64,000 bases of DNA, from contig JAJYLD010000006.1 of the NCBI GenBank assembly GCA_021788015.1, positions 1,744-65,743 of the forward strand, written 5' to 3'. Below, one piece after another: positions 1 through 64,000 of this stretch. This stretch comes from a bacterium. GTDB lineage: Bacteria > Patescibacteriota > Patescibacteriia > Patescibacteriales > JAKAJF01. The number at the start of each line of letters is the position of its first letter. The first letter of the stretch is position 1. The notes below the pieces were generated by a model. It ran no database searches, was not told the origin of the DNA, and was given only the letters and a program-made list of their open reading frames with translations. The position numbers and the translations under genes are program-made.

Positions 1-42
1 AATAATTAACATTATACAATAATAAGTGGTTTCAAGTAAAGA

Positions 43-65
43 AAAACCGGCCTTAGACCGGTTTT
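43..65 (-). terminator. Hairpin plus U-run downstream of the 73..996 gene
   Basis: Arms AAAACCGG (43-50) and CCGGTTTT (58-65) with a 7-nt loop. T-run on the minus strand right after the stop at 73-75. Confidence 0.5.
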
Positions 66-72
66 GAATTTT

Positions 73-996
73 TTATTTTTGCATCGGGATCGGAGGTGTT
101 AGACCCATGCCCATTTTCTGGCTCAAGCATTGGTAACTCCGATCATGTGGCCATCTTGCCGACTCATAATAATTTGACGCATCATTTTTATTCGAGGTTA
201 AAAAATCCGTGCACAATTCATAAGAAGATTTGCCCGTTATTTTGTAGTCGAAATTTTTGCCGGTTGAAGTATTTTTAAAATCATCGGCAGTCAAATAAAA
301 ATTGCCTCCGAGCAAATCATTCAACCCCCCGGGAAGCCTTTTATTAGTTGTGTAGTAATTATTTATGGCCATGCTTATTTGATCGAATTTTTGCAAAATG
401 GCGTTATCGGCATTTCTGTCTCTCACCGTTTTTGGCGAATCAATGAAGAAAAAAGCGGAAATAAAGACAGCCAAAACCAAAATTATTGATCCGAAAAAAT
501 AAGCGCGCGTTATTTTATTTTTTTCTCCCGGCACGATTTGGCGCCTGATGTCATAGAGATAATAGGAAAAAATAATCGCCGCGATAACTATCGCCGTTAA
601 AGATTTCAAGATGAAGTTGGCCGTGATCTCTCCATTTAAAAAACTATTAATTATGGAAATAAACCAGCCGATCATGATCACGGAAGCGATGAATAAAATA
701 AAATAAGTAAGCCATCGCCTCACGCCCGAGTCCTTGGTCAACGCGCCAGAAATGAGATTTTTATTTATCAAGCTCGCGGTAACATAAAAAATCGGAGCTG
801 AAACTATAATCGCCGAGATGGCGAATTTTATCGCTACCTGGTCGAATCCGTCGCCAAGCGACATGTGTGCCACGTCAATGATTTCTTTGTTGATAATTTG
901 AAACACGATCACTCCCGTGGAAATAGCCATAAACACCAAAGCCACGAGCGAGAGCATGTAGAGGAAGGCGAATTTCGCCGAGTTTTGTTGTTCCAT
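73..996 (-). CDS. Polytopic membrane protein, DUF5671-like N-terminal half with a pseudopilin-like C-terminal domain
   Basis: 307-aa ORF with about 6 hydrophobic helices, then a soluble tail (NNYYTTNKRLPGGLNDLL...YELCTDF) typical of CPR DUF5671 proteins. Recognised from memory only. Confidence 0.55.
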   Translation of the reverse strand: MEQQNSAKFAFLYMLSLVALVFMAISTGVIVFQIINKEIIDVAHMSLGDGFDQVAIKFAISAIIVSAPIFYVTASLINKNLISGALTKDSGVRRWLTYFILFIASVIMIGWFISIINSFLNGEITANFILKSLTAIVIAAIIFSYYLYDIRRQIVPGEKNKITRAYFFGSIILVLAVFISAFFFIDSPKTVRDRNADNAILQKFDQISMAINNYYTTNKRLPGGLNDLLGGNFYLTADDFKNTSTGKNFDYKITGKSSYELCTDFLTSNKNDASNYYESARWPHDRSYQCLSQKMGMGLTPPIPMQK

Positions 997-1061
997 AAAA
1001 AATTAAAATTTAAAAATCAAAATGAAAAATGACAATGCAAAATTTAAAAAATAATTAACAA

Positions 1062-2520
1062 TTATTCAATAACATTTTTTTCAGGCTGGGTCCAAATTTC
1101 TTTACGAGGCATGGTTATGGAAAATACAGTGCTGATTATAACTATGAACAAAGAAGCGCCGACAATCCAAACTGGTTTGTTAATTATGTTTCCATAAACA
1201 AAGAGCGGGATTCCAATAATGAAAGAAATAAGTACGCCCCAAAATACGCCTTTTTCGCTTAATCCATCCCAATATAAACTTAAAATAGTCGGAACCATAA
1301 CGCAAGCGGCGATGGTATTGAATACCCACCATAATTGCTGCAACCCAAAATGCGGAATATAAACCGCACCGAGCGAAACAGCTAAACCTAAAATTGAAAT
1401 TCCGATCATGGAAAAACGCGCTTTTTTAATTGCCTCTTTATCGTCCGCCGGTTTTTTAACTATATCGGTAACCCAGAGCGAGCTCGCCGCGGATAGACCG
1501 GCATCCAATGCCGAAGATAATCCGGCAAGCAACATAATTACAAACAAGGAAACCGCCCATGCCGGAAGTAAAGTCGCAACGGTTTGCACTCCTATCATTG
1601 AACTATCGATACCTTTTGGCAAGCCGATATGCAAAGCGGGATTGGCTCCTAAGAAGCCAAGAGTCGAAAGAGCAATCGGCACAATACCGAATAAAACAGA
1701 ACCGAAGATAAATGATTTGGTAACCTGCTCTTCTTTTACGGCGAACGCCCTTTGCCAATTCGATTGATCGGAAATTTAACCCGCAATCAAACCGATAGCA
1801 GTAACAATGCCGAAAGAAAAAGCAACTCCTGGGTCAAACATGCTTTTAATGTTTTCCGTACCGGTAAATCCGGCACTGATCGCATGAAACCCGCCGGCGA
1901 TATGCCATGTTAAAGGCAGCACGATTAAACCGATGACATAAATTAAACTTAACTGTATAAAATCAGTAACCACGGAAGCCTGAAATCCGGAAATGAGAGT
2001 GTAAATTAAAACGATACAGGCCAATATTGGCATGACGGTCGTAAGTGGAATGCCGGTTAATAAGGCCAACAAACTTCCGCCTGCGAACAATTGTACAACA
2101 ACAGCCATGAGCTGGTAGAAAAAATAAGGAAATAAAAATACTTTATGAACACGATTACTGTCGAGCCGATGCCTTATGTATTGAGGAAAAGTATAACCTT
2201 CGGGAAGTAATGCTCGTATTCTTGGCGCAAAGAGAGCAAAAATAAGCAAAGCCAAAATATTCGGCAAAGTGAACCAGAATATGCCGGCCAAACCCATTTG
2301 GTAAGCGGTTTGAACGGATACAAAAAGAGCGGGCGCCCAGATCCATGATGAAGCAATACTGAATCCGCCCAAAACCCAGCCCACTTTTCTGTTGGCCAGC
2401 AAAAATCCGTCTTTTGTACGCCATCCTCGCCATCTTGAAAAAGAAATATGTAATCAAAGTAATGGCTATCGCAAAAATAAGAAGAAACCAATAGCCGGTT
2501 GTTTGTGACACAAAACTCAT
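1062..2520 (-). pseudogene. Sodium:solute symporter (SSF) family transporter, disrupted
   Basis: Three ORF pieces (2155..2520 N-terminus, 1776..2402, 1062..1682) read as one SSF protein. In-frame TAA at 1776-1778 (GLIAG*ISDQSNWQRAFAVK). Frameshift in an A-run near 2412-2416 (..RMAYK / KDGFLLANRK). Confidence 0.75.
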
Positions 2521-2570
2521 AATTTTTATTAATTTTTATATTTTTATTTTCCCTAGGTTCAAACAAATTA

Positions 2571-2595
2571 AAAACATCGCTAAAAGCGATGTTTT
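2571..2595 (-). terminator. Hairpin overlapping the aspS stop codon
   Basis: AAAACATCGC-TAAAA-GCGATGTTTT, followed by T/A-rich sequence on the minus strand. Confidence 0.45.
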
Positions 2596-4396
2596 ATTTT
2601 TTTGTCGTCTTGATATGCAAATCCTTCAATTGTCTTTCGTTCACTTCCGAAGGCGAATCCATCATCACGTCTCTCCCCTGCCCGTCTTTCGGAAAGGCGT
2701 ACATGTCGCGAATCGAATCCCAATCATTTAAAATCATCAAAATGCGATCGATGCCGGGCGCGTTCCCGCCATGAGGAGGAGCGCCGTATTCGAAAGCGCG
2801 GATCATTCCCCCGAACTTCTTATCGACTTCTTCTTTCGTGTAACCGGCGATCCCGAAAGCTTTATACATGATTTCCGGATCATGATTTCTGATGCCTCCG
2901 CTCGACACTTCGAAACCGTTTAAAATCATGTCGTATTGATAAGCCAAAATTTCCAAAGGATTTTTTTCTTTGAGCGCTTGCAGGCCGCCTTGGGGCATGG
3001 AAAAAGGATTATGACTAAAATCGATTTTGCCTTGCTCGGTTTCCGAATAATCGTACATGGGGAAATCGACAATCCAGCACCAGGACGCTTTCGCGTTATC
3101 TTTTAAGTCCAATTTCGCTCCGCATTCGTTCCGAACCGCGCCCAAAGCGTCGCAAACCGTTCGCCAATTGTCAGCTCCGAAAAAGACAATATCGCCGGTA
3201 ACGGCATTCACTCGTCTTATAATCTCTTCAGTCAAGTCATCGCCCAAAAATTTTATGATCGGGGATTGCAAAGCGCCGTCTTCTTTCAAAACGATGTAAG
3301 CCAAACCCTTCGCGCCCTTGCTTTTGGCGATTTCAGTCAAGTCGTCAATTTCTTTTCTCGTGAACCTCGCTCCGCCATCGACTTTTAAAGCATGCACCAC
3401 TCCGCCTTTGGCGATCGCGGAAGCGAAGACGGCAAATCCGCAATTTTTAACCGATTCCGTAACCGGAACGATTTCAAGATTAAAGCGCAGATCGGGTTTG
3501 TCCGAGCCGTATTTGTTCATGGCTTCGCGCCAAGGAATTCTTTTAAATCTGCCATTATCATTTAAACCGATAATTTCTTTTTGACTGAATTCTTTTGTCA
3601 GATCTAGCATCAAAGGTTCCATGATATCAAATACGTCTTCCTGTTCGACAAAACCCATCTCCATGTCCAATTGGTAAAATTCGCCGTAGTGTCTGTCCAC
3701 CCGCGGATCTTCGTCGCGAAAACAGGGAGCGATTTGAAAATACTTATCAACTCCGCCCACCATTAAAAGTTGTTTAAACTGCTGCGGTGCTTGCGGCAAA
3801 GCGTAAAATTTCCCCGGATAATATCGCGACGGCACCAAAAAATCGCGCGCCCCTTCCGGCGAAGAGTTCGCCAAAATCGGAGTTTGCACCTCGACAAAGC
3901 CCTTCTTGTGAAAATAATTGCGAATTGAAGTAATGAATTTATCTTTCGTTTCAAGCATTTTTTGAATTCTTTCCCGCCTCAAATCAACGAATCTGTATTT
4001 TAACCTTATGTTTTCATTTACCCCCTGCGCTTCGTCGCCGATTTCAAAAGGAGGGGTCTTGGATTTGCCTAAAATCTTCAAATTGTCGATTTCCACTTCG
4101 ATTTCGCCCGTTTTCAATTTCGGATTGACCATGTCTTCCGGCCTCCTGACCACTTTGCCCGTAACTTGAATAACCCATTCATTTCGCAGTTTGTCCGCTT
4201 CTTTATGAGCTTCGCTATCGATTTCGGGATCGAATTTAATCTGGGTGATTCCGTATTTATCCCGCAAATCAATAAAAATAATGCCGCCGTGATCACGGCG
4301 GTGATGAACCCAACCGGCCAATTTTACCTCTCGGCCGATGTCTTTCTTATTCAACTCTCCGCAAGTATTTGTACGTAACATACTTTTTCTTAGCAA
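2594..4396 (-). CDS. aspS: Aspartyl-tRNA synthetase (bacterial type)
   Basis: 600 aa. OB-fold N-terminus (LAGWVHHRRDHGGIIFIDLRD) and class II motifs (FRDED, GGxRxH region GGIRNHD). Full length with the bacterial insertion domain. Confidence 0.95.
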   Translation of the reverse strand: MLRKSMLRTNTCGELNKKDIGREVKLAGWVHHRRDHGGIIFIDLRDKYGITQIKFDPEIDSEAHKEADKLRNEWVIQVTGKVVRRPEDMVNPKLKTGEIEVEIDNLKILGKSKTPPFEIGDEAQGVNENIRLKYRFVDLRRERIQKMLETKDKFITSIRNYFHKKGFVEVQTPILANSSPEGARDFLVPSRYYPGKFYALPQAPQQFKQLLMVGGVDKYFQIAPCFRDEDPRVDRHYGEFYQLDMEMGFVEQEDVFDIMEPLMLDLTKEFSQKEIIGLNDNGRFKRIPWREAMNKYGSDKPDLRFNLEIVPVTESVKNCGFAVFASAIAKGGVVHALKVDGGARFTRKEIDDLTEIAKSKGAKGLAYIVLKEDGALQSPIIKFLGDDLTEEIIRRVNAVTGDIVFFGADNWRTVCDALGAVRNECGAKLDLKDNAKASWCWIVDFPMYDYSETEQGKIDFSHNPFSMPQGGLQALKEKNPLEILAYQYDMILNGFEVSSGGIRNHDPEIMYKAFGIAGYTKEEVDKKFGGMIRAFEYGAPPHGGNAPGIDRILMILNDWDSIRDMYAFPKDGQGRDVMMDSPSEVNERQLKDLHIKTTKK

Positions 4397-4671
4397 GCCA
4401 AAGAAAATGATTATTTTTGAAGCTCGCCCCGTTAAATATACTAAGTTTCCGTCAATTTAATTTTTTACTCTCAAACTCAATATCATAGAGAAATACAAAT
4501 TAATTTTAAACAGATTTAACAGGGGGCGAGGACGTTTTCGCGTCGGCATTAATCCATGGCGAGAAAATAAGCATTTTCTTTAGTTTAAAACTGATAAACC
4601 CATTCATGAGTTGTGAGTATATCCTAACAATTTTTTTTAATTTTGGCAAGAAAAAGCCGATCCGTAAAAGA

Positions 4672-4968
4672 TCAGCTGGACTTAAGCCTTGTGCCATTTA
4701 GACCCGATTCGGAATTCCAGATTATTACGGCACCAAGACTGGGATGGAGTTCCAAGAGACTTATTTCTCTCCGGGGGTTTTTCTTTTTTTCTTTTTCCGC
4801 CCAGTCGATGGCCTCTCCCAAGGTCGTCTCACCCAGAACTTTTTCATCCATGCCGGAAAGAAGTTTGAATCTGGAAATCCGATTCGGATCCCTTTCCGTA
4901 ATTTTCAAAACACACATGTTTTCTTTTCCGCCCCTTCCACTCCGAGGATTGCTTCTTCTCCCGCCCAA
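4672..4968 (-). CDS. Small hypothetical protein with an Arg/Gly-rich N-terminus (second gene of a 2-gene cassette)
   Basis: TTG start preceded by GAGGAGG at about 6 nt. Intrinsic terminator (GCTGATC..GATCGGC plus T-run) after the stop. Locally G+C-rich. Confidence 0.45.
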   Translation of the reverse strand: MGGRRSNPRSGRGGKENMCVLKITERDPNRISRFKLLSGMDEKVLGETTLGEAIDWAEKEKKKNPRREISLLELHPSLGAVIIWNSESGLNGTRLKSS

Positions 4969-4988
4969 AATTCACCTCCTCTCAGATC

Positions 4989-5222
4989 TCAATCCGTTCC
5001 GAATTGAGGTATGCCACTTGCATTAAAACAGCAACTTACACCCGGAACAACAAACTTTTCGTCTAATCCCATGAGCTTTGCCCAAATAATCGCCGCTTCT
5101 TTTGTTGAGGAATATTTAAAACCTATTGTTTCGGGCACATTGAAATCTATTACCGCAAAACAAGGCTGGAAGTTTGGGTCAAACATGACTCTTCCCTTCT
5201 CAGTCATTATCATCTCGGCCAT
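4989..5222 (-). CDS. Small hypothetical protein (first gene of a 2-gene cassette)
   Basis: 77-aa ORF. ATG preceded by AAGGAGG at good spacing. No recognisable domain. Confidence 0.5.
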   Translation of the reverse strand: MAEMIMTEKGRVMFDPNFQPCFAVIDFNVPETIGFKYSSTKEAAIIWAKLMGLDEKFVVPGVSCCFNASGIPQFGTD

Positions 5223-5235
5223 GATCGCCTCCTTG

Positions 5236-5940
5236 TCAAAAGTGATATTTTACAAAAGAGCCGGCCAAATTTACGGCCTCCCCCCTTGCTTTGTCTTCTA
5301 TTTTCAAATTAATTAATTCGCTTAATTTTTTTTCAAACCCCAGACGCATAACTTTAATTCCATTTTCTGAAATTTCCGGTTCATGCCCTCGCGCGCAATT
5401 TTCGCAAATCACTCCGCCTTTATCAAAACCTATCCTGTTTCCTTTTGGGACCAATTTTTTCCCGCAATTTACACAATGATACAATTCGGGCTTAAAACCG
5501 AGGCGCGAAAACAAACCCAAAGAAAAAAATGACGATGTCAATTCATGATCAAAATTTTTATTTTTACTTAGGACATCAAAAAATTCTCCCAGAAACTTAA
5601 AAATTTCTTCATCTTTTTCCTCATTTTTTATCAAATTATTGAACATCTCGATTCCTCTCCCCGCCGTTTCTATTTTATCATAATCGATTTTTATATTCGC
5701 AAATCCTTCTTCCAGAGTCGCGCTTCCTATATAATCAAAAGATTTTCCTCGCACCGCCATCAAATTCGACAAAGAAATGGGTTCGATGTGAGCCGCCAAT
5801 TTTGATTTCAGTTTTTTCGTCCCTCGCGCCACAAGATCCAATTTTCCTTTTTCCGAACTGTAAACCGTAACTTTCGAATCGAATTCCCGGAACGATTCGC
5901 GGCTTATTATGAAAGCTTTGAGATTGTAAGTTTCATCCAT
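5236..5940 (-). CDS. recO: DNA repair protein RecO
   Basis: 234 aa. N-terminal OB-like region and a C-terminal zinc motif (CVNCGKK...CENC), typical of RecO. Confidence 0.85.
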   Translation of the reverse strand: MDETYNLKAFIISRESFREFDSKVTVYSSEKGKLDLVARGTKKLKSKLAAHIEPISLSNLMAVRGKSFDYIGSATLEEGFANIKIDYDKIETAGRGIEMFNNLIKNEEKDEEIFKFLGEFFDVLSKNKNFDHELTSSFFSLGLFSRLGFKPELYHCVNCGKKLVPKGNRIGFDKGGVICENCARGHEPEISENGIKVMRLGFEKKLSELINLKIEDKARGEAVNLAGSFVKYHF

Positions 5941-6070
5941 GTATTTAATTCAAAATGCAAAAATCAAGATTATCACCGCCTTGGCGGGATCCCGCCTTCA
6001 ATAATAAAAATAAAGTGGCGGGGCAATTCAAAATTTAAAAATTATTTTAATTCAATTTAAGACTTAATTT

Positions 6071-6228
6071 TTTAAAACACCGAGGGGTTCGGGAGCGGAA
6101 TTGAGTCCCGACAGATGTCGGGAAATTGGAGCCCCCGAAACTTTCCCGCCCGCATCGCTATGCGAAGCATTGCGAGCAGGTTTGGTTACTTTCTTGGTTC
6201 CAAGAAAGTAACTCTTAGCGAAGCGAGT
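6071..6228 (+). repeat. Family-1 modular hairpin repeat, copy A
   Basis: TTTAAAACACC..GGGGTTCGGGAGCGGAATTGAG, hairpin TCCCGAC..GTCGGGA (6106-6123), GGAGCCCCCGAAACTT, hairpin CCCGCCCGCA..TGCGAGCAGG, hairpin GGTTACTTTCTTGG/CCAAGAAAGTAAC, TAGCGAAGCG. Confidence 0.75.
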
Positions 6229-6241
6229 TTAAGTTTAGGCA

Positions 6242-6619
6242 TTATTTAAGTCCGTCTAAAAACTGTTGCAGGATTATCATGGCGGCTACGGCGTCGCGTG
6301 GAGCTTTTGTTTTTTTCGTGCCGGCCAGAGCGTCGGCGGCTTTGCTCGACAATCTTTCGTCGACAAGTTCAATGGGAATGCCGGATCTCGCCATTAATTC
6401 ATCTTTGAATTTTTCAAATTGTTTGGTGACTGGCAATTGGTGGTTGGTTATCGATAGCGGCTTTCCGATTATAATTGCATTTATCTCTTCCTCTTTAATT
6501 ATCTCGAGCACTTCTTCCAAGCCGCCGGCCACCCGAAAAGGAACGGCGATTTTCGTTTCTCCGTCGCCCAAGGCCAAGCCTATCCTTTTTTCGCCCCAAT
6601 CGATACCGAGATAACGCAT
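6242..6619 (-). CDS. ruvX: Holliday junction resolvase-like protein RuvX/YqgF
   Basis: 125 aa. MRYLGIDWGEKRIGLALGD N-terminus and VDERLSS motif. Confidence 0.9.
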   Translation of the reverse strand: MRYLGIDWGEKRIGLALGDGETKIAVPFRVAGGLEEVLEIIKEEEINAIIIGKPLSITNHQLPVTKQFEKFKDELMARSGIPIELVDERLSSKAADALAGTKKTKAPRDAVAAMIILQQFLDGLK

Positions 6620-6752
6620 AATTTAAATTTCCAATTTCTAAATTATAATTTCGAATAAAATTTCAAATGCTAATTTGAAATTTGTCATTAGATATTTTAT
6701 TAGAAATTAGAAATTGCATTTTAGATATTTTAGTTTTGATAACAATACTTTA

Positions 6753-7529
6753 TTACATTGTCAGTACTTCATGCCCATTCTTCGTCACCGCGATCGTATG
6801 CTCGAAATGGGCGCTTAATTTTCCGTCCGCGGTCAAAATCGTGAAGGGATCGCGGCCGTATTTTATATGCGGGGAGCCGACGTTAACCATAGGTTCAATG
6901 GCGATAACCATCCCCGGTTCAAGCTTTATGTCAAAAGCGTCGTTCACAACGAAATTGGGAATCTGCGGATCTTCATGCACGGCTCTGCCCACGCCGTGAC
7001 CGACCAAATCGCGGACAATCGAAAATCCGTTTTTTTCGACATGCGTTTGAATGGCTTCGGCGATATCGTTCAAGGTATTGCCCGGCTTGATTTGTCTTAC
7101 GCCCGAATCCAAAGCTTCTCTTGTCACTTTGATCAATTTTTTCGCTTTGGCGGGTATTTTACCGACCCCGACGGTCGCCGCCATATCGGTATAAAGACCG
7201 TTGTCTTTCGGATATAACATGCCGACATCGATTCCCACAATATCGCCGCTTTCTAATTTTCGCGAAGGCAATGACGGAGCATGCACGACCTCGTCATTGA
7301 TCGAGGTGCATAAAATGGTGGGGAACGGCTCGCCGTTTCTTCCCGATTCGTAATTTTTAAATGAAGGAATTCCTCCGTATTTTTCCATCAAATACTCCGC
7401 CGCTTTTTCCAATTCGCCCGTTTCGATGCCGGGTTTTATTTTCGCAGTTATCTCTTTTAAAATTCGGGCAAGGATTTTTCCTCCTTGCCTTAAAATTTCC
7501 ATTTCTTCTTCTGTTTTTAGATTGATCAT
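6753..7529 (-). CDS. map: Methionine aminopeptidase type I
   Basis: 258 aa with the metal-ligand pattern (D..D..H..E..E), e.g. GIDVG, GHGVGRAVHE, IAIEPM. Confidence 0.95.
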   Translation of the reverse strand: MINLKTEEEMEILRQGGKILARILKEITAKIKPGIETGELEKAAEYLMEKYGGIPSFKNYESGRNGEPFPTILCTSINDEVVHAPSLPSRKLESGDIVGIDVGMLYPKDNGLYTDMAATVGVGKIPAKAKKLIKVTREALDSGVRQIKPGNTLNDIAEAIQTHVEKNGFSIVRDLVGHGVGRAVHEDPQIPNFVVNDAFDIKLEPGMVIAIEPMVNVGSPHIKYGRDPFTILTADGKLSAHFEHTIAVTKNGHEVLTM

Positions 7530-7569
7530 ACTGTCGCCAAATTACAAAATTACGTTTAGGGCTATTCCG

Positions 7570-8778
7570 TCACATCCCCGATCCGGCCAAATTATACATA
7601 GGCAAAATAATCGCCGCAACCATTATACCGACCGCAACGCCCATGACCACCATAATCGCCGGTTCGAGCAACGTCATTATATTGGCGAGAAAATTATCAA
7701 TTTCCCGCGAATAAAAAATGGTAATTCTGTCGAGAATGACGTCGAGTTTGCCGGTTTTTTCCCCGATGTTCATCATTTGGGAAACCATTTTTGGAATTTC
7801 CTTACTGTCGGCGAAAACGCCCGAGATCGAATTCCCGTCTTCCACTTCCTTAATCGTTTTTTCAATCAACTCCTTATAGATTTCATTGCTTACCACCTCT
7901 CCGGATATCTTTAGGCTTTCGGTTATGGCTACGCCTCCCAAAATCAAAGTCGCCATTGATCTGGTGAATCTAACCAAATAAATTCTTTGAAAAAGTTTTC
8001 CAAAAATGGGAATTCTTAATTTTACGTAATCAAAAATTCTCTTTCCCCCTTTCGTTCCCGTATAAAATTTTAAAAATGCGATCACGCCGACTATTATCAA
8101 AAGCAAAAGCATCCAATATTTTATTAAAAAATCTGAAGTGGCCATCACAATACGCGTCGACAAAGGCAGTTGTCCCCCGGTTTCGGCTAGCATTTGCGTC
8201 AATTGAGGAACGACATAAACCATCAATATTATTCCGACGGTGGTTAGCCCGGCGAGAACGAAAATCGGATAAATCATGGCTCCTTTTATTTTGCTCATCA
8301 TGTCATAATCCTTCTCCATCTCGTCGGCGAGATAATTTAAAGATTCCTCGAGTTTTCCCGATGTTTCCCCGGCCTTGATTACGCTTATATAAAAATGGGA
8401 AAAAATTTTCGGCCGCTTAGCCAAGGCTTCGGACAACCTGGAGCCGCTGTCCACTTCATCGGCGATTTCCGAAACCATGGTTTTTAATTTCGGGTTGCTG
8501 ATCTGGTCGATCAAAACTCTCAAAGACTGAACCATGGCCACGTTGGCGGAGATTAAAACGGCGAATTGCCTTGAGAAAATTACCATGTCCTTCGGTGAAA
8601 TCCTATTTAAAAAATCAAGATTAAAATTAATTTTATGACTGACTTCTTTTTTCAGAGAAATCACCGTAAATCCTTTTTCCTGGAGAGTATCGGCCGCGAC
8701 ATCCATATTGGCGGCATCCACCAGACCGCTAAACTGCTGCCTATTTTGGTTTATGGCTTTGTATTTAAAAATTGGCAT
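7570..8778 (-). CDS. pilC: Type IV pilus assembly platform protein PilC (GspF family)
   Basis: 402 aa with a duplicated T2SSF domain and 3 TM segments, adjacent to pilT and pilB. Confidence 0.9.
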   Translation of the reverse strand: MPIFKYKAINQNRQQFSGLVDAANMDVAADTLQEKGFTVISLKKEVSHKINFNLDFLNRISPKDMVIFSRQFAVLISANVAMVQSLRVLIDQISNPKLKTMVSEIADEVDSGSRLSEALAKRPKIFSHFYISVIKAGETSGKLEESLNYLADEMEKDYDMMSKIKGAMIYPIFVLAGLTTVGIILMVYVVPQLTQMLAETGGQLPLSTRIVMATSDFLIKYWMLLLLIIVGVIAFLKFYTGTKGGKRIFDYVKLRIPIFGKLFQRIYLVRFTRSMATLILGGVAITESLKISGEVVSNEIYKELIEKTIKEVEDGNSISGVFADSKEIPKMVSQMMNIGEKTGKLDVILDRITIFYSREIDNFLANIMTLLEPAIMVVMGVAVGIMVAAIILPMYNLAGSGM

Positions 8779-9819
8779 TTAATTGATCTTTAAAGAGTTC
8801 TGTTTTATTTCACCGGTCTTGGTCAATTCTTCTATGCTTTTCCCCATACTAATCATTCCTTCTTTTCTCGAGGTTTGAATAATGCTTTCCAATTGATAAA
8901 TTCTGCCTTCCCTTATCAGGGATTTTACGGCCGAATTCGCAATTAAAACTTCCGTCGCCGGAACCATGCCTCCGCCCATGCGCGGCAACAATCGTTGCAC
9001 GATTATTCCGGAGAGCGTGTCGGCCAAACTGTATCGGGCGGCTTCGCTGTTCATTTTTTTCTCGAGTGAATTCAACATTTTTTCCACGACTCTGATAGTG
9101 TTTTCGGTGTTAAGTTCGAGAAGCACCAAAGCGTTCCCGGAAGCCAAGTCCAAAACCAAAGGCAATACCGAATCGAAATCTTCTTTAAGTTCGCTAAGGT
9201 AAACCAAATCGGCGTCTTCGTCTATGCAATTCTCGATCCCGAGAGCGAAAGATTTGACGTCTTTGCCCACTTGCCTTTGCTCGATTATGCTTTTTTTGCC
9301 GACAAACAAAAATTCAATCGGATTTTCAACGGTTAAAATGCGTTTGCCTTTGCTTTTGTTCACTTCCTCGACCAAAGCGGCGGCCGTAGTAGTTTTCCCG
9401 CTTAACTGGGGTCCGGCGATAATAAAAAGGCCGGAGTCCAAATTAATGATGCTGTTTAAAACTTTTGGCAAATTCAATTCGTTCGGATTTTTGATTATCG
9501 CCGGTATATTGCGAAATGACAAAGAAAGCAGGTCTTTTTGGTAAAAAATTTTAATCAAAAATCTAAAACTGCCCGCGAAATTTTTTACAAGAATGATTTC
9601 CTTTTCCCCTTCCAATTTCTTTTTTTCATCGTCGCTCAAAAACGAGTCGGCTATTTTTTCGATTATTTCCGCCGCCAAAATATTTTCATTGTCCATGGGA
9701 ACAAGCCGGTCGTCAATCCTCAAAACAGGAACGCCACCCACCGAAAAATGAACGGTGGAGGCATTTTTTCTTACCGATTCGGTTAAGATTCGATTGAGAA
9801 AAATTGAAGGTATTTCCAT
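8779..9819 (-). CDS. pilT: PilT-family retraction-type ATPase
   Basis: 346 aa. Walker A GPQLSGKTTT, ILTVENPIEF box, operon context. The Walker B region is somewhat divergent. Confidence 0.8.
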   Translation of the reverse strand: MEIPSIFLNRILTESVRKNASTVHFSVGGVPVLRIDDRLVPMDNENILAAEIIEKIADSFLSDDEKKKLEGEKEIILVKNFAGSFRFLIKIFYQKDLLSLSFRNIPAIIKNPNELNLPKVLNSIINLDSGLFIIAGPQLSGKTTTAAALVEEVNKSKGKRILTVENPIEFLFVGKKSIIEQRQVGKDVKSFALGIENCIDEDADLVYLSELKEDFDSVLPLVLDLASGNALVLLELNTENTIRVVEKMLNSLEKKMNSEAARYSLADTLSGIIVQRLLPRMGGGMVPATEVLIANSAVKSLIREGRIYQLESIIQTSRKEGMISMGKSIEELTKTGEIKQNSLKIN

Positions 9820-9845
9820 AAATTGAACTAACAGTGTATTTATAT

Positions 9846-10223
9846 TTATTGCAACCCCAAGACATTCTTAATTTTTTCGACCACTTCCGAGGGCATAAAA
9901 TGGGCTTTGATCAAATAATCCGAAACGCCCAAGCTCATGGCCTTGTCAATCTCGTCTTTTTGACTGAGATTGGTTAAAAGAATTACGGGAAGTTTGCTCG
10001 TTTTGGGGTTGTTTCTTATTTTTTCCAAAACTTCGAATCCGGTCATTTTGGGAAGCATAATGTCCAAGAGGACGATATCGGGAATTTCTTTTTCGATCAT
10101 CTGCATTCCCTTTTCTCCGTCATCGGCCACGTTGACTTTAAAATTTTCCATTTCGAACTTGGCCGCGTACATGTTTAATAAAAACGGATCGTCTTCGACC
10201 AATAAAATTTTTACTTTTGCCAT
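9846..10223 (-). CDS. Stand-alone response regulator receiver domain (CheY-like) inside the pilus operon
   Basis: 125 aa. ILLVEDD, phospho-acceptor context DIVLLDIMLP, KLPVILLT. Confidence 0.85.
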   Translation of the reverse strand: MAKVKILLVEDDPFLLNMYAAKFEMENFKVNVADDGEKGMQMIEKEIPDIVLLDIMLPKMTGFEVLEKIRNNPKTSKLPVILLTNLSQKDEIDKAMSLGVSDYLIKAHFMPSEVVEKIKNVLGLQ

Positions 10224-10305
10224 ATGTTTTGAAATTTGTCGCCGAATGCGATTTTGTCACGAGATTTTAAATTTGCGGTAGAAATGGCATTCGGGGACAA
10301 ATTCT

Positions 10306-12045
10306 CTAATCGGACATTACTCTTAAAATTTCTTCATAGGTAGTCATGCCCAATAATACTTTAATTATGCCGTCTTGTTTTATTGTTAAAAAATTTTGAT
10401 TTTCCAAAATGTCGTTTAATTTGATGTTTTTCCTTTCCACAATCATGTCCTTTAATTTATCATTGACATCGACCACTTCGGCGACGCAGATTCTTCCGGA
10501 GTAACCGAGGTTGGCGCAATGGGAGCAACCCGCTCCTTTGTAAAATTTGATTTTCTCGAAATCAAAATCCGGTATTACAGCTTTGATTGTTTTTTCGGGA
10601 ATTTCTTTTATCTCCGTTCGAATGGATTCCTTCATTTCTTCGGGCAAGACGATTTCCTTTTTGCAGTGCTCGCAAATTTTTCGCACCAACCTTTGGGCGA
10701 TAACGGTGTTCAGGGTGGAGGCCAGCAAAAACGGTTCTACTTTCATATCGATAAGGCGCGGAATGGCTCCGATGGCGTCATTGGTGTGAAGAGTGGAAAG
10801 AACGAAATGGCCGGTTAAGCCGGAATGCACGGCCAATTCCGCGGTTTCGTCGTCGCGTATTTCACCGACCATAATCACGTTCGGATCCTGACGTAAAAGC
10901 GATCTTAACCCGGAAGCGAAATTAAATCCTATTTCGGGCCTAATCTGCGATTGATTCACGCCTTGGACAAAATATTCGACCGGATCTTCCAGGGTGGAAA
11001 TATTCACTCCTTCCTTGTTCAATTGATTAATGATTGAAAACAAAGTCGTCGATTTTCCCGAACCGGTCGGTCCGGTGACCAAAAGCATGCCTTCCGTTTT
11101 TTGGATATTTTCTTGAATGATCGCCAAACTCGGCCCCAAAAAACCCAACTCTTCCAATCCCGGCGCTCCTCTTGAAACGTCCAAAATTCTCATCACCACT
11201 TTCTCTTCGCCCACCAAAGGAATGATGGAAACGCGAAAATCGATATTACGACCGCTTATAGTCAGCCTTAACCTTCCGTCTTGGGGCAGTCTGGTTTCGT
11301 CCAATTTCAAATTGGCCATGACTTTTATTCTGGACACGATCGCGCTATGGATATCCTTGGGCAAAACCAGCGAAGTCTGCAAAATTCCGTCGATGCGGTA
11401 ACGAACGCGCGTTTCTTTCTGCAAAGGTTCAATATGAATATCGCTGGCGTGACCGTCGACGGCATGCCTGATTATGACATTGACTATTTTCGCGACCGGT
11501 GCGCTTTTTATCACCTCATCGCTTCTTTCTTCCTCTTCTTTTTTCGTTTTTCCCAGTTCTTCCGTTTCTTCTTCGGCCCTTCTCTGCAAGGCTGAAGATA
11601 TTTCTTCGGTCAGACTTTTATATTGCTTTAAAGCGGTATAAAAACTGGCTTCGGAAATTAAATAAAAATTGGCGCGCAAATTCTCTTTTTTGGCTAAAAA
11701 ATTTACGGCTTCGGTGGCCTTAAAATTATCCAGGTCGACAATCCCGACATCGATTTTGCGCTGATCTTTAAAAAAACAAATAATTTTGTAATTTTCCGAA
11801 ACCTCGATCGGAATTACGTTCAAAGTCGTTTCGCTTATCTTTTTTTCCGCCAAGTTTTCATAAGGCAAGCCGATAATTTTCGCTTTAAAACCGACAAGCT
11901 CCTCGGGCTCGACCACTTTAAAATCCAACAAAACATTTTCAAGAGCTTTGCCTGCGGCGACCGCCTTGTTTATGTCTTCCGTTCGCTTTTCGTTTACCGA
12001 TTTCGCCTTGATTACCAATTTTAATAACTCGTCTTGTCTGCTCAT
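10306..12045 (-). CDS. pilB: Type IV pilus assembly ATPase PilB (GspE family)
   Basis: 579 aa. Walker A GPTGSGKSTT, tetracysteine motif (CEHC...CSHC), GspE N-terminal domain. Confidence 0.9.
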   Translation of the reverse strand: MSRQDELLKLVIKAKSVNEKRTEDINKAVAAGKALENVLLDFKVVEPEELVGFKAKIIGLPYENLAEKKISETTLNVIPIEVSENYKIICFFKDQRKIDVGIVDLDNFKATEAVNFLAKKENLRANFYLISEASFYTALKQYKSLTEEISSALQRRAEEETEELGKTKKEEEERSDEVIKSAPVAKIVNVIIRHAVDGHASDIHIEPLQKETRVRYRIDGILQTSLVLPKDIHSAIVSRIKVMANLKLDETRLPQDGRLRLTISGRNIDFRVSIIPLVGEEKVVMRILDVSRGAPGLEELGFLGPSLAIIQENIQKTEGMLLVTGPTGSGKSTTLFSIINQLNKEGVNISTLEDPVEYFVQGVNQSQIRPEIGFNFASGLRSLLRQDPNVIMVGEIRDDETAELAVHSGLTGHFVLSTLHTNDAIGAIPRLIDMKVEPFLLASTLNTVIAQRLVRKICEHCKKEIVLPEEMKESIRTEIKEIPEKTIKAVIPDFDFEKIKFYKGAGCSHCANLGYSGRICVAEVVDVNDKLKDMIVERKNIKLNDILENQNFLTIKQDGIIKVLLGMTTYEEILRVMSD

Positions 12046-12364
12046 CCCATTAAAAGGGGATCGCGATCAAAAATTTTGATCCGCAATCAGCATAATTTTA
12101 AAATTTTTAATTTTTTATTCCTGTCCGTCTAATCATCGCGTCTTCTAACAGGACTCATAAATAAAATCCGCCGTCGAATGCGTTTTCCGTGGCGAAATTT
12201 GAAAATTTTGAATCGAAGTTGTCGCCGGAAGAGGATTCGGCTTGAACGAAAAAAATCCGAAGCGACAATTTAACGTAAATAAGCGTGAATCTTTCGGATT
12301 TTGCGGTCGAAATTTTCAAATTGCGTCCGTCCGCGCATGGAAACGGCATCCGACACGACCCCGC

Positions 12365-12643
12365 TCAAGGGGCAAAAGGATTATTTTTTCCGATCTCCCC
12401 GGGTGCGGCTTGCACATTGCCGCTGTTGTCTACCAAAGCTTGAAATTTCGGGTCGTTAAGAAGAGCGGAAAAAACATCTTTATTTTCCGCTTTAACGGGA
12501 TGGGTATTGGGAATCGGAGTATTTTCGAAATTGAAAAGTTTCATTTCGGACACGATAAAATAAAAAATCAACGCGAGTACGACCAAAATCAAAACCACAT
12601 TGAAAAAATTATTTTTTTGAACTTCTTTTTGTTCTAATATCAT
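12365..12643 (-). CDS. Small single-TM pilus-operon protein (PilP-like position)
   Basis: 92 aa with an N-terminal TM helix and a C-terminal GKNNPF motif. Sits between the pilO-like gene and pilB. Confidence 0.4.
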   Translation of the reverse strand: MILEQKEVQKNNFFNVVLILVVLALIFYFIVSEMKLFNFENTPIPNTHPVKAENKDVFSALLNDPKFQALVDNSGNVQAAPGEIGKNNPFAP

Positions 12644-12645
12644 AC

Positions 12646-13269
12646 TTATTTTTGTAAATAATAAGTAACCAAATCTATGGTCGTTTTCTTGGTGGCCGGA
12701 GAAAAATCTATTTTATTCACATCAAGCAGACGCAAATTATTTTCGAGCGCGATCAAGAATTTTTTTAAATTGGCGTAATCCGTGCCGAAAACTTGGAGGG
12801 AAATCCTTATCTTTCCTATTTCGCCGTTACCGGACTGAATCGAATTGATCGTTTCTTCCGCGTTGCCACCGGCTTCTCCGGCTATCTGCGGATTTACATT
12901 TATCGACGTAAGCAAAAGCCCGTTTTTCAGAGCGATATTTTCAAAAAGCGCGGGCAAGTCGTCTTTATTTTTTGAATCGGGCAAAATGGAGTTTATTTTG
13001 TCAATCGTGGCGGAATCGAGACTTTTATAACTTTCTTTGGAAGAATTGAGCTGAAGCAATTCATTCTCCAAGGAAGACAATTCCGTTTTTTCGGAAGCAA
13101 GATCGTTCTTCTGGTTTACGATGTCGTCGTATCTCGGCTGAAGAAAAAGAAAATATCCCAAAACAAAAATTATCAAAACCGCGGCGGCAATCATCCATTT
13201 GAAATTATTTATCAACAATTCCTGAATTCTTTGGTTTGGCGCTTCGCCTTTTTTTATTTTAGTTTCCAT
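12646..13269 (-). CDS. pilO: PilO-like pilus assembly protein
   Basis: 207 aa with TM, coiled coil and a C-terminal alpha/beta domain, in the position after the pilN-like gene. Confidence 0.6.
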   Translation of the reverse strand: METKIKKGEAPNQRIQELLINNFKWMIAAAVLIIFVLGYFLFLQPRYDDIVNQKNDLASEKTELSSLENELLQLNSSKESYKSLDSATIDKINSILPDSKNKDDLPALFENIALKNGLLLTSINVNPQIAGEAGGNAEETINSIQSGNGEIGKIRISLQVFGTDYANLKKFLIALENNLRLLDVNKIDFSPATKKTTIDLVTYYLQK

Positions 13270-13270
13270 T

Positions 13271-14509
13271 TTATTTCTTAAAAATCTCCGGATTAAGAGA
13301 AAATTTTAAATTAAAAATAACCAAGGGGGACGAAGTCGCAGTTGCGTCAAGTTTCGCCTCATCGATATTGACGTCTTTTATTTCCGGATTATTCCTGAAA
13401 ACGGCAATCTGCTTTGAAACATCGTCATAACTTTTAGCCCGCGCTTCCAAATTGTAGTTTCCGCTTATGTCTCCCTTAAAGTCCGCAAAAAAGACATTCG
13501 CCAATGTATTGTCTTCCAAAAATTTAAATAAATTCGTCCAATAATAATGCCCTGACAAAAGATCTTCGATTAATTTCACCTTTTTCTCCAAGCTTGAAAA
13601 TTGCTCCGTATCAGTTTTGGCCTGGGCGATTTTATTGTTCGCTTCGTTAATTTTGTTCTCATAAAGATCGACCTGGGTTTTCACCCCTCTCCCCCAAAAA
13701 TAAAGGCTTGTGTCCGCGATCCCGACCAAAACGCAGGCGGCGAGAGCGTAAGAAGCGATTATGATTAAATTCTTTTTCCAATTAAAATAAGAAACGACTT
13801 CGTCTTTTATTAAATTTGTTTCCAAAACGTTGGAATTGATCAATTTTTTACTTTTTCTTTCCGGTTCGTTTTCTTTTTCCGCTTCTTTTTCTTTTTTCTC
13901 GACATCGTTCTTTTCGACGGCTTTTTCCGTTTTTGCTCCGGTTTCTTTTTTAATTTCCGCCTTTTTCTTTTTGTTTTCTTCTTTTAAAAGTCTTTTACGC
14001 TCTTTCCTTTCTTTGTATTCTCTCCAAAGATCGATTAAACGGTTGAAAAAATTTATTTTATAAGTTTGGTTTTCTTTAATCTTGACGATATCGGCCCGGG
14101 GCGGCGTCGGATTTGTCGGCTTCAAAGACGGGTTCGAAAGGGGTTTCTCCACCTTTTTTAATTCTTCTTTTTCTTCTTTATTTTCCGGCTTCGTTTCTTT
14201 TTTTAAGGATTTGGTCTCCGGTTTTTTATAAAAAAGATTTCTTAAGGCGTCGCCTCCGTTATTTCTTACAACTTCGCTTTTCGGCTTCGCGCCGCCTTTT
14301 TCAAATTCGTCTATCACTTTCAAAACTTCTTCTCGAGAAGCTTTGATTTTAGACTGATCCAAGGGCTTGTCTTTTTTAAACAAAGAAAAGAAACCGCCTT
14401 TATCCGCGCCCGCTTTCTCTGATTTCGGTTTTGACCATTTCATTTCTTTGGTCTTTTTTCCTTTTTCTTCTTTTGATTTTGAATTTGATACGAAATTTAT
14501 GTCCCCCAT
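13271..14509 (-). CDS. pilN: PilN-like pilus assembly protein with a long Lys/Glu-rich N-terminal extension
   Basis: 412 aa with a single TM near residue 250. The C-terminal part is PilN-like and the gene follows pilM. The first ~240 aa are low-complexity K/E-rich. Confidence 0.55.
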   Translation of the reverse strand: MGDINFVSNSKSKEEKGKKTKEMKWSKPKSEKAGADKGGFFSLFKKDKPLDQSKIKASREEVLKVIDEFEKGGAKPKSEVVRNNGGDALRNLFYKKPETKSLKKETKPENKEEKEELKKVEKPLSNPSLKPTNPTPPRADIVKIKENQTYKINFFNRLIDLWREYKERKERKRLLKEENKKKKAEIKKETGAKTEKAVEKNDVEKKEKEAEKENEPERKSKKLINSNVLETNLIKDEVVSYFNWKKNLIIIASYALAACVLVGIADTSLYFWGRGVKTQVDLYENKINEANNKIAQAKTDTEQFSSLEKKVKLIEDLLSGHYYWTNLFKFLEDNTLANVFFADFKGDISGNYNLEARAKSYDDVSKQIAVFRNNPEIKDVNIDEAKLDATATSSPLVIFNLKFSLNPEIFKK

Positions 14510-14525
14510 ATTTTATATTATCTAT

Positions 14526-15569
14526 TTACTCAATTTCTCTAATGGCAAGGCCGATGGCGACCGCCATGCGCGGACCGATCTCGTCCAGGGTCGGTTTCAA
14601 ATCAACCGGATAAGATATTCTCGCCCAAGGATCGCCTATTATGACCTGCTTATCCAAAATTTTTGACAAATAGGCCGGAAGATTGATGAGCATGGCCGAC
14701 CCTCCGGTCAAAATCACCTTGTCCACTTGAAGATTGTCCTTGCTTTGAAACAAATTAAGAGTATATTTAATTTCATTTATGATCGGAGCGATGGTTTCCG
14801 TTATTGTTTTCGGGATCACGCTTTGGTCGTTTTCGGACAAACTTATGCCCAAATCGTATTTGAATTGCTCCGCCCTTTCTATGCCGATATTTAAATTGTT
14901 GCCAATGGCCTTGGTGATTGTCAAACCGCCGATATCCATGCTTCTGGAAATAACCGGGATACCCTTGTTGATAACTAGAATGTCGGTCGTGCTTGCGCCT
15001 ATTTCCACAAGCATAACCGACGATTTGTCGTTGCCCAAAAGAGCTCTTACCAAAGAAAATGTCTCTGTCTCCAGACTCAAAAGATTCATCTGCGCTTCTT
15101 TAAAAATTTCAATGTATTTTTTAACCAAAACCCGCGGAGCACCGGTTAAAAAAACTTTTAGATTTTTATTGTCGGAATCGCCGTTTTCTATTTTCTTCCA
15201 GTCCAAAATCATTTCCTCGAGAGGCAGCGGCACCACTTTTTTCGCTTCCCAATAGACCGCTCCCTGGATATCTTTTTGCGATACGTTAGCTAAATTTAAA
15301 ACAGAAGAAAAAACGGAAAAAGTGGGAAGAGAAGCGACGACGTCTTTTGAAGTCATCCCCGCTTTTTCCCAAATTTCGTTGATCACTCTAACGATTCTTT
15401 TTTTATCCGATTTCCAGTCGTCTTTGACATCAAGAGTTTTGTCTTCGCTAAAACCGTAAGAAAACAGTCGGGCCACGTTTCCCTCCTTTTTAAACTCAAC
15501 CATCTTGATTCCGGAAGATCCGATATCTACGCCCAAATAACTATCGCTCGAAGAAGATAAAAGCGCCAT
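14526..15569 (-). CDS. pilM: Type IV pilus assembly protein PilM (actin-like ATPase)
   Basis: 347 aa. GVDIGSSGIKMVE phosphate-1 motif and DIGGLT motif. First gene of the operon. Confidence 0.85.
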   Translation of the reverse strand: MALLSSSSDSYLGVDIGSSGIKMVEFKKEGNVARLFSYGFSEDKTLDVKDDWKSDKKRIVRVINEIWEKAGMTSKDVVASLPTFSVFSSVLNLANVSQKDIQGAVYWEAKKVVPLPLEEMILDWKKIENGDSDNKNLKVFLTGAPRVLVKKYIEIFKEAQMNLLSLETETFSLVRALLGNDKSSVMLVEIGASTTDILVINKGIPVISRSMDIGGLTITKAIGNNLNIGIERAEQFKYDLGISLSENDQSVIPKTITETIAPIINEIKYTLNLFQSKDNLQVDKVILTGGSAMLINLPAYLSKILDKQVIIGDPWARISYPVDLKPTLDEIGPRMAVAIGLAIREIE

Positions 15570-15781
15570 AATAATCCACTTTATTATATTATAAATCTAT
15601 TATATAATAAAATCAGTCGGATGCAAAGAATGAATAAATTAATTATAACATAAAAAGACTCGATTTCACAAAATACAAACATCGTTAAAAGTCGCTGTCG
15701 TCTAAACGGGGCGAATAAATGTAAAAATAAATTAATTTGGGCGGATATAATTAAAATCGATTATAGTCCGCTTCTAAGGGG

Positions 15782-16996
15782 ATGAATTTTTTTTATCAAT
15801 ATAAAAAAATTATCTTGGCCAGCGGTTTTATAATTATCGTGTTTGTTTTGGGATACATGATGTATTCTTTCTTTTTTAAGCCAAGCATGCAGCCTGTTCC
15901 GCAAACATCGACTTTGACTTCCGCGGTCTCGGGCGGCCTGCCCCTAGCCCAGGAAGGAAAAGGAAACGTTATCGGAACGACAACCGCTTCTTCGGCAAAT
16001 TTAAATACCGGCAACAATCAAGCCGGAAACAATGCCAACCAGATTTCCCAATTGGCAAATACGGAGACCGTCGGTGCCATTCGCAACGGAACGAATTTAC
16101 AATTTTACAATAAAAATGACGGCAAATTTTATACCATCGACAATAACGGCAACATGAAGACGTTATCGGATACGGTTTTCCACGACGTGACCAATGTCAC
16201 TTGGTCTCCGGATAAAACCAGGGCGATTCTGGAATATCCCGACGATTCAAAAATCATTTACGATTTTAACGCCAACAAGCAAATCACTCTTCCTTCGCAT
16301 TGGCAGGATTTCAATTTTTCTCCCGATGGCAACGGAATCGTTTTTAAAAGCATGGGCACCGATCCGAATAATCATTGGCTGGCCGTGACCGACGGAAACG
16401 GAGCCAACGCCCGCCGCATCGAAAACATAGGCAGCAACGGCGACAAGGTTTATCCGCTTTGGTCTCCCAACAATCAAATGGTCGCCATGTACACGGAAGG
16501 AATCGATTTTAACCGCCAAAATGTTTACTTTGTCGGGCTGAACAATGAAAACTTCAAATCTATCGTTGTGGATGGAAGGGGGTTCCAGCCGAAATGGGAC
16601 CCTGACGGCAACCGCCTTCTTTACAGCACTTATTCTACCGATACGGATATGAAACCTAATCTATGGATTGAAACCGCAACCGGTAATAACGCCGGAAGCG
16701 ACCGCCAAGATTTGCAAATCCAGACCTGGGCCAATAAATGCACATTCGGCGACACTAACACTCTTTATTGCGCGGTTCCCCAAAATCTCCCCGAGGGCGC
16801 CGGCATTTTCCCCGAGCTCGCTCAGAATTCGCAGGACCAGCTTTATCAAATAAATCTGCAAACCGGAGCCAAAAAAGAAATCGCCACTCCGGACGGAAGC
16901 TATAACATGTCCGATTTGATCGTATCGGGAGACGGCTCGTATCTCTATTTTACCGACTCCTCTTCCGATAAATTGTATAAAGTGAAAATAAAATAA
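15782..16996 (+). CDS. Membrane-anchored TolB-like beta-propeller (PD40 repeat) protein
   Basis: 404 aa. N-terminal TM helix and repeated W/FSPDG-type blades (WSPDKTR, FSPDGNG, WSPNNQM, WDPDGNR). Confidence 0.6.
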   Translation: MNFFYQYKKIILASGFIIIVFVLGYMMYSFFFKPSMQPVPQTSTLTSAVSGGLPLAQEGKGNVIGTTTASSANLNTGNNQAGNNANQISQLANTETVGAIRNGTNLQFYNKNDGKFYTIDNNGNMKTLSDTVFHDVTNVTWSPDKTRAILEYPDDSKIIYDFNANKQITLPSHWQDFNFSPDGNGIVFKSMGTDPNNHWLAVTDGNGANARRIENIGSNGDKVYPLWSPNNQMVAMYTEGIDFNRQNVYFVGLNNENFKSIVVDGRGFQPKWDPDGNRLLYSTYSTDTDMKPNLWIETATGNNAGSDRQDLQIQTWANKCTFGDTNTLYCAVPQNLPEGAGIFPELAQNSQDQLYQINLQTGAKKEIATPDGSYNMSDLIVSGDGSYLYFTDSSSDKLYKVKIK

Positions 16997-17000
16997 TTTA

Positions 17001-17090
17001 GGTGGTAGGAGGTAGGTAGTAGCTTGTAGCTTTTAATAAACTACAAACTACCAGCTACCAGCTACATCCTACAAGCTAAAGCCTAATCTT
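17001..17090. repeat. Inverted arrays of 7-bp units (..GTA / CTAC..) filling the intergenic region up to the dsbA-like start
   Basis: GGTGGTA GGAGGTA GGTAGTA GCTTGTA GCTTTTA | ATAAA | CTACAAA CTACCAG CTACCAG CTACATC CTACAAG CTAAAGC CTAATCT, then ATG at 17091. Confidence 0.75.
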
Positions 17091-17822
17091 ATGTTCAATT
17101 TTTTAAAACCGCCAAAATTTCCGGCCGTCTTGCTTATTATCGCTTCCTTTGCCACTCTTATTCTCCTTCCGCTTTTCTTTTTCATGTTCAAAATGACCCT
17201 TTCCACTTACGCCACCGGTTCGGGGAACGATAAATATTTTTTCAAAAGATACGATTCCGACCCCTTAATTACGAATGTGCCCGATTTGAAAGACATGCTT
17301 AGCGGTCCGGTCATAAGCAATTCCGATCCGAGTTTCGGCGATGTGAACGCTCCGGTAACCTTGGTCGAGTATTCGGATTTCCAGTGCGGTTTCTGCCAAA
17401 ATCAGGAAAATGTCTTAAAGCAAATTTTAAAAGAATACGGGAACAAAATCAGATTGGTCTGGAAAGATTATCCCGAAGGGAAAATTAATTCTCCTTCTTG
17501 GGAGAAAAGTATCGCCGCGAGATGCGCCGGCGAACAAAATCAATTTTGGCCTTATCACGATTTGCTTTTTAAAGATACGAACGGCGGTTTCAGCACGTCT
17601 CAAGCTATCGCTTTAGCGAAAGAATTAAAATTGGACGATAAAAAATTCAGCGCCTGCCTCGCCGATCCCGGAATAAGAAGCGGAATCCGGGACGATATCA
17701 CCGAAGCGAACGCTTTGCAAATAACCGGCGTGCCTTTTATTTATGTTAATAATCAGGAATTGATGGGTGCAACTTCTCTTGATGATCTAAAAAATGTTAT
17801 TGATAAACAGTTAAACAAATAA
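17091..17822 (+). CDS. DsbA-family thiol:disulfide oxidoreductase, membrane-anchored
   Basis: 243 aa. N-terminal TM helix and thioredoxin-fold active site FQCGFCQ. Confidence 0.8.
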   Translation: MFNFLKPPKFPAVLLIIASFATLILLPLFFFMFKMTLSTYATGSGNDKYFFKRYDSDPLITNVPDLKDMLSGPVISNSDPSFGDVNAPVTLVEYSDFQCGFCQNQENVLKQILKEYGNKIRLVWKDYPEGKINSPSWEKSIAARCAGEQNQFWPYHDLLFKDTNGGFSTSQAIALAKELKLDDKKFSACLADPGIRSGIRDDITEANALQITGVPFIYVNNQELMGATSLDDLKNVIDKQLNK

Positions 17823-17897
17823 CCTACATCCTACATCCTACATTACATCCTACATCCTATGTCCTATGTCCTACGTCATAAATCCAAAATCCTAAAT
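17823..17897. repeat. Tandem heptamer array (CCTACAT and variants), about 10 units
   Basis: CCTACAT x3, TACAT, CCTACAT, CCTATGT x2, CCTACGT, then degenerate units. Runs from the dsbA-like stop to 2 nt before the radA ATG. Confidence 0.8.
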
Positions 17898-17899
17898 AC

Positions 17900-19252
17900 A
17901 TGAAAGTTTCCACGCTTTACGAATGTTCAAATTGCGGCGCCCAGTTCTCCAAATGGAGCGGGCGCTGTTTGGAATGCGGCGCTTGGGGAACTTTAAAATC
18001 GGAAATTGTCGATGAAAAAATCAAATCCAAAAAAGAAATCGCGCAAATTCCGGCCGCGGAAATTATTGAATTGAACAAAATAAAAACGAACGAAATAAAT
18101 TCGGAAAGACTAAAAACGGGAATCGGGGAAATCGATCGGGTTTTGGGCGGAGGCATCGTTCCCGGCTCTTTAGTTCTGCTTTCGGGCGAACCGGGAATTG
18201 GCAAATCGACCATCGTCGCGCAAATCGCCAATGCTGTCGGCAAGGCCGAGTCTCCCGTTTTTTACGCAAGCGGCGAAGAATCGGCCGTCCAGGTTAAAGA
18301 AAGGTTAAGCCGATTGAATTGCGATTTGGAAAAGATAAAATTTTTAAACGAAATCAATGCGGAAAAAATCGCGGCGGCGGCGGAAAAAGCAAGGCCAGTG
18401 TTAATGATCGTTGATTCGATTCAAACCATGTACTCCTCTTTCGCTGAATCGGAACCGGGCAGTTTAAATCAAATTAGAGCGGTAAGCGTAAAATTTCTCG
18501 AAATGGCAAAACAAAATAATATCGCCGTGATCTTAATCGGACACATGACAAAAGACGGCCAACTTGCCGGTCCGAAAGCGCTCGAGCATATCGTCGATAC
18601 CGTTCTTTATCTCGAAGCGGAAAATCTGCACGACTACCGCATTCTGCGCGCGACGAAAAACCGTTTCGGTTCGGTAAATGAAATCGGCATTTTCGAAATG
18701 GCGGGAAACGGATTTCGCGAAGTTAAAAATCCATCGGCCATTTTTCTTGAGCAGGCGGAAGAAAATTTATCCGGCTCGGTAATCAGCTGCGTCATGGAAG
18801 GAACTCGTCCCTTTCTCGTTGAAATCCAAGCGCTCGTTACGAAAACCGTTTTCGGCTATCCGCAAAGAAAAGCGTCGGGGTTCGATTTGAACCGGTTGCA
18901 AGTTTTGGCGGCGGTGATTACAAAAAGAACAAAAGCCAACTTGACGGCGCAGGATATCATTTTAAACGTAGTCGGCGGCATGAGAATAAATGATCCCGCT
19001 CTTGATCTGGCGGTTTGCGCGAGCATCATCTCTTCCCTCTTAAATCAGGCAATCAATCGCAAAACTATTTTCTTGGGCGAAATCGGTTTGGGCGGTGAAG
19101 CAAGAAATATAAGCAAACTCGAGCAAAGACTGGCCGAAGCGGAAAAACTCGGGTTCACTAGTGCCGCTATTCCGAACACTGATGTAAAAACGAAAATAAA
19201 AGTAGAAAAAATAAAAAATTTGGAAAGACTTTTGAATTTGATTTCAAGATAA
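17900..19252 (+). CDS. radA: DNA repair protein RadA/Sms
   Basis: 450 aa. N-terminal zinc finger (CSNCG...CLECG), Walker A GEPGIGKST, KNRFG motif, Lon-like C-terminus. Confidence 0.95.
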   Translation: MKVSTLYECSNCGAQFSKWSGRCLECGAWGTLKSEIVDEKIKSKKEIAQIPAAEIIELNKIKTNEINSERLKTGIGEIDRVLGGGIVPGSLVLLSGEPGIGKSTIVAQIANAVGKAESPVFYASGEESAVQVKERLSRLNCDLEKIKFLNEINAEKIAAAAEKARPVLMIVDSIQTMYSSFAESEPGSLNQIRAVSVKFLEMAKQNNIAVILIGHMTKDGQLAGPKALEHIVDTVLYLEAENLHDYRILRATKNRFGSVNEIGIFEMAGNGFREVKNPSAIFLEQAEENLSGSVISCVMEGTRPFLVEIQALVTKTVFGYPQRKASGFDLNRLQVLAAVITKRTKANLTAQDIILNVVGGMRINDPALDLAVCASIISSLLNQAINRKTIFLGEIGLGGEARNISKLEQRLAEAEKLGFTSAAIPNTDVKTKIKVEKIKNLERLLNLISR

Positions 19253-19258
19253 AAAAAT

Positions 19259-19282
19259 AAGGCGAGCAAAAACTCGCCTTTT
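19259..19282. terminator. Bidirectional hairpin between convergent radA and the 19282..19731 gene
   Basis: AAGGCGAG-CAAAAA-CTCGCCTT flanked by an A-run and a T-run. Confidence 0.6.
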
Positions 19283-19731
19283 CATACCCCGATGATTTTT
19301 ACTTTGGGATATTTTTTGAAAGCTTTCGCTTTCTTTTTTATTCTCTTCTTTAGAGTAAAAATATAAATCTCATCAAAGCCCTTGCAATAAGCCTGGACAA
19401 GGTTATCGCCGTTTATCGGACAAGCTATGGTACCCGCATAAAGGAGCGGAATCGCAATTTCTACATTCAAATTACCGAACTTTTTGCGAAACTTTCTTCT
19501 CTCTCCTTTTAAAACCTTCGCCATAATTGCGAGTTCGTCTTTACCTTTAACAACTCGCCCATGCTCATCAAAACTGATTTCGAATCCCGCTTTCATTAAA
19601 GCCTTGCTTATTTTACTGCCAGCGCCCGGAATAATAACCACTTTCCCCTCTTTGGCTTTTTGGAAAACAAATTCAAGAAAAATTTCCGAGTCGCTTGTGT
19701 CTCCCGAGGTTTTGATAAGAATGGATTTCAT
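19282..19731 (-). CDS. Short amino-acid-kinase-fold-like protein (tentative)
   Basis: 149 aa. ILIKTSGD and VIIPGAGS resemble the AAK-family N-terminal glycine motifs. Much shorter than canonical kinases. Confidence 0.35.
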   Translation of the reverse strand: MKSILIKTSGDTSDSEIFLEFVFQKAKEGKVVIIPGAGSKISKALMKAGFEISFDEHGRVVKGKDELAIMAKVLKGERRKFRKKFGNLNVEIAIPLLYAGTIACPINGDNLVQAYCKGFDEIYIFTLKKRIKKKAKAFKKYPKVKIIGV

Positions 19732-19741
19732 TTCTCCTCAT

Positions 19742-20212
19742 TTACCACTCTTTCACTACGGCTTCTTCCGGGCAATTGACTGATCCGGGATCGGCTTCAT
19801 TTCTCGGACAAGCCGCGCAATCTTCCCAAATTTTTCTCGAAAGCGTCCTCTTGTCCACCTTGCGAAAACCGAGACGGAGAAAAATGTCCGGCCTTAACGT
19901 AAGCGCATACGCATTTTTAACGCCGAGACTGCGAATTCTTTTTAAAACTGTCTTTAAAAGTTCCGAACCGATGCCGCGGCCATTAAACCCGTCTCTGACT
20001 ACAAACGAAACAACTTCCGCCCGCAAATCGGGATCGATTTTAAACCCGCAATTGCCTAGAAATTCTCCGTTTTCTTCGGCTACGTAATAATTCGCAAGCA
20101 TGGCCGCGATTTTCCCCTTGCTCTTCGGCAAAACTAATTCTTTTTTCGCCATCTCCTTGACGAGTCCATAGATGTTAACGATGTCCCCCGCTTTTGCCTG
20201 CCTGATGCGCAT
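19742..20212 (-). CDS. GNAT acetyltransferase, ArgA-like (short N-acetylglutamate-synthase-type)
   Basis: Acetyl-CoA motif RGRGIGSELL and a C-terminal Cys-rich tail (KIWEDCAACP..C). The internal ATG at 20212 is the likely start; the ORF extends to 20275. Confidence 0.65.
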   Translation of the reverse strand: MRIRQAKAGDIVNIYGLVKEMAKKELVLPKSKGKIAAMLANYYVAEENGEFLGNCGFKIDPDLRAEVVSFVVRDGFNGRGIGSELLKTVLKRIRSLGVKNAYALTLRPDIFLRLGFRKVDKRTLSRKIWEDCAACPRNEADPGSVNCPEEAVVKEW

Positions 20213-20432
20213 TTTCTTATCCTCCTTTTTTAAAATAACAAAAAACGGCTTGAGGCCGTTTGTTAAAATTCGCAAATTGGATTTAAAAATTAAACACTAA
20301 CAAACAACCTCAAAACAAAGTCTGAATTTCTCCTGCGATTTATTAAGTTTGGTTGTTTGCAAAGTTTCATATCAACATAATAGAACATTTTTAAATTAAA
20401 TGCAAGAGCTCGGGTCAACCTCTTGTGAAAGG

Positions 20433-21044
20433 TTATTTTTTACTTACCCATTCATTCCTCTTTATATAAAATCTCCATAGCTTGTCTTTGTACTCTTTCG
20501 CATATTCCACGCCGATCCGTTTTGCGGCGACAATATCCGCTTTTTTAATTTTCATTCCCCTGTCTTCAATCCAAAGCGGAGGAACGGGGCGTGCCCTGTT
20601 CCTACAAATATCAACCCCGTTCATTTTTTTATCAATTCGAAAAGCCTTGCAAAATTTTCCGGGACCATTTGTCGCAGGAATATGATTAATCACGTTCCTA
20701 CGGTTTTCCCGATGATTGCGGTCGTTCACTGATTCAACGGCTCTGATTAAAACCGCCGCCGGATAACCGTGACTCTCGGTTACGATATTGAAACAATAAT
20801 ACATGCCGTAAATCATGTACACGTAGGCGAAGCCGGGATGGCCGAACATGATTTTCGTGCGTTCGGTTTTGCCGCGACTGGCATGGCTCGCCAAATCGCG
20901 CGGGCCGCAATACGCTTCGACTTCCACGATTTTCCCGACCATTTTTTTCCCGCCGATTTTTCGGACGACAAACTTCCCGAGCAAATCTTTCGCCACGGTC
21001 AAGGTATCGTGCTTGTAAAAATTTTGTTTTAAAATTTTCTGCAT
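20433..21044 (-). CDS. mpg: DNA-3-methyladenine glycosylase (Mpg/AAG family)
   Basis: 203 aa. VEVEAYCGPRD..SHA..G.T.R...MFG.PG.AYVY..YG motif block. Confidence 0.85.
   Translation of the reverse strand: MQKILKQNFYKHDTLTVAKDLLGKFVVRKIGGKKMVGKIVEVEAYCGPRDLASHASRGKTERTKIMFGHPGFAYVYMIYGMYYCFNIVTESHGYPAAVLIRAVESVNDRNHRENRRNVINHIPATNGPGKFCKAFRIDKKMNGVDICRNRARPVPPLWIEDRGMKIKKADIVAAKRIGVEYAKEYKDKLWRFYIKRNEWVSKK
20580..20603. repeat. GC-rich near-perfect palindrome inside the mpg coding sequence
   Basis: AGGAACGGGGCG/TGCCCTGTTCCT (one G-T position). Encodes RNRARPVPP in a variable loop region of Mpg. Confidence 0.55.
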
Positions 21045-21046
21045 TT

Positions 21047-21553
21047 TTAAATAAAAATATTTTCCAAATTATTTTCATCCAGATCCCATTTCAAAGGATT
21101 ATTTATAATATATTCTCTTATCTTTATCAATTCATTTTCATTTCTGATTATTCGATCGTAAAAGGAACGTTGCCATTGAAAATTAAAATCGGAATGTAAA
21201 TGAATTAATTTAGATGAGGCAGTCTTAAACGCTCCAATTAATTCAGACAGAGATTTAACTTTTTCTTTTTGCAGGGACAGGTCGCGACCTGTCCCTACGT
21301 TTTCCGAATCAATGATTAAAATTCCATGTAAATGATTTGGCATTATTTTTAAAATATCCAAATAAATATATTTATATTTTTTCAACCATTCCCATTGCTT
21401 TTTTACGATTAAACCGGATTTATTTAAAATCATCTTTCCATTTTTAATTTCTCCAAAATATTTTTTTCTGTTTTTTGTGCAAATGGTTACAAAATAATAG
21501 CCGTCGTCAGAATAATCATGGTCTTTTGCGCGATTCGGTTTTCTGATATTCAT
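21047..21553 (-). CDS. IS200-like / REP-associated (RAYT-like) Y1 HUH transposase family protein
   Basis: HUH motif (MPNHLHGIL) and a C-terminal Tyr region (SFYDRIIRNENE). The likely start is MNIRKPNR at 21553; the ORF-track extension to 21625 runs through a hairpin. Confidence 0.7.
   Translation of the reverse strand: MNIRKPNRAKDHDYSDDGYYFVTICTKNRKKYFGEIKNGKMILNKSGLIVKKQWEWLKKYKYIYLDILKIMPNHLHGILIIDSENVGTGRDLSLQKEKVKSLSELIGAFKTASSKLIHLHSDFNFQWQRSFYDRIIRNENELIKIREYIINNPLKWDLDENNLENIFI
21273..21296. repeat. Perfect 24-bp palindrome inside the Y1 transposase gene
   Basis: AGGGACAGGTCG/CGACCTGTCCCT. Encodes GTGRDLSL just after the HUH motif. Confidence 0.8.
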
Positions 21554-21564
21554 ATTATAATTCC

Positions 21565-21592
21565 GTAGTGACAGGTCGCGACCTGTCACTAC
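21565..21592. repeat. Perfect 28-bp palindrome between the recG stop and the Y1 transposase start
   Basis: GTAGTGACAGGTCG/CGACCTGTCACTAC. Its 18-bp core GACAGGTCGCGACCTGTC is identical to the core of the palindrome at 21273-21296. Confidence 0.8.
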
Positions 21593-21597
21593 ACTTT

Positions 21598-23751
21598 TTA
21601 TTCCAAATGCGTCTGCCTGTCCCATTCACCCAATTTTTCTTTCAGTTTTGGCCAGGCATCAAGACTCGCGTCCTTATTCACGATTCTTTCCGCCTCTTCT
21701 TTCGCCAGTTTCATTAAAACGTAATCAAAAAGCGAAGCGATTTTCAATTCCGGAAAGCCTTTTTGCATCGTGCCGTAAACTTCGCCCGGGCCGCGAAATT
21801 TCAAATCGATTTTCGCCAAAGCGAATCCATCGTGATGTTCGGTTAAAGCGTTCAAACGTTTCAAGGTTTTTTCCGCTTCGCTTTCCGAAAAAAGAAAACA
21901 GTAGGATTGATATTCGCCTCTCCCCACCCTGCCTCGGAATTGATGGAGCTGGGCCAGACCGAATCGATCCGCGCCTTCTATCATCATGATCGTCGCGTTC
22001 GGCACGTCGACCCCGACCTCTACGACCGAAGTCGAAACCAAAACCTTGATTTTATTCTCAAGAAAATCGCGCATGGTTTCTTCTTTTTCTTTCGCTTTCA
22101 TTTTGCCATGGAGCATGCCCATTTTTATTTCGGGGAAAATGGCTTTATCCAATTTTTCAAATTCTTCTTTGACCGATTTGACGCCGAGCTTACTCGCCTC
22201 GCTTCCGCTCAAGCGAAGCGGGTCGGAAATATTAATCAAAGGGCAGATGACAAAAGCCTGTCGGCCTTTCATGATCTGCTCGCGGATGAAATCATAAGCC
22301 TTGCCCCGGTTTTCTTCGGCCACCACCTTCGTCAGTATTTTCTTCCGATCGGCCGGCATCTGGTTGATGATGGACAAATCCAAATCGCCGTACAAAGCCA
22401 AGGCCAAACTGCGCGGAATGGGCGTTGCGGTCGTGCTTAATAAATGGGGAGTAAAATCACCTTCCGGAGATGTCTTTTTGATCAAAGTTTTTCGTTGTTC
22501 CACTCCGAATCTGTGCTGTTCGTCGATTATAGCTAAAACCAAATTTTTAAAATTAATTTTTTCCTGGATTAAAGCATGCGTGCCGATTATTATTTGAGAA
22601 TCATGAATTATGAATTCAGAATCACGATTTTTTTCATCTCCTTGATTCATAATTCCTGATTCATGATTTGTTTTTTTAGCGCCTCTTGTCACTAAACCTA
22701 TTTTTATACCCCATCCTTTCAAAAGACGGCAAAATGATTCGTAATGCTGGCTTGCCAGTATCTCCGTCGGCACCATTAAAACCGCTTGCTTGCCGGCCAA
22801 AGCGGCGTTAAACATGGCGATTAAAGCCACGATTGTTTTTCCGCTGCCGACATCGCCCTCAAGAAGGCGCGACATGGGCTTGTCTTTTCCCAAATCTTTC
22901 AAAATTCCCCAAGCCGCTTTGCGTTGCGCGTCCGTCAATTTGAACGGCAAAGATTGGATTAACTTTTTTGTTTCTTCTTCCCGAAACGGAATCGGTTCGG
23001 CCCGGCTTGCATCCAAATCTTTTTTGATAAGCTGCGATTGCATCTGGATTAAAAAAAGTTCATCGAAAGCGAGCCGTCTGCGCGCGTCGGCGATGTCTTT
23101 ATTCGATTTGGGGAAATGCACTTTTCGCACGGCTTCGCCCAAGCCGAGCAAACCGGAATTCTTTCTTACTTCTTCGGGAAGCCAGTCGGAAAGCCGATCG
23201 GCAAGATGAATTACCTGTTTCATTAAGTAGCGAATTTGTTTTTGGCTCAAATCGTTCGTAAGGTGATAAATCGGCACCAGCCCTTGCGTGTGCACCGCAT
23301 TAATTCCGCGTTGGTCCGCGCTCAGTCCGCGCCAATCTGCGTTCCGAACTTTTTCATAAACGGGCGACATCATAACCGCGCCGGTAAAATCTTCTTCGAC
23401 TCGTCCGGCCAGAGAAACCGCGTCCCCTTCTTTCAGGGTGCGGGTCAAAAAAGGCTGGTTGAACCAAATCACTTTTATGCTTTCGGTTTCGTCGCGGACA
23501 AGCGCTTCGGTTATGAACATTCTTCTTCGCGGACTGCGCTTGTTTTGGATAAGCTCGATTTGCCCGACAATATTTACGGACATGCCCGGCTTGGCATCTT
23601 TAATTTTTAAGATTTTGGAAAAATCTTCATAGCGAAAAGGAAAATAAAAAAGAAAATCCTGGACAATTTCCACGCCCAAACGCCTGAGCTTTATCGCCGT
23701 CGCGCTCCCGATTCGGTTTAATTCTTTGATGGAATAATTCAAAGTTAGCAT
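21598..23751 (-). CDS. recG: ATP-dependent DNA helicase RecG
   Basis: 717 aa. Wedge/OB N-terminus, Walker A GDVGSGKT, DEQHRFG, and helicase C motifs QLHQFRGRVGRG. Confidence 0.95.
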   Translation of the reverse strand: MLTLNYSIKELNRIGSATAIKLRRLGVEIVQDFLFYFPFRYEDFSKILKIKDAKPGMSVNIVGQIELIQNKRSPRRRMFITEALVRDETESIKVIWFNQPFLTRTLKEGDAVSLAGRVEEDFTGAVMMSPVYEKVRNADWRGLSADQRGINAVHTQGLVPIYHLTNDLSQKQIRYLMKQVIHLADRLSDWLPEEVRKNSGLLGLGEAVRKVHFPKSNKDIADARRRLAFDELFLIQMQSQLIKKDLDASRAEPIPFREEETKKLIQSLPFKLTDAQRKAAWGILKDLGKDKPMSRLLEGDVGSGKTIVALIAMFNAALAGKQAVLMVPTEILASQHYESFCRLLKGWGIKIGLVTRGAKKTNHESGIMNQGDEKNRDSEFIIHDSQIIIGTHALIQEKINFKNLVLAIIDEQHRFGVEQRKTLIKKTSPEGDFTPHLLSTTATPIPRSLALALYGDLDLSIINQMPADRKKILTKVVAEENRGKAYDFIREQIMKGRQAFVICPLINISDPLRLSGSEASKLGVKSVKEEFEKLDKAIFPEIKMGMLHGKMKAKEKEETMRDFLENKIKVLVSTSVVEVGVDVPNATIMMIEGADRFGLAQLHQFRGRVGRGEYQSYCFLFSESEAEKTLKRLNALTEHHDGFALAKIDLKFRGPGEVYGTMQKGFPELKIASLFDYVLMKLAKEEAERIVNKDASLDAWPKLKEKLGEWDRQTHLE
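22597..22668. repeat. 72-bp AT-rich palindromic element inserted in-frame in recG
   Basis: Left arm AGAATCATGAATTATGAATTCAGAATCACG and right arm TTGATTCATAATTCCTGATTCATGATT. Encodes ..ESGIMNQGDEKNRDSEFIIHDS.. just before IIIGTHA. Confidence 0.6.
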
Positions 23752-23787
23752 GAGTATATTTTACCATAAAAAAGAGCTTAACCGTAG

Positions 23788-24072
23788 TTAAGCCTTGAGC
23801 ATTTCCTCGATTTCGCCGGCCCTTTTTGTTCCTTCTTCTCCCCCGAATTTCTCCGTGAGATAACCGAGGGAGGGGATCTCGACGGAGCTGGAGCCGCCGC
23901 CGTAGGAGTACATGAGCAGGCCGAGGTCGATCATCTCCCTCATGGTCTTTTTGACCTCGTCCGAGGAAGGCCCTTCCGCGCTCACGCCCTTGATGATGTC
24001 TTTTTCTTTCAACTTCTTCTTGCCCTTGGCCGCGTTCACGAATGCCAAAATCCTCTTTTTGAGTTCGTCCAT
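23788..24072 (-). CDS. Small G+C-rich hypothetical protein, possibly a winged-helix (DsrD-like) fold
   Basis: 94 aa. GGAGGG Shine-Dalgarno sequence upstream. Weak resemblance to DsrD-type winged helix (..EVKK..M.DLGLL.YSYGGGSS). Composition differs from neighbours. Confidence 0.35.
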   Translation of the reverse strand: MDELKKRILAFVNAAKGKKKLKEKDIIKGVSAEGPSSDEVKKTMREMIDLGLLMYSYGGGSSSVEIPSLGYLTEKFGGEEGTKRAGEIEEMLKA

Positions 24073-24160
24073 ATTCCCTCCTTCTGATTTGTTATCTTAA
24101 ACTTAAACCACAATTCTATTGTTGTCAAACTTGATAAAATAAAAATATTAATTTTCTGGC

Positions 24161-24212
24161 TTTCAAAAAATCATGGGGTTTGGGGAGGGCGGACGTAACT
24201 CCTGGTAAACAC
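24161..24212 (+). repeat. Family-1 repeat, copy B (internally deleted mini-copy)
   Basis: TTTCAAAAAATCATGGGGTTTGGGGAGGGCGG joined directly to the 3' motif GTAACTCCTGG. Confidence 0.5.
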
Positions 24213-24270
24213 TAAAACATAAAAGCAACGGCTAAAAACCCGCTGCTTTTTGGTACTTGCAATTAATCTA

Positions 24271-24456
24271 CTATTTATCTGTACCTACCGGATTCATCAA
24301 CGACTGAATCGAAACAATAATTACGAGAATACTCAAAAGACCGGTCAGATATTGCGGAAAAGTCGTGACTTCGCCGGCCTTGAAAAAATCGTGGAAGAAA
24401 AGAAAATCAACGAACAAAAATCCCAGAATAAGAATGATGTCTATTGTTTTTCTCAT
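24271..24456 (-). CDS. Small two-TM membrane protein
   Basis: 61 aa with two hydrophobic helices. Followed by a hairpin plus T-run (24222-24250). Confidence 0.4.
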   Translation of the reverse strand: MRKTIDIILILGFLFVDFLFFHDFFKAGEVTTFPQYLTGLLSILVIIVSIQSLMNPVGTDK

Positions 24457-24500
24457 ATATTTATTGGACAGAATCTCCGATGAACGATTCCGTCAATTAA

Positions 24501-25121
24501 TTAATCGTCCAATCCCTTTCCCTTGAGAATTTTCCGCATGTATTTTTCAACTCTCGCTTCACGAGTTTTGGATTGTTTGGGTTGGGAAAAATAAAAAATG
24601 TACGCTCTTTGCCGTCCCGGTGTCAACGCCTCGAAGGCTTTTTTCAAGGCGGGTACTTTATCCAATTTATTTTGGAATTCTTCGGGAATTTTGAAGTCAG
24701 ATGTTTTTTTATGGGGCACTTTCAAACCGGCTTTTTCCACTTCAATAGCTTCCTTGATATAGGCTTTCAAAACCGGTTCCATTTTTACTATTTCACTCAA
24801 GCTCGTGAATCGAATCTGGCGCCCCGCCTGCACATTCTCCGTTTGTTGAATGAGAACATGTTTGGGATCTTTCAATAAGACGCCCTTCATAAACAGAATT
24901 GCGCAGTATTCTTTAAATCCATGGATTAAAACCACGTTCCCGCTCTGCATCCCCGCCGATGAGGGAAATGTGTAACAGGGTTGGCCCCATTTCAATTCTT
25001 CGGTCAACCCGGAATCAAGAATGATTCTTCTCAATTCCTCCATTTCTTTCCGCCACTTTCCGACTCTATTTAGAAATGCGTCAACTTTGGGATTAGTTAT
25101 GATTTCATTTCTCTTTGTCAT
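24501..25121 (-). CDS. YdeI/OmpD-associated family protein (DUF1801 N-terminal domain)
   Basis: 206 aa. The C-terminal LTPGRQRAYIFYFSQPKQSKTREARVEK matches the YdeI-type motif as I recall it. Confidence 0.65.
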   Translation of the reverse strand: MTKRNEIITNPKVDAFLNRVGKWRKEMEELRRIILDSGLTEELKWGQPCYTFPSSAGMQSGNVVLIHGFKEYCAILFMKGVLLKDPKHVLIQQTENVQAGRQIRFTSLSEIVKMEPVLKAYIKEAIEVEKAGLKVPHKKTSDFKIPEEFQNKLDKVPALKKAFEALTPGRQRAYIFYFSQPKQSKTREARVEKYMRKILKGKGLDD

Positions 25122-25138
25122 GCGGTTGAATAATTCTT

Positions 25139-25297
25139 TTAACCTTTAAAAGCGAAACGCATCAACACGATAGTCAAGGCGTTAAGAATAACCAACGCCA
25201 ATACCATTTGTGATTTCGTCGCAAGCGGATGCATTAAAATGTAAACCGTGTAAATTATCGCGACAATAGCTGCGCCGAGAAAGTTTCCTCTTATCAT
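25139..25297 (-). CDS. Possible 52-aa two-TM membrane peptide (below ORF-track cutoff)
   Basis: Hand translation: MIRGNFLGAAIVAIIYTVYILMHPLATKSQMVLALVILNALTIVLMRFAFKG*. Confidence 0.3.
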   Translation of the reverse strand: MIRGNFLGAAIVAIIYTVYILMHPLATKSQMVLALVILNALTIVLMRFAFKG

Positions 25298-25532
25298 ATT
25301 TTTGGTTAAAGGTTGATAAAGATACGACCTTTATATAAGCCCATTTTATCAATTTTTTAGGAAAAAATCAAGAACGGTTTTGTCAAAATAAAAATAACTC
25401 GATAAAGTCGAGCTATTTTTATTTTGCGGAGAGGGTGGGACGATGTTGGAAATTTTTTATTGACAAACATAAAATTGTGTGGAAATATAACAAATATCTT
25501 GAACTTTTAATATAGGGTAGGAGGTTATTATC

Positions 25533-26136
25533 ATGGATAAAGAGAAATTCGATGCTACAATAGTGATGGGCGGGAAAAGGGGGCCTAATTGGTTTAAATC
25601 AACCTCTCCGTATGGCTATAATATTGCCGAATGCATCAGTGCCGCCGTCAAAGAAATTCGGCGAAGCAATGAGGAGATGGCGATTTTTTGGGCGCATCAA
25701 GTGGCAATTTCCGGCCAGGCGGCCGAGAAATTTATCTGGGAGATTCTGCGGGTGCATTGCATTGAGGACATCGGCCTGGCTAATCCGCAGGCAATCAATG
25801 TAGTTACTGATGTTATGCGGTTATATTTTGACCTTCCAAATATCGATGAGGAAATATGCTGTGCTTGCCCATGCTGTTATCTATATGGCCAGGTCCAAGA
25901 AAACCAGATATTCAAACGAGATGCTTTTCGTGATGCTTCAGGAATTGAGGAGCGGCAAGCTGAAGCCGAAAATTCCGGATTATGCCCTTGACATCCATTT
26001 GCCACAAGGCAGAAAAATAGGGAGGGGTTTGAAGCATTACCTTACCGAGGCGGCAAAGCTTGCTAAAGAAGACAAGTCTCTTTCGAAAAAATACAAGCAA
26101 AAGTTGCTCAAGATTGCAGTGAAAAAAAGTAAATAA
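25533..26136 (+). pseudogene. Stand-alone MgsA/RarA C-terminal-domain protein, frameshifted
   Basis: ORFs 25533..25991 and 25810..26136 together match the RarA C-terminal region (FWAHQ..EDIGLANPQA..|..AVLAHAVIYMARSKKT). Frame change near 25830-25850. No AAA+ module. Confidence 0.6.
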
Positions 26137-26140
26137 ATGC

Positions 26141-26170
26141 AAAACCACGATCTTCGGATCGTGGTTTTTT
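26141..26170 (+). terminator. Strong intrinsic terminator after the MgsA_C-like gene
   Basis: AAAACCACGATC-TTCG-GATCGTGGTTTT plus TT. Confidence 0.75.
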
Positions 26171-26288
26171 CTTGGCGGAGGGGGGGTCCAAAACAAAAAA
26201 ATCGCCCAGGTTAGTTTCAAACGGCCATATGACGCTATAGCCAAAATTGAAAATAAGGACGATTTTGAATCAGTGCGGTGTTTTTTGA

Positions 26289-26441
26289 ACGAAGTTCGAA
26301 CCGAAAAAGTGGCTCAAATTCAAGGATATTGATAAAAGTATAACGGAATTAAGAAAAATGTTCAAAGTTCATCCGGAATGGTTTGAAACGCCGAAGCCGA
26401 AGTCGGAGAAAGGTAAAAGCGAAGTCGAATATTCGATTTAA
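26289..26441 (+). pseudogene. 3'-terminal gene fragment (unknown gene X), copy 1
   Basis: Open for 50 codons after an in-frame TGA. Encodes ..KFEPKKWLKFKDIDKSITELRKMFKVHPEWFETPKPKSEKGKSEVEYSI*. Confidence 0.5.
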
Positions 26442-27301
26442 AAGAAACTTCTCATTTTTTCGATGGATGATTTCAAAATACCATAATCAGTCTTTCCGTT
26501 ATCTTTTTGGTGATGGATTTGGTTTCTAATGAATGTATGAATACTGACTTCGTTTCGATTGCCTTTCCACGGCGAATTTTTTGGTTCGCCTTTTACAGCA
26601 ACGAAAAAGTCATTATCAAACAACTTATAATCCTTGCTAACTCCGTTGGTAGATTTTAATTCCTCGTATAGTTCGTTGTGGTATTCTTCTGTTGCCAAAT
26701 TGAATGCTAAAAAGTTCGTTTCGTTCGCCGAGATGTACGGCAATACTCGTTTCTCTACCTCTAATACTTTTTGCCCATTACATTCCAAAACTCGCACTCT
26801 CACCTTGCTGTTTTCTGATAGCTGTTTTACTAATAGTGGAGAATGAGAAGCGAGCAAAATTTGTGCGTCTTTAGAAAACTCCAGCAGAAAACCGACAAAC
26901 TTTTCTTGCAACCTCGGATGTAAGTGTAGTTCTGGTTCGTCTATAAGAACAATCAACTGCTTTCCGCTTTGTCTGGCGAGATAGAAAGAATATAGAAGCG
27001 CAAAAATCATTTCATATCCCGAACCTAAATTACTCAAAGCAATTTGTTGATGATTGTCTTTCTTGGTGGCAAAGAAAGCTCCCCTAAACGGCTCGTAATT
27101 ATCCAAAAAATCCAATCTGATTTTTGAGCCGCTTATTTCCTCAAATTTTTTTACTGCCTCGGCAAGAAAATTATTTTCAACCCTGTCTTTTTTGATCTTC
27201 TCGTCTAAATCGTCGTTTAGATTCGCAATCCCGGTTTCTAAGCTTTTGTTGAGATATTGATAGCTAAAATCTTCCATTAAACGATGGTTCAAAGTTGCCA
27301 A
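26438..27301 (-). pseudogene. ABC/AAA_21-type (OLD-like) ATPase, N-terminally truncated
   Basis: Signature-like LSNLGSGYE, Walker B LIVLIDEPELHLHP and H-loop LLASHSP are present. No Walker A. The frame is closed by a stop at 27344-27346. Confidence 0.6.
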
Positions 27302-27319
27302 TCTGGCGGGGACGATGTC

Positions 27320-27472
27320 CCGAAGTTTGAACCGAAAAAGTGGCTAAAATTCAAGGATATTGATAAAAGTATAATGGAATTAAGGAAAATGTTCAAAGTC
27401 CACCCAGAATGGTTTGAGACTCCAAAACCAAAGTCGGTTAAGGGAAAGAATGAAGTGGATTATTCTATTTAG
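27320..27472 (+). pseudogene. 3'-terminal gene fragment (gene X), copy 2
   Basis: Homologous to 26289-26441. Begins directly after the tRNA-end-like motif at 27302-27318. Part of ORF 27284..27472. Confidence 0.45.
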
Positions 27473-28107
27473 CCCGGAAGAGTTGCGAGATATTGATCGG
27501 TTATATACAAAACCCCTGATTCTGGAAGTTTTGGTTGTTCCACCTTGTCAATAAAACCGAACTTCTGCGCCTCTGTCGCAGTATAAGTCGTAGTGTTTTG
27601 AAATGCTTTTCTTATGGCTGATAAATTTAGTGTCTTTTGGCCCTTACCGGCAGTTTCTTTCTGTATTATTTTTTGCGTTTTATCATCTGTAGCTAATAGA
27701 GTAGTTTTTTGTGTTTCCAGATCAACTAAATTAAATTGCTCTGGAAGTGTAGTCCTAGGGAGAGTTGTTTGATGAATCAGAAAACTACAATCTGGCACAC
27801 CAATTCTATTTTGGAAACCAAGAAAGAAAGGAACGCCAGCTGAAAAGACACTCCCCATATTATAGACAGTTGTCTTTTGAGGGATTGATTTAACAAAATT
27901 GTAGAGATTTACAGCATAGAATGGATTGCCTCCAAGTGTAGAGAGACATACAACGTATTCTGAAATATTTTGGCCAGATTGTGCCTGATTATTAATGAAA
28001 GCAGTAAAAACATCCTCCATCTTTTTTGTTATAGTCGCGCTACACCATATGTACTGAATTTTCTTCTGTTGTATTTGTTCGTCCATATAATTATTTATGT
28101 TGTACAT
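27469..28107 (-). CDS. ClpP/S14-fold serine protease-like protein
   Basis: 212 aa. LSTLGGNPFYAVNLYNFV..MGSVFSAGVPFFLG..FLIHQ aligns by eye to the ClpP INSPGG..AASMG..IHQP blocks (Ser and His retained). Confidence 0.55.
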   Translation of the reverse strand: MYNINNYMDEQIQQKKIQYIWCSATITKKMEDVFTAFINNQAQSGQNISEYVVCLSTLGGNPFYAVNLYNFVKSIPQKTTVYNMGSVFSAGVPFFLGFQNRIGVPDCSFLIHQTTLPRTTLPEQFNLVDLETQKTTLLATDDKTQKIIQKETAGKGQKTLNLSAIRKAFQNTTTYTATEAQKFGFIDKVEQPKLPESGVLYITDQYLATLPG

Positions 28108-28387
28108 TAAATTTCGGTTGTTCTTTTTTTATTATCCTTTTTTCAATATTGTGAGCTTTTACCTTAGTTTTTACCTGTGCGATCTGAAATTTTGTACCAC
28201 CGGGAATAACCTCTTTCTTAATATCCTTATGTTCTATAAGTCTGTCCTGTGAACGGCCTCTGCCGGCGATTCCAGTGTAGAGATTATTTCCAGAACCATC
28301 CTTAATTTTATAAATAATCGCTTTATTTTTTGGGATTTTAGCAATATTTCCTTTTGTAAACTTTTTGGTTCGACTAAATTTTGTCAT
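28091..28387 (-). CDS. Small GIY-YIG domain protein
   Basis: 98 aa. IIYKI..GNNLYTGIAG..R..RL.EH..N.EKR pattern. Overlaps the downstream ClpP-like gene by 17 nt. Confidence 0.55.
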   Translation of the reverse strand: MTKFSRTKKFTKGNIAKIPKNKAIIYKIKDGSGNNLYTGIAGRGRSQDRLIEHKDIKKEVIPGGTKFQIAQVKTKVKAHNIEKRIIKKEQPKFNVQHK

Positions 28388-28433
28388 ACTATTTTTAAAT
28401 TATTTATTAATTATAGCTGTGGATAAGTAAGCC

Positions 28434-28476
28434 TTGCATACCTTCTATTTTCCTTCTATAATGGAAGTATACCTCC
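28434..28476 (+). promoter_or_regulatory. lexA promoter (TTGCAT-17-TATAAT) with an adjacent imperfect palindrome
   Basis: -35 at 28434-28439 and -10 at 28457-28462. GGAAGTATACCTCC at 28463-28476. Direct repeat CCTTCTAT x2 at 28441-28459. Confidence 0.45.
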
Positions 28477-28501
28477 ACGATAAATAATATGTCAATATCA
28501 T

Positions 28502-29092
28502 ATGCTTACCAAAAAACAAAAATTAGTTTTAGATTTTGTGAAGCAATACGAGAAGAGAATGGGATATTCCCCCTCTCTTGAGGAAATACAACAACATTTC
28601 AAATTGGCTTCTGTATCAACGGCACATTTTCATATTAAGCAACTGCAAAAGAAAGGATTGCTGACAAAAGAGGAGAAGCAGGGACGAACAATATCTGCCG
28701 TAAAAGAAGCTAAAGCCTTAGAAGTGCCACTTGTTGGAAATATTGCCGCAGGGCAGCCTATTGAGGCCATAGAAACGCCTGGTGAAACCGTCTCTGTGCC
28801 AAGAAGCGATATTAAATTACCATTCCAACATTACGCGCTTAGGGTGGTTGGTGACAGCATGATCGAAGACGGGATTTTTAATAACGATATCGTTGTTGTT
28901 AGATCTCAAAACGTAGCCGATAATGGACAGACTACTGTTGCCATCATCGACGATAATCAAGCAACACTTAAAAAGATTTTCAAAGAGAAAGGGAAAATCA
29001 GGCTTCAGCCAGCAAATAAGAAGTTGAAGCCAATTTTTAGGAAGAAAGTTGAAATTAGGGGTGTTGTTGAGAAAATAATTAGAACGCTTTAA
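28502..29092 (+). CDS. lexA: LexA-type repressor (wHTH plus S24 peptidase)
   Basis: 196 aa. N-terminal wHTH, cleavage-site context NIAAGQP, catalytic GDSM and the TLKK lysine. Confidence 0.85.
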   Translation: MLTKKQKLVLDFVKQYEKRMGYSPSLEEIQQHFKLASVSTAHFHIKQLQKKGLLTKEEKQGRTISAVKEAKALEVPLVGNIAAGQPIEAIETPGETVSVPRSDIKLPFQHYALRVVGDSMIEDGIFNNDIVVVRSQNVADNGQTTVAIIDDNQATLKKIFKEKGKIRLQPANKKLKPIFRKKVEIRGVVEKIIRTL

Positions 29093-29094
29093 TT

Positions 29095-31617
29095 ATGAAC
29101 ATTCAACACAAAAAATTAACCTATATAAGTTTATTCAGTAGTGCCGGCGTTGGTTGCTATGGATTTTCACAAGAGGGATTTGATTGCATTGCAACTGTCG
29201 AAATTATCGATAGGCGTTTAGATGTGCAACGACACAATAACAAATGTCTTTACCAAAGCGGATATATTGCAGACGATATCACCAAGAAATCAACGAAAGA
29301 AAAAATCTTTTCCGAGATTGATTTATGGAAATCTAAGCAGGGTCTCAAAGAAATTGACGTGGTACTGGCAACTCCTCCATGCCAGGGCATGTCTGTTGCT
29401 AATCATAAAAAGCTAAATGAACTTAAAAGAAACTCTCTTGTTGTGGAGTCGATCAAGATTGTCGAAGAAATTCGTCCGAAAATTTTTGTATTTGAAAATG
29501 TTCGGGCGTTTCTCTCGACCCCATGCACGGATATCGATAAGAAAGAAAAAACCATACGAGAGGCCATCGAATTAAACCTTGGCGGTAAGTATAACATTCA
29601 CTACCAAGTAATTAACTTTAAGGATTACGGAAACCCATCAAGCCGTACTCGGACCCTCGTTATTGGTATTAGAAAAGATATTCCTGAAATAACACCTCTT
29701 GATCTCATGCCGTCTCTTAGAGATGGTGGCACCTTGCGTGACGCAATCGGAAAACTACCGTCACTGAAAACAATGGGAGAAATTGATTCGAAAGACATTT
29801 ATCACAATTTCCGTCCATATGGTGAACATATGTTGCCGTGGATTGAAAACATAAAAGAGGGCCAGTCAGCTTTTGATAATGTAGACCCTACGCGTCGTCC
29901 TCATCAAATCAAGGACGGAAAGATTGTCTATAACGAAAATAAGAATGGCGACAAGTACTCTCGGTGCTATTGGGATAAGGTCGCCCCGTGTGTACATACA
30001 AGAAATGATATTCTTGCCAGCCAAGCAACGGTACACCCAGAAGATAACCGTGTCTTCAGTATTAGAGAGTTGATGAAAATAATGTCCGTTCCAGACTCAT
30101 TCAATTGGGTAGCCACACCCTTGAACCAGTTGAACAAACTTTCGGTGGAAGAAAAAAAGAAACTTCTCAAGAAAGAAGAGATTAACATTCGTCAGTCGCT
30201 CGGAGAAGCTGTTCCAACAGTGATTTTTGGAAGTATCGCAAAGAAAGCAAAAGAGAAACTGCTTAATGTTGGGAGAAACGACAACCAGATAAAGAAGTTT
30301 ATTCTAGAGAAAGAATTAGATGTTCAGGATAATCTAAAAGTTTTTTTAAAAGACAACATAGGAGATTTCACATATCCTGAGTTGGCAAAAATTGTAGAAC
30401 TTGCAAATGCCGAGCGGCTAAAACATGCCGCATATTACACGAGACAAGATATCTGCTTTACGATAATCAAGGATTTACCAGACACATCAAAATACGAGAA
30501 TTTGTCCATTCTTGAACCGTCAGTCGGCGCAGGTAATTTTCTTCCGTTACTTATTGAGAAATACAAGACAGTAAAGAATGTCGAGATTGATGTCGTAGAT
30601 ATTGATAAAAACGCTATCGAGATACTCAGAGTTCTTTTGAAGAAACTGAGTGTTCCTAAAAATATAAAAATTAACCTTATAAATGAGGACTTCCTCTTGT
30701 ATGGAGAGACGAATCTTTTCAATCAAACGAAGCGGTACGATCTCGTGGTCGGTAACCCCCCGTTTGGAGATATAACTGAGAATAAAGAACTTCTGAGTAT
30801 CTACAAGAAAGACAAGCACAATACAGACACGAATAATCTCTTTTCATTCTTCCTTGAGAAGACAATTCAACTAGGAGATGTTGTTGGTTTGATTATTCCT
30901 AAAAGTTTTCTTTCAGCACCAGAATTCAACAAAACTCGAGAACTTGTGTCTTCTTTTGCACTTGAGAAGATTACCGACTATGGAGAGAAAGGTTTCAAAG
31001 GTGTAAAGATTGAGACGATTAGCCTTATTGTAAATACAAAACAAAAAGGTTCACGTACACTCGTTGAATCATATATTAAGAATGAGATTGGGTTCAAGGA
31101 TCAGTCTTATATTTGCTCAAAGGAATTTCCTTACTGGTTGGTATACAGAAATGAATTCTTTGACTCCGTGGCAAAGAAGCTGAGGTTCAATATCTTCACT
31201 TCGTACCGTGACCGACAGATTACAAAAAAGATTACCAAGTCAAAAGGAAAGATTCGAGTTCTTAAGTCACGCAATATTGGTAAAAATGAGATTGTAGATA
31301 TCCCGAACTACGATTCTTATGTTGATTCCATTGACGGTCTTTCAATTGGAAAGTTCTTTAATGCAGAAAACACTGTATTAGTGCCAAACCTTACCTATAC
31401 CCCAAGAGCAACTTTTCTGCCGGAAAACACTATCGTTGATGGTTCTGTGGCTCTCCTGATGCCAAAAGTTGAAGACGTTGAAATAACATCAAGTGATCTA
31501 GCATATTTTGCCACGGAAGAATTCACGGAATTTTATCGAGTTGCCCGTAATCACGGAACACGCTCACTTAACATAGATAATAATTCCGTCTTCTTTTTCG
31601 GGGTGAAAACAAGTTAA
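29095..31617 (+). CDS. Fused DNA methyltransferase: N-terminal C5-cytosine MTase plus C-terminal N6-adenine (Eco57I/TaqI-type) MTase
   Basis: m5C motifs: FSSAGVG (I), PPCQGMS (IV), FENV (VI), SRTRT (VIII), GEAVP (X). m6A motifs: EPSVGAGNFL (I), VGNPPFG (IV). Starts 2 nt after the lexA stop. Confidence 0.85.
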   Translation: MNIQHKKLTYISLFSSAGVGCYGFSQEGFDCIATVEIIDRRLDVQRHNNKCLYQSGYIADDITKKSTKEKIFSEIDLWKSKQGLKEIDVVLATPPCQGMSVANHKKLNELKRNSLVVESIKIVEEIRPKIFVFENVRAFLSTPCTDIDKKEKTIREAIELNLGGKYNIHYQVINFKDYGNPSSRTRTLVIGIRKDIPEITPLDLMPSLRDGGTLRDAIGKLPSLKTMGEIDSKDIYHNFRPYGEHMLPWIENIKEGQSAFDNVDPTRRPHQIKDGKIVYNENKNGDKYSRCYWDKVAPCVHTRNDILASQATVHPEDNRVFSIRELMKIMSVPDSFNWVATPLNQLNKLSVEEKKKLLKKEEINIRQSLGEAVPTVIFGSIAKKAKEKLLNVGRNDNQIKKFILEKELDVQDNLKVFLKDNIGDFTYPELAKIVELANAERLKHAAYYTRQDICFTIIKDLPDTSKYENLSILEPSVGAGNFLPLLIEKYKTVKNVEIDVVDIDKNAIEILRVLLKKLSVPKNIKINLINEDFLLYGETNLFNQTKRYDLVVGNPPFGDITENKELLSIYKKDKHNTDTNNLFSFFLEKTIQLGDVVGLIIPKSFLSAPEFNKTRELVSSFALEKITDYGEKGFKGVKIETISLIVNTKQKGSRTLVESYIKNEIGFKDQSYICSKEFPYWLVYRNEFFDSVAKKLRFNIFTSYRDRQITKKITKSKGKIRVLKSRNIGKNEIVDIPNYDSYVDSIDGLSIGKFFNAENTVLVPNLTYTPRATFLPENTIVDGSVALLMPKVEDVEITSSDLAYFATEEFTEFYRVARNHGTRSLNIDNNSVFFFGVKTS

Positions 31618-32810
31618 ATATAGAGTTCATTAACCTTTGCCCTAAGTTCGTCAAAGGTTGTATTCGTGGACAGATCAAGAGAAAGTCCGGTATTGATTAC
31701 ATGAATCAGAGATTCTTTCGAATATATGTCTTTGCCTTGCTTAAGTGAAGACTCAATTGTATCTATTTTGGATAGCAAGCATTCCCTTTGATACGGTCGA
31801 TCTATGATCTGAGTGTGGTTGCTCGGATGAGCTTTTGTATTGTGTTGTTGAGGAGTCAAAAGAATAAGGTTTTCAACATACACAGATATTTGTGGAAACT
31901 CATGTTCGGGGAAAATATGATGGACCTGTGTAGCTTCGCCGTTTGCATAGCTGTCCCTGACTTCACTTGCTGTGTGATTTCGCCGAATGATATTCTTCGC
32001 TTTTTGTACCTTATATGCAGAAAGTTCTGGATTCTCTTCAATAATTTCTTCGGATTCCTGGCGTGTTATCGCTTTGTCTTTTCCAATATCTCGGAAGTTA
32101 CTTCTGTTGTACATCAAATCTGAATAAGCAAAACGGTTCTCGGTCATTCTTCCATCTTCTGATCCATTGATCATGTGGTAGACAGCATAAGGATTGAGCA
32201 CTTTCGGGAAAATACGTCGTATCTCAGTACCGCCATTTATATTTGTAAACCCACGCATAAACGCTTCAAATTTTGTTTTGAGTACTTCAAAATCCCTTTG
32301 AGATACCGTACCAGCCTTTGCCTTGTCACGATAAGATTCCAATTCTCCGAAGCCACTGTCGGTCAAAACTTTCTCGACATATACAACTAGAAAAATCCAT
32401 GCATTTCTCTCATTTTGTGCAATATATTCTAGGATTTCTGGCTGTAGGACTTTATATGTATTTCGTACTCCAACTTTTTCTTCTTTTAGGATCTTTGCAA
32501 AAGCTAGTGTTTTTAGTGGTTGAGCAATGAACTTGTCATACTCGGCACTCGCGCTTTCGTTTGTTGGTGATGGTTTGCCGAAGATGGCGACTGTGTTCTT
32601 TTGAAAATACTGGAAGTCCCATAGTTCCTTTGTTGTGAATACAACGCTTGATTCCTTACCACCAAGGAAGTTCACAATACAATCAGCAATGAAAGTGAGA
32701 ACATCAGGAGTCACTTTCTGATCCATGTAACGAGAAAAGCCCTCGGGCTTCTTGCGTAAGTCGAGATCCAAACTTCCTATGTGTTTTCTTATAATGTCCT
32801 CAAAAATCAT
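31614..32810 (-). CDS. HNH-motif restriction endonuclease (putative cognate REase)
   Basis: 398 aa. C-terminal QVHHIFPEHEF...NLILLTPQQHNTKAH. Convergent with the MTase, with stops overlapping by 4 nt. Confidence 0.65.
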   Translation of the reverse strand: MIFEDIIRKHIGSLDLDLRKKPEGFSRYMDQKVTPDVLTFIADCIVNFLGGKESSVVFTTKELWDFQYFQKNTVAIFGKPSPTNESASAEYDKFIAQPLKTLAFAKILKEEKVGVRNTYKVLQPEILEYIAQNERNAWIFLVVYVEKVLTDSGFGELESYRDKAKAGTVSQRDFEVLKTKFEAFMRGFTNINGGTEIRRIFPKVLNPYAVYHMINGSEDGRMTENRFAYSDLMYNRSNFRDIGKDKAITRQESEEIIEENPELSAYKVQKAKNIIRRNHTASEVRDSYANGEATQVHHIFPEHEFPQISVYVENLILLTPQQHNTKAHPSNHTQIIDRPYQRECLLSKIDTIESSLKQGKDIYSKESLIHVINTGLSLDLSTNTTFDELRAKVNELYI

Positions 32811-32862
32811 ATATTTGACTATATAGAATCTATTCTATGTCACAAGTTCTAACTTGGACATC

Positions 32863-32952
32863 TGGCGGAGAGGCAGGGATTCGAACCCTGGGACCTTTTG
32901 ACGGGTCAACACATTAGCAGCGTGCCGCTTTCAACCACTCAGCCACCTCTCC
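32863..32952 (-). tRNA. tRNA-Ser (anticodon GCU), class II with long variable arm, CCA encoded
   Basis: GGAGAGG/CCTCTCC acceptor, anticodon loop CUGCUAA, T-arm CAGGG-TTCGAAT-CCCTG, G discriminator plus CCA. Confidence 0.9.
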
Positions 32953-33017
32953 ATATTTCATCAAACAAAAAAACAATAAAGCAAGAAAACAATTAATTTT
33001 TTATATTTTTTTCTAAA

Positions 33018-33270
33018 TTATTTATTTCCGTCCAAAGCATAGCTCCTATTTCTTCGGCTAATTTCTTCGGCTAATTTCATCCCCGTTCTGTATTCATCTT
33101 CAATTATATATTTTTCCCTTAGCGAGAAATAAAGCAAATATTTCGATTCTTTTAGAGAACCATAAGAAATTTCAAGAAAATTCAATCGCAATAATATTTC
33201 TTGTGATTCCATAAACAAAATGGACATATTCGTCCATTATTCTTTTTAGTCTATCCTGAAAATCATTCAT
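33018..33270 (-). pseudogene. Four-helix-bundle (23S rRNA IVS-type) protein, degraded
   Basis: N-terminal piece MNDFQDRL.. (33172-33270) lies in another frame. The core FPxxE..NIAEG region is missing. Perfect 13-bp tandem duplication ATTTCTTCGGCTA at 33048-33073 shifts the C-terminus. Confidence 0.55.
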
Positions 33271-33357
33271 TTGTTTTTTTTGCTTTATGGTTTTATTGTT
33301 TTTTTGACTTGTGCTATAATAATGTTATAAGAAATCAAAGCTTTTGTCAATAAAAAT

Positions 33358-33855
33358 ATGGCCGAAAAACAAACAATCAACTTTGGCAGAGAGCTTGAAA
33401 AATGGAAAGTGCCGGAATATGAAAAGCATGACCGTTCGCGAAGATGGTATATCACGGCGATCATCGTCTTTCTTCTTTTTCTTCTCTACGCTTTCGTAAC
33501 GGCTGATTTTTTATTCGCGGTCATCCTGATTGTCAGCGGCTTGATTATGGTTTTGCATGACGGCAAAGATCCGGAAATGGTGAATTTTATCATTACGACG
33601 GAAGGAGTTATTATCGGAAGAAAATTTTACGATTATGACGAAATTAAAAATTTTTCCATCGTTTACAAGCCGAGTTTCGGCGTGAAGAAATTATATTTCG
33701 AATTTAAGAACGCGCTTACGCCGAGACTGACGGTTCCGCTTTTGGATATGAACCCTTTGCCAATTCGGGAAAATTTGTTAAAATACATTCCGGAAGATTT
33801 GGAAAGGACAAACGAGCCGTTATCGGAAGCTTTGGCTAAACTGTTTAAATTGTAA
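33358..33855 (+). CDS. Membrane protein of unknown function (two TM helices plus a PH-like soluble domain?)
   Basis: 165-aa ORF with a hydrophobic hairpin at residues ~30-65. No motif recognised. Confidence 0.5.
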   Translation: MAEKQTINFGRELEKWKVPEYEKHDRSRRWYITAIIVFLLFLLYAFVTADFLFAVILIVSGLIMVLHDGKDPEMVNFIITTEGVIIGRKFYDYDEIKNFSIVYKPSFGVKKLYFEFKNALTPRLTVPLLDMNPLPIRENLLKYIPEDLERTNEPLSEALAKLFKL

Positions 33856-33929
33856 AATAAGAGAAATAAGATAAATAAAAACGAGTAACGATAAATTTTA
33901 TTTGTCTTATTTTTTTTATTTTTATTCAA

Positions 33930-34001
33930 GCACTCGTCGTTCAACGGATAGGACGCAAGATTGCGGATCTTGTAATTGAGGTTCGATTCCTCACGAGTGC
34001 A
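33930..34001 (+). tRNA. tRNA-Arg with genomically encoded anticodon GCG
   Basis: GCACTCG/CGAGTGC acceptor, anticodon stem CAAGA/TCTTG, loop TTGCGGA, T-arm TGAGG-TTCGATT-CCTCA, 4-nt variable loop, no CCA. Confidence 0.8.
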
Positions 34002-34087
34002 CAAAATAAAAAGGCGGATTTCGATCTGCTTTTTTATTTTTGTTCTCGTGAGATTGAGAACCAAATGTATAACGGGGCTTCCGCCCC

Positions 34088-34118
34088 TTCGATTCCTCAC
34101 GAGTGCACAAAATAAAAG
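34088..34118 (+). repeat. Direct repeat of the tRNA-Arg 3' end plus trailer
   Basis: TTCGATTCCTCACGAGTGCACAAAATAAAA (30/30 identical to 33982-34011). Each copy is followed by its own terminator hairpin. Confidence 0.85.
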
Positions 34119-34166
34119 ACAGGCCCTTGTGGCCTGCTTTTTTGTTTACTAAAAAATGTTTTCGTA

Positions 34167-34306
34167 TTCAAAACACCAATGGGGTTTGGGGGCGAAATTG
34201 AACCAAGGCGAGAAATTTAAAAGCAAATCAATGTGATAGCCGACCTGCCTGCCGGCAGGTTGGGGCCCCAAAACTTTTTGGTTACAAGTAACTCCTAGTG
34301 AAGCGA
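34167..34306 (+). repeat. Family-1 repeat, copy C
   Basis: TTCAAAACACC..GGGGTTTGGGGGCGAAATTGAA, CCAAGG, ATCAATGTGATAGC, inserted hairpin ACCTGCC-TGCC-GGCAGGT, GGCCCCAAAAC, shortened GGTTAC..GTAACTCCTAGTGAAGCG. Confidence 0.7.
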
Positions 34307-34308
34307 TT

Positions 34309-34977
34309 TTAAAGAAGATACTCCCTGATCATTTTGATCAACGGCTCTCTTGCTGACCCATTAAAATTATGATCGCCGTCGAGCGCGGTTAATTTTATCT
34401 TAGGACTGAGTTCGCTTAAATCGACTTGCGGCAAAACTTCATCTTGATTTGCCCGGATGATAACGATCTCGGTTTTTTCCGCGAAGGCATTGTATTCGCG
34501 GAAAGGTTGCAACTTCTTACGCTCCTCCCAATATTGCGCGGGCACGATTCTTCGCAGTCCGTCGAGCACAGGAAGTTTGGAAACTCCTTCCAAATTGATT
34601 TCGGCATCCGGACGGGAACGATATCGGTTGAGCGTGCGTTCTATGCTCAAATCGATTGCGGGAGCGAGAAGAACGGTTTTTCTAATTCCATCCGGTTTTG
34701 CCAAAGCGGCTATGATCGTCCCTTGGGAATGGCAAATCAAATCGATTGTCGCACCCGGATTATTTTTCTTGGCTTCGTCTATGACATGATCCAGTTTTTC
34801 TACTTGGGCGCTCGGCGGGCATGTCGTCAGTGTTTTGTTTTCTTCGTCGATCTCGAAATAATCGAACAGTATCGATCCGACTTCGGGAAGCGCGGCCGCT
34901 ATGTCCGTTAAAAGGCCGCGGTCGTCTTTGCGCACGCCGAAACCATGGGAGTAAATGACGATGTGATTATTGGGCAT
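34309..34977 (-). CDS. Alpha/beta-fold hydrolase
   Basis: 222 aa. Nucleophile elbow CHSQGT and a C-terminal GDHNF His motif. Confidence 0.7.
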   Translation of the reverse strand: MPNNHIVIYSHGFGVRKDDRGLLTDIAAALPEVGSILFDYFEIDEENKTLTTCPPSAQVEKLDHVIDEAKKNNPGATIDLICHSQGTIIAALAKPDGIRKTVLLAPAIDLSIERTLNRYRSRPDAEINLEGVSKLPVLDGLRRIVPAQYWEERKKLQPFREYNAFAEKTEIVIIRANQDEVLPQVDLSELSPKIKLTALDGDHNFNGSAREPLIKMIREYLL

Positions 34978-34978
34978 A

Positions 34979-35470
34979 TTATTCTATCTCTTTAAATTTA
35001 TCTTTCGGTGCGCCGCAGATCGGGCATTTTTCCGGCGCTTCTTTCAGGTGCACATGTCCGCAAACCTGGCAGACAAAATATTTTTCATCCTCGATATTAC
35101 CGTCTTTTTCCAAAGCGGCTCGAAAAAATTTCTCATGTTCCCGCTCGACCGCATTGGCTCCGGAAAAACTCAACATGGCCGGATTGTTGCCTTCCGCTTT
35201 TGATTTTTCGATAAACTTCGGATACATTTCGGTAAATTCATACGTTTCGCCGGCAATGGCCGCCTCTAAATTTTCCTTTGAAGTTTTAACTCCTCCGGCG
35301 ACTTTCAAGTGGCGCAAGGCATGCACCGTTTCCCCTTCGGCCGCGACCCGAAAAAGTTTGGCGAGGTTAGGCTTACCTTCGCTTTCCGCCTGCCTGGCAA
35401 AAGCCAAATATTTTCGGTTGGCCTGCGATTCTCCGGCGAACGCGCTCATTAAATTTTCTTGTGTGCTCAT
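34979..35470 (-). CDS. rbr: Rubrerythrin
   Basis: 163 aa. Diiron ExxH motifs (EGETVHA, ERE..) and a C-terminal rubredoxin-like CQVCG...CPICG. Confidence 0.9.
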
Positions 35471-35539
35471 ATTTTTTATTTAGGTTTGTATCTACTTTAA
35501 CATTATCATTGTTCCGGAAATTGCTCAAGAAATTCGCCT

Positions 35540-35722
35540 CTAATTTTTTTCTATTAAATTCATAATTTCATTTTCCAGCTCCGGCCGATCGTAATTGTAA
35601 GACATCTTAACATGCAGAATCGGCAACTGCGCATCTCTGAGCGCTTCATCGACAAAATTGTCTCTTTTTATTCTATCACTATTGAAGTTAAATAATTCCA
35701 TAAAAAAATCACCGCTCTTCAC
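35540..35722 (-). CDS. Short ORF resembling the C-terminal end of DUF2726-type proteins (possible remnant)
   Basis: RIKRDNFVDEALRDAQLPILHVK resembles the RD.FVD..L..AG.P..R motif. Only 53-60 aa. Confidence 0.3.
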   Translation of the reverse strand: MKSGDFFMELFNFNSDRIKRDNFVDEALRDAQLPILHVKMSYNYDRPELENEIMNLIEKN

Positions 35723-35754
35723 GGTGATTTTTTTATGTCCTTATATTTTTAATT

Positions 35755-36510
35755 TTATTCATTGTCCGCAATTTGCTTGCCTGCTTTTTCCGTATTAAGT
35801 CGATAATAATTGATACCGACATCCGAAATCCAGCTCTGCACGTCCGCCGCCGGAAAACCGTCGCAAGTATAACCGCATTTCCAGACAACCATCTCGGACG
35901 GAGTTTTAACGCCCTGATCGACGAGCGACTGAATTCTGTCGCCGACGACTTTTACCGCCTGGCTCGGCGAAGCGAAGCAGGAATAGCCGCTTAAGGTCGG
36001 ATTTTCTTGGCCGCGGTAACCCCAATAATTATAACAGTCGGTTCCGTCCGCTTCTTTAGGCGAGTAGACGCCAAACTTGCTTTCCTTCATGGCGATGGCG
36101 ACGATATACGCGGCGACGGTCCGGTTCCGTTTCGAAATGTCGTCCGCCATTTTTTCCATCGGCGTGCCGGCGACGATCGCAAGCACTTCCCTTTTCAATT
36201 CCGCTTGCTTCAGTTCGGCCGGAGTCGGGGCGGGGGCTTTTTTTACCGGCGCCGTAACCGAAGCGGAAAGGACGGCCGGAGCGGTTTCCCGCTCGGACAA
36301 GGCGGAAGGTATGACGGTTTTGCCGGAAAACGGAAAGAAGTTGAACAGGGTCAAACCGGTCAGAAGGAAGGCGAAAACAGGGCTTCTCCGAGGAGGAACG
36401 GCCTCTTTTTCAGCCTGTATTACTTCTTTTTTATGTAATTTTCGTCTTTTTTTTAATTTCTTTTTCTTTACTTCTCTTTTGTGTTCGCTTTTTGTAAGTC
36501 GTTTGTTCAT
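35755..36510 (-). CDS. Membrane-anchored secreted protein, possibly lysozyme/transglycosylase-like
   Basis: The start MNKRLTKSE at 36510 is more plausible than 36606. Basic N-terminus plus TM helix. AIAMKESKFG resembles an SLT-type E-S catalytic motif. G+C-rich. Confidence 0.4.
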   Translation of the reverse strand: MNKRLTKSEHKREVKKKKLKKRRKLHKKEVIQAEKEAVPPRRSPVFAFLLTGLTLFNFFPFSGKTVIPSALSERETAPAVLSASVTAPVKKAPAPTPAELKQAELKREVLAIVAGTPMEKMADDISKRNRTVAAYIVAIAMKESKFGVYSPKEADGTDCYNYWGYRGQENPTLSGYSCFASPSQAVKVVGDRIQSLVDQGVKTPSEMVVWKCGYTCDGFPAADVQSWISDVGINYYRLNTEKAGKQIADNE

Positions 36511-36607
36511 AGAAAAGCTAAGATTAGGAAAAATTAAAAGAGAATAGCTTTGCGCTATCCTCCTAAATACCAGAGATATCTTAGCAGGCCCGGAGAAAAA
36601 AGGCAAG

Positions 36608-36715
36608 TCTCACGTATCGCACATCCCCTATCTCGTATCGCCTATACTGCAATAATTTTATAATAACAATAAAACCGATACGCGATATGAGATGTGAGAT
36701 ATGAGTTTTTCCATT
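36608..36715. repeat. Inverted arrays of 7-bp units (nTATCnC) flanking an AT-rich spacer in a divergent promoter region
   Basis: Left array: TCTCAC GTATCGC ACATCCC CTATCTC GTATCGC CTATACT. Right array: CCGATAC GCGATAT GAGATGT GAGATAT GAG, its imperfect reverse complement. Confidence 0.6.
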
Positions 36716-36776
36716 GAAAAAAATGCTGATATTTAGTATGATAAAAAATGTGTTAAATGAATAAATTTATATAATT

Positions 36777-38489
36777 ATGCTCAAGAAAATTCACGAAAAA
36801 GTAACAGGTTCGTACAAATGGACCGCTTTGTCCAATACCACCCTCGGTGTCTTCATGGCCTCGCTCGACGCTTCCATCGTCATCATCAGCTTGCCCGCTA
36901 TCTTCCGCGGTATCAATCTTAACCCCCTCGAACCTTCGAATATCGGCTATCTTTTATGGATGCTCATGGGCTATATGGTCTGCACCGCCGTCTTGGTCGT
37001 CGCTTTCGGCCGCTTGGGCGACATGTTCGGTCGGGTAAAAATGTACAATGCCGGCTTTTTAATTTTCACCATCGCCTCGATCGCCCTTAGTTTGACTCCG
37101 GGCACGGGCGGTTCGGCGGCCATGTTCATGATCGTTATGCGCATGGTCCAGGGTATCGGCGGCGCCTTTTTGATGGCCAATTCGACCGCCATCCTGACCG
37201 ACGCATTTCCGGCCGAGCAGCGCGGTCTGGCCATGGGCATCAACATGATCGCCGTTATTGCCGGCCAATTCATCGGCCTTGTTGTCGGCGGTCTCTTGGC
37301 TGACATCCATTGGCGCCTGGTTTTCTGGATCAGTGTCCCCTTCGGTTTGTTCGGCACGATTTGGGCGTATATGAAACTGAAAGAAACGGGCGTCCGCGAC
37401 CGACGCGAGCATGACTGGTGGGGCAACCTCACTTTCGCTTTGGGTTTGATCGCCATTCTCGTCGGCATCACTTACGGCATCCAACCGTACAAAAACCATG
37501 TCATGGGCTGGACCAATCCGAACGTTCTCGCCGAATTGATTGGCGGGATCTTGCTTATGGTTGGCTTCGTCATTGTCGAAAACCGCGTCTCCGCGCCCAT
37601 GTTCAATTTAAAATTGTTCAAAATCCGCGCCTTTACCGCCGGCAATGTCGCCGCTCTGCTTTCTTCCATCGGCCGCGGCGGCTTGCAATTCATGCTCATT
37701 ATCTGGCTTCAGGGCATCTGGCTCCCCTTGCACGGCTATTCTTTTGAAAGCACGCCCCTTTGGGCGGGAATTTACATGTTGCCGCTCACTTTCGGATTTT
37801 TAATCGCCGGTCCGCTTTCGGGCCATTTATCCGATCGCCACGGCGCCAAATATTTTTCGACCGGCGGCATGCTTTTGGGCGCTCTGGCCTTCTTGTTTTT
37901 AATGTACCTTCCCGCCAATTTCAATTATCTCGTTTTTTCTTTCTTTCTTTTCGTCATGGGCATCGGCTCGGGTTTGTTCGCCGCGCCGAACACCACGGCC
38001 ATTATGAATTCCGTACCGGCCAAAGAACGCGGCCAGGCTTCGGGCATGCGCGCCACGTTTATGAATTCGGGGCAGGTTTTGTCCATCGGCTTGTTTTTCA
38101 GCTTAATGATTCTGGGGCTAGCCAACACTCTTCCCCGGTCCATGTCCGCCAATCTTACCCGGGAAGGCGTTCAACCCGCTTTGGCCGAACAAATCGCTTC
38201 CATGCCGCCGGTCGCGAGTTTGTTCGCCGCCTTTTTGGGTTACAATCCCATGCGGCAACTTTTGCCCGAGTCCGCTCTCGCCGCGCTACCGGCGCAAAAC
38301 GCCGCGACGATAACGGGAAAAGAATTTTTCCCCGAACTGATTTCGTCGCCGTTCATGCACGGTCTGCGCATCGCCTTCACCTTGTCGCTTATCGCCTACC
38401 TCATCGCCGCTTTCGCTTCCTGGCTGCGGGGAGAAAAATATATTCATGAAGAAAAATACGTTCGCGAGCGAGAACGGGAAAATTCTTAA
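36777..38489 (+). CDS. MFS transporter, 14-TMS DHA2/EmrB-like
   Basis: 570 aa. MFS motif A-like GRLGDMFGR and about 14 hydrophobic segments. Strongly G+C-rich with many antisense shadow ORFs. Confidence 0.85.
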   Translation: MLKKIHEKVTGSYKWTALSNTTLGVFMASLDASIVIISLPAIFRGINLNPLEPSNIGYLLWMLMGYMVCTAVLVVAFGRLGDMFGRVKMYNAGFLIFTIASIALSLTPGTGGSAAMFMIVMRMVQGIGGAFLMANSTAILTDAFPAEQRGLAMGINMIAVIAGQFIGLVVGGLLADIHWRLVFWISVPFGLFGTIWAYMKLKETGVRDRREHDWWGNLTFALGLIAILVGITYGIQPYKNHVMGWTNPNVLAELIGGILLMVGFVIVENRVSAPMFNLKLFKIRAFTAGNVAALLSSIGRGGLQFMLIIWLQGIWLPLHGYSFESTPLWAGIYMLPLTFGFLIAGPLSGHLSDRHGAKYFSTGGMLLGALAFLFLMYLPANFNYLVFSFFLFVMGIGSGLFAAPNTTAIMNSVPAKERGQASGMRATFMNSGQVLSIGLFFSLMILGLANTLPRSMSANLTREGVQPALAEQIASMPPVASLFAAFLGYNPMRQLLPESALAALPAQNAATITGKEFFPELISSPFMHGLRIAFTLSLIAYLIAAFASWLRGEKYIHEEKYVRERERENS

Positions 38490-38703
38490 AAGATTTACGG
38501 ATCGGATTGGCGATTTCCGTTTATTTCCCGATGAATTTTGAGATAAAATTTTATATTTCGCATTCAAAACGCCGAAGGTCTTGAGGACCGAACCATCCGC
38601 TTTTTATTTGACAAAAAGAAAAAACTTGGTAAATTAGAATTAATTTCGATCTTTTGAGAATAAAGAAAAATTGAAAATAAAATTCAAGAAAGGATAAAAA
38701 AAC

Positions 38704-39633
38704 ATGGAGGCGGTCAAGAAGACGGATCTGGGAATGAGGGAAGAGCGGTTTTTGCTCCGCCTCTATTTTAAAGAGGCGAGGCATGACGTGATGAACAGGC
38801 GCGAGGAAAGCGAACTCGCGAGGATGATGCGTCAAGCGAGCGGAAAAAAACGCGAAGAACTCAGAAACCGCTTCATCGGACAGAATCTCCGCTTGGTGGT
38901 CGATATTGCCAAACGATATCAAGAAAGAGGTTTGCCATTGCCCGATTTGATTCAAGAAGGCAACATCGGGTTGATAAAGGCGGTGGTCTCATTCGAGTAC
39001 GAACGGGGGAACAGATTTTCCACCCACGCTGAGTGGTGGATACGGCATGATATTTCCCGGGCTCTGGCCGACAAAGGCAGAACAATCACTATGCCCGTGC
39101 ATTGGGAAGAGCTTTATTACCGTTATCGCAAAATGGCGGAAGAGCTTGAGTTCGAGCTCGGAAGAAAGCCGGGATTTGATGAAATCGCGGAAAGGATGCG
39201 GGGAATAAAAATAAAAGGAAACAAAAATATTCCCGCAAGACTAAAAGAAATTCTTTCCCTTGTTGAGGTAGGCTCCTTGCAGCACCCTTTGCCTGACAAG
39301 GAAGAAGGAGAAAAAAAATCGGATACGGTTGAAGATCGCATAGTGGCCCCTTACGAAACCGCTCCCGACTCGAATCTTGAAAAAAGGGAGCTCGCAGCCA
39401 AAATGGACGAACTTTTATCTTATTTAAACAAGAATGAAAAGAGAGTAATATACTTACTATTCGGTTTTGACGGCGAAGAGGAGCGGAGCCAGGAGGAAGT
39501 CGGAAAGGCACTGGGTAAAAAACAGCAGAGCGTGGCACAGTTCAAGAAAAACGCTCTGAAAAAAATGAGAAAAAAACTGGAAGAAAACCCAAGCCTTAAA
39601 GAGTCGTTGATGTTATATTACGAAGCTTCTTAA
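38704..39633 (+). CDS. Sigma-70 family RNA polymerase sigma factor (divergent region 2.3-2.4)
   Basis: 309 aa. [45 protein letters not shown], and a region 4 HTH ([28 protein letters not shown]). Confidence 0.85.
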
Positions 39634-39690
39634 CGGAAGCTTTTTTATTTTTCAAATTTCTGCTATAATTTAAAAAATTAAATTCAAATT

Positions 39691-40275
39691 ATGTTTTATC
39701 TTATGGGACTCACCGGACAATTTATCATTATTTGCTGGATTACTTTTATCGTTTACTGGGTCGCGAATTCTTTTTCAAACAAACGCACGGCTTTAAAATC
39801 CGGATGGGAAAATTGGAATTGGCGTTTGCCGATATTTATAGCCATATTCCTATTGATAGTTTTCAGTCGCGGCGGTTCTGGAAAATATTTGGGTAGCACT
39901 CTCTGGCATAAAACGCTTGCTGTCGGACTCCTCGCCGATCTCATCACTCTCTCCGGCATTACTCTCGCGTTTTGGGCGCGAAAAATTATCGCCGGAAACT
40001 GGAGTTCCAATATCGTTATCAAAGAAAATCATGAGCTTGTCCAAAACGGACCTTACGCTTATATCCGCCATCCTATTTATAGCGGCATGTTTTTGATGAT
40101 GCTTGGCGCCGCCATCATTTCCGGCCGTTTGGGCGCGTTTTTAATTTTCATCATCTTTTTCTCCAGTCTCTGGTTTAAGGCGAGTCAGGAAGAAAAACTC
40201 CTGATCCGACATTTCCCCGATTCTTATCCGCAATACAAGGCGAAAACTAAAAAATTTATTCCTTTTATTTTTTAG
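39691..40275 (+). CDS. Isoprenylcysteine carboxyl methyltransferase (ICMT/PEMT) family membrane protein
   Basis: 194 aa. GPYAYIRHPIYSGMFLMMLG motif and multiple TM helices. Confidence 0.75.
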   Translation: MFYLMGLTGQFIIICWITFIVYWVANSFSNKRTALKSGWENWNWRLPIFIAIFLLIVFSRGGSGKYLGSTLWHKTLAVGLLADLITLSGITLAFWARKIIAGNWSSNIVIKENHELVQNGPYAYIRHPIYSGMFLMMLGAAIISGRLGAFLIFIIFFSSLWFKASQEEKLLIRHFPDSYPQYKAKTKKFIPFIF

Positions 40276-40277
40276 AC

Positions 40278-40700
40278 ATGAACCCAAACAAAACGGACAA
40301 GAAAAATTACGATGAACTCTCTTACTATACACTTGCTCATCCCGATCCGAAATTCATTCATCAGCATATTGTCGACGCCTACGCGGCGCAACATGCCGAC
40401 GAGAACACAAAACCGATTACGCTCGCCTTCGCTCTCGTCGGCCTTTATTTGTATCTCGAAAAAAATTACACGGGCAAGGAAACGCAAAAGGCGCACATGC
40501 TGCTCGCCCGCAAGCGCAAAGATTGGCCGCGGTTCAAACGGCCGCAGGGGCGGGGCACGTTCACCGTTGCCGACGTTTTAAAATTTCCGCCCGGACCCGC
40601 GCGCGACGAAGCCATCCGCAACTGGTGCGCTTCCGTTTGGGGGGCGTATGAGAAGGTTCATGAAGAAGTTAAAGAGTCGATGCAGACAGAATTAAAATAA
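40278..40700 (+). CDS. Conserved hypothetical protein (DUF5946-like, tentative)
   Basis: 140 aa. FIHQHIVDAYAAQHA motif recalled from DUF5946-type proteins. Starts 3 nt after the ICMT stop. Confidence 0.4.
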   Translation: MNPNKTDKKNYDELSYYTLAHPDPKFIHQHIVDAYAAQHADENTKPITLAFALVGLYLYLEKNYTGKETQKAHMLLARKRKDWPRFKRPQGRGTFTVADVLKFPPGPARDEAIRNWCASVWGAYEKVHEEVKESMQTELK

Positions 40701-40711
40701 GACTGATCGTG

Positions 40712-40853
40712 TTCAAAACACAAGGGGGTTCGGGGGCGGAATTGAGCGCCAAGGCGAGCACATTAAATTATAATCAATGTGATAGCGAATTGGAGTCCCC
40801 GAAACTTCTTTGGTTACTTTCTTGGTTACAAGAAAGTAACTCCTAGCGAAGCG
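40712..40853 (+). repeat. Family-1 repeat, copy D (near-consensus)
   Basis: TTCAAAACACAAGGGGGTTCGGGGGCGGAATTGAG, CGCC-AA-GGCG, ATCAATGTGATAGCGAATTGGAGTCCCCGAAACTT, GGTTACTTTCTTGG-TTA-CAAGAAAGTAAC, TCCTAGCGAAGCG. Confidence 0.8.
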
Positions 40854-40930
40854 TTTATTACTCTTTGTTTTGTGCATTTAACCGCAAAAAGCGGTTTTTT
40901 ATAAAAACTGAAACGTGTTATACTAGAAAT

Positions 40931-41371
40931 ATGATCCTCGCCCATCTCATCGTCGGCGCCATGCCCGTCGAAAATCATCATCTTTATCCCTATTGGTTCA
41001 TCGGCTCGATAATCCCCGATATCGATCATGTTTTTATTTTATTAAAACATCGTCTTCTCACCCCGAAAAAAATCATTAACAGCATGCGCTTCGAAGCGAA
41101 ATATCATGTTCATTACCGGACAAAATATTTTCATTCCCTCTTCGGCGCGATTGTCATGAGTTTGCCCGTTTTGCTTTTTAGCGCGAAAGGCGCCTTGTTT
41201 TTTTTCATCGCCTATTTAATCCATCTCCTTCTTGACTGGCCGGATATCGATGAAAAATATTATTTATGGCCTTTCAATATTAAATTCAAAGGCTTTCTGC
41301 CGATTTTTTCCAATTTTGAAAAAGTCTTCACGGTTTTCCTGGCCGTGCTTTATTATTTCTTAACCAAATAA
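40931..41371 (+). CDS. Membrane-bound metal-dependent hydrolase-like protein (DUF457/YdjM family)
   Basis: MILAHLIVG..IIPDIDH..HR..THS pattern. The ATG at 40931 is preferred over the ORF-track start at 40865, which lies in the repeat. Confidence 0.55.
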   Translation: MILAHLIVGAMPVENHHLYPYWFIGSIIPDIDHVFILLKHRLLTPKKIINSMRFEAKYHVHYRTKYFHSLFGAIVMSLPVLLFSAKGALFFFIAYLIHLLLDWPDIDEKYYLWPFNIKFKGFLPIFSNFEKVFTVFLAVLYYFLTK

Positions 41372-41372
41372 T

Positions 41373-41906
41373 ATGGAATATTTAGACGTTCTCGACGAAA
41401 ACGGCGATTCGACTGGCGAATCAAAGTCAAGAGATGAGGTGCATAAAAAAGGCATTTGGCACCGCACTGTCCATGTCTGGATCTTAAATTCCAGAAACGA
41501 ATTGCTTTTGCAAAAAAGGGCATCTCGCGTAATATCCTGGCCCGACATGTGGGACATCTCCGTTGCCGGTCACATCGTATCCGGAGACAATTCATTTTAC
41601 ACGGTTCTAAAAGAAACCGAAGAAGAAATTGGATTGAAATTGGGGAAAAATGATTTTCAATTTCTTTTTACTGTAAAAAACTCAATAACCATAAACAACG
41701 GAACTTATATTAATAATGAATTTAATGATGTTTACCTTATAAAAAAAGACTTGAATATTTCCGATCTGTTTTTTCAGAAGGAAGAAGTTTCAAAAATGGA
41801 ATGGATCCGTTTTAAAGAACTTGAAAGAAGAATAAAAAGCGGAGACAAAACTATCGTCCCCCAACCCGAAGAATACGAAAAATTATTTTCGTACTTAAAG
41901 AAATAG
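41373..41906 (+). CDS. NUDIX hydrolase (IDI/YfcD-like)
   Basis: 177 aa. WHRTVHVWILN..LLLQKRA and a Nudix box variant GHIVSGDNSFYTVLKETEEEIGL. Confidence 0.8.
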   Translation: MEYLDVLDENGDSTGESKSRDEVHKKGIWHRTVHVWILNSRNELLLQKRASRVISWPDMWDISVAGHIVSGDNSFYTVLKETEEEIGLKLGKNDFQFLFTVKNSITINNGTYINNEFNDVYLIKKDLNISDLFFQKEEVSKMEWIRFKELERRIKSGDKTIVPQPEEYEKLFSYLKK

Positions 41907-41918
41907 TAAACTAAATTT

Positions 41919-42210
41919 TTTTAAACACCGTGGGGGCTTGGGGACGGGATTGAGCGCTTTTAATTTAATAAACATTTGTAACCTTTGAAAAATTGCGTTA
42001 AGAATTTTTTCGAAATGCCGTTACAAAATTTCACTGTTTGAGCGACGTTAGGAGCGAGTTTGAAATTTTGTCAGGCATACCGGAAAAATTTAGCAATTTT
42101 TCAGCGGGAGCGACTTTTTATCCCTCTTTTTCTTAGAAAAAGAGGGTGCCGCCCGCGTAGGGCGCCGCGGAGCATTAAATTTTTTCTGGAGCCGGTCCGG
42201 GGCCCGGGAT
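41919..42210 (+). repeat. Family-1 repeat, copy E: 5' core followed by a nested palindromic element and GC-rich hairpins
   Basis: TTTAAACACCGTGGGGGCTTGGGGACGGGATTGAGCG; 119-bp palindromic element at 41986-42104; hairpin CCCTCTTTTTC-TTA-GAAAAAGAGGG at 42122-42146; then GC-rich stems. Confidence 0.6.
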
Positions 42211-42214
42211 AACA

Positions 42215-42553
42215 ATGTTTATGCTTACACCCACTCATGTCGCTTTTGATCTCGTCGTTTATTTCGCCATAATCAAAATCGGCCACATCGCCCCGAGTTC
42301 TCCGGATATCATTCTTCTCCTCGGATCGGACCTTATCGATCTCGATCATTTGTTTTCAAAACCGATTTACGACGCAAAAAGAAATCCGTTCAAAACCCAT
42401 TTTCTTCATAAAAATATAATTCCCGTTTTAATTCTTTCCGTCCTGTTTTTACTTTTCCGCCCCTTGGCCTTTTTAGGCCTGGGGATCATTCTTCATTTTT
42501 TTCTTGATTACATCGACACAAAAAATAAGACTATCGCGAAAGATAGTCTTTAA
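42215..42553 (+). CDS. DUF457-like small membrane protein (paralog of 40931..41371)
   Basis: 112 aa. LTPTHVAFD..DLIDLDH..HF..LDYID pattern. Confidence 0.5.
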   Translation: MFMLTPTHVAFDLVVYFAIIKIGHIAPSSPDIILLLGSDLIDLDHLFSKPIYDAKRNPFKTHFLHKNIIPVLILSVLFLLFRPLAFLGLGIILHFFLDYIDTKNKTIAKDSL

Positions 42554-42555
42554 AA

Positions 42556-42864
42556 TTATGCCGTTTGCAGACCAAGCTGCAGAACTGGAATTGGTTGGTT
42601 TTTAACCGAAACAAGACCCGCCCTTACCGGGTAATCTATCGGAAGGGAATTTAAAAAATTATTACAGGTTTCCCAATAGAATTCCATGGACATGGGTTTG
42701 TGCTGTGGATACAAAGTTTCTATTTCTTTATGGCACTCCACGCAGAGAGGAACGGTCTTATGCGACCCTTTCTGCCCCTTAAAAAATCTCTTCGGGTAAA
42801 TATGATGGCGAGTAAGACGGCCGGGGAGACCGCATCTTTTGCACTCTCCTCTTCTTCTACTCAT
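42556..42864 (-). CDS. Small HNH endonuclease-like protein
   Basis: 102 aa. CKRCG..LTRHHIYPKRF...LCVECHKEIE. Confidence 0.65.
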   Translation of the reverse strand: MSRRRGECKRCGLPGRLTRHHIYPKRFFKGQKGSHKTVPLCVECHKEIETLYPQHKPMSMEFYWETCNNFLNSLPIDYPVRAGLVSVKNQPIPVLQLGLQTA

Positions 42865-42972
42865 ACTCTGCCTCCCGCCTTGGGAGCGTTACGTTTTTTA
42901 CTCCCTGGTCCGTCAGATCTCATTCACTTTCCCCCTTATTTTTGATAAAAATAGAGCGGAATCGTTCCGCTC

Positions 42973-43281
42973 TTATTTCTTTTTGCTATTTTTTGATTTA
43001 TTTTTTTTGGCACTGTATTCTCGGGCAATTTCAACCAATTTCTTAATTCCCTCTCCGATCAGCAATAAATAAGAGGTGCTGTGCTCGACTTTTTCCTTAA
43101 ACGCGCTTATGGCTTCGTCCACTTTTTTGATTCTCTCCCGCATTTCTTTCATGATTTGATAAGCCTGCCTCGCCATCATGATCACATAATACAAAAACCA
43201 AGCGAAAAAAACGGAAATCAGAAGAACGCTGAACGCGATCACAATCAATAAAATATCTTTGGTGGAATGAATTATGTCCAT
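42973..43281 (-). CDS. Single-TM membrane protein with a coiled-coil tail
   Basis: 102-aa ORF with an N-terminal TM helix and a K-rich C-terminus. No domain recognised. Confidence 0.45.
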   Translation of the reverse strand: MDIIHSTKDILLIVIAFSVLLISVFFAWFLYYVIMMARQAYQIMKEMRERIKKVDEAISAFKEKVEHSTSYLLLIGEGIKKLVEIAREYSAKKNKSKNSKKK

Positions 43282-43396
43282 AATATAAGATACTAATATA
43301 CTAATGCATGCTAATTATACAAATGAATACAAATTTTTATTATTAGTATGCATTCGTGTTATTCGTATCCATTTGTATATTGGTATCTTTTATTTT

Positions 43397-45841
43397 TTAA
43401 AAGTCTCTTATCTTAGCCTCGAACTTCTCTTCAAGATTTTTTATTAATCCATTCTGAATTTCATCGACTTCCGCCGCGGTCAGAGTCCTGTCGGTTTGAT
43501 ACATAACATGAAAAGCCAAACTCTTTTTATCCTTGCCCAGCTTTTCGCCCTGATAAACGTCGAACAATTCCACTTTTTTTATAATCGGGCTGAAATTTTC
43601 GATTTCTTTCTTAATATCACTGTACCATATTTTTGCGTTAATCACAAAAGCCAAGTCGCGCGAAGCGATCGGGTATTTTTCCAAAGGCGTATAAACGCCG
43701 GCGACACCCGCGGAGACCAAAGCGAACAAATCTTTAAAGCTCATTTCCGCGAGTAAAACTTCTTTTTTGAGTCCGAGTTTTTTCCCGAGTTGAAAATCGA
43801 GCTTTGCGATTGCTCCGATCCGTTTTCCTCCGGAAACGAGGCCGGCGCAGATTTCCGTATCCGCCCAAACCGGTTTTATTTCGAGTTCCTTGTATTCCAA
43901 ATCCAATTTTAAGAAAGAAAAAAGATATTCCAAAACGCCCTTTAAGCGGCCAAAAAGTTCCAAATCGGAATCTCCGCCCAAAGTGACGCCCAAATGTTTT
44001 TCCTGATAAGGAAGCATTTCCCGTTTGACTGCGTCCTTATTGACATCTCCCGACAACGGCGAAAACACGCTTCCGATTTCGAATATTCCGACCGAATCGA
44101 ATCTTGCCTGATTTGCGCGTATATTGTTTATCAAATTGGTAGCCAAATTTTGGCGAAGAAGATTTTGATTCGAAGCGATCGGATTTGAAAGACGCACGTA
44201 ATTATCGGCATCAAATCCCATTTTCTTGATTTGTTCTTCGCTTACGAAAGAATAATTATAAACTTCGGTCAAGGCCGGTGCGCCGACAAGAATATTTTTA
44301 ACTTTTCTTTCCAAAATTTTTTCTTCGTTTTCAATAGGCGCCCCAATCTCAACGCGGGGCATGCTCGGCCGCAAATTGTCAAAGCCGTAAATTCGCGCCA
44401 CTTCTTCGACCAAATCCTCCGGTATGGAAATGTCCCTGGTCGCGCGCCAAGTGGGAACGGTAACGCGCAACTCATGCTCCCCTTTTTCGACTCCGAAACC
44501 CAAACTCGATAAAATTTTGATGACTTTTCTCGTTTCGATTTTTTCTCCCAGTCTCTTGCCGAGCCATTTTAAATCCAGAACAATGGGTCCTTGGTTCAAT
44601 TTAAAACTTTTCTCGTCGACCAAATTGCTCGCCACTTTCGCTTCCGGACAAAGCTTTTTTATGAGTTCGACCGCGCGCAACAAAGCGGTTTCGCAATTAT
44701 TCGGATCCAAAGCTTTCTCAAAACGCACGGACGAATCCGTTCTTAAATCGAGTTCGCGCGCCGTTTTTCTGACGGAAATAAAATTAAAATTGGCCGATTC
44801 AAGAACAACCGCCTTTGTTTCCTCGTTGATTTCCGAACTGGCGCCACCCATCACCCCGGCGACGGCTAACGGTTTTTCTTCGTTCGCGATTAAAAGCATA
44901 TTTTCGTTCAGTTCTCTTTCGCGACCATCCAATGTTTCAATAGTCTGTCCCTTTTTCGCCGTCCGCACGATTATCCTTAATCTGCCTAAGTCCGCGTTTT
45001 TGCCGGCGTAAATCCGCGCCATGTCGAAAGCGTGCAGAGGCTGACCCGATTCAAGCATAACATAATTGGTCACGTCCACAATATTGTTAATCGGACGCAA
45101 ACCGGCGGCGATCAATCTATCCTCGATCCATTTCGGCGACTTCTCGATTTTTATGTTTTCCAAAGCGACGGCCATGTAGCGCGGACACAAATCGGAATTT
45201 TCCACCTTGGCTTCGAGCTTAACGGCTCCGGTCGATTCCAAAATCTTCGGATCCGGTTTGTATTCCTTTAATTTATGATTCAAAAAGACGGCAATCTCTC
45301 TGGCCATGCCGTAATGACTCCAAAGATCCGGCCTGTGGGTTATGGATTTATTATCGACTTCAAAAATAACATCGTTCAAAACCAAATAGTCGGCCAAAGG
45401 TTTGCCCAACTTCGGTTTGCCTTCCAAAATCAGGATCCCGGAATGATCGACGCCGAGACCGAGTTCGTCCGGCGCGCAAAGCATTCCTTCCGATTTTACT
45501 CCTCTGACTTCCGCTTCTTTTATCTCCGTTCCATTCGGCAGATTCGCTCCGGGCAGGGCCACGGGCACAAATTGACGGGGAGCGATATTGGGAGCGCCGC
45601 AAACGATTTGTCTCTTTTCTTTTTCGCCGATATCAACCGTGGCGATCTGCAAGCGGTCGGCGTTAGGATGCTTTTCCACTTTCAAAATTTTTCCGACCAC
45701 AACGTTTTTATATTTGTCCGCCTGTTTCATGATACTTTCAACTTCCACGGTATGAGTCGTCAAAAGCAAACCTAATTTCTCCGGAGTTATTTTCTTCGGA
45801 ATATCGACAAAATCTTTTAGCCAGTTTAAGGATAGTTGCAT
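43397..45841 (-). CDS. pheT: Phenylalanyl-tRNA synthetase beta subunit
   Basis: 814 aa. tRNA-binding OB domain N-terminus (VVGKILKVEKHPNADRL), plus B3/4, B5 and FDX-ACB domains. Confidence 0.95.
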   Translation of the reverse strand: MQLSLNWLKDFVDIPKKITPEKLGLLLTTHTVEVESIMKQADKYKNVVVGKILKVEKHPNADRLQIATVDIGEKEKRQIVCGAPNIAPRQFVPVALPGANLPNGTEIKEAEVRGVKSEGMLCAPDELGLGVDHSGILILEGKPKLGKPLADYLVLNDVIFEVDNKSITHRPDLWSHYGMAREIAVFLNHKLKEYKPDPKILESTGAVKLEAKVENSDLCPRYMAVALENIKIEKSPKWIEDRLIAAGLRPINNIVDVTNYVMLESGQPLHAFDMARIYAGKNADLGRLRIIVRTAKKGQTIETLDGRERELNENMLLIANEEKPLAVAGVMGGASSEINEETKAVVLESANFNFISVRKTARELDLRTDSSVRFEKALDPNNCETALLRAVELIKKLCPEAKVASNLVDEKSFKLNQGPIVLDLKWLGKRLGEKIETRKVIKILSSLGFGVEKGEHELRVTVPTWRATRDISIPEDLVEEVARIYGFDNLRPSMPRVEIGAPIENEEKILERKVKNILVGAPALTEVYNYSFVSEEQIKKMGFDADNYVRLSNPIASNQNLLRQNLATNLINNIRANQARFDSVGIFEIGSVFSPLSGDVNKDAVKREMLPYQEKHLGVTLGGDSDLELFGRLKGVLEYLFSFLKLDLEYKELEIKPVWADTEICAGLVSGGKRIGAIAKLDFQLGKKLGLKKEVLLAEMSFKDLFALVSAGVAGVYTPLEKYPIASRDLAFVINAKIWYSDIKKEIENFSPIIKKVELFDVYQGEKLGKDKKSLAFHVMYQTDRTLTAAEVDEIQNGLIKNLEEKFEAKIRDF

Positions 45842-45959
45842 AATGGTAACTCCTCTCCTTACTAACCTGCCTGCCGGCAGACAGGGGAGATGCTGGGTAA
45901 GGTTTCGTCTAAAAAAGGAAACCGCCCCTTAATCCCCTCCTTAGTAAGGAGGGGAAATT
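45842..45959. repeat. 118-bp hairpin-module insertion between pheS and pheT
   Basis: Shares modules with families 1 and 2: GGTAACTCCTC, ACCTGCCTGCCGGCAG, GGTTTC..GAAACC, CCCCTCCTTA-G-TAAGGAGGGG (45934-45954). Confidence 0.6.
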
Positions 45960-46991
45960 TTAAAACTGTTTCAGGAAACGAAGATCTCCGCCATTAAACA
46001 AACGGATGTCTTCGATTCCGTATTTCATCATCGCCAATCTGGTCAAGCCCAAGCCGAAAGCGAATCCGGAATAGATATCGGGGTCGATTCCGCCCGCCCT
46101 TAAAACGTTCGGATGGACCATACCGGCCGGCAATAATTCGAGCCATCCGCTATGTTTGCACGCCGGGCAGCCTGCGCCGCCGCATAAAGCGCATTTTATG
46201 TCCAATTCTATCCCCGGTTCGACAAACGGGAAATAACCCGGTCTTATCCTCGTGTCGACTGCTCTTTTAAAAATGCCGTTTAACAGCTGTTTTAACGTGA
46301 AAATAAGATTATCGATCGATATGTCTTTGTCTACCATCAATCCTTCCATCTGATAAAAAGTGTGCTCATGGCTGGCGTCTATATTTTCCGAACGAAAGAC
46401 TCTGCCCGGAACCACGCCGCGAAAAGGCGCGCCGTATTTTTGCATAGCCCGGATTTGCACGGGCGAAGTGTGCGTCCTCAACACCAAGTCACTTACACCG
46501 GTCCCGTCCGCATCGGTCCGCGCTATGTAAAATGTGTCTTGCATGTCGCGAGCGGGATGATAAGGAGGGATGTTTAAGGCTTCAAAATTATAATAATCGG
46601 ACTCCAATTCCGGCCCGTCCAGAATCATAAAGCCCATGGAAGTAAAAATGTTTTCCAAATCATTTTGTACAAGAGTTATGGGGTGAAGATGGCCGCCTTC
46701 GATTTTTTCGCCCGGCAAGGTGATATCGATGAATCCGCGTTCGCGTTTCCCCCCGAAAAAAATTCTCTTTTCTTCAAATTTTTTCGCCAATTCATTTTTA
46801 ATTTCATTGCCCAACGCGCCGAAGATTTTTTTCTCTTCCCCGTTCAAGCTCGGAATCGATTTCAAAATTTCCGCCAACTCCCCTTTGCGGCCGAGGTATT
46901 TTATTTCCAAGTCGCGAAAAGAATTTAAATCGGAAACTCTTTCCAATTCTCGCAAAGCCTTATCTTTAAGTTGTCGCAATTTTTCTTCCAT
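45960..46991 (-). CDS. pheS: Phenylalanyl-tRNA synthetase alpha subunit
   Basis: 343 aa. Class II motifs (HPARDMQDTFY, FRSENIDASHEHTFYQMEG, GFAFGLGLTRL). Confidence 0.95.
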   Translation of the reverse strand: MEEKLRQLKDKALRELERVSDLNSFRDLEIKYLGRKGELAEILKSIPSLNGEEKKIFGALGNEIKNELAKKFEEKRIFFGGKRERGFIDITLPGEKIEGGHLHPITLVQNDLENIFTSMGFMILDGPELESDYYNFEALNIPPYHPARDMQDTFYIARTDADGTGVSDLVLRTHTSPVQIRAMQKYGAPFRGVVPGRVFRSENIDASHEHTFYQMEGLMVDKDISIDNLIFTLKQLLNGIFKRAVDTRIRPGYFPFVEPGIELDIKCALCGGAGCPACKHSGWLELLPAGMVHPNVLRAGGIDPDIYSGFAFGLGLTRLAMMKYGIEDIRLFNGGDLRFLKQF

Positions 46992-47014
46992 AATTTACGA
47001 ATTTGTGAATTATA

Positions 47015-47070
47015 TGCGAATCTGCGAGCATGCGAATTTTTAAATCAATTCGCGAGTTCGCAGATTCGCG
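47015..47070. repeat. Long imperfect palindrome built from 8-bp units (TGCGAnnn / nnnTCGCA) upstream of pheS
   Basis: Left arm TGCGAATCTGCGAGCATGCGAATTT; right arm CAATTCGCGAGTTCGCAGATTCGCG. 21 of 25 positions are complementary by hand alignment. Confidence 0.6.
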
Positions 47071-47088
47071 CCCATTCGTAGTTTCGCA

Positions 47089-47472
47089 TTATGCTTTCTT
47101 ATAACTAATTAAAAAAAACTCAAGCACGGACAAACCGATAATCAATAAAATCAAATTCAACCAGCTGAATAAATTTTTCGAAAGGAGAAGCAGGCTGACG
47201 ACAATCAAAGTCGCGAACAAAAATGATTGGCGGAAAGCTTCGGAAACGGAACGAAAAGCGAGCTCATGTTTAAGTCTGACAAATCTCACGAAAAAACCGA
47301 TGATGGCCGCGCTCCCGACCAAAGACAAAAACAAAGACAGATAAAACAACAAAAAGCCGACGAGATTCGTCGTGTACGGGTTAACGGACAAGATCACAAA
47401 GAAAAAAGTAATCCAGCAGATTACCGTCGAAGAAATCATTGTCAGGAGATATTGACGCAAAGTCATAAACAA
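47089..47472 (-). CDS. Four-TM membrane protein of unknown function
   Basis: 127-aa ORF, hydrophobic throughout. Confidence 0.5.
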   Translation of the reverse strand: MFMTLRQYLLTMISSTVICWITFFFVILSVNPYTTNLVGFLLFYLSLFLSLVGSAAIIGFFVRFVRLKHELAFRSVSEAFRQSFLFATLIVVSLLLLSKNLFSWLNLILLIIGLSVLEFFLISYKKA

Positions 47473-47546
47473 CGCTTAACTTTTAACAATTAACGTTTCA
47501 TTTTTAAATTACCATTTTTTTATTAAAATTTCAAGGTTATTTGGCT

Positions 47547-47725
47547 TTTAAAGCACTGAGGGGTTTGGGGGCGGAATTGAGTCCCGCCGACGGCGGGAAG
47601 AGAACCTTAAGACAATCAATGTGATAGCGAATTGGAGCCCCCGAAACTTCCCGCCCGCATCGCTATGCGAAGCATTGTGGGCGGGTTTGCCTGCTTGGCG
47701 CCTGTCCGCCTCTGGCGGAGTTACA
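47547..47725 (+). repeat. Family-1 repeat, copy F
   Basis: TTTTAAAGCACTGAGGGGTTTGGGGGCGGAATTGAG; TCCCGCC-GA-CGGCGGGA (47582-47598); ATCAATGTGATAGCGAATTGGAGCCCCCGAAACTT; CCCGCCCGCA..TGTGGGCGGG; variant 3' end with CCGCC-TCT-GGCGG. Confidence 0.75.
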
Positions 47726-47746
47726 AAAAGTGAGCTAGCACAACAC

Positions 47747-50700
47747 CTACTTCCTAAACTCACAAATGTCCCTGTAATCGCAATACTGACAATTGAATCC
47801 TGGGTTGGGAGCGAAGTTGCACTTTTTAATTTCCTCGATGCGTTCTTTAATCTGCTCCTTCACTTTTTCCACGTCCTTATCCTTCGCTTCAAAAGAAACT
47901 TTCTCTCCGTTTTCAAGATAATAATAAGACAGCTTGGAAGCGTTCAGGCCAAACACCTCTTCGGCCGCGATTTTGTATAAGATGAGTTGTTTTTTCTCGT
48001 CAAAGGCCAGTTTCTCTTTCGGTTTGCCGGTTTTGTAATCGATAATTTCAATTTCCTTTTCGTCGATTCTGTCCATACGATCGATCGCGCCTTTCAAAAC
48101 ATAATCCGCTATTTTCAAATTAAAACTTTTTTCGAGAAACATGGTTTTCGGCCAGCCGTTACGCTCGATTTTCGCGTAAAAATCTTTCAAAATTTCCTTG
48201 CCTCTTTTTTTGAATTTTTCCCTTTCCTCTTTCGAAGAAAAACCGTCGTCATGCCAATATTTTTCATACGCTTCCAGCAAATCTTTTTCCGTCGGGCGCT
48301 CTATTTTTTTCGCGCCGCCGAACAGAGTTTGCTGCATTCCGTTTTCGCCCAAAAGCGGCAGAAGAAAATCGCGTAAAGTGTTATGCATGACCCGACCGAA
48401 GATGAAACTGACTTTGTCCTCGACCGGAATTTTTAAGATAAAACCGAATTTGTATTGCAAAGGGCAATTCGAGTATGCTTCGATTTGCGAAAAGGAAAAT
48501 TTGGAAGGCAATCTGTATTTCACTTCAGTCGCCCTTTCCTTTTTCTCCAAATTTTCCAGGTCTTTCAATAAGCCGTTTTCTTTTTTATTTTTCTTTTCCA
48601 TTTTCTCCGGTTCGCGGAATCCTGATTCAAGAATGAATTTCGAAACTTTTTTCTCTCGCTCGCCACCGTAATCGGAAGCGCTCGTTAAGAACAAAGCGTC
48701 CCGCGCCCGTGTCATGGCCACGTAAAAAAGTCTGCGTTCTTCTTCGATATGGACGTCGCCTTCCTGCAATTTTTCTCGAACCAATCCGTCCGGAATGGAA
48801 ATTTTTTCGCTCCGATTGACGACCGGAAATTTTTTATCGACCATGCTCGGAATAAAAACGTATTTGAATTCAAGCCCTTTCGCCGAGTGCACGGTCATGA
48901 TTTTGACCGTATCGTCATCGTCAAAATTCAATTCCAATCCGCCCGTCTCCCCCGCTTCGAATTCGAGATTGAGAATTTCCATAAAATTTTTCAGTTTCGC
49001 TTCCGGATTCGCCTCTTCGAATTTTTTAATCCGTTTATAAAACTGGTTCAGATAATCGTATTGCGTTCTGTGCAAATCATGATCCAATTTATTCAACCCG
49101 GAATCATTGATAAAATGCACGTAGATTTTCGAAGCTTTTTCTTTTTGGGCGAGAAGAGAATGTTTTTTTAAAAAAGCCGTGAGTTTGGCCGCATTGGCGG
49201 TCCCCTCCGAACCGACATTCGGGATGGCGTTGATATTTTGCAAAGCTTCGTATAAAGACCAGGCCTTTCTGCGCGCGAACTTGTTGATATTGATTATGTC
49301 TTCATGGCTCACTTTAAATATTCCCATGTTGAGAACGCGAAAAAGAGCCGCGGATTCGTGATAATTGTCCAAAAGTTTCAAATAGGCGATAACATCCAAA
49401 ATGATCGGCTTAAAATAAAGGCCGCGCAAAGACACGAACTGGTTGGGGATGTTTTTGCGCGATAGTTCGGCCACGAATTTGTCGGCGGTATCGTTCGCCC
49501 GGACAAGAATCGCGAAATCGGACCAGTTAATTTCTTTTCCTTTTTTGTAAAGCGCGATTATTTTTTCCGCGATCGCTTCCGTTTCTTCGTTTTCGGACGC
49601 GAAATGAAGATGCGAAACCGCCCCCCCCTCAAAGGGAGAATTAAGGGGGCTTCTCATCGCTTTCAGTTTTTTGTTTATTCCCAATTTCACTTCCAGCCGG
49701 TTCGGATCGTTATGGCCGATGAATTCATAAGCGGAGTCGAGAATCTTTTGGCCGGAACGATAGTTTTCGGATAAAACCGCTTCTTTCGCTTTGGGAAAAT
49801 CGTTTTTGAATTGCATGATATTCGAAAGCGAAGCGCCGCGGAATTTATAAATCGCCTGGTCGTCGTCTCCGACCACGACCAGATTATTTTCCGGCGCGGC
49901 CAAAATTTTAATGAGCTCGTATTGCGACCAGTTTGTATCTTGAAATTCATCGACCATAATGAATTTGAATTTTTCACGATAGAATTTTAAAATGTTCGGC
50001 CGTTCTTTGAAAAGTTTGATCGTATAAAAAATCAAATCTCCGAAATCCAAAAGGCTTTCATCGAGAAGAATTTGATTATAAACATGGTAAGCGTTGGCCA
50101 ATTCTTTTATTCTGGACATTTCCAACTCGTCTGAATCAGGAATTATGAATTGTGAATCATGGGACTTTTCATTTTTTAGTTTTAAATTATCATTTTTATT
50201 TTTTATTTTTAATTTTTTATCTCTCCCTCCCCTCATCGCATTGTCCGTATTTAATTCTAAGCTTTCGGCATATTCCAAATACTCTTTCGGCGTGATATTC
50301 TCGTCCTTCAAGCGGGAAAAATGTTTGATCAAGTCTTGAATGAATTTTGTCGGATTGCCGAGCGGCTTGTAATAATCCAAATCAAATTTATGCAAATTTT
50401 TTCGGATGAGGATCCATTGTTCCGTCCGGTCGAGGAGTTTGAAGTCCGCCGGTAAGCCGATGTCGAGAGCGTGCTCCCTTAGAATGCGCTCGCAAAATCC
50501 GTGAAAAGTATTGATCCATAAATCTACATAGCCGTAAGGCAAAATTTTATCCGCCCGTTCCTCCATTTCTCCGGCCGCTTTTTCCGTAAACGTGGTCACC
50601 AAAATTTCATCCGGTTCGGCCAGATTGTTTTTAATCAAAAAGGCGAGCCTTTCGACCAAGACCGTTGTTTTACCCGTACCGGCGCCAGCCACAATTAAAA

Positions 50701-50767
50701 GAGGTCCATCCCTATGCGTAACCGCTTCGAGTTGCTCCTTGTTTAATTTTTTCTCTGTCTTCACCAT
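47747..50767 (-). CDS. UvrD/PcrA-type helicase fused to a C-terminal PD-(D/E)XK (Cas4/AddB-like) nuclease domain
   Basis: 1006 aa. Walker A AGAGTGKTT, helicase motifs, C-terminal DRMDRI..EIIDYKTG and a Cys cluster (C..CQYCDYRDIC). Confidence 0.85.
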   Translation of the reverse strand: MVKTEKKLNKEQLEAVTHRDGPLLIVAGAGTGKTTVLVERLAFLIKNNLAEPDEILVTTFTEKAAGEMEERADKILPYGYVDLWINTFHGFCERILREHALDIGLPADFKLLDRTEQWILIRKNLHKFDLDYYKPLGNPTKFIQDLIKHFSRLKDENITPKEYLEYAESLELNTDNAMRGGRDKKLKIKNKNDNLKLKNEKSHDSQFIIPDSDELEMSRIKELANAYHVYNQILLDESLLDFGDLIFYTIKLFKERPNILKFYREKFKFIMVDEFQDTNWSQYELIKILAAPENNLVVVGDDDQAIYKFRGASLSNIMQFKNDFPKAKEAVLSENYRSGQKILDSAYEFIGHNDPNRLEVKLGINKKLKAMRSPLNSPFEGGAVSHLHFASENEETEAIAEKIIALYKKGKEINWSDFAILVRANDTADKFVAELSRKNIPNQFVSLRGLYFKPIILDVIAYLKLLDNYHESAALFRVLNMGIFKVSHEDIININKFARRKAWSLYEALQNINAIPNVGSEGTANAAKLTAFLKKHSLLAQKEKASKIYVHFINDSGLNKLDHDLHRTQYDYLNQFYKRIKKFEEANPEAKLKNFMEILNLEFEAGETGGLELNFDDDDTVKIMTVHSAKGLEFKYVFIPSMVDKKFPVVNRSEKISIPDGLVREKLQEGDVHIEEERRLFYVAMTRARDALFLTSASDYGGEREKKVSKFILESGFREPEKMEKKNKKENGLLKDLENLEKKERATEVKYRLPSKFSFSQIEAYSNCPLQYKFGFILKIPVEDKVSFIFGRVMHNTLRDFLLPLLGENGMQQTLFGGAKKIERPTEKDLLEAYEKYWHDDGFSSKEEREKFKKRGKEILKDFYAKIERNGWPKTMFLEKSFNLKIADYVLKGAIDRMDRIDEKEIEIIDYKTGKPKEKLAFDEKKQLILYKIAAEEVFGLNASKLSYYYLENGEKVSFEAKDKDVEKVKEQIKERIEEIKKCNFAPNPGFNCQYCDYRDICEFRK
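50131..50163. repeat. Copy of the recG palindromic-element arm, in-frame inside the UvrD-like gene
   Basis: CTGAATCAGGAATTATGAATTGTGAATCATGGG. The 18-nt GAATCAGGAATTATGAAT is identical to the reverse complement of recG 22647-22664. Encodes SHDSQFIIPDSD. Confidence 0.6.
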
Positions 50768-50862
50768 CTACAATTTTTAATTTTTAAACAATTTTCAATA
50801 TCTCAATTTTAAAAATTTAGATATTATTTAAAAATTACAAAATTAAAAATTTAAAAATTTTT

Positions 50863-52125
50863 TTACAGTTTGAGCAAATTTTTAAAATTTTTCTCTTCTC
50901 CATACGGTCCGATAACCGCCAAATTCAAACTTTCATTTTTAAAGATGCTCTCGGCCACGCGCTTAATGTCTTTGGCCGTAACATGGTTCACTTTTTTTAA
51001 ATATTCGAGAGGAGTAATCGCTTCGTTTCTTAAGACCATCTGGCGCGCATACCAGCTTGCGTTCGCGTCTGATGATTCGAGCTGAATCGTCAGTCTGCCC
51101 CGGATCAAATCTTTCACTTTCTGCAGCTCCTCTTTACTTACCGGTTCATTCTTCAACCTGTTATATTCTTCCAAAATTACTTTGATCGCATCCTCGATTT
51201 TATCAACCGGCACTCCGGCCTGGGTCGTAATATAGCCGGAATCGGTGTAAAATTCCGTTCCCGTGCGGACATAATAAGCGAGGCCGCGTTCTTCGCGCAA
51301 ACTGTGAAACAAACGCGAGCTCATCGATCCGCCCAAAAGAATGGCTATCACTCTTAAAATATCTTCGTCGGGATGGCCGACCGGAAAAGCGCGCGCGCCC
51401 AAAGACAAATTGGCTTGGTCGGTTTTTTTAAAATTGACCAAGGCATTCGGTTCGGTCTGCTTCTCTTCGGTTGCGAGTTTATTTTTAAACTCCGATCGTT
51501 TCAAATTTGAAAAATATTTTTCAATTTTTTCCACGGTTTCATTTTTAATGTCGCCGGCCAGACAAACAACGGAATTTCCCGCGCCGTATTGGGAAGTCAG
51601 ATAATTTAAAAAGTCTTCGCGTTTGAATTTCTTTATATTTTCTTTCGTGCCGATCGTCTCCCATCCCGCCGGTTGGTCGCCGTAGAGACATTGCTCGAAA
51701 ATATCCTCGATATGATAAATGGGGTTGTCTTCATACATGTTGATCTCTTCGATGATCACGCCCTTTTCTTTTTCGATTTCTTTTTCGTCGAACAAAGAAT
51801 ACAGGAGCATGTCGCTGACGATGTCCATGCCCAGCTCGATTTGCTTCGCGTCGGTTTTCACATAAAAGCCGGTGTATTCTTTGCCGGTAAAAGCATTGAA
51901 TTCCGCGCCCACGGAATCCAGTTCGGAAGACAAGGCCATGGCGTTCGGACGTTTTTCCGTGCCTTTGAAAAACATGTGTTCGAGAAAATGCGAGATGCCG
52001 TTATTTTCCCGGGTTTCGTATTTCGAACCGGTTCCGACCATAACTAAAATAGTGGCCGTTTTCGTGCCACTTACCGGAACCGTTAACAAACGCAAGCCGT
52101 TTTTTAATGTTTGTAGTTTGTACAT
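50863..52125 (-). CDS. M16 family zinc metallopeptidase (pitrilysin-like)
   Basis: 420 aa. Inverted zincin motif HFLEHMFFKG. Confidence 0.85.
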   Translation of the reverse strand: MYKLQTLKNGLRLLTVPVSGTKTATILVMVGTGSKYETRENNGISHFLEHMFFKGTEKRPNAMALSSELDSVGAEFNAFTGKEYTGFYVKTDAKQIELGMDIVSDMLLYSLFDEKEIEKEKGVIIEEINMYEDNPIYHIEDIFEQCLYGDQPAGWETIGTKENIKKFKREDFLNYLTSQYGAGNSVVCLAGDIKNETVEKIEKYFSNLKRSEFKNKLATEEKQTEPNALVNFKKTDQANLSLGARAFPVGHPDEDILRVIAILLGGSMSSRLFHSLREERGLAYYVRTGTEFYTDSGYITTQAGVPVDKIEDAIKVILEEYNRLKNEPVSKEELQKVKDLIRGRLTIQLESSDANASWYARQMVLRNEAITPLEYLKKVNHVTAKDIKRVAESIFKNESLNLAVIGPYGEEKNFKNLLKL

Positions 52126-52269
52126 AATTTATTGTGATTGTAACATGAATTTTGAAAAAAATAAAGTGTACTTTTTGCCATTGCGGCCTCCGAGCCGCAA
52201 TCCAGGAGACAGAGGCGGGTACATGAAAATTTTTTATTAAGTTCCAAGCATGTTTTTTATTTTTGAATT

Positions 52270-52306
52270 CCCCCTCTCCTGATTAGGAGAGGGTTAGGGG
52301 TGAGGG
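52270..52306 (+). repeat. Family-2 CCCTCC/GGAGGG hairpin repeat
   Basis: CCCCCTCTCC-TGATT-AGGAGAGGG followed by TTAGGGGTGAGGG. Confidence 0.65.
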
Positions 52307-52347
52307 CAAAGAAAAACCCCTCGAATAATCAAGAGGTTGTAAAAAAT

Positions 52348-53028
52348 TTAGGCGAGGACGGCCAGGAAGCGGACGTGCCCGCCCCAATAGTTATCAGGGC
52401 TGTCCTGGCTGACATTCAGGCCCCGCTCGGTAACGTTCACATGGAGGTAGAGATACCAGAGCTGGCCGTTTACATCCGTGAACAGAATAGCCAACGGATA
52501 TTTCCGCTGCCGATCGGGAAGGGTGGCGGCATAGCGGAGAGCTGTAAGCGGGTCGGCGAACTTGAAACCGTTAGCGTAGCCGAGCTCCTTGCCCCGCTCC
52601 TTAAGTGCGTTCGGCAGATCACAGTTGTACATGATTTTGTCGAAAGGCACTTCGTGCACTTCCCGGTTGACCTTGCCGGCGCCGACAAGCGGAATGCTCT
52701 CGGGAGCAAGCCCGACATACTTCCATTCGAACTTTCCCTCGTCGATCGCCTTGGCAATGGCGTTCGGCTCGCCGTAATCGACCGGAATGACGCATCTGCC
52801 GATGAAATCATGGAACCGCTTTCCTAAGAACGCTGTCCAGACATCGCGGAGAGCGGGGCCATCGGCCTTGACGAACCTGTCGATATCCGCCGTCGGCACT
52901 CCGCTGAACACGGTTGACTTACGCAAACCGTGCTCCACCATATCCATTACTTTACCGAACAAACCGCTTGTCAAACCTACCTTCACCTTCTTTTTGGATG
53001 GGGACAATACTTCTGACATTGGCGACAT
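52348..53028 (-). CDS. G+C-rich hypothetical protein (no recognisable domain)
   Basis: 226-aa ORF. AGGAGG upstream, so the second ATG at 53019 may be the true start. Flanked by family-2 hairpins. Shadow ORFs on other frames. Confidence 0.5.
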   Translation of the reverse strand: MSPMSEVLSPSKKKVKVGLTSGLFGKVMDMVEHGLRKSTVFSGVPTADIDRFVKADGPALRDVWTAFLGKRFHDFIGRCVIPVDYGEPNAIAKAIDEGKFEWKYVGLAPESIPLVGAGKVNREVHEVPFDKIMYNCDLPNALKERGKELGYANGFKFADPLTALRYAATLPDRQRKYPLAILFTDVNGQLWYLYLHVNVTERGLNVSQDSPDNYWGGHVRFLAVLA

Positions 53029-53128
53029 CCTCCTTTAGTAGCAATTAATCCACAATGCGGATTATAAAACCGACAAAGATCGATGCCATAAATTACCGCA
53101 AAAAAATGGAAATGTCAAATATAAAAAT

Positions 53129-53157
53129 ACCCTCCTTCTAAAGGATGGTTAGGGAGG
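53129..53157 (+). repeat. Family-2 hairpin repeat
   Basis: ACCCTCCTTCTAAAGGATGGTTAGGGAGG. A further hairpin TCCCTCT-TTCG-GAGAGGGA at 53180-53198 supplies the last codons of the next gene. Confidence 0.55.
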
Positions 53158-53176
53158 TTAAAAAATTAGAAACCCA

Positions 53177-54574
53177 TCATCCCTCTTTCGGAGAGGGACT
53201 CTTTAAAGTAAGACCCATAATCATCCAGAACAACAAAATCCCGAAATGCAGGCTCCAAAGCCAATGGTCAAAAAGCATGGACACAGATAAGGCCGTAATT
53301 AACGCTAAACCTAATTCACTAAAATCGCTTGCATCTGCGCCAAAAATTTTAAATTTTAAATTTTTAATTTTTAAACAATTTTTAATATTTAAATAAATCA
53401 ATGAAAATAACAAACCGATAAAACCTATTATTCCCAAAATTCCGGTTTCTCCCCAAACCAAAAGAAAAACATTATTCACCGGTTCATAAAAATAAGCGGG
53501 CAATCCAGGTTTTATTTTGCCCAAAGCGAGCTCGTAATTTCCTATGCCGGTTCCGAAAAGCCAATCATGTTTTATTATTTTTTCAAAATCTTTATAAGTC
53601 TCGATTCTCTCCGAAGTCGATTTCACTTCAAGTCTCGACGACGCCTCGACGCGCGTCCAGACCAAATTGCCGAAAATCTGCGCGAGCACAAAAAAAGAAA
53701 GGCCCGTCACCAAAATACTTTTTAAAATTTCTCTTTGTCCGAAAAAATTTTTCTCGTATATGACCATAAAAAGCATGGTCAAAATCCCCAACACCAATCC
53801 CATCCAGGCCGCGCGGGAGAAAGAAAAAAATAAAGCGAAAGAAAAAGTTAAAAGTAAAAAATAGAAAAGAAAAAAGTTTATAAAATTTAAAAATTGAGAT
53901 TTGTTTAAAAATTTAAAATTAAAAATTAAAAAATTATTCTCTGTTTTGTTAGTTATGACTAAATACAGCAGAACTAAAATGCCAATCATCAAAAGTCCGC
54001 CCAACATATTCGGATGATCCAAACTTCCGTAGGCCCGAAGCCATCTTCCTCCCGCCGTTTCAACGACCGAATCGCCGAGCACCGAAGCGTTATGTATGGC
54101 CATGCCCAGACCTTTTATTGAAAAAGTCGCTTGCGTTAAAAATTGCCAGATGCCGAGACCGGCCTGAATAAAAACTCCGGCCAGAAAAGACCGAATCAAT
54201 TTTATTTTGCCATAATTCGCTTTTACCAGAACAAAAAATAGTCCTATACCCAAAAACAAACGTGACAAGGCGAATATGGCGAGAATTTTGTCGGGCGCAA
54301 AAAAGACGGAAAGAAAAGAACCTAAAATTAACAAAGTTAGAAACAATTTCAGCTTGTAGCTTGTAGCTTGTAGCTTGTAGCTTTTTTGAAAAAGAAAAAA
54401 TAACAAAATTACAATTAGCAAAACGTCCGTCGCATACAGACTTATGGTGGCAAATTCCGAATAGCCGTTTATAAAACCCGGCCTTAAAATCAGCCTGGTT
54501 TGAAAAGGCAAGATAAAAGCAAGCAGATATAATCCAAGCTCGATTACTTTATCCGTGAACATATTTTTTCCCAT
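53177..54574 (-). CDS. O-antigen ligase / Wzy_C family polytopic membrane protein
   Basis: 465 aa with more than 10 TM helices. FSFSRAAWMG motif region. Contains AT-rich low-complexity inserts and a heptamer repeat tract. Confidence 0.7.
   Translation of the reverse strand: MGKNMFTDKVIELGLYLLAFILPFQTRLILRPGFINGYSEFATISLYATDVLLIVILLFFLFQKSYKLQATSYKLKLFLTLLILGSFLSVFFAPDKILAIFALSRLFLGIGLFFVLVKANYGKIKLIRSFLAGVFIQAGLGIWQFLTQATFSIKGLGMAIHNASVLGDSVVETAGGRWLRAYGSLDHPNMLGGLLMIGILVLLYLVITNKTENNFLIFNFKFLNKSQFLNFINFFLFYFLLLTFSFALFFSFSRAAWMGLVLGILTMLFMVIYEKNFFGQREILKSILVTGLSFFVLAQIFGNLVWTRVEASSRLEVKSTSERIETYKDFEKIIKHDWLFGTGIGNYELALGKIKPGLPAYFYEPVNNVFLLVWGETGILGIIGFIGLLFSLIYLNIKNCLKIKNLKFKIFGADASDFSELGLALITALSVSMLFDHWLWSLHFGILLFWMIMGLTLKSPSPKEG
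54351..54385. repeat. Tandem heptamer (AGCTTGT) x4 plus one imperfect unit inside the O-antigen ligase-like ORF
   Basis: AGCTTGT AGCTTGT AGCTTGT AGCTTGT AGCTTTT. The reverse complement CTACAAG is the same unit as in the 17041-17090 array. Confidence 0.85.
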
Positions 54575-55452
54575 TCATTTTTGTAATATCCTCTCCGATC
54601 ATTGACATGCAATTTTAAAACACGATCATTGATGACGACGCGGGTATCTTTGTTCATGTTCTCTTTTATTTCTTTGGGCAATAAACGCAACTGAAAATTT
54701 TTTAAAAAATTTTCCGATCGGCCGAAAATAAAATCGATTGCACCGTGATAAATCCCGGGGAGACTTTTTTCTTCTTCGTGTTTTCCGGAAAAATTAAAAT
54801 TCGGAAGATAATTTTTTATCCAGGCGTTGGCTTCATAAAATTCTTTTGACATTCCTTTTTCGCCGAAAATCCGCCTTAACCCCATGGTCCAATAAACAAA
54901 ATAGATGTCATTTTCACCCATCATGAATTTTTCCAAATTAATTTCGTCTTCGGCGATATAAAAACTTAAGCAAATTTTATCGCGCATCTTCCCCCGCTTG
55001 GGTCTTAATCCGAAAACTTGCATAAGAGCGGCCGTAAAAAAACGGGTAATCCAGATTCTGTTTTTTTCCGTGATAACAAAAAAATCAATATCGCTTTCGT
55101 CTCGTAAATTGTTTTTACCGATTAAATTTCCGACGGCGATCATTTTTATCCATGGAAAAATTTTAAAAATTTTCGCGATCAGACGCGCTCTTTTTAATTT
55201 TCTGGAAGTAAAGCCGAATCGCTCTTCTCTCTTATTTATAATTTCCTCCCGTCCTTTTAAAAAATAAAACCGTTCTTTTTTTTCAATTTCTTCGATACCG
55301 CTTAACGCTTCTTCGATTTCATCCAAATCGGCTTTCGCTTTCCATAAATAATTTCGAATCTCGTCCGAGGTCAATGGATAATTAAACAAATCAAAAAAAG
55401 CAATTGTTTCGACAATTGCCCGCCTGATTTCATTTTTTCTTTCCGTTTCCAT
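54544..55452 (-). CDS. Hypothetical protein with a nucleotidyltransferase-fold-like core
   Basis: GNLIGKNNLRDESDIDFFVI resembles the NTase G-x-S..D-x-D motif. The start METERK at 55452 sits 1 nt after the rmuC stop. Confidence 0.45.
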   Translation of the reverse strand: METERKNEIRRAIVETIAFFDLFNYPLTSDEIRNYLWKAKADLDEIEEALSGIEEIEKKERFYFLKGREEIINKREERFGFTSRKLKRARLIAKIFKIFPWIKMIAVGNLIGKNNLRDESDIDFFVITEKNRIWITRFFTAALMQVFGLRPKRGKMRDKICLSFYIAEDEINLEKFMMGENDIYFVYWTMGLRRIFGEKGMSKEFYEANAWIKNYLPNFNFSGKHEEEKSLPGIYHGAIDFIFGRSENFLKNFQLRLLPKEIKENMNKDTRVVINDRVLKLHVNDRRGYYKNEWEKICSRIK

Positions 55453-55453
55453 A

Positions 55454-56545
55454 TTAATCCTCAAATTTAGGTCTATCGATCGCAAGCGCTTCGATTTTCG
55501 ATTCCGTGCCGGCGATTTTTACGACATCTTTGTCGATCTTTTTAAATTCCTTGTAAGCGTTGTTGTAATGATTCACGGTCGTGCCGATGCTTGTTCCCAA
55601 TTTTTTTAAAAATTCATCGTATGAAAGCAAATGTTTTCCCAATTTTTCGACATTGGCTTTTATCTCTTTCGCGCTTTCTTCGATTTGCATGGCGCGAAGT
55701 CCTTGCAAAACCGTTTGCAGGTAAGCCAGAAACGAGGTCGGCGAAACGATGATGACATGCTTTTCGCGAAAAGCGTATTCGATCAAGTCGCGGGTGTTCA
55801 CTTGCACGGCTCCGACTTTATTGATCAAGAGGTCATAATAAATAGCTTCCGAAGGAATGAACATAAAAGCGAAATCCATCGTTTTTTCAGTCGGCTTAAC
55901 GTATTTCGAAGTTTCATCGATGCGATTTTTCAAATCCTGCTTGAATTGTTTTTCCAATTTTTCCCGCAAATCGGAATCGGAAGCGTTCAATATCTTTTCG
56001 TAGTTTTCCAAAGAGAATTTTGAATCGACCGGAATGATTTTATCTTTTACGAAAATGGCCGCGTCGACGATCGTGCCGTCTTTAAAGCCGTATTGCATTT
56101 GATAGGAATTGGGGGGCAAAACGTTCTTTAACGTCTCTTCCAAAAAATATTCGCCCAAAACGCCGCGCTGTTTCGGATTTTTTAAAATGTCCTGCAGATT
56201 TTGGAGTTGCGCCGAAAAATTAACCACCTGCTTGTTGGTTTCGTCAAGCTTAGTCAATTTTTCCGTAACTTCGGCGATGACTTTTTGCGCTTGTCCGGAA
56301 ATGCTTTGGGAAAGCTTGATGCTATGACCTAATTGTTCTTGCGTCGCTTTGTGGGTTTCGGCCAGCTTGTTGTCCAAAGCTTGGCGCAATTCCCGATTCT
56401 GTTCGGCCAATTGACTCATTCTTTCCATGAGCGCTCCCAATTTCTCGCCCGAATCCTCCGTTTTCCGCTTTAAAAGCAGAACAATTACGGCAATCACGCC
56501 CAAAAAAATGAAAAATAATAAGAATGTCATGAGTTGATTTTGCAT
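55454..56545 (-). CDS. rmuC: DNA recombination protein RmuC
   Basis: 363 aa. N-terminal TM helix, coiled coil, and a C-terminal nuclease-like block (FAFMFIPSEAIY..VIIVSPTSFLAYL). Confidence 0.85.
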   Translation of the reverse strand: MQNQLMTFLLFFIFLGVIAVIVLLLKRKTEDSGEKLGALMERMSQLAEQNRELRQALDNKLAETHKATQEQLGHSIKLSQSISGQAQKVIAEVTEKLTKLDETNKQVVNFSAQLQNLQDILKNPKQRGVLGEYFLEETLKNVLPPNSYQMQYGFKDGTIVDAAIFVKDKIIPVDSKFSLENYEKILNASDSDLREKLEKQFKQDLKNRIDETSKYVKPTEKTMDFAFMFIPSEAIYYDLLINKVGAVQVNTRDLIEYAFREKHVIIVSPTSFLAYLQTVLQGLRAMQIEESAKEIKANVEKLGKHLLSYDEFLKKLGTSIGTTVNHYNNAYKEFKKIDKDVVKIAGTESKIEALAIDRPKFED

Positions 56546-56787
56546 ACACTTATTTTAACACAGGAAGAAAAATTTAAAAACCCGGCGGTGCACCGGGTTT
56601 TAGGGAGCTATATGTAGATATCATAAAATCTCTTTTGCTTAACCTCTCTATAAATCTCAGAAATTTGCCCAATAAAATTGAGAATTTCTTTCTGAAATGT
56701 CATTCTTGAGGTGAGGAAATTAATTGGTATCGTTTTATATTAACTCCTAATACCAACATACTTCTAATTTTAAAATGTCAAGATAGT

Positions 56788-56983
56788 TTCAAGTACAATG
56801 GGTTTGGGGGGCGGAATTGAGCGTCGGGGCGAAAAAAATATAAAATAATCAACGCGATAGCGAATTGGAGCCCCGAAACTTACCCGCGCCCGCATAGCCA
56901 TCGAAGTATTGCGGACGGGTTTGGTTACTTTCTTGGTTATTTACCCGCCTTTGAAGGGCAAGAAAGTAACTCCCAGCGAAACG
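56788..56983 (+). repeat. Family-1 repeat, copy G (with an expanded terminal hairpin loop)
   Basis: TTTCAAGTACAATGGGTTTGGGGGGCGGAATTGAG, CGTC-GG-GGCG, ATCAACGCGATAGCGAATTGGAGCCCCGAAACTT, CCCGCGCCCGCA..TGCGGACGGG, GGTTACTTTCTTG[24-nt insert]CAAGAAAGTAAC. Confidence 0.75.
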
Positions 56984-56988
56984 TCAAG

Positions 56989-57200
56989 AAAAAAAGGAGC
57001 ATTAATGCTCCCGGCATGGCAAACCATGAGCGTGGCGACTCATTTCCCTGATCGGCGTCGGATAGGGTTTTCCCGACTAATGAGGTTTAACCACAGGGCC
57101 CGAATCCGCAGTAAGTTAGATCCGCTCGCGCCGGCGCGAAAGCCCTATATGATACTCAGAGGGTTGTTTTTTATTTGCGAATAGAGCGGCGCCATGCTTG
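56989..57200 (-). ncRNA. Candidate ~210-nt structured small RNA of unknown class
   Basis: Promoter TTGACA-16-TAAAAT upstream. Terminator GGAGCA-UUAA-UGCUCC plus U7 (56989-57011). G+C-rich body. The 5' GCAUGGC pairs with GCCAUGC just before the terminator. Confidence 0.45.
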
Positions 57201-57206
57201 TATCTT

Positions 57207-57234
57207 ATTTTAATAAATCCCGCATATTTGTCAA
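57207..57234 (-). promoter_or_regulatory. Sigma-70-type promoter for the candidate sRNA
   Basis: Minus strand: TTGACA (57234-57229), 16-nt spacer, TAAAAT (57212-57207). Confidence 0.45.
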
Positions 57235-57457
57235 TTATTAATTCGTATTCACGATGACATCTTACACGAACACGAGACGAGACGCGAAAAAATATTTAAT
57301 CTAATTTTAAATTGAAATCGGGAAATTTCTTGACTTATTTTTTGCGTGTGCTATTATTTTCGGCGTTTGGCTTCAAAAATAATTTTAAGCTGAACGTAAC
57401 TAATTAAAACAAATAGAGGGGGAGGTCTTAGGGAGGCCTCTATTTTTGTGCAAAAAA

Positions 57458-58852
57458 ATGAAATTATCAGATCAAGTGTTTAAAATAAAAACTGAAACTG
57501 ATAAATTTCAAAATAAAAAACGACTAAAAAAGAAAAAAAGATTAAACATATTGCTTCCGCCCTTGATTATTCTTTTGGCTTTGAGTTCTTACTTTTTCGG
57601 AAAAGGGCAAACGGTATTTTTCCCGTTCGACATAAACACGCTTAACGCAAATACAAAAATCGGCGCTCCAACAAACCGAACCGAAACGGTTCTAAACGTC
57701 GGCGACTTGAATCTTTCTTCTCTCGCCGATCTCGCGAGCTATTCCAGTTTGCCGGTGGGCAAGGTCGAAAATTTTCCCGTTCCCGATGCCAAAGGAACGG
57801 TAATTTTAATCCCCCAAATTCACCGCAATCCGGGAAGCGCGGTAAACGACCCGTCAAATGATAACGCGCAAGTCGCCCAAGAGCAAATCTATGATATTGA
57901 AAAATATCTTAATGAAAAATACGGCATAAATTTGATTTTGCTTGAAGGCGAAGTCGAAGGCAAAGTTCCGCAAAAAGAAATCGATACCATGAAAGAAAAA
58001 TTGCGGACCGGAGACAATTTGGCCGCGGGAATCAAAGATCTTCAGGCCTCAACGGATCCGAACGTTGATCCGAGCGCGAAAGCTAAAGTAATCCAAGAGC
58101 TTGAACAGGTCTTAAATAACCTTGACAGAGACATTGTTCTAAAAGGAGGCGCTTACAGGTTGGCGGCTCAAGGCAATAACGTCGATCTTTACGGGGCTGA
58201 AATTACTTCGACCCGCGAAAAAAGCACGGATATTGTAAGAAATTACGTTTATCTCAATGATCGCATCAACAGTCTTAATGCGCCGCAAACGGCGGAATTG
58301 AATTTAAATTCCGTTTTAGGGCTTAATTCTTCCGGTTCAAGCGCCGGCCTGCCCCAGTCGTTCAATTCGGCAACACTTCTTCAGTTGCTTCAAAATTTAG
58401 GGAATCAGCAAAACTCTCAGAGTGGCGTATTTCAAGACGTGACCAATCTTGAAAATACGGCTAACGCAAATAACGATTCGCGATTGGCGGGGGATTTGAA
58501 TTCAATCGACCAAAGTTTGAATACTTTGCGGACGATCGATCAGGCGGACGCGCAAGCCGCGGCGAGCGCTCCTTCCCGTTCCGACAACCCCTATAACAAT
58601 ATAAGCGATAAGGCGAAGCTGGAACAGATGTTGAAACAATCAGAGCAACAAATTCAAACGACCATTGTCGATCAGAGGAATCAAGACGCGGTTCGGGTTA
58701 CAAGCGATACCTTAAAAAACACAAACAACCGAGTCGCCGTTCTGCAGTTCGGCGCGGGGCATGAACAAGGCATGGTTAAAGATTTTAATGACAAAGGCTA
58801 CTCGGTAATCGTTGTTACTCCGAACGAAGTTTTGGCCGTTCCCCAAAATTAA
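57458..58852 (+). CDS. Membrane-anchored TraB/GumN/Tiki-superfamily-like protein with a long Q/N/S-rich insert
   Basis: VILIPQIH (GTxH-like), LLEGE, and a C-terminal VLQFGAGHEQGMVKDFNDKGYSV (GxGH..G....GY.V). The ORF-track TTG start is at 57446. Promoter TTGACT-N16-TATTAT at about 57329-57362. Confidence 0.5.
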   Translation: MKLSDQVFKIKTETDKFQNKKRLKKKKRLNILLPPLIILLALSSYFFGKGQTVFFPFDINTLNANTKIGAPTNRTETVLNVGDLNLSSLADLASYSSLPVGKVENFPVPDAKGTVILIPQIHRNPGSAVNDPSNDNAQVAQEQIYDIEKYLNEKYGINLILLEGEVEGKVPQKEIDTMKEKLRTGDNLAAGIKDLQASTDPNVDPSAKAKVIQELEQVLNNLDRDIVLKGGAYRLAAQGNNVDLYGAEITSTREKSTDIVRNYVYLNDRINSLNAPQTAELNLNSVLGLNSSGSSAGLPQSFNSATLLQLLQNLGNQQNSQSGVFQDVTNLENTANANNDSRLAGDLNSIDQSLNTLRTIDQADAQAAASAPSRSDNPYNNISDKAKLEQMLKQSEQQIQTTIVDQRNQDAVRVTSDTLKNTNNRVAVLQFGAGHEQGMVKDFNDKGYSVIVVTPNEVLAVPQN

Positions 58853-58898
58853 AAACACAAAATCCCTCCTCTTGTTTAGAAGAGGACAGGGTGAGGTA

Positions 58899-58935
58899 CA
58901 AAAAAAGAAATGGCCTTAAAGCCATTTCTTTTTTT
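58899..58935. terminator. Bidirectional intrinsic terminator between convergent genes
   Basis: A-run, GAAATGGC-CTTAAA-GCCATTTC, T-run. Confidence 0.8.
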
Positions 58936-58944
58936 GTGCTGCCG

Positions 58945-59490
58945 TTATTTGAATAAGCCCGATGAACCTCCGAACAGTTGATCTAAAACGAACAAACTGC
59001 CCAAATTATATTGAGGACCCAAGATTCCTCCGCCACCGAAGATTCCGTTATTATTATACAATCCGTTCAATAGCATGAGATTGCCCAGATTTGTATTGGT
59101 GAGACCGTTGCCGAAAACCGTTCCGCCGCCGAATAGCCCGTTCAATAGCATAAGATTGCCCAGATTTGTAGAGTTTCCGAAAACCGTTCCGCCTCCGTAC
59201 AAACTATTTAAGAGAATAAGATTGCCCAAGGAGCTTCTGCTTCCGAGCAATCCGTTCCCGCCATACAAACTGTTCAAAAGAAGTAAATTACCCAAGGTGG
59301 AGGTTGATGTCCCCGTTGTTCCGGTGGGACAAGGCATCTGGCTCTGCGATTCCGGAAGGCAATTGACATTGTCGTTTGGTGACGCGGAGCCGCTATTATC
59401 GCTTTGGGCGAATATCGCCGTTGGATAAATTATGAGAGAAAGCAACATGAGAAAAACAATCGAAGTGAAATATTTTCTCATTTTTATCAC
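58945..59490 (-). CDS. Secreted Leu/Gly-repeat protein, paralog 1 (5 repeats)
   Basis: Signal peptide (..AIFA/QS). Five units of ~22-28 aa of type (S/N)LGNL(L/I/M)LLN(S/G)L(Y/F)GG.., ending LGSLFVLDQLFGGSSGLFK. Confidence 0.6.
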   Translation of the reverse strand: MIKMRKYFTSIVFLMLLSLIIYPTAIFAQSDNSGSASPNDNVNCLPESQSQMPCPTGTTGTSTSTLGNLLLLNSLYGGNGLLGSRSSLGNLILLNSLYGGGTVFGNSTNLGNLMLLNGLFGGGTVFGNGLTNTNLGNLMLLNGLYNNNGIFGGGGILGPQYNLGSLFVLDQLFGGSSGLFK

Positions 59491-59551
59491 CTCCTTTCTT
59501 CATTTTTAAGAAAAACGCGATAAAGGAAAAATCCCTTCATGTAAATTATAG

Positions 59552-59578
59552 TACGTAGCAATGAACCGGGATGTTACA
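59552..59578 (-). promoter_or_regulatory. ECF-type promoter TGTAAC-N17-CGTA upstream of 58945..59490
   Basis: Minus strand: TGTAAC (59578-59573), 17-nt spacer, CGTA (59555-59552), then CTATAAT. Confidence 0.5.
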
Positions 59579-59796
59579 CGCTATTTTCCTTCTGTTCCAA
59601 TTTTAGGCATAAATTCATTCTTCTCCGCAAACATCTTTTTATCCGATTTTAAGAAAATAATTTTGAGAAATATCCGAAAAGTTTTTAATTTTGATAATTT
59701 TTTCTTGACCATTTTTATTTTAATCCGCAGGGGGCAGGACCATGTCCCGCCCCCCTTGCTTTCACTTATTTTTTCGAGAAAAAGAAAATTCACCGT

Positions 59797-60339
59797 TTAC
59801 TTGAAAAGGCCTCCGCTTGTTCCGAAAAGCTGATCTAAAACGAACAAACCGCCCAAATTGTTTGTGCCCGACCCTAAAATTCCTCCATTATTCAAGATTC
59901 CGTTGCCGCTGAACAATCTGTCCAAAACGAACAGATTTCCCAAATTGGTGCTGCCCGCGCCCGTTTGACTGTTAAAAAGAGTTCCTCCTCCTCCGAATAA
60001 TTGATTTAGCATAAACAAATCGCCCAAATTGGAAGATGACGTATTTCCGACGCCCAATGCATTATTCCCGTTAAAAAGCTGATCCAAAATGACCAAGTCT
60101 CCCAAGCTCGTTTTAGTGGCGGTGGGAGTGGTCGTTACCGGCACTTGAACCGTCTGAGTATAAAGCAAAGTGAAACCGGGAGGAATGGACTGGCCGATAT
60201 TGATCACCCTCTTTTCGCCGGTGGTGGGATTGATAATTGTCGCTTTGCCGGTAGAGGCGAAAACAAAAGCCGGCGCGGCCATCAAAACCGTAAGCGCGAG
60301 AGCGATAATGTATTTTATCTGTGTTTTCATATTTTTCAC
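59797..60339 (-). CDS. Secreted Leu/Gly-repeat protein, paralog 2 (4 repeats)
   Basis: Signal peptide (..FVFA/ST). Four units of type NLG(D/N/G)LF(V/M)L(D/N)(Q/R)LF(G/S)G.., ending LGGLFVLDQLFGTSGGLFK. Confidence 0.6.
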   Translation of the reverse strand: MKNMKTQIKYIIALALTVLMAAPAFVFASTGKATIINPTTGEKRVINIGQSIPPGFTLLYTQTVQVPVTTTPTATKTSLGDLVILDQLFNGNNALGVGNTSSSNLGDLFMLNQLFGGGGTLFNSQTGAGSTNLGNLFVLDRLFSGNGILNNGGILGSGTNNLGGLFVLDQLFGTSGGLFK

Positions 60340-60391
60340 CCCCTGTCTAGATAGGAATCCATGAAAGGTTTTCCTCTATCGTGCTATATAA

Positions 60392-60418
60392 TACGTGAAA
60401 AAGTTTTAAAACGTTACA
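60392..60418 (-). promoter_or_regulatory. ECF-type promoter TGTAAC-N17-CGTA upstream of 59797..60339
   Basis: Minus strand: TGTAAC (60418-60413), 17-nt spacer, CGTA (60395-60392), then TTATATAG. Same architecture as 59552-59578. Confidence 0.5.
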
Positions 60419-60470
60419 AAAAAATAAAACCGCGACATCGGGTTTTTTAAAGCGCAAACCGTCCCTAAAA

Positions 60471-60590
60471 TCAATCAGGGATCTTCTGATCTTTGACAAC
60501 AAAAATTTTATTGTTCTGTTTTAATCTTACTTTTAAAATTCTCTTCAAGATGACAAGCGATTTTATCAAACTTAACTTTTTGTTTTTCAT
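60471..60590 (-). CDS. Possible 39-aa ORF immediately downstream of the ECF sigma gene
   Basis: Hand translation MKNKKLSLIKSLVILKRILKVRLKQNNKIFVVKDQKIPD*. The ATG is 5 nt after the sigma stop. Followed by a hairpin (AAAACC..GGTTTT). Confidence 0.25.
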   Translation of the reverse strand: MKNKKLSLIKSLVILKRILKVRLKQNNKIFVVKDQKIPD

Positions 60591-60594
60591 TTTC

Positions 60595-61062
60595 TTATTT
60601 AAATTTTAATTTTTTTATTTTTTTTAAAGCCCTATGCGCCATGACTCTCGCCGCTCCTTCGGACTGGGCCGTTAATTTTCCTATTTCTTTATATTCAAAT
60701 CCATGAATATATTTTAAAACCAAAACTTTTTTTTCTTTTTCCGGCAGTTTGTCCAAAATAATCTCGAGCTCCGGAGAAGGGGTTTCTTTTCCGGAGAACG
60801 AAAGCAAACGATCGAGATCTATTTCAATTTTGTAAGCGCGATAATAATCGACCAATTTGTTATGAGCTATTTTAAAAATCCATGACTGGAAAGGTCTGCT
60901 TTCGGAAAACTTGTCAAATTCCTTCCATGCCCTCAAGAAAACGTCTTGGGTCAAATCTTCCGCTATTTCCCTGTTTTTTCCCGTTCGATACCAAAAATAA
61001 GAATAGATCTTGTCTTTGTATTGAAAATAATATCCTATATATCGTAATTTTTCTTTGAACAT
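60595..61062 (-). CDS. ECF (group 4) sigma-70 family sigma factor
   Basis: 155 aa. Region 2 (AEDLTQDVFLRAWK..WIFKIAHNKLVDYYR) and region 4 (LPEKEKKVLVLKYIHGFEYKEIGKLTAQSEGAARVMAHRALKKIK). Confidence 0.85.
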   Translation of the reverse strand: MFKEKLRYIGYYFQYKDKIYSYFWYRTGKNREIAEDLTQDVFLRAWKEFDKFSESRPFQSWIFKIAHNKLVDYYRAYKIEIDLDRLLSFSGKETPSPELEIILDKLPEKEKKVLVLKYIHGFEYKEIGKLTAQSEGAARVMAHRALKKIKKLKFK

Positions 61063-61101
61063 AAATTTTACGATATTTGTTTGGGGATTATTTTCAAATT
61101 T

Positions 61102-61737
61102 TTATTTTTTTCTTCCGTAAATGATATAAATCAAACCTTTAAAGTAAAAAAGAACGGTTATAAAATACCAAATCAAGGTGAAAACGGCCGCGATTAAAAA
61201 CATTTGGGCGTAATAAGTGCCGTTGATTGTGTAAACAACTATATCTCTCGACGAATCGCAATTTATATTTTTCGGAAGCAGGCAATATTTTTTTGTTTTT
61301 TCTTGATTTAAACTCGCAAGCAGGGCGGATTTTAAAACATTTTTCGAAAGATTTTTTTGCCCCTGGTTTTCGGCAACGATCAAATTCACGACAACGTCCG
61401 CGTTTCTTTCAAAATCGGGATTACAAATTCCGTTTTGCAAATCAGCGGAAGAAATCCTGTCAATAATTTTGGTATCCGGGTTATAACATCCCAGGATTCC
61501 TCTTTGTCGAAGAAAGCTCGGAATCGTATTGTCGATGTTAAGATCGCTCGAAGCCGTAAAATCTCCCAGATCGCCGATAACGGTTGTATTGGCGCTCGTC
61601 TCCATAATTCTTCCCGGGAAATAACGCAACCAGAAAAAGAAAATTAAAATCGTAGAAATGGCGAACGCCACTTTAAACAATCGATGCCACCATTTTTCTT
61701 CAAGCTCCGGTCTCTGAAAATCTTTAAAAAAATTCAT
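61102..61737 (-). CDS. Two-TM membrane protein with a Cys-containing extracytoplasmic domain, first gene of the ECF sigma operon
   Basis: 211 aa with TM helices near both termini. 39 nt upstream of the sigma gene. No anti-sigma motif recognised. Confidence 0.5.
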   Translation of the reverse strand: MNFFKDFQRPELEEKWWHRLFKVAFAISTILIFFFWLRYFPGRIMETSANTTVIGDLGDFTASSDLNIDNTIPSFLRQRGILGCYNPDTKIIDRISSADLQNGICNPDFERNADVVVNLIVAENQGQKNLSKNVLKSALLASLNQEKTKKYCLLPKNINCDSSRDIVVYTINGTYYAQMFLIAAVFTLIWYFITVLFYFKGLIYIIYGRKK

Positions 61738-61836
61738 ATTTATTTTTATTTTTTCCGCGAATTGCGAAATATAATTATAACCTCGCCTTCATAACGGAAA
61801 TATTTGTAAATTTGTATTTGATTTATAAATGGCAAA

Positions 61837-61964
61837 ATTAAAAAAACCGACTCATAATTAATAAAAACAATTATTAATCAATAGTCGGTTTCGCCATTGG
61901 CTCCTCGCGAACTCGGGCGACCATTCGATATTTGCTTACGCGAGTTCAGCCCCTATTAATTTGT
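61837..61964 (-). ncRNA. Candidate ~130-nt leader or sRNA (structured G+C-rich segment plus long terminator hairpin)
   Basis: Starts about 7 nt after TAGAAT. GAACUCG/CGAGUUC stem. Hairpin AAACCGACU..AGUCGGUUU (61844-61891) plus U-run. 100 nt upstream of the 61737 start. Confidence 0.4.
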
Positions 61965-61970
61965 TACGGT

Positions 61971-61999
61971 ATTCTAGCACGGAGAAGTTAAAAAGTCAA
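61971..61999 (-). promoter_or_regulatory. Sigma-70-type promoter TTGACT-17-TAGAAT
   Basis: Minus strand: TTGACT (61999-61994), 17-nt spacer, TAGAAT (61976-61971). Confidence 0.5.
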
Positions 62000-62049
62000 T
62001 ATTCAAAAAATCAAATTTCCGCCTAAAATGTCTCGGTGTCGCGCTCCTC

Positions 62050-62078
62050 TTGCCCATGTCGGAAATATCCTGTATAAT
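62050..62078 (+). promoter_or_regulatory. Putative uvrA promoter TTGCCC-17-TATAAT with a GGAAATATCC palindrome in the spacer
   Basis: -35 at 62050-62055, -10 at 62073-62078, GGAAATATCC at 62061-62070. Confidence 0.4.
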
Positions 62079-62106
62079 AAATTCGTTTAATCGTCAAGAC
62101 TAATTT

Positions 62107-64000
62107 ATGCCTAATGTTATAAAAATCAAAGGGGCTCGCGTCCATAATCTTAAAAATATCGATGTTGAAATACCGAGGGACAAGCTCGTGGTCATAACGG
62201 GACTGTCGGGATCGGGCAAGTCGAGTTTGGCCTTCGATACAATCTACGCCGAAGGACAAAGAAGGTATGTCGAATCTCTCTCCGCCTACGCCCGCCAATT
62301 TATCGGAATGATGGAAAAGGCGGACGTGGATTTAATCGAAGGATTGTCCCCCGCGATTTCCATCGATCAAAAATCGGCTTCGCACAATCCGCGCTCAACG
62401 GTGGGAACGGTAACGGAAATTTACGATTACCTCCGACTTTTGTTTTCCCGGATCGGCGTGCCTCATTGTCCTCAATGCGGCCAGAAAATAAAACAATATT
62501 CGATTGACGAAATAGTGGATCAAGTTTATAAAAATTTTTCTCACGATGATGTTATGATTCTCTCTCCTTTGATTAAAGACAAAAAGGGAGAACATAAAAA
62601 TATTCTGGAAAGAATCGCCAAAGTCGGTTATTCGAGAGTGAGGTTCGATGGGAAAATTTACAGCCTGGAAGAAGCGGAAGACATGAAAGTCGACAAACAG
62701 AGAAAACATAATCTCGATATTTTGATCGATCGCGTCAAAATAGAAAACAACAAAGACGATTTGGCGAGATTGACCGAAGGCATTGAAAAAGCCTTGGAGC
62801 TGGCGAACGGTTTGGTCACCATTTTAAACATGCCCAAAGAAAAAGAAAAGGGGAAGGAATCGACTTTTTCTCAGCTTTTCGCCTGCCCGGACTGCGGAAT
62901 CAGTTTGCCCGAAATCGAACCGAGAAACTTCTCTTTCAATTCCCCGCACGGAGCATGCCCCGATTGTTCCGGTTTGGGCACGAAATTGGAAATAGATCCG
63001 AAATTGATTTTGAACCCCAATTTAACAATCGCGCAAGGCGGGATAAAACCATGGTCCCATAGCACGACGGGCGGCCAGACTTGGCTTATGCGCATCTTGG
63101 GCACGGTAGCCCAAGCGAATGGCTTCGATTTGAATACGCCGCTAAAAGATTTGACAAAAAAACAAATGGACATAGTTTTATACGGCACCGGCGGAAAAAG
63201 TTATAATGTCGATTATGAAAATGAAAGATTCTCGGGAGAACTCTCCACTGAATTCGAAGGCGTGATTCCCAATCTCGAAAGAAGATACGAACAAACCGAA
63301 TCGGATTATGTTCGCAAGGAAATCGAAGGTTATATGCGAGTTTTAATCTGCCCGACTTGCGAAGGCAAAAGATTGAAGCCGGAAATGCTTGCCGTGAAAG
63401 TCGCGGATCGTTCGATTTACGACGTGACGAGCAAGACGATCTCCGAAGCGAAAAAATTCTTCTCCGGTCTCGAAACCGGCAACGAATTGTCGGCGCGCGA
63501 TAAAAAAATCGCTTCTCAGATTTTAAAAGAAATCCGCACCCGCCTTTCGTTTTTATCCAATGTCGGTCTCGATTATCTTACGCTAAGCCGAACGGCCAAC
63601 ACTTTATCCGGCGGCGAAGCGCAACGCATCAGGCTCGCCACTCAAATCGGTTCGGCTTTAACCGGAGTTTTATACGTCCTGGACGAACCGTCGATCGGAT
63701 TGCACCAGAAAGACAATGACAAATTGATTGAGACTTTAAAAACTCTGCGCGATCTGGGCAATACGGTTATCGTCGTCGAACACGACGAAGCGACCATGGA
63801 AGCGGCGGACTGGATTTTGGATATCGGTCCCGGAGCCGGCGAACACGGCGGCGAAGTTATCGCTGACGGAACGCCGACGCAAGTTAAAAAATCGGCGAAA
63901 TCTTTAACCGGTCAATACTTGTCCGGAAAGAAAACGATTCCCGCTCCGGCCAAATACCGCGCGGGTGGCGGCAAATCAATTAAAATCATCGGCGCTAGCG
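62107..64000 (+). CDS. uvrA: Excinuclease ABC subunit A (5' ~630 codons; runs off the window end)
   Basis: Hand translation from the ATG at 62107: [65 protein letters not shown].. Absent from the ORF track because there is no stop in the window. Confidence 0.95.

Follow-up and report, generated by a model that had tools for sequence, protein, structure and literature searches.

Why should a small gene for a Y1 HUH enzyme carry, within its own coding sequence, a palindrome that shares its core with the one preceding the gene, and why should a further hairpin lie in the gene that follows? What role REP-associated tyrosine transposases (RAYTs) and their REPs play has long been a puzzle, and of the branches of the family subclass 2.4 / group 4 has received the least study. 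The locus described here, from a 64-kb window (the whole stretch of DNA analysed, 64,000 nucleotides), is a compact natural case of an enzyme gene carrying its own putative substrate, and the comparative data make the question of why a REP resides in a RAYT gene testable. The features of the locus are as follows.

20433 to 21044, minus strand: mpg (3-methyladenine DNA glycosylase; Pfam PF02245, 212 bits), host of a degenerate REP.
20578 to 20605, minus strand: degenerate single-foot REP within mpg, GTAGGAACAGGGCACGCCCCGTTCCTCC, agreeing with 21 of the 28 positions of the canonical REP.
21047 to 21553, minus strand: RAYT / TnpA_REP gene, 168 aa plus stop (ORF list, Pfam, NCBIfam, PDB, AlphaFold/Foldseek).
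21271 to 21298, minus strand: in-gene REP with a single foot on the coding strand, GTAGGGACAGGTCGCGACCTGTCCCTGC, with a perfect 24-bp core at 21273-21296.
21565 to 21592, no strand assigned: upstream 'double-foot' REP, GTAG-TGACAGGTCGCGACCTGTCA-CTAC, a perfect 28-bp palindrome.
21598 to 23751, minus strand: recG, the upstream neighbour (ORF list).

Motifs, sequence and fold all place the protein among the REP-associated tyrosine transposases (RAYT/TnpA_REP), in Quentin subclass 2.4, which is RAYT group 4 of Bertels et al. (2017, PMC5581495). Its HuH motif is N73-H74-L75-H76, its W motif W127-Q128 and its Y motif Y148-I-I-N-N152-P153. Across an alignment of 33 homologues H74, H76, W127, Y148 and N152 never vary and P153 hardly does, and His74/His76, Tyr148 and Asn152 form the predicted class-2 catalytic set. 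These motifs (NHLH, WQ, YIINNP) agree with Table 1 of Quentin, Siguier, Chandler and Fichant (2018, PMC6006769), where subclass 2.4 has NH[IFV]H, WQ and YIxNNP, the last with the class-2 signature Y---NP; the Leu at the middle HuH position departs from the subclass as described, but is hydrophobic and lies inside the range listed for class 2. The protein also displays the insertion of variable length that in this subclass separates the HuH strand (beta3) from alphaC (PMC6006769), and the linker from HuH to GAFK ranges from 22 to 60 residues over 120 homologues. Profile searches gave Pfam PF01797 'Transposase IS200 like' (26.5 bits) and, as the best NCBIfam match, the equivalog NF047646 REP_Tyr_transpos (62.1 bits, E = 5e-17). 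The latter score stays below the curated cut-off of 80 bits, so the protein is related to this equivalog but is not filed under it.

The structural comparison points in the same direction. E. coli TnpA_REP (subclass 2.2, PDB 4ER8) was the sole match in a sequence search of the PDB, aligning over the WQ and Y-motif regions at about 17% overall identity. The AlphaFold model of RAYT (pLDDT 86) retrieved Y1 transposases with Foldseek; IS608 and ISDra2 TnpA ranked on top, while 4er8_A gave the best TM score (0.60, rmsd 3.8 A) over the common HUH/Tyr fold. W127, Q128 and R137 correspond to the residues through which the E. coli enzyme touches the GTAG foot, and both genes are flanked by cognate GTAG-tagged hairpins. 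The E. coli REPs differ from those described here: they are bulged, imperfect hairpins with one foot, their copies number in the hundreds, and none lies inside the gene. The E. coli TnpA_REP/REPtron with its BIMEs is reportedly the subject of 2012 studies by Messing and colleagues and by Ton-Hoang and colleagues.

The sequence-only reading had labelled the gene an IS200-like Y1 transposase. The Y1 HUH part of that label holds, whereas the Y---Q of the IS200 type is replaced by the class-2 Y---NP. An active insertion sequence of the IS200/IS605 type, whose left-end and right-end structures would be the upstream and the internal hairpin, is suggested by the Y1 fold, the top-ranking Foldseek entries and the Pfam name, and recognition of hairpins in ssDNA would by analogy be common to IS608, ISDra2 and RAYT. 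However, the window contains one RAYT copy and no tnpB, a low copy number typical of subclass 2.4, whereas IS200/IS605 elements occur in multiple copies and frequently with tnpB. The two hairpins here are one and the same palindrome, unlike the differing subterminal hairpins at the left and right of such elements; a unit delimited by them would hold only half of the gene; and the homologues are single genes annotated RayT. On motif, copy number and hairpin identity, we reject an insertion sequence of this type as highly improbable. The GC content of RAYT is 25.7%, against about 45% in the neighbouring genes; the module is compositionally foreign.

Where the gene begins determines how its upstream palindrome is to be read. 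The database gene call spans 192 aa from an upstream ATG at 21625 and, probably wrongly, takes in this palindrome. Since that ATG overlaps recG and the homologues begin at the position of the 168-aa frame (ATG at 21551-21553), the upstream copy most likely lies outside the coding sequence. It sits in the 44 nt that separate the recG stop (21598-21600) from the RAYT ATG, 5 nt past the former and 11 nt ahead of the latter, and is the perfect 28-bp palindrome GTAGTGACAGGTCGCGACCTGTCACTAC first noticed from the letters alone. As ssDNA it folds with -12.5 kcal/mol (z = -7.0). We also considered an intrinsic terminator for recG and rejected it because the coding-strand tail, GGAATTATAAT, has no T-run; the lone terminator-like call falls on the plus strand, antisense to recG, RAYT and mpg.

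The in-gene copy was likewise found as first described: a perfect 24-bp palindrome, AGGGACAGGTCGCGACCTGTCCCT, lies in frame within the gene, and the GTGRDLSL placed right after the HUH motif belongs to V86-L94 (VGTGRDLSL), ten residues past His76. Its ssDNA fold amounts to -11.2 kcal/mol (z = -5.5). The 18-bp core attributed to both palindromes occurs exactly twice in the window and never in 100 shuffles, and of loop-less perfect palindromes whose arms measure 12 or more there are two, against an expectation of 0.01. The feet of the palindromes are GTAG/CTAC and the base of the stem is G-C, just as in the 'double foot' REPs of subclass 2.4 (5' GTAG ... CTAC 3').

The hairpin in mpg proved to be less perfect and less foreign to the other two than had been supposed. 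The 20580-20603 sequence was quoted correctly and does encode RNRARPVPP, but only 10 of its 12 pairs follow Watson-Crick rules, the remaining two being G:T when read on the plus strand and A:C when read on the coding one. Nor is its sequence a different one, for the 28-mer at 20578-20605 is the third-best match to the canonical REP of the family in the window, and 0/200 random windows reach its 21 matching positions. In this 28-mer 11 of 14 pairs form, the GTAG foot is kept and one foot is lost, with a predicted ssDNA fold of -7.3 to -8.7 kcal/mol. Judged from this resemblance, the mpg hairpin is related to the other two and has diverged from them. It lies 442 nt downstream of the RAYT stop in a gene that begins 2 nt past that stop, and its translation, in the other of the two open frames, gives (C)RNRARPVPP at residues 147-156 of Mpg. 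Alignment with 119 orthologues revealed this segment to be an insertion of net +5 residues. The mpg copy is therefore an intragenic REP in the sense of Di Nocera et al. (2013, PMC3733652), combining an insertion relative to orthologues with DNA of a REP family.

The window holds three REP copies, all within 1 kb of RAYT. The two REPs in the 1000 nt on either side of the gene have the 5' GT[AG]G foot of subclass 2.4, the upstream one with a double foot and the degenerate downstream one with a single foot; REPs of this subclass are described as long or 'double foot', GT[AG]G...C[TC]AC (PMC6006769). All three hairpins and the Mpg insert are absent from two syntenic relatives that lack RAYT; in one of them (L210) the order is recG-mpg-radA, with mpg directly after recG and no GC palindrome. 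We conclude that the locus is very probably a REPtron, that is, a single-copy domesticated Y1 HUH endonuclease (RAYT, subclass 2.4 / group 4) with its cognate REP hairpins. The earlier suggestion that these are recognition or substrate hairpins for a Y1 HUH enzyme is supported by the GTAG foot, the defining mark of REPs, by the motifs and fold of RAYT and by the in-gene hairpin of most homologues.

This layout has already been described for subclass 2.4 by Quentin et al. (2018, PMC6006769), and REPs inside unrelated genes, notably repair genes, by Di Nocera et al. (2013, PMC3733652). The arrangement itself is thus published, and the locus is a further example. What is added here is the occupancy of the in-gene site by a 28-mer, compensatory stem changes that match the flanking REPs, the use of two frames, the cross-phylum core and the hairpin-less relatives. 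Low gene copy number and a patchy distribution across many phyla are shared with the published subclass, whereas the host, a Patescibacteria-like MAG, differs from the Quentin sample (Cyanobacteria, Bacteroidetes, 'various phyla'), and the downstream REP lies inside the neighbouring gene instead of a spacer, with three REPs in 64 kb (PMC6006769). The REP GTAGGGACAGGTCGCGACCTGTCCCTAC is absent from Table S1 of Quentin et al. and from the supplement of Di Nocera et al., and a literature search with the exact sequences GGTCGCGACC, GRDLSL and the 18-mer returned nothing relevant. The GTAG/CGTC REPs found inside genes (PMC3733652) and the Rickettsia palindromic elements (RPEs) resemble the present copies as short in-frame palindromic repeats, many of them in replication or repair genes, that are read as loops or linkers. 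The intragenic REP here differs from those of Di Nocera et al. (PMC3733652) in its host gene, mpg, and in being one degenerate unit adjoining a RAYT. The in-gene segment V86-L94 falls in a low-confidence loop of the AlphaFold model (residues 82-101, pLDDT about 67), between the strand 74-81 and the helix 102-120. RPEs are, to our knowledge, longer, and we know of no enzyme dedicated to them.

Comparison of homologous loci bears directly on the persistence of the in-gene copy. A near-perfect 28-mer (at least 11 of 14 pairs) occupies the in-gene site in 51 of 75 loci, as against 4 of 75 for a control region, and in 33 of the 75 all 14 pairs are perfect. The proteins encoded in the loci that keep the hairpin are merely 43-65% identical. 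The family was thus rightly said often to bear a palindrome-encoded segment, since most homologues have the same in-gene hairpin. Compensatory changes were found in 12 of 14 stem pairs, a count that is partly circular because the 28-mers were pre-selected for pairing. The identity between in-gene and flanking palindromes is 0.76 within a locus and 0.54 between loci, a difference reached by 0/5000 permutations. The encoded peptides, in contrast, vary by locus (VGTGRDLSL, VGNGLKPFPT, VGNRHACSL, RDRSRPVPT). The hairpin is read in frames 0 and 1, while frame 2, which holds a TAG stop, is unused. The bias between the two frames (38:5) could stem from common descent or peptide selection, and by itself is no proof of selection at the DNA level. 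Taken together, these sequence comparisons show that what is conserved is the hairpin and not the peptide, with the hairpin apparently evolving in step with the other REPs of its locus. The encoded segments do not behave as ancestral ones, conserved at the protein level whatever the symmetry of their DNA.

Could the palindromes instead be a by-product of a conserved peptide, VGTGRDLSL, or serve as sites or terminators for an unrelated factor? Peptides of the VGTGRDLSLQ type recur in many homologues, and the palindrome centre, TCGCGA, resembles a restriction site. The peptide reading is nevertheless contradicted by frame use and compensatory changes: the same DNA is also read in a second frame as RDRSRPVPT, and the stems differ by paired substitutions that yield unrelated peptides. 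A scan of genome contigs placed the exact core at no fewer than 120 loci in Bacteroidota, Patescibacteria, Nitrospinota, Omnitrophota, Gammaproteobacteria and others. Among the matches listed, 133 of 145 core copies lie away from any RAYT, and 30.6% fall in long ORFs against 73% of random positions; most of these copies, remote from RAYT genes and depleted from long ORFs, are probably non-coding. Together with the absence of all three hairpins from the two RAYT-less relatives examined, these findings leave either version of this explanation barely credible.

A more serious alternative is that the in-gene and mpg hairpins are tolerated passengers, one-off REP insertions into flexible loops with neither role nor maintenance, a view found both in Quentin et al. 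(2018, PMC6006769) and in the study of Di Nocera et al. (2013, PMC3733652). Coding copies probably owe their survival to having landed in surface loops and to the 28-mer having two open frames out of three, and the free variation of the peptide, the use of both open frames, the low confidence of the loop and published structural modelling that puts the insertion away from the active site (PMC6006769) all suit a passenger. The mpg copy is visibly decaying in this manner, with three pairs and one foot gone. A neutral passenger would, however, be expected to lose its symmetry as the mpg copy is doing, whereas the in-gene copy stays perfect or nearly so in diverged proteins, follows the flanking REPs of its own locus and holds the same site, mostly in the same frame. 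We therefore regard the passenger explanation as rather unlikely. Going beyond the literature, we infer that the in-gene copy is no decaying passenger but that its hairpin form is probably actively kept, whether through selection or through renewal from the other REPs of the locus, driven by RAYT or by gene conversion, because it is (near-)perfect and tracks the locus-specific stem at 43-65% protein identity.

Another possibility would be that the 5' and in-gene hairpins are cis-regulatory, throttling RAYT expression by autoregulation, whether folded in mRNA or transcribed ssDNA or bound by RAYT. The stable hairpin just ahead of the ATG, the second one mid-gene and the conservation of hairpin over peptide are consistent with such a role, and many REPs act as RNA elements according to Di Nocera et al. 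(PMC3733652). The upstream REPs of homologues also commonly stand a few tens of nt before the start (about 16-95 nt in loci read off by hand). Their occurrence is uneven, though: a REP within 400 nt upstream of the start is found in 28 of 75 homologous loci, an upstream palindrome with perfect arms is absent in most, and 29 of 81 loci lack an internal one. The missing T-run speaks against termination, and Y1 enzymes are known as binders of ssDNA, not RNA. Regulation by these hairpins appears unlikely.

For the REPtron, a mechanism may be sketched by analogy with E. coli TnpA_REP and IS608 TnpA, on the strength of the conserved catalytic residues and of W127, Q128 and R137. RAYT would bind the hairpin in single-stranded DNA, on the lagging-strand template, read the GTAG foot, and then cut and rejoin via a 5'-phosphotyrosine; where it would cut, and which strand it would prefer, is extrapolated from subclass 2.2 and IS608. 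By the same analogy, cutting and rejoining would seed or replace REP copies nearby, and rarely elsewhere. RAYT genes that break off precisely at the REP, as would be expected if the stretch from the upstream to the internal REP had been excised, were also sought, with only fragmentary matches (L078, L109, L122). As a tentative and rather speculative extension, the REP in the RAYT gene may be a selected functional cis element, used by the enzyme or through a transcript or ssDNA fold to couple RAYT expression or integrity to REP processing, and kept in concert with the REPs of the genome by enzyme-mediated hairpin replacement; in gene-dense Patescibacteria, REPs might then lie largely in coding sequence, preferentially in DNA-repair genes.

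The suggestion that hairpin modules can sit in coding sequence is borne out by the Mpg insertion and by other genomes, where the same element occurs in frame within ORFs that, judged by eye, resemble MutL, UvrC, YchF and kinases. For annotation, this implies that VGTGRDLSL or RDRSRPVPT in MutL-, UvrC-, Mpg-, YchF- or kinase-like proteins should be taken as repeat insertions and not as motifs. Within a single species, Pontibacter mucosus, at least six loci have the same core (L020, L024, L037, L043, L044 and one contig twice). The 28-mer is also present in six IMG/VR viral contigs.

The locus is a REPtron: a REP-associated tyrosine transposase (RAYT) of subclass 2.4, with its catalytic and foot-reading residues intact, is accompanied within 1 kb by three cognate GTAG hairpins (REPs). 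Its features, in window positions, are as follows.

20433-21044, minus strand: mpg
20578-20605, minus strand: REP copy in mpg, coding strand GTAGGAACAGGGCACGCCCCGTTCCTCC, beginning GTAG
21047-21553, minus strand: Y1/HUH (RAYT) gene, 168 aa
21271-21298, minus strand: in-gene REP, coding strand GTAGGGACAGGTCGCGACCTGTCCCTGC, beginning GTAG
21565-21592: upstream REP
21598-23751, minus strand: recG, neighbour of the Y1/HUH gene

The sequence-only reading had called the Y1/HUH gene IS200-like. By its motifs (N73-H-L-H76, W127-Q128 and Y148-IINN-P153), the protein is instead a RAYT of subclass 2.4, which corresponds to Bertels group 4 and is defined by NH[IFV]H, WQ and YIxNNP; the IS200 subclass is ruled out, as the Y motif is not Y---Q (Quentin, Siguier, Chandler, Fichant 2018, PMC6006769). 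H74, H76, W127, Y148 and N152 are invariant in the homologue alignment, and the E. coli GTAG-foot contacts W94, Q95 and R104 align with W127, Q128 and R137. A profile of 33 homologues matched a single PDB sequence, 4ER8 (E. coli TnpA_REP), and the AlphaFold model (pLDDT 86) resembles Y1 transposases, with the top TM score, 0.60 (rmsd 3.8 A), to the same structure. The best NCBIfam model is that of the REP-associated tyrosine transposase (62 bits; cut-off 80), while the Pfam Y1_Tnp match is weak and does not extend beyond the C-terminal half, the domain being interrupted by the palindrome-encoded segment. No second RAYT copy or tnpB was found in the window. The public gene call (P0001, 192 aa) places the start at ATG 21625, which adds 21554-21625 to the gene with a 28-nt overlap with recG, and so makes the upstream REP "coding", read as VVTGRDLSL. 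The start indicated by the homologues, 21553, is probably correct, and the longer call a misannotation that arose because the upstream REP is open in that frame.

The upstream palindrome (GTAGTGACAGGTCGCGACCTGTCACTAC, 28 bp) and the in-gene palindrome (AGGGACAGGTCGCGACCTGTCCCT, 24 bp, 21273-21296) are both perfect, exactly as first reported. They share an 18-mer that occurs twice in the window and in none of 100 shuffles, and they are the two loop-less perfect palindromes with arms of at least 12 in the window, where 0.01 are expected. As single-stranded hairpins, they fold at -11 to -12.5 kcal/mol (z = -5.2 to -7.3). The mpg palindrome (20580-20603), which had been described as perfect and of different sequence, is neither: its 12 pairs comprise 10 Watson-Crick and, on the + strand, two G:T, and its 28-mer, the third-best match in the window, shares 21 of 28 positions with the canonical GTAGGGACAGGTCGCGACCTGTCCCTAC, with 11 of 14 pairs formed. 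Since 200 random windows, searched with five queries on both strands, all score 20 or less against the REP, the mpg palindrome is a diverged single-footed REP rather than an unrelated element. The remaining 63 kb of the window yielded no further REP copies. The long hairpins at 35699-35737, 58898-58937 and 26141-26168, AT-rich or mixed with short loops and arms of 12-17, resemble ordinary terminator-type stem-loops and look unrelated to the REP family.

The in-gene hairpin recurs across the family. Among the 120 best protein homologues (Patescibacteria, Omnitrophota, Cloacimonadota, Melioribacteraceae and others), the stretch beyond HuH has the sequence VGTGRDLSLQ or a paired variant such as VGNGRDRSLQ, VGAGRDLPLQ, VGGGRDRPLQ, RTGHDLSLQ or VGMGRDPYLR; in some proteins it forms tandem repeats, and a few read RDRSRPVPT, the same DNA in another frame. 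At the DNA level, we compared 81 loci, the window and 80 metagenomic homologues. The statement that this family often carries a variable palindrome-encoded segment is borne out, with a GC-rich perfect-arm palindrome between HuH and WQ in 52 of 81 loci; such palindromes also lie within 400 nt upstream of the RAYT in 28/75 loci and downstream in 24/76. The best 28-mer at the in-gene site forms all 14 pairs in 33 of 75 loci and at least 11 in 51, vs at least 11 in only 4 of 75 for a control region of the same genes. In 33 distinct 28-mers, GTAG, GG/CC and CTAC are kept and the stems vary by paired changes; two-sided changes occur at 12 of 14 pairs, and 96% of cells are paired vs at most 44% with the partner slid, although both figures are partly circular, the 28-mers having been preselected for pairing. 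The GTAG foot is in frame 0 in 38 cases, in frame 1 in five and never in frame 2, where its TAG would be a stop. Within a locus, the internal palindrome and the flanking ones have a mean identity of 0.76 (14/25 at 0.9 or above), vs 0.54 (34/600) between different loci, a likeness reached in none of 5000 permutations; each RAYT therefore has its own REP variant, of which the in-gene hairpin is a copy. Compared with their surroundings, RAYT genes of this family, REP included, are richer in AT at 47 of 54 loci (mean GC difference -4.6 points; window and L127-L206), the window gene being an extreme case.

The residues encoded by the mpg palindrome are an insertion, as the proposed orthologue alignment showed: among the 119 closest orthologues (51-68% identity), the window Mpg alone has five extra residues at the REP site (DICRNRARPVPPLWIEDR vs D[LI]xKxxx-LW[LIV]EDR). 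A relative, L210 (Mpg 64% identical), has the order recG, 237-nt AT-rich spacer, mpg, radA, and lacks the RAYT, the GC-rich palindrome and the Mpg insert, as does a second relative, L209. In the window (41.7% GC), the RAYT gene without its REP has 25.7% GC, vs 44.8% for mpg and 45.7% for recG. The empty site in two relatives and this low GC mark a lineage-specific module, the RAYT with its three hairpins, which was probably acquired horizontally.

The 18-mer, for which a genome-wide count had been proposed, was counted in the window and in other genomes: scanning a single genome per species gave at least 120 further loci (L007-L126). The matches listed come from Bacteroidota (several Pontibacter genomes with many loci each), Patescibacteria, Omnitrophota, Nitrospinota, Chloroflexota, Gammaproteobacteria, Spirochaetia, Fibrobacter, Acidobacteria and others. 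Among them, most are the full 28-mer, 133 of 145 copies lie neither within nor adjoining a RAYT, and copies are rarer in long ORFs, 30.6% being in frames of at least 200 aa vs 73% of random positions. REPs are usually lineage-specific; one REP over so many phyla is unusual, and points to the RAYT-REP pair having spread horizontally. The idea that hairpin modules colonise coding sequence gains from a minority of copies in frame inside genes recognised by reading ORF translations, namely MutL (Gracilibacteria), UvrC (Roizmanbacteria), YchF (Paceibacterota), a Ser/Thr kinase (Patescibacteria) and a GatB/AspRS-like fusion (Flavobacterium), where they read VGTGRDLSx or xRDRSRPVx. In candidate-phyla-radiation genomes, about 6 of 11 sampled copies, a small sample, are in frame within long ORFs vs about 30% over all phyla, with MutL, UvrC, YchF, a Ser/Thr kinase and a secreted protein as hosts (L019, L094, L096, L104, L115); this high share is consistent with scarce intergenic space. 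The core, mostly as the whole 28-mer, is also present in six IMG/VR viral-catalogue contigs (L001-L006). Two MAGs carry arrays within long ORFs of 293 and 317 aa, the REP being read in three different frames: eight tandem REPs, six at a 44-bp period (Bacteroidetes, L030 1891-2296), and a tandem 279-bp unit with two copies each (Chitinophagaceae, L080 4068-4922). RAYT fragments beside REPs (L109 115-327 and 2280-2507, N-terminal and mid-gene pieces about 2 kb apart; L078 900-1133; L122 5904-6071) are possibly disrupted or rearranged REPtrons.

By analogy with E. coli TnpA_REP and IS608, the RAYT would bind the hairpin on fork-exposed ssDNA, read the GTAG foot, and then cut and rejoin via Tyr148, with His74, His76 and Asn152 holding the metal. 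The GTAG of all three copies is on the minus strand and the + strand GC skew is negative almost throughout, hinting that the GTAG hairpins may lie on the lagging-strand template. Two open frames in the 28-mer, and its location in predicted surface loops, most likely account for the persistence of the coding copies. Because the in-gene REP stays symmetric and tracks its locus's variant over deep divergence, it appears to be actively kept up, through selection or through renewal by the enzyme or by gene conversion; the mpg REP, in contrast, would be outside this regime and decaying. Such upkeep may serve a function, autoregulation for example.

Subclass 2.4 genes are flanked by "long" and "double foot" REPs (5' GT[AG]G / 3' C[TC]AC), and the loop that holds the in-gene insertion was suggested to be peripheral, the insertion having little effect (PMC6006769). 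GTAG REPs were also described within genes of known proteins, many of replication and repair (Di Nocera et al. 2013, PMC3733652), which copies of the present REP in genes such as MutL and UvrC echo. The window locus is thus an instance of a published arrangement, and adds an example from a phylum outside the original survey (Quentin et al. 2018); in the literature, we found no later work on the REP-in-RAYT arrangement and nothing for Patescibacteria. The sequence-only interpretation of recognition or substrate hairpins with copies in coding sequence is supported, under the corrected family name, and the locus sharpens the question of why RAYT genes retain, within their own sequence, the substrate of the enzyme they encode.

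A second repeat family, unrelated to the REP, is present at 6125-6225, with a 36-nt insert, and at 40788-40852. Its copies share ATTGGAGyCCCCGAAACTT, then TTTGGTTACTTTCTTGGTTmCAAGAAAGTAACTCyTAGCGAAGCG, with a 28-bp near-perfect palindrome (6185-6212 / 40813-40840), and TAGCGAGCGA-like strings also occur in the L210 recG-mpg spacer. Other Patescibacteria Mpgs (P0140, P0141, P0143, P0160, P0179, P0188, P0201, P0237) have different lineage-specific insertions in the same two loops, e.g. KINPALFNRCICKAISTAVKKCGV, RPVSPSACRGGGE and TPSTPLLKGGLSA, which may be other repeat-encoded segments.

What the first reader, a model, noticed from the sequence alone, without database searches (positions are those of the whole stretch)
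28502..32810. Type IIS-like R-M system with a single m5C+m6A fusion methyltransferase and an HNH nuclease, translationally coupled to lexA
ORF 29095-31617 carries a complete C5-cytosine MTase motif set (I, IV PCQ, VI ENV, VIII, X), followed by a gamma-type N6-adenine MTase (EPSVGAGNFL, NPPF). The convergent 398-aa gene, whose stop overlaps by 4 nt, has an HNH motif. Fusion of one adenine and one cytosine MTase with an HNH nuclease is the arrangement described for asymmetric-site type IIS systems of the Alw26I/Esp3I/Eco31I group. This predicts an asymmetric target with A methylated on one strand and C on the other. What is unusual is that the MTase ATG lies 2 nt after the stop of a full-length LexA (AAG/QP cleavage context, GDSM, K), with no SD of its own. 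Methylase expression would therefore be tied to a LexA-controlled, damage-responsive transcript. LexA would sit in the position normally taken by a C (controller) protein.
Basis: partly seen in the sequence, partly recalled or inferred. Interest (0 to 1): 0.6.

Follow-up and report, generated by a model that had tools for sequence, protein, structure and literature searches.

The report
LexA-wired type IIS restriction-modification cassette
A DNA-damage sensor gene (lexA) is built into a mobile HpyAV-type restriction-modification cassette, so the protective methylase probably rises when the cell's DNA is damaged; this link between LexA and methylases recurs, sometimes as a single fused protein, across candidate-phyla-radiation bacteria.

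Summary
The window carries lexA (28502-29092), then 2 nt later an 840-aa C5-cytosine + N6-adenine fusion methyltransferase (29095-31617). A convergent 398-aa HNH nuclease (31614-32810) overlaps it by 4 nt.

The system belongs to the HpyAV/Hin4II family, whose site is CCTTC 6/5. It does not belong to the Alw26I/Eco31I/Esp3I group.

The lexA linkage is not accidental:
- The lexA-M-R trio, with a 2-7 nt lexA/M gap, recurs in more than 20 loci with unrelated flanks. Those with an organism label are Patescibacteria.
- Conserved DNA starts at the lexA promoter and ends at a tRNA 3' end.
- Other lexA genes of this LexA clade (Patescibacteria where named) are followed by, or fused in frame to, other DNA methylases with nucleases.

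The lexA promoter carries a period-11 direct repeat, CCTTCTAT-N3-CCTTCTAT, with the layout of the LexA operators in related promoters. Its units hold the only two CCTTC sites in the cassette. CCTTC is otherwise the most avoided 5-mer in these genes.

Most likely mechanism: an autorepressed lexA-M operon that is derepressed by the SOS response, possibly also sensing methylation, facing a constitutive R gene.

The missing Shine-Dalgarno is uninformative, because about 84% of ORFs here lack one. LexA does not sit in the C-protein position, since some relatives carry both. Translational coupling is inferred, not shown.

I rate it a new variant of a known kind, of high interest.

The parts
28418..28426 (+). 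TGTGGATAA (DnaA-box-like 9-mer). It marks the left edge of the DNA conserved between cassettes.
   Evidence: It is the only copy in the window. In the alignment of 17 window-type lexA upstream regions, homology starts sharply here. The motif also lies upstream of distantly related CPR lexA genes: L015, L017, L101, L107 and L133, and inverted in L110.
28434..28462 (+). Predicted lexA-M promoter: -35 TTGCAT (28434-28439), 17-nt spacer, -10 TATAAT (28457-28462).
   Evidence: Read from the sequence. The block CCTTCTATTTTCCTTCTATAAT is nearly invariant in 17 loci while neighbouring intergenic positions vary.
28441..28459 (+). Direct repeat CCTTCTAT-TTT-CCTTCTAT with an 11-bp period. It is the predicted LexA operator, and its units hold two predicted R-M target sites (CCTTC).
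   Evidence: This is the only exact match in the window. Related lexA promoters carry period-11 repeats in the same place: TTTTCTAT x2 (L133), CTTTCTAT/TTTTCTAT (L135), TGTTCTAT x2 (L110) and TTTCGGT x2 (L109, L015). L099, L100 and L102 carry GCGAACAA x2 just before the ATG. The repeat unit co-varies with the LexA recognition helix. These are the only two CCTTC/GAAGG sites in the 4.45-kb cassette.
28466..28495 (-). Divergent promoter TTGACA-18-TATACT. It overlaps the lexA promoter and points towards the 98-aa GIY-YIG-like ORF (28091-28387).
   Evidence: It matches the consensus at 11 of 12 positions, the best site in the scan. The TGTCAA and TATAC blocks are conserved in 17 loci.
28502..29092 (+). 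lexA: winged-helix DNA-binding domain plus S24 self-cleaving domain.
   Evidence: Pfam and TIGR00498 matches. The cleavage and catalytic residues are invariant. About 56 protein clusters are at least 69% identical, nearly all exactly 196 aa.
29090..29097 (+). The lexA stop / MTase start junction, TAA-TT-ATG.
   Evidence: Read. The gap is 2-7 nt in the close relatives L006, L008, L009, L011, L084-L090, L130-L132 and L136.
29095..30279 (+). C5-cytosine methyltransferase module of the fusion MTase (aa 1-395).
   Evidence: PF00145 E 1.2e-40. PADLOC PDLC03370, a 387-position profile of the same length as M1.Hin4II, E 1.5e-148.
30280..31617 (+). N6-adenine methyltransferase module of the fusion MTase (aa 396-840).
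   Evidence: PF07669 and PF02384. PADLOC PDLC03382, a 445-position profile of the same length as M2.Hin4II, E 2.8e-93. The full-length profile PDLC03277 has 823 positions, the length of M.HpyAV, E 1.5e-228.
31614..32810 (-). HpyAV/Hin4II-type type IIS restriction endonuclease.
   Evidence: PADLOC REase_II PDLC03488, E 1.5e-96. 1845 homologues were found. The AlphaFold model has pLDDT 83. There is no Pfam match.
31827..31922 (-). HNH (beta-beta-alpha-Me) catalytic motif, aa 297-328 (VHHIFP...ENLILLTPQQHNTKAH).
   Evidence: H297, H298, N314 and H323 are invariant. The spacing equals that of the HpyAV catalytic residues H294, H295, N311 and H320, which were tested by mutagenesis. The model shows strand 295-298, strand 315-318 and helix 320-327.
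32811..32862 (-). REase promoter region between the tRNA CCA end and the REase ATG. It contains the palindromes CAAGTT-NN-AACTTG (32843-32856) and ATAGAAT-NN-ATTCTAT (32823-32838).
   Evidence: Palindromes. The -35-like TT(A/T)GAAC and the -10-like TATTAT/TATTCT are conserved in L006, L009, L021 and L085-L090. The ATAGAAT palindrome is kept in L130 but not in L003.
32863..32952 (-). tRNA-Ser(GCT). Its 3' CCA end is the right edge of the conserved cassette.
   Evidence: ARAGORN and Rfam. A tRNA-Ser (GCT or CGA), or a fragment of a tRNA 3' end, lies directly upstream of the REase in L006, L008, L085-L090, L103 and L130.

Best explanation
Window 28416-32862 is a compact, horizontally mobile HpyAV/Hin4II-type type IIS restriction-modification cassette. 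Its predicted site is CCTTC, with m5C on one strand and m6A on the other. It has taken in a complete lexA gene with its native promoter.

Proposed working, with each step marked:
1. One promoter drives lexA and the fusion methylase as a single transcript. The methylase start lies 2 nt after the lexA stop. Co-transcription is strongly inferred; termination-reinitiation is inferred.
2. LexA represses this promoter by binding the period-11 direct repeat CCTTCTAT-N3-CCTTCTAT, which lies between the -35 and the -10. This is inferred from comparative footprinting and from co-variation between operator unit and recognition helix.
3. DNA damage gives RecA-ssDNA filaments, LexA cleaves itself at Ala83-Gly84, and the operon is derepressed. 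Methylase then rises just when the chromosome is being cut, for example by its own nuclease. This is inferred from the intact cleavage and catalytic residues and from established LexA biology.
4. The HNH nuclease gene is read convergently from its own conserved promoter, next to a tRNA. Its 3' end overlaps the methylase gene with no terminator between them. A burst of lexA-M transcription should therefore also dampen nuclease expression by collision or antisense RNA. The architecture is shown; the effect is inferred.
5. On entry into a naive cell there is no LexA, so methylase is made first and is throttled later. That would give the same timing that C proteins give other systems. This step is inferred.
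6. Both operator units contain the enzyme's own target site, so methylation may tune LexA binding. This is speculative.
For: Family:
- PADLOC profiles match over their full length, and their lengths equal those of M.HpyAV, M1.Hin4II and M2.Hin4II.
- The HNH residue spacing is identical to HpyAV.
- CCTTC was named from the literature before the test. It is the most under-represented of 507 5-mers in 11 window-type cassettes (17 observed, 67 expected). It is also the most under-represented of 512 in 56 co-directional M-R pairs (90 observed, 235 expected). In the flanking DNA of the window-type loci the ratio is only 0.80.

LexA belongs to the module:
- The trio occurs in the window, in the JGI locus of P0003 and in L006, L008, L009, L011, L085-L090, L130-L132 and L136/L137. 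L084 shows lexA and the start of the MTase before its contig ends. Flanks are non-homologous where DNA could be compared by BLAST, and the neighbouring genes differ in the other loci.
- Every LexA at least 79% identical that has downstream DNA is followed by this MTase.
- No window-type LexA was found on 2.9 million viral contigs.

Generality:
- There are in-frame LexA::N4/N6-MTase and LexA::C5-MTase fusions. Roughly 90 of the 120 listed clusters keep the LexA-S24-MTase architecture (a further dozen or so lack only the N-terminal domain), and four are named from Patescibacteria. The N4/N6 fusion is followed by a 198-199-aa HNH gene in each of the five loci examined.
- LexA is also followed by a HinfI-type R-M pair in L133 and by a C5 MTase, a presumed REase and a C protein in L101.

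Operator:
- The promoter block is nearly invariant in 17 loci.
- Related lexA promoters carry period-11 repeats in the same position.
- The literature states that the Patescibacteria LexA motif is a direct repeat (PMC7739468).
- L109 and L015 share both the unit TTTCGGT and the recognition helix ..IHQHL.., although they are otherwise distant.
- Only the HpyAV-linked promoters have CC at unit positions 1-2, which creates CCTTC.

Convergent overlap: the M and R 3' ends lie within -11 to +4 nt of each other in all convergent loci. No terminator-like site lies near 31600.
Against: - There are no expression, binding or methylome data. Every regulatory step is inferred.
- Some close relatives work without LexA (L005) or have a 40-nt lexA/M spacer with its own TATAAT promoter (L012, L015, L017, L018). 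LexA control is therefore dispensable or looser there.
- The Woesebacteria trio (L136) lacks the CCTTC repeat in its promoter.
- L012/L015/L017/L018 show no CCTTC avoidance.
- A weak internal promoter-like site lies inside lexA at 29049-29076.
- Whether this genome has a second, housekeeping lexA cannot be seen in 64 kb.
- The LexA lineages next to this MTase differ greatly: 33-35% identity where the MTases are 68-74% identical. That also fits repeated insertion beside resident lexA genes.
Confidence: 0.6

Rival explanations
1. lexA is simply the resident SOS repressor of each host. Its 3' end, together with the neighbouring tRNA, is an insertion hot spot for R-M genes. The adjacency gives the R-M genes a promoter or an addiction advantage but no dedicated regulation, and LexA is not a component of the cassette.
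For: - All these proteins pass the LexA equivalog cut-off.
- L094 and L096 have identical LexA parts and identical upstream flanks but different fused MTases.
- L015 and L017 have 88-92% identical M and R but only 54% identical LexA, as expected if M-R moved between hosts.
- L133 and L110 sit among core genes: rpoBC, SSB, parAB and a sigma factor.
- The window promoter is homologous to ordinary CPR lexA promoters.
Against: - In the window-type clade, LexA (78-97% identity) tracks the MTase (81-91%) across loci whose flanks are unrelated on both sides.
- Conserved DNA starts exactly at the lexA promoter.
- The operator units carry CC, making CCTTC, only in HpyAV-linked promoters. This argues for co-adaptation of lexA promoter and R-M system.
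- A hot spot alone does not explain in-frame fusions kept in roughly 90 of the 120 listed clusters.
Confidence: 0.25
2. The CCTTCTAT repeats are not a LexA operator. They are methylation-sensing promoter elements: the MTase methylates CCTTC in its own promoter and so sets its own level, as in CfrBI-type control. LexA is co-expressed cargo.
For: - The repeats are the only two CCTTC sites in a cassette that otherwise avoids the site strongly.
- A single conserved CCTTC sits at the -35 of the MTase's own promoter in L005, L012, L015, L017 and L018, including L005, which has no LexA.
- Promoter-site methylation control is known for R-M systems; the review lists it in its references.
Against: - Period-11 direct repeats in the same promoter position occur at lexA genes with other MTases or none (L133, L135, L110, L109), with units lacking CCTTC.
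- The repeat unit co-varies with the LexA recognition helix.
- The two readings are compatible, and the best explanation keeps methylation sensing as an optional layer.
Confidence: 0.15
3. The LexA-like protein is the CI-type repressor of a degraded prophage or integrative element. The R-M system is a moron of that element.
For: - The neighbours include a ClpP-like protease with a weak match to phage head-maturation proteases, a truncated AAA ATPase and a GIY-YIG-like ORF.
- G+C is low across 25-34 kb.
- tRNA genes flank the region, and one has a duplicated 3' end.
Against: - The DNA-binding domain is the LexA winged helix (PF01726), not an Xre/CI HTH, and the protein scores above the LexA equivalog cut-off.
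- No window-type LexA was found on viral contigs, and REase homologues there are at most 51% identical.
- No integrase or phage structural gene accompanies the trio in any locus with called genes.
- The neighbours in question are not conserved between loci.
Confidence: 0.04

Closest known systems
HpyAV / Hin4II type IIS R-M systems (CCTTC 6/5; Chan et al. 2010, PMC2816704)
   Same: - The MTase is a single polypeptide with a C5-cytosine module followed by an N6-adenine module (823 aa in HpyAV, 840 aa here).
- The REase is about 400 aa with a C-terminal HNH motif of identical spacing (H-H, +16 N, +9 H).
- The family-level profiles match end to end.
- The cassette avoids CCTTC.
   Different: - M and R are convergent with overlapping stops, not co-directional. 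The paper notes two exceptions to co-directionality.
- A lexA gene precedes the MTase, and the R gene abuts a tRNA.
- The recognition site has not been measured here.
Alw26I / Esp3I / Eco31I type IIS systems
   Same: The logic is the same: an asymmetric site, one adenine and one cytosine MTase activity (fused in some members), and an HNH nuclease. This description of the group is from my own knowledge.
   Different: - The m6A module is not of that family: TIGR02987 scores 67 bits against a cut-off of 353.5.
- The domain order here is m5C then m6A. From memory, M.Alw26I and M.Esp3I have the opposite order.
- The REase is unrelated at the profile level, since the best PADLOC family is the HpyAV-length one.
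MTases that repress their own gene through an N-terminal HTH (SsoII, EcoRII, MspI, ScrFI; listed in PMC3874152)
   Same: A DNA-binding repressor function is tied to MTase synthesis, so MTase output is self-limited. The LexA::MTase fusions L094 and L096 have the same layout, with the DNA-binding domain at the N-terminus of the MTase.
   Different: - Here the repressor is a complete LexA with a RecA-responsive self-cleaving S24 domain. That adds a DNA-damage input.
- In the window it is a separate, tightly abutting gene, not a fusion.
C-protein (controller) dependent R-M systems
   Same: The predicted outcome on entering a new host is the same: methylase first, nuclease later. A small regulator is co-transcribed with an enzyme gene.
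   Different: - C proteins are Xre-type HTH activator/repressors placed upstream of R.
- LexA is placed upstream of M, is a pure repressor and is cleavable.
- Relatives L017, L018 and L101 (and apparently L015) have both a C ORF and a LexA.
lexA-linked mobile SOS cassettes (lexA-imuB-dnaE2 type) and DNA-damage-responsive defence regulators (WYL-domain BrxR/CapW)
   Same: - A lexA copy travels with, and presumably controls, an adjacent gene set. L102 shows lexA-imuB-dnaE2 with a GAAC-N7-GAAC direct-repeat box.
- WYL regulators that sit beside BREX and other phage-defence systems turned up in the literature search. That they respond to DNA damage is from my own knowledge.
   Different: The cargo here is an R-M system. 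The 2013 review on R-M regulation mentions LexA only for toxin-antitoxin systems, and the 2025 review on R-M biology does not contain the term.

Membership tests
HpyAV/Hin4II type IIS R-M | The MTase consists of a C5-cytosine module followed by an N6-adenine module, fused or as M1+M2. | tested here: met
   PF00145 covers aa 9-338, then PF07669/PF02384 cover aa 435-664. PADLOC profiles of 823, 387 and 445 positions match end to end. These equal the lengths of M.HpyAV, M1.Hin4II and M2.Hin4II.
HpyAV/Hin4II type IIS R-M | The REase is about 390-430 aa with a C-terminal HNH site (H294, H295, N311, H320 in HpyAV). | tested here: met
   The protein is 398 aa. H297, H298, N314 and H323 are invariant with the same spacing. 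PADLOC REase_II PDLC03488 gives E 1.5e-96. The model shows beta-beta-alpha at residues 295-327. I could not align directly to the HpyAV sequence, which none of these tools hold.
HpyAV/Hin4II type IIS R-M | Recognises CCTTC and cuts 6/5, with m5C on the top strand and m6A on the bottom strand. | not testable with these tools
   Indirect support only. CCTTC is the most avoided 5-mer in the cassette genes of two gene sets. It is kept only in the promoter.
HpyAV/Hin4II type IIS R-M | M precedes R in the same orientation. | tested here: not met
   The genes here are convergent with a 4-nt overlap. Fifty-six relatives, mostly Bacteroidota, are co-directional. The paper itself lists two exceptions, so this feature is typical rather than defining.
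Alw26I/Eco31I/Esp3I type IIS R-M | The adenine MTase belongs to family TIGR02987 (met_A_Alw26). | tested here: not met
   The score is 67.2 bits against a cut-off of 353.5, and only 135 residues match.
LexA (TIGR00498) | An N-terminal LexA winged-helix DNA-binding domain plus a C-terminal S24 domain, scoring above the equivalog cut-off. | tested here: met
   172.7 bits against 110.95. PF01726 E 1.8e-14 and PF00717 E 5.7e-29.
LexA (TIGR00498) | An Ala-Gly scissile bond and a Ser/Lys catalytic dyad. | tested here: met
   A83-G84, S119 (GDSM) and K157/K158 (TLKK) are invariant in relatives and in all MTase-linked LexAs.
LexA (TIGR00498) | Autoregulation through an operator in its own promoter. 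| tested here: inconclusive
   A period-11 direct repeat lies between the -35 and the -10. It is conserved in 17 loci and parallels the repeats at related lexA genes, and its unit co-varies with the recognition helix. There is no binding assay.
LexA (TIGR00498) | RecA-stimulated self-cleavage and control of an SOS regulon. | not testable with these tools
   There is no operator copy in front of any other gene in the window. One weaker match lies inside an ORF. The rest of the genome is not available.
C-protein controlled R-M | A small Xre-type HTH ORF upstream of, and co-transcribed with, R. | tested here: not met
   In the window a tRNA-Ser lies 52 nt upstream of R and there is no HTH ORF. 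C ORFs are present in L017, L018 and L101.
SsoII-type self-repressing MTase | A DNA-binding domain fused to the N-terminus of the MTase. | tested here: not met
   In the window these are separate ORFs with a stop codon between them. In relatives L094 and L096, and in roughly 90 of the clusters listed, the feature is met with a LexA domain.

The most novel reading that the evidence does not exclude
In candidate-phyla-radiation bacteria, the SOS repressor LexA has been recruited as a general controller of restriction-modification. R-M modules of at least five unrelated kinds are wired behind lexA or fused to it.

In the HpyAV-type cassette the LexA operator has been re-tuned, from TTTTCTAT to CCTTCTAT, so that each half-site contains the enzyme's own methylation target. 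LexA occupancy would then report both DNA damage (through self-cleavage) and the methylation state of the cell (through m5C/m6A in the operator). Together these would make an autoimmunity-sensing feedback loop. In the fusion proteins, self-cleavage would release the MTase from its DNA tether.
Probability: 0.25. Interest if true: 0.9.

Novelty: new variant of a known kind. Interest (0 to 1): 0.74.

Why it matters
R-M systems must make methylase before nuclease and must avoid cutting their own host. The known solutions are C proteins, HTH-bearing methylases, antisense RNAs and promoter methylation.

A built-in, self-cleaving DNA-damage sensor would be a further solution. It would link an innate-immunity module directly to the SOS response, so that self-inflicted breaks raise the antidote.

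The pattern is broad:
- Window-type LexA forms about 56 protein clusters.
- Roughly 90 of the 120 listed clusters are LexA::MTase fusions, which public annotation simply calls 'LexA'.
- At least five kinds of R-M partner are involved.

This suggests that in CPR bacteria, with their tiny genomes and few regulators, lexA is a preferred docking point for R-M genes. Three consequences follow. Many annotated 'LexA' genes in CPR genomes are really parts of R-M systems. SOS regulon reconstructions in these phyla should take this into account. DNA damage may reshape methylation and phage defence in these organisms.

The idea can be tested with cloned genes in E. coli.

Tried and rejected
- **Alw26I/Eco31I/Esp3I membership:** rejected (TIGR02987 at 67 bits against 353.5).
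- **HphI as the family:** I recalled it from memory and dropped it once the HpyAV paper gave exact matches in architecture and lengths.
- **PDB sequence search of the REase:** nothing.
- **Site avoidance in the host window:** CCTTC has O/E 0.87, which is uninformative. The test only became informative when restricted to the cassette genes.
- **Second att repeat of the tRNA-Ser 3' end:** none of 10 nt or more in the window. The way the cassette moves stays unknown.
- **LexA control of the R promoter:** the window-lineage palindrome ATAGAAT-NN-ATTCTAT carries two TTCTAT units and is kept in L130. It is degraded in L003 and absent in L006, L009 and L085-L090. I do not claim it.
- **Palindromic LexA boxes (CTGT-N8-ACAG, GAAC-N4-GTTC):** none seen upstream of lexA. 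The palindrome around GTATAC is better explained as the -10 of the divergent promoter.
- **ATTCG repeats upstream of the ORF at 45960-46991:** I took them for a possible SOS box in front of recA. The gene is pheS, so I dropped this.
- **Phage carriage:** not supported.
- **Sanchez-Osuna et al. 2017 on the Patescibacteria SOS network:** not held in the library. Its motif is known to me only through a citing sentence.

Full report
**1. The observation**

- lexA (28502-29092) has the LexA winged-helix domain and the S24 domain. It scores 172.7 bits on the LexA equivalog model, whose cut-off is 110.95. The Ala83-Gly84 bond, Ser119 and the TLKK lysine are present and invariant in relatives.
- The 840-aa ORF (29095-31617) is a C5-cytosine MTase (aa 9-338) followed by an Eco57I/N6_Mtase-type adenine MTase (aa 435-664).
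- Its ATG starts 2 nt after the lexA stop.
- The 398-aa convergent ORF (31614-32810) overlaps it by 4 nt, TTAA. It has no Pfam match. It carries an invariant H-H...N...H motif.
- Its AlphaFold model (pLDDT 83) places that motif on a strand-strand-helix unit.

**2. Which R-M family**

The m6A module does not belong to the Alw26I/Eco31I/Esp3I family: TIGR02987 scores 67 bits against a cut-off of 353.5.

PADLOC gives end-to-end matches to four profiles:
- a type II MTase profile of 823 positions (E 1.5e-228);
- two half-length profiles of 387 and 445 positions;
- a REase profile (E 1.5e-96).

Chan et al. 2010 (PMC2816704) describe HpyAV/Hin4II as follows:
- M.HpyAV is an 823-aa true fusion of a C5 and an N6A MTase.
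- Hin4II has M1 (387 aa) and M2 (445 aa).
- The REases are 418-419 aa, with HNH residues H294, H295, N311 and H320.

The window nuclease has H297, H298, N314 and H323, the same spacing.

I then tested CCTTC, named in advance from that paper, for self-avoidance:
- With maximal-order Markov expectations pooled over 11 window-type cassettes, CCTTC/GAAGG is the most under-represented of 507 5-mers (17 observed, 67 expected; the next-lowest ratio is 0.50).
- In 56 independent co-directional M-R pairs, mostly Bacteroidota, it is again first of 512 (90 observed, 235 expected). In flanking DNA the ratio is 0.80.

**3. Is lexA part of it?**

A genome scan with the nuclease found 291 encoded relatives, of which the best 80 loci were kept. 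They show two architectures:
- Co-directional M then R: 56 loci, mostly Bacteroidota, never with a lexA.
- Convergent M/R: those with an organism label are mostly Patescibacteria.

In the convergent group a lexA sits directly upstream of the MTase on the same strand in:
- the window and a JGI contig whose REase is 94% identical;
- L006, L008, L009, L011, L012, L015, L017 and L018;
- L085-L090 and L103 (L084 shows lexA and the MTase start before its contig ends);
- L130-L132;
- a published Woesebacteria genome, L136/L137.

It is absent in L005, L013 and L063.

Further points:
- Outside the three genes the loci share nothing by BLAST, apart from a small divergent ORF.
- Every LexA at least 79% identical that had downstream DNA is followed by this MTase.
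- The database holds about 56 clusters of this LexA at 69% identity or more, nearly all exactly 196 aa.
- In an alignment of 17 upstream regions, similarity begins abruptly at TGTGGATAA (window 28418).
- On the other side, similarity ends at the CCA end of a tRNA. This is tRNA-Ser with a GCT or CGA anticodon in most loci, or a tRNA 3' fragment.

The conserved unit is therefore window 28416-32862, and it behaves as a mobile cassette. No integrase or second att copy was found. Window-type LexA is absent from viral contigs.

**4. A wider pattern**

The LexA-based scan, the follow-up look-ups and the locus maps showed other lexA genes of this LexA clade joined to other methylases (organism labels, where given, are Patescibacteria):
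- L094 and L096 encode true in-frame fusions: LexA::N4/N6-MTase (475 aa) and LexA::C5-MTase (521 aa). The LexA parts are identical up to the junction.
- Roughly 90 of the 120 listed clusters keep the LexA-S24-MTase architecture (a further dozen or so lack only the N-terminal domain). Named sources include Portnoy-, Vogel- and Jorgensenbacteria and Paceibacterota, and NCBI labels them 'transcriptional repressor LexA'.
- The N4/N6 fusion is followed by a 198-199-aa HNH gene in each of the five loci examined.
- L133 has LexA, then an N4/N6 MTase, then a HinfI-family REase.
- L101 has LexA, then 2 nt later a C5 MTase, facing a convergent presumed REase and a C protein.
- Counter-examples exist: L102 has lexA-imuB-dnaE2 and L135 has no MTase.

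Two reviews of R-M regulation and biology, from 2013 and 2025, do not mention LexA control of R-M. My literature searches found no description of these fusions. The one paper on the Patescibacteria SOS network is not held.

**5. The promoter**

Upstream of lexA lie a -35 TTGCAT (28434-28439), a 17-nt spacer and a -10 TATAAT (28457-28462). The spacer and the -10 contain the direct repeat CCTTCTAT-TTT-CCTTCTAT, which is unique in the window and nearly invariant in 17 loci.

Related lexA promoters carry period-11 direct repeats in the same place:
- TTTTCTAT x2 (L133);
- CTTTCTAT/TTTTCTAT (L135);
- TGTTCTAT x2 (L110);
- TTTCGGT x2 (L109, L015).

L099, L100 and L102 carry GCGAACAA x2, which reads GAAC-N7-GAAC, just before the ATG.

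A citing paper states that the Patescibacteria LexA motif is a direct repeat. L109 and L015 share both the TTTCGGT unit and the recognition helix IHQHL, although they are otherwise distant. I therefore read the repeat as the LexA operator.

Only the HpyAV-linked promoters have CC in the first two unit positions, which creates CCTTC. These are the only two CCTTC sites in the window cassette. Where the MTase has its own promoter (L005, L012, L015, L017, L018), one CCTTC is conserved at its -35. A role for promoter methylation is thus plausible but unproven.

A strong divergent promoter (11 of 12 matches) overlaps the lexA promoter. It points at a GIY-YIG-like ORF. In relatives it points at a conserved 67-68-aa ORF.

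**6. The nuclease side**

The 52 nt between the tRNA and the REase ATG hold a conserved promoter-like pattern. A palindrome with two TTCTAT units is limited to the window's closest lineage, so I do not claim LexA control of R.

The M and R 3' ends abut or overlap in all convergent loci, and no terminator is predicted.

**7. Mechanism and its limits**

The best-supported reading is an autorepressed lexA-M operon that is derepressed by the SOS response, opposite a constitutive, convergently transcribed R gene.
- On entry into a new host, the absence of LexA gives early methylase. Read-through into R would also dampen the nuclease.
- Later, LexA throttles the operon.
- DNA breaks, including self-restriction, cleave LexA and raise methylase again.

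What is shown:
- gene content, residues and spacing;
- conservation and mobility of the cassette;
- operator architecture;
- site avoidance.

What is inferred:
- LexA binding;
- LexA cleavage;
- translational coupling;
- transcriptional interference;
- methylation sensing.

The missing SD is not evidence, because only 9 of 58 ORFs have one.

Rivals:
- Insertion beside resident lexA genes. This is supported by LexA lineages only 33-54% identical next to MTases 68-88% identical, and by L094/L096.
- A purely methylation-sensing promoter.
- A prophage repressor, which is unlikely.

**8. Verdict**

The R-M system is a new member of a known family. Its LexA wiring, and the widespread LexA-MTase linkage behind it, is a new variant of R-M regulation that I could not find described.

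Noticed in passing
window 28418-28426; also L015, L017, L101, L107, L110 (inverted), L133, L135 (variant), upstream of lexA: A perfect DnaA-box-like 9-mer, TGTGGATAA (reverse complement TTATCCACA), sits just upstream of the -35 of lexA promoters across distantly related CPR LexA lineages. It is the point where cassette homology begins. Its function is unknown; it could be DnaA input into lexA or a promoter element.
   Followed up: partly
L094:3612-5039, L096:3644-5209, L107-L110; proteins P0121-P0212: Full LexA proteins (HTH, S24 domain and intact cleavage site) are fused in frame to N4/N6 or C5 DNA methyltransferases. Roughly 90 of the 120 listed clusters keep this fusion; the four with an organism name are Patescibacteria. 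The N4/N6 fusion is followed by a 198-199-aa HNH nuclease in the five loci examined. Public annotation calls them just 'transcriptional repressor LexA'.
   Followed up: partly
L133:5001-7981 (222-kb contig CAZDFQ010000001.1): A lexA gene is followed by a 528-aa N4/N6 MTase and a HinfI-family restriction endonuclease, among core genes (rpoBC, S6 and SSB upstream, parAB downstream). Its lexA promoter has TTTTCTAT-TCA-TTTTCTATAAT.
   Followed up: partly
L085, L088, L089, L090, L103 (REase about 8117-9304): The LexA and MTase match the window type (about 80% identity), but the convergent nuclease is only about 31% identical. It keeps the HNH motif. The nuclease partner has therefore been swapped or has diverged much faster than the methylase.
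   Followed up: partly
window 32863-32952; L006, L008, L021, L085-L090, L103, L130: The REase end of the cassette always abuts the CCA end of a tRNA gene. Most are tRNA-Ser with a GCT or CGA anticodon, and L021 has what looks by eye like a tRNA-Asp. Some loci have a leftover tRNA 3' fragment, with an intact tRNA 150-250 nt further on. This looks like tRNA-targeted integration, but no integrase or distal repeat was found.
   Followed up: partly
L006:7507-7713, L009:4548-4757, L011:11433-11639, L130:5658-5861, L136:2724-2927: A conserved 67-68-aa ORF (W-x-P-x-E...PTRVIGLKLxRP...GVxAKAxxxGxSL, no Pfam match) is transcribed divergently from lexA in many cassettes. It may be a fourth member. In the window a GIY-YIG-like 98-aa ORF (28091-28387) takes its place. 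That ORF is 38% identical to the divergent neighbour of a LexA::MTase fusion in L109.
   Followed up: partly
L015, L017, L018 (upstream of the REase) and L101:4978-5202: These relatives carry a classical Xre-type C-protein ORF overlapping the REase start, in addition to the LexA upstream of the MTase. In L015, L017 and L018 the MTase also has its own TATAAT promoter. The L012/L015/L017/L018 group shows no CCTTC avoidance (O/E 0.92), unlike the other two groups.
   Followed up: partly
window 26290-26440 and 27321-27471: A 151-nt direct repeat brackets the 287-aa AAA-ATPase ORF (AbiEii/PtuA-like C-terminal part only). The repeat finder reports 85% identity and the MAFFT alignment reports 93% mean column identity. 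The repeat is the 3' part of the 62-aa ORF at 27284-27472, so the ATPase gene looks like an insertion that duplicated its target.
   Followed up: partly
window 33982-34011 and 34088-34117: A perfect 30-nt direct repeat that includes the 3' end of tRNA-Arg(GCG), with copies 106 nt apart. It looks like an att-type scar of an integrated or excised element.
   Followed up: no
window 46992-47075 (upstream of pheS, minus strand): A run of (A)ATTCG(C/T)A-like repeats lies in the pheS leader. I first mistook it for an SOS box. Its nature was not examined; it could be a leader or attenuator.
   Followed up: no
whole window: Only 9 of 58 ORFs of at least 100 aa have a GGAG/GAGG core within 20 nt upstream. 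Several promoters place the -10 element a few nt from the ATG. This suggests that SD-independent or leaderless initiation is the norm in this organism.
   Followed up: partly
window 27469-28107: A 212-aa ClpP-like protease ORF with weak similarity to phage head-maturation proteases overlaps the start region of the GIY-YIG-like ORF by 17 nt. It lies in the low-G+C stretch at 25-34 kb, which may be a variable or defence island.
   Followed up: no

Follow-up and report, generated by a model that had tools for sequence, protein, structure and literature searches.

A modular family of hairpin-rich intergenic repeats with uniform orientation in a Patescibacteria genome

The BOX elements of S. pneumoniae and S. 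suis (boxA-boxB(n)-boxC; PMC3049150) are intergenic repeats in which fixed terminal modules enclose ordered, optional internal modules, and they include minimal forms made of the terminal modules only (the A1C1 BOX, PMC3049150). They have predicted stem-loops when transcribed, no coding capacity, a species-specific sequence and an uncertain mobilising enzyme. The REP/BIME sequences of Proteobacteria, which go together with RAYT (TnpA_REP) proteins, are mosaics of GC-rich palindromes found in gene-3′-proximal spacers of compact genomes; they carry a GTAG tetranucleotide and occur as inverted doublets. MITEs (Correia, RUP, ERIC) are 50–300 bp in size, non-coding, multi-copy, intergenic and strongly self-pairing, with terminal inverted repeats and target-site duplications. 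In IS608, the hairpins at the two ends are similar and are bound by a single TnpA dimer. PATEs, derived from IS200/IS605 elements, are without terminal inverted repeats and target-site duplications, and display hairpins near both ends and a strand-uniform orientation as in IS608 and ISDra2 (PMC5027513).

A repeat family that resembles each of these systems in part is described here. It was found in a stretch of 64,000 nucleotides (termed the window) from a 69-kb contig of a metagenome-assembled Patescibacteria genome (GCA_027328865.1; ENA ERZ27233565). The repeat units are ~50–290 bp, hairpin-rich, and present at a density of about one per 9–10 kb; there are five full copies (A, C, D, F and G) and two partial copies (B and E). 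All seven are intergenic and all seven are on the + strand, a one-strand bias with a two-sided p = 2×(1/2)^7 = 0.016. The 5′ motif GGGGTTYGGGGGCGGAATTGAG (22 nt) gives six matches at three or fewer mismatches (positions 6084, 34181, 40725, 41933, 47560 and 56800), 6/6 on the + strand, versus 0.00 expected in shuffled sequences. The core sequence AATTGGAGCCCCCGAAACTT occurs three times and the tail sequence GTAACTCCTAGCGAAGCG four times in the window, both on the + strand only. Module-wise nhmmer searches and a covariance model built on the 5′ domain of the family return the same seven loci on the + strand and none on the − strand. The remaining 4.3 kb of the source contig outside the window shows no further copy. 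Motif scans, nhmmer and the covariance model thus agree with the first-pass annotation, which had noted a dispersed, intergenic family in one orientation whatever the direction of the flanking genes.

The modules, in their order from 5′ to 3′, are the following.

M1: TTYAAAACAC-N3-5-GGGGTTYGGGGGCGGAATTGAG, present in all seven copies
M2: hairpin, variable in sequence
M3: A-rich linker
M4: AATCAATGTGATAGCGAATTGGAGCCCCCGAAACTT, present in copies A, C, D, F and G
M5: hairpin CCCGCCCGCA...TGYGGGCGGG (arms also given as CCCGCCCGCA..TGCGGGCGGG), present in copies A, F and G
M6: hairpin GGTTACTTTCTTGG/CCAAGAAAGTAAC, present together with the tail in copies A, C (short), D and G
M7: tail, TCCTAGCGAAGCG

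The copies and the related fragments are listed below with their composition, gene context and covariance-model score.

Copy A, 6071..6227, + strand: M1, a 7-bp hairpin TCCCGAC/GTCGGGA, a short M4 (without the A-rich linker), M5, M6 and M7; 69.1 bits; between RecO (−) and RuvX (−), with the RuvX stop codon 14 nt away
Copy B, 24162..24212, + strand: 51-nt remnant in which the M1 start TTCAAAAAATCATGGGGTTTGGGGAG is fused to an M7-like end GTAACTCCTGGTAAACAC; 12.3 bits, E 1 (M1 nhmmer E 0.013)
Copy C, 34167..34306, + strand: M1, linker, M4 in which the AATTGGA segment is replaced by the hairpin CGACCTGCCTGCCGGCAGGTTG, short M6, M7; 82.4 bits; preceded by a bidirectional terminator after tRNA-Arg and followed, after 2 nt, by the stop codon of a − strand hydrolase gene
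Copy D, 40712..40853, + strand: most modules, without M5 (M1 40712–40746; short hairpin 40747–40756; A-rich linker; M4 40772–40807; M6 and M7 40812–40853); 112.6 bits; between the stop codon of a DUF5946 gene (+) and that gene's terminator at 40880–40896
Copy E, 41920..41954, + strand: M1 only; 17.3 bits (M1 nhmmer E 5.8e-7)
Fragments, 45842..45959, + strand: GTAACTCC and the hairpin ACCTGCCTGCCGGCAG, both common with copy C, filling the PheT-PheS spacer
Copy F, 47547..47725, + strand: M1, a 7-bp hairpin TCCCGCC/GGCGGGA, linker, M4, M5 (to 47688) and a divergent 3′ part; 103.1 bits; between the gene hyp127 (−) and the stop codon of a UvrD/PD-(D/E)XK helicase-nuclease gene (−)
Copy G, 56787..56983, + strand: the most complete copy, M1-M2-M3-M4-M5-M6 (with an extra inserted hairpin)-M7; 102.3 bits; in a 900-nt spacer between the divergent genes RmuC (−) and a 464-aa gene (+)

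The module searches bear out the module order proposed in the first-pass annotation as well as its description of a BIME-like mosaic, in that modules are gained and lost as blocks. Copy A is without M3 and copy D without M5, the 3′ part of copy F is divergent, copy C has another hairpin in place of AATTGGA, copy G has an extra hairpin within M6, and copy B consists of the two terminal modules only. The module fragments reported at 45842–45959 are also confirmed, by GTAACTCC and an exact 16-mer hairpin in common with copy C. A “solo 5′ motif” at 38563 is at chance level (nhmmer E 7.5) and was dropped. Copy E had been given as 41919–42210; its M1 part stands (17 bits, E 0.05), but the remainder, downstream of M1 to ~42210, is unrelated hairpin-rich sequence.

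This downstream sequence holds a nested imperfect palindrome with arms at 41968–41996 and 42093–42121 (29 nt, 96 nt apart; the arms extend to ~45 nt by eye), which may represent the insertion of another, unrelated hairpin element into copy E. The PheT-PheS spacer is full of GC-rich hairpins, one of which overlaps the PheT ribosome-binding region. Directly 3′ of copy G is a GC-rich sequence of ~180 nt (57000–57180) with a T-run at its end; it overlaps a 91-aa open reading frame (56909–57184, +) and has no Rfam match at E<=5.

Five copies are located 2–21 nt from a stop codon. In A, C and F the stop codon is on the right side and belongs to a − strand gene, and in D and E it is on the left side and belongs to a + strand gene. 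The copies are therefore sense to the upstream genes of D and E and antisense to the genes of A, C and F. A single orientation that is sense at some 3′ regions and antisense at others speaks for a cause of the polarity at the DNA level and against a role as cis-acting RNA. A promoter-like site just upstream on the + strand was found for one of the four copies scanned (C, D, E and F), 37 nt upstream of F. No copy has a terminator of its own; the only adjoining terminator-like site, 3′ of copy D, is best read as that of the DUF5946 gene.

A long-range stem of 15 consensus pairs (termed P1) is formed between the G-rich arm of M1 and the C-rich arm of M4; 94.7% of its cells are standard pairs, in agreement with the long-range pairing of the 5′ G-block that had been proposed. 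A compensatory change is found in one of the 15 pairs (C:G / U·G / U:A). Shuffled controls equal the observed number of compensatory pairs in 339/500 and the covariation score in 133/500, and the RNAalifold covariation term is −0.2 kcal/mol. The first-pass annotation had quoted variable hairpins that keep their pairing while the sequence changes. These hairpins do exist, but between copies A and F the difference is one compensatory pair, and the shorter hairpin of D and G, judged by eye, reads as a trimmed form of the A/F hairpin.

Folding of the + strand gives z-scores of −4.8 for copy D, −2.8 for G and −1.1 for C, and the − strand of copy D gives −4.2 as RNA and −3.6 as DNA. With covariation at shuffle level and both strands folding with similar z-scores, the suggestion that selection on an RNA or ssDNA structure explains the hairpin pattern is not upheld; the available copies give no statistical support for covariation, one of the outcomes which the first-pass annotation had itself named as counting against its reading. 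Six of the seven copies are somewhat more stable on the + strand as RNA because the elements are G-rich on that strand (GC skew of +0.10 to +0.28, versus −0.06 for the window). The outer pairs of P1 are G·U and are possible on the + strand only. In the M5 hairpin of A and G, as read from the sequences, C·A mismatches on the + strand correspond to G·U on the − strand. We conclude that the folds follow from the palindromic nature of the DNA and do not demonstrate selection on one particular strand. The consistent G·U pairs in the stem, the G-richness of the + strand and the better + strand folds of six copies keep a strand-specific function as RNA or ssDNA conceivable.

The copies were also analyzed for signatures of mobility. 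A comparison of the first 40 nt with the reverse complement of the last 40 nt gives scores at shuffle level in 4/5 copies, with a marginal value for copy C (0.038), and thus no terminal inverted repeats were detected. Direct repeats in the flanks, e.g. TTTAAG at A and TCAAGA at G, are no better within than between copies (within-copy shared flank words are 4–6 nt, between-copy words up to 7 nt), i.e. there is no sign of target-site duplication. Without terminal inverted repeats and target-site duplications, no known DDE mechanism fits. Part of the similarity in the left flank of copy F is ancestral sequence that is also present in a relative; on the − strand this flank contains TTGAAA, a hexamer resembling a −35 element. 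No full-length parent element with matching ends is present in the 69-kb contig, and the window has no transposase or integrase besides one Y1 gene.

The Y1 gene (21047–21553, − strand) matches the NCBIfam model REP_Tyr_transpos with an E-value of 9e-17, but at 61 bits versus a cut-off of 80, and Pfam Y1_Tnp at 26.5 bits; an HUH motif (HLH) and a Y motif (RSFYDRII) are visible in the translation. A PDB sequence search with this RAYT-like protein gave no match. The gene is associated with a palindrome of its own, GTAG-(G/T)GACAGGTCGCGACCTGTC(C/A)-CTAC, which occurs in two copies (21271–21298 and 21565–21592) and nowhere else in the window. The copy at 21565–21592 is perfect and directly upstream of the start codon of the RAYT-like gene. 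The copy at 21271–21298 is inside the open reading frame and encodes VGTGRDLSL; it falls between the HUH and Tyr motifs, an odd position for a REP-like palindrome. The GTAG-hairpin-CTAC palindromes have no likeness to any module of the family. A link between the repeats and the HUH Y1 transposase had been offered as speculative; the gene is RAYT-like, but its own palindromes share nothing with the family modules, and the link is therefore without support here.

Almost throughout the window the + strand has negative GC skew, and the − strand carries most of the genes. By the usual rule, all copies would thus be on the lagging-strand sequence of one replichore; the window covers one replichore only. 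The uniform orientation is the one feature of the family that is out of the ordinary, and it recalls IS608 and ISDra2, whose transposition is single-stranded and coupled to replication and which show a replication-linked orientation (PMC5027513, PMC3971601, PMC6006769). By this analogy the orientation may reflect a strand-specific (replication-coupled, single-strand) step of insertion or retention. With the nearest relatives at just ~70% identity in PheS, we infer, rather than observe, that the family is or was mobile.

Searches for relatives of the family were made in several collections. At gathering thresholds Rfam gives no family match to the repeat, the only matches in the whole window being two tRNAs and a c-di-GMP-II riboswitch elsewhere; at permissive E-values (<=5–10) over copies D, E and G the matches are noise, <=26 bits versus gathering scores of 43–100. 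This accords with the earlier remark that the element is not recognisable as a known RNA family. A degenerate M1 pattern has three matches in 185,579 GTDB species genomes (one genome per species) and 48 in JGI metagenomes. Both counts are about those expected by chance from the information content of the pattern, and thus point to no relatives. None of these matches extends past the 22-mer, except for one that looks slightly longer (L033), on a contig that is CT-rich, of low complexity and ORF-poor, which was taken as chance. With three motifs, IMG/VR gave two single matches to the M1 motif pattern and none to each of the other two motifs; one of the two is on the same 237,553-nt contig as a metagenome match (L053) that matches the 22-mer only. 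A blastn search with copy G against plasmids and phages gave no match, and translations of the element in several frames, searched for spurious open reading frames elsewhere, yielded nothing.

No entry of the protein collection is more than 73% identical to PheS of the source genome, and the named matches are Patescibacteria/Parcubacteria. Three relatives (PheS ~70% identical) keep the gene order RmuC...peptidase M16-UvrD/nuclease-hyp127-PheS-PheT, and neither nhmmer nor the covariance model finds a copy at their syntenic loci. The PheS-PheT spacer is 118 nt here versus 7–10 nt in the three relatives, and the UvrD-hyp127 spacer is 274 nt versus about 137–149 nt. The shorter spacers without copies indicate that the elements are additions in this lineage.

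One relative, on the JGI contig Ga0265292_1000253 (L007), displays short GC-rich repeats of its own at 351–426, 8357–8446 and 14678–14975 (TGTCATCCCCGGCGAGCGC... and TCTGGATCCCTGCCTGCGCAGGGATGACGGGAG), and its two largest families (D2 and D4) are part dispersed and part tandem. One array is within the called UvrD open reading frame (8357–8446) and others are between genes near 14.7–15.0 kb. The UvrD homologue on this contig has an intein (1528 aa, Hint/Intein_splicing domains). The presence of different GC-rich intergenic repeats in this contig suggests that such families turn over fast in the clade.

On balance the family is probably a lineage-specific, non-autonomous composite DNA repeat of the BOX/BIME kind, private to one metagenome-assembled genome. 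In such an element the conserved 5′ M1 and 3′ M7 would bracket a set of optional palindromic modules, and copies would have been inserted into, or retained only in, short spacers by gene 3′ ends in one Patescibacteria lineage. The hairpins would be a property of palindromic DNA. Read-through from a neighbouring gene may place them in mRNA as stem-loops, sense or antisense, and the family would not be an RNA gene. The copying enzyme would not be among those encoded in the window with matching ends.

The architecture of terminal modules, optional internal modules and a terminal-only form is that of BOX elements, with copy B (M1 and M7) comparable to the A1C1 form. Intergenic position, predicted stem-loops, lack of coding capacity, species-specific sequence and the uncertain enzyme are also alike. 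The family differs from BOX in that it probably has no sequence similarity to it, in that there is no tandem boxB-like array, and in that the copies seen are all on one strand. In addition, M1 pairs with the internal M4 and not with the 3′ terminal module, and thus the ends are without the inverted-repeat-like pair of boxA/boxC. The host phylum differs from that of the BOX hosts and for this reason homology to BOX is not expected.

Like REP/BIME, the family is a mosaic of GC-rich palindromes in gene-3′-proximal spacers of a compact genome, with a RAYT-like gene in the same window. Unlike REP/BIME, its modules are without the GTAG tetranucleotide, there are no inverted REP doublets, and the palindromes at the RAYT-like gene are of another sequence and occur at that gene only. 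With PATEs it has in common the lack of terminal inverted repeats and target-site duplications, hairpins near both ends and the uniform strand. It differs from them in that its two end hairpins are unlike each other (the one closest to the 3′ end, GGTTACTTTCTTGG/CCAAGAAAGTAAC, is unrelated to the 5′ structures, P1 and the TCCCGNC hairpin), in that no parent IS is visible and in that the target motif is undefined. The likeness to MITEs is in size, copy number, non-coding intergenic nature and self-pairing, and the difference is in the missing terminal inverted repeats and target-site duplications. For the integron attC site, the arms GTTYGGG and CCCGAAAC do not fit the R″ RYYYAAC / R′ GTTRRRY cores, the order is opposite and the neighbours are housekeeping genes. 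Because a defining feature of each was looked for and not found, the family is not regarded as a member of the REP/RAYT, MITE, PATE, attC or Rfam groups. Readings of the TTCAAAACAC motif as a sigma-54 or sigma-70 promoter were rejected from the sequence, as were LexA-box, hammerhead, twister and tRNA T-arm readings.

Other explanations have to be weighed against a composite DNA repeat. An HUH/Y1 enzyme could mobilise the family as single-stranded DNA; the candidates are the RAYT-like protein and an IS200/IS605 TnpA encoded elsewhere. The family would then be a PATE- or REP-type element with subterminal hairpins of which just one strand is recognised at the replication fork, and a single orientation would result. 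The lack of terminal inverted repeats and target-site duplications, the hairpin near each end (M6 is 13 nt from the 3′ end and an arm of P1 ~13 nt from the 5′ end), the 7/7 copies on one strand in a stretch of uniform negative GC skew, the precedent of IS608 and ISDra2 cited above and the Y1 gene in the window are in keeping with this. It is nevertheless considered unlikely, as the hairpins at the two ends are unrelated, the palindromes of the RAYT-like gene remain confined to that gene, the GTAG/CTAC signature of REPs is in no module, and the 69-kb contig has no full-length IS with these ends. The left-boundary motif TTYAAAAC, moreover, is common on the + strand anyway (26 versus 8 on the − strand). 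The uniform orientation, independent of transcription, would also fit a host signal at the DNA level that is polar to replication, e.g. a protein-binding or single-strand initiation site, with its orientation kept by selection. The elements are G-rich on the + strand, against the local skew, and several copies adjoin the repair/recombination genes RecO/RuvX, UvrD-nuclease and RmuC. Since relatives with the same gene order are without the elements, module content varies too much for a single fixed binding site, the sequence is not conserved outside this genome and the repair-gene neighbourhood may merely mirror the content of the window, such a signal is held to be very improbable.

Structured non-coding RNA genes, or strand-specific cis RNA elements, selected for the fold of the + transcript, would account for the well-paired P1 with its compensatory pair, for the outer G·U pairs confined to the + strand, for the greater + strand stability of 6/7 copies, for the z-score of copy D and for the promoter-like site upstream of F. 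The evidence on the other side makes this reading a doubtful one: covariation is at the level of the shuffled controls, the z-score of copy C is weak and that of copy D is retained on the − strand, and the M5 hairpin of A and G pairs better on the − strand. The promoter-like site is confined to one of four copies, the terminator by D is best assigned to the DUF5946 gene and whole modules are lost without replacement. No homologue was found in the other genomes, the metagenomes or Rfam as searched, and the syntenic sites of the relatives have no copy. There is also a small chance that the family represents a new strand-polarised element, either a non-autonomous mobile one with dissimilar hairpin ends, copied as single-stranded DNA at the replication fork by an enzyme that is yet to be connected with it, or a lineage-specific, structured multi-copy RNA whose orientation would flip at the origin/terminus. 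The composite DNA repeat of the BOX/BIME kind is the explanation we prefer.

Several other features of the window may be noted. A c-di-GMP-II-GAG riboswitch aptamer (61874–61963, − strand; Rfam RF03169, 44.8 bits versus a gathering score of 40) is upstream of a 211-aa gene (61102–61737, −) in this Patescibacteria genome. The region 24000–32000 shows a change in the sign of the GC skew and has an AbiEii-like AAA_21 fragment, a Clp-protease-like gene, LexA and an 840-aa fusion of a C5 and an N6 DNA methyltransferase (29095–31617). It looks like an accessory island, and the analysis recorded no copy of the repeat family inside it. The two copies of a 151-nt direct repeat (26290–26440 and 27321–27471) are 85% identical, many of the differences falling on every third base, and look like two paralogous small + strand open reading frames (one at 27284–27472, 62 aa) interleaved with − strand genes. 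Adjacent − strand open reading frames of 181 and 180 aa at 58945–60339 have internal direct repeats of 33–56 nt (D8, D16 and D20) and encode repeat proteins.

Some short-read contigs end at the copies. In the Logan contigs of SRR13170411, one contig (L003) starts inside copy F, another (L063) starts inside copy G and a third (L061) ends ~60 nt short of copy A. The contig ends of L003 and L063 are at window positions 47596 (copy F), 45915 (the hairpin-filled PheT-PheS spacer) and 56937 (the M6 hairpin of copy G). Such ends are consistent with repeated or palindromic k-mers, but prove nothing beyond that. Elements of this kind break short-read (de Bruijn) assemblies, and they are liable to be taken for RNA genes.

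The genomes of Patescibacteria (CPR) are small, and the usual view is that they are repeat-poor. The family described here shows that such a genome can host proliferating non-coding elements, which invade even operon spacers such as PheS-PheT. If the orientation held genome-wide and switched with the direction of replication, the family would offer a way into the study of a single-strand mobilisation system of an uncultured lineage.
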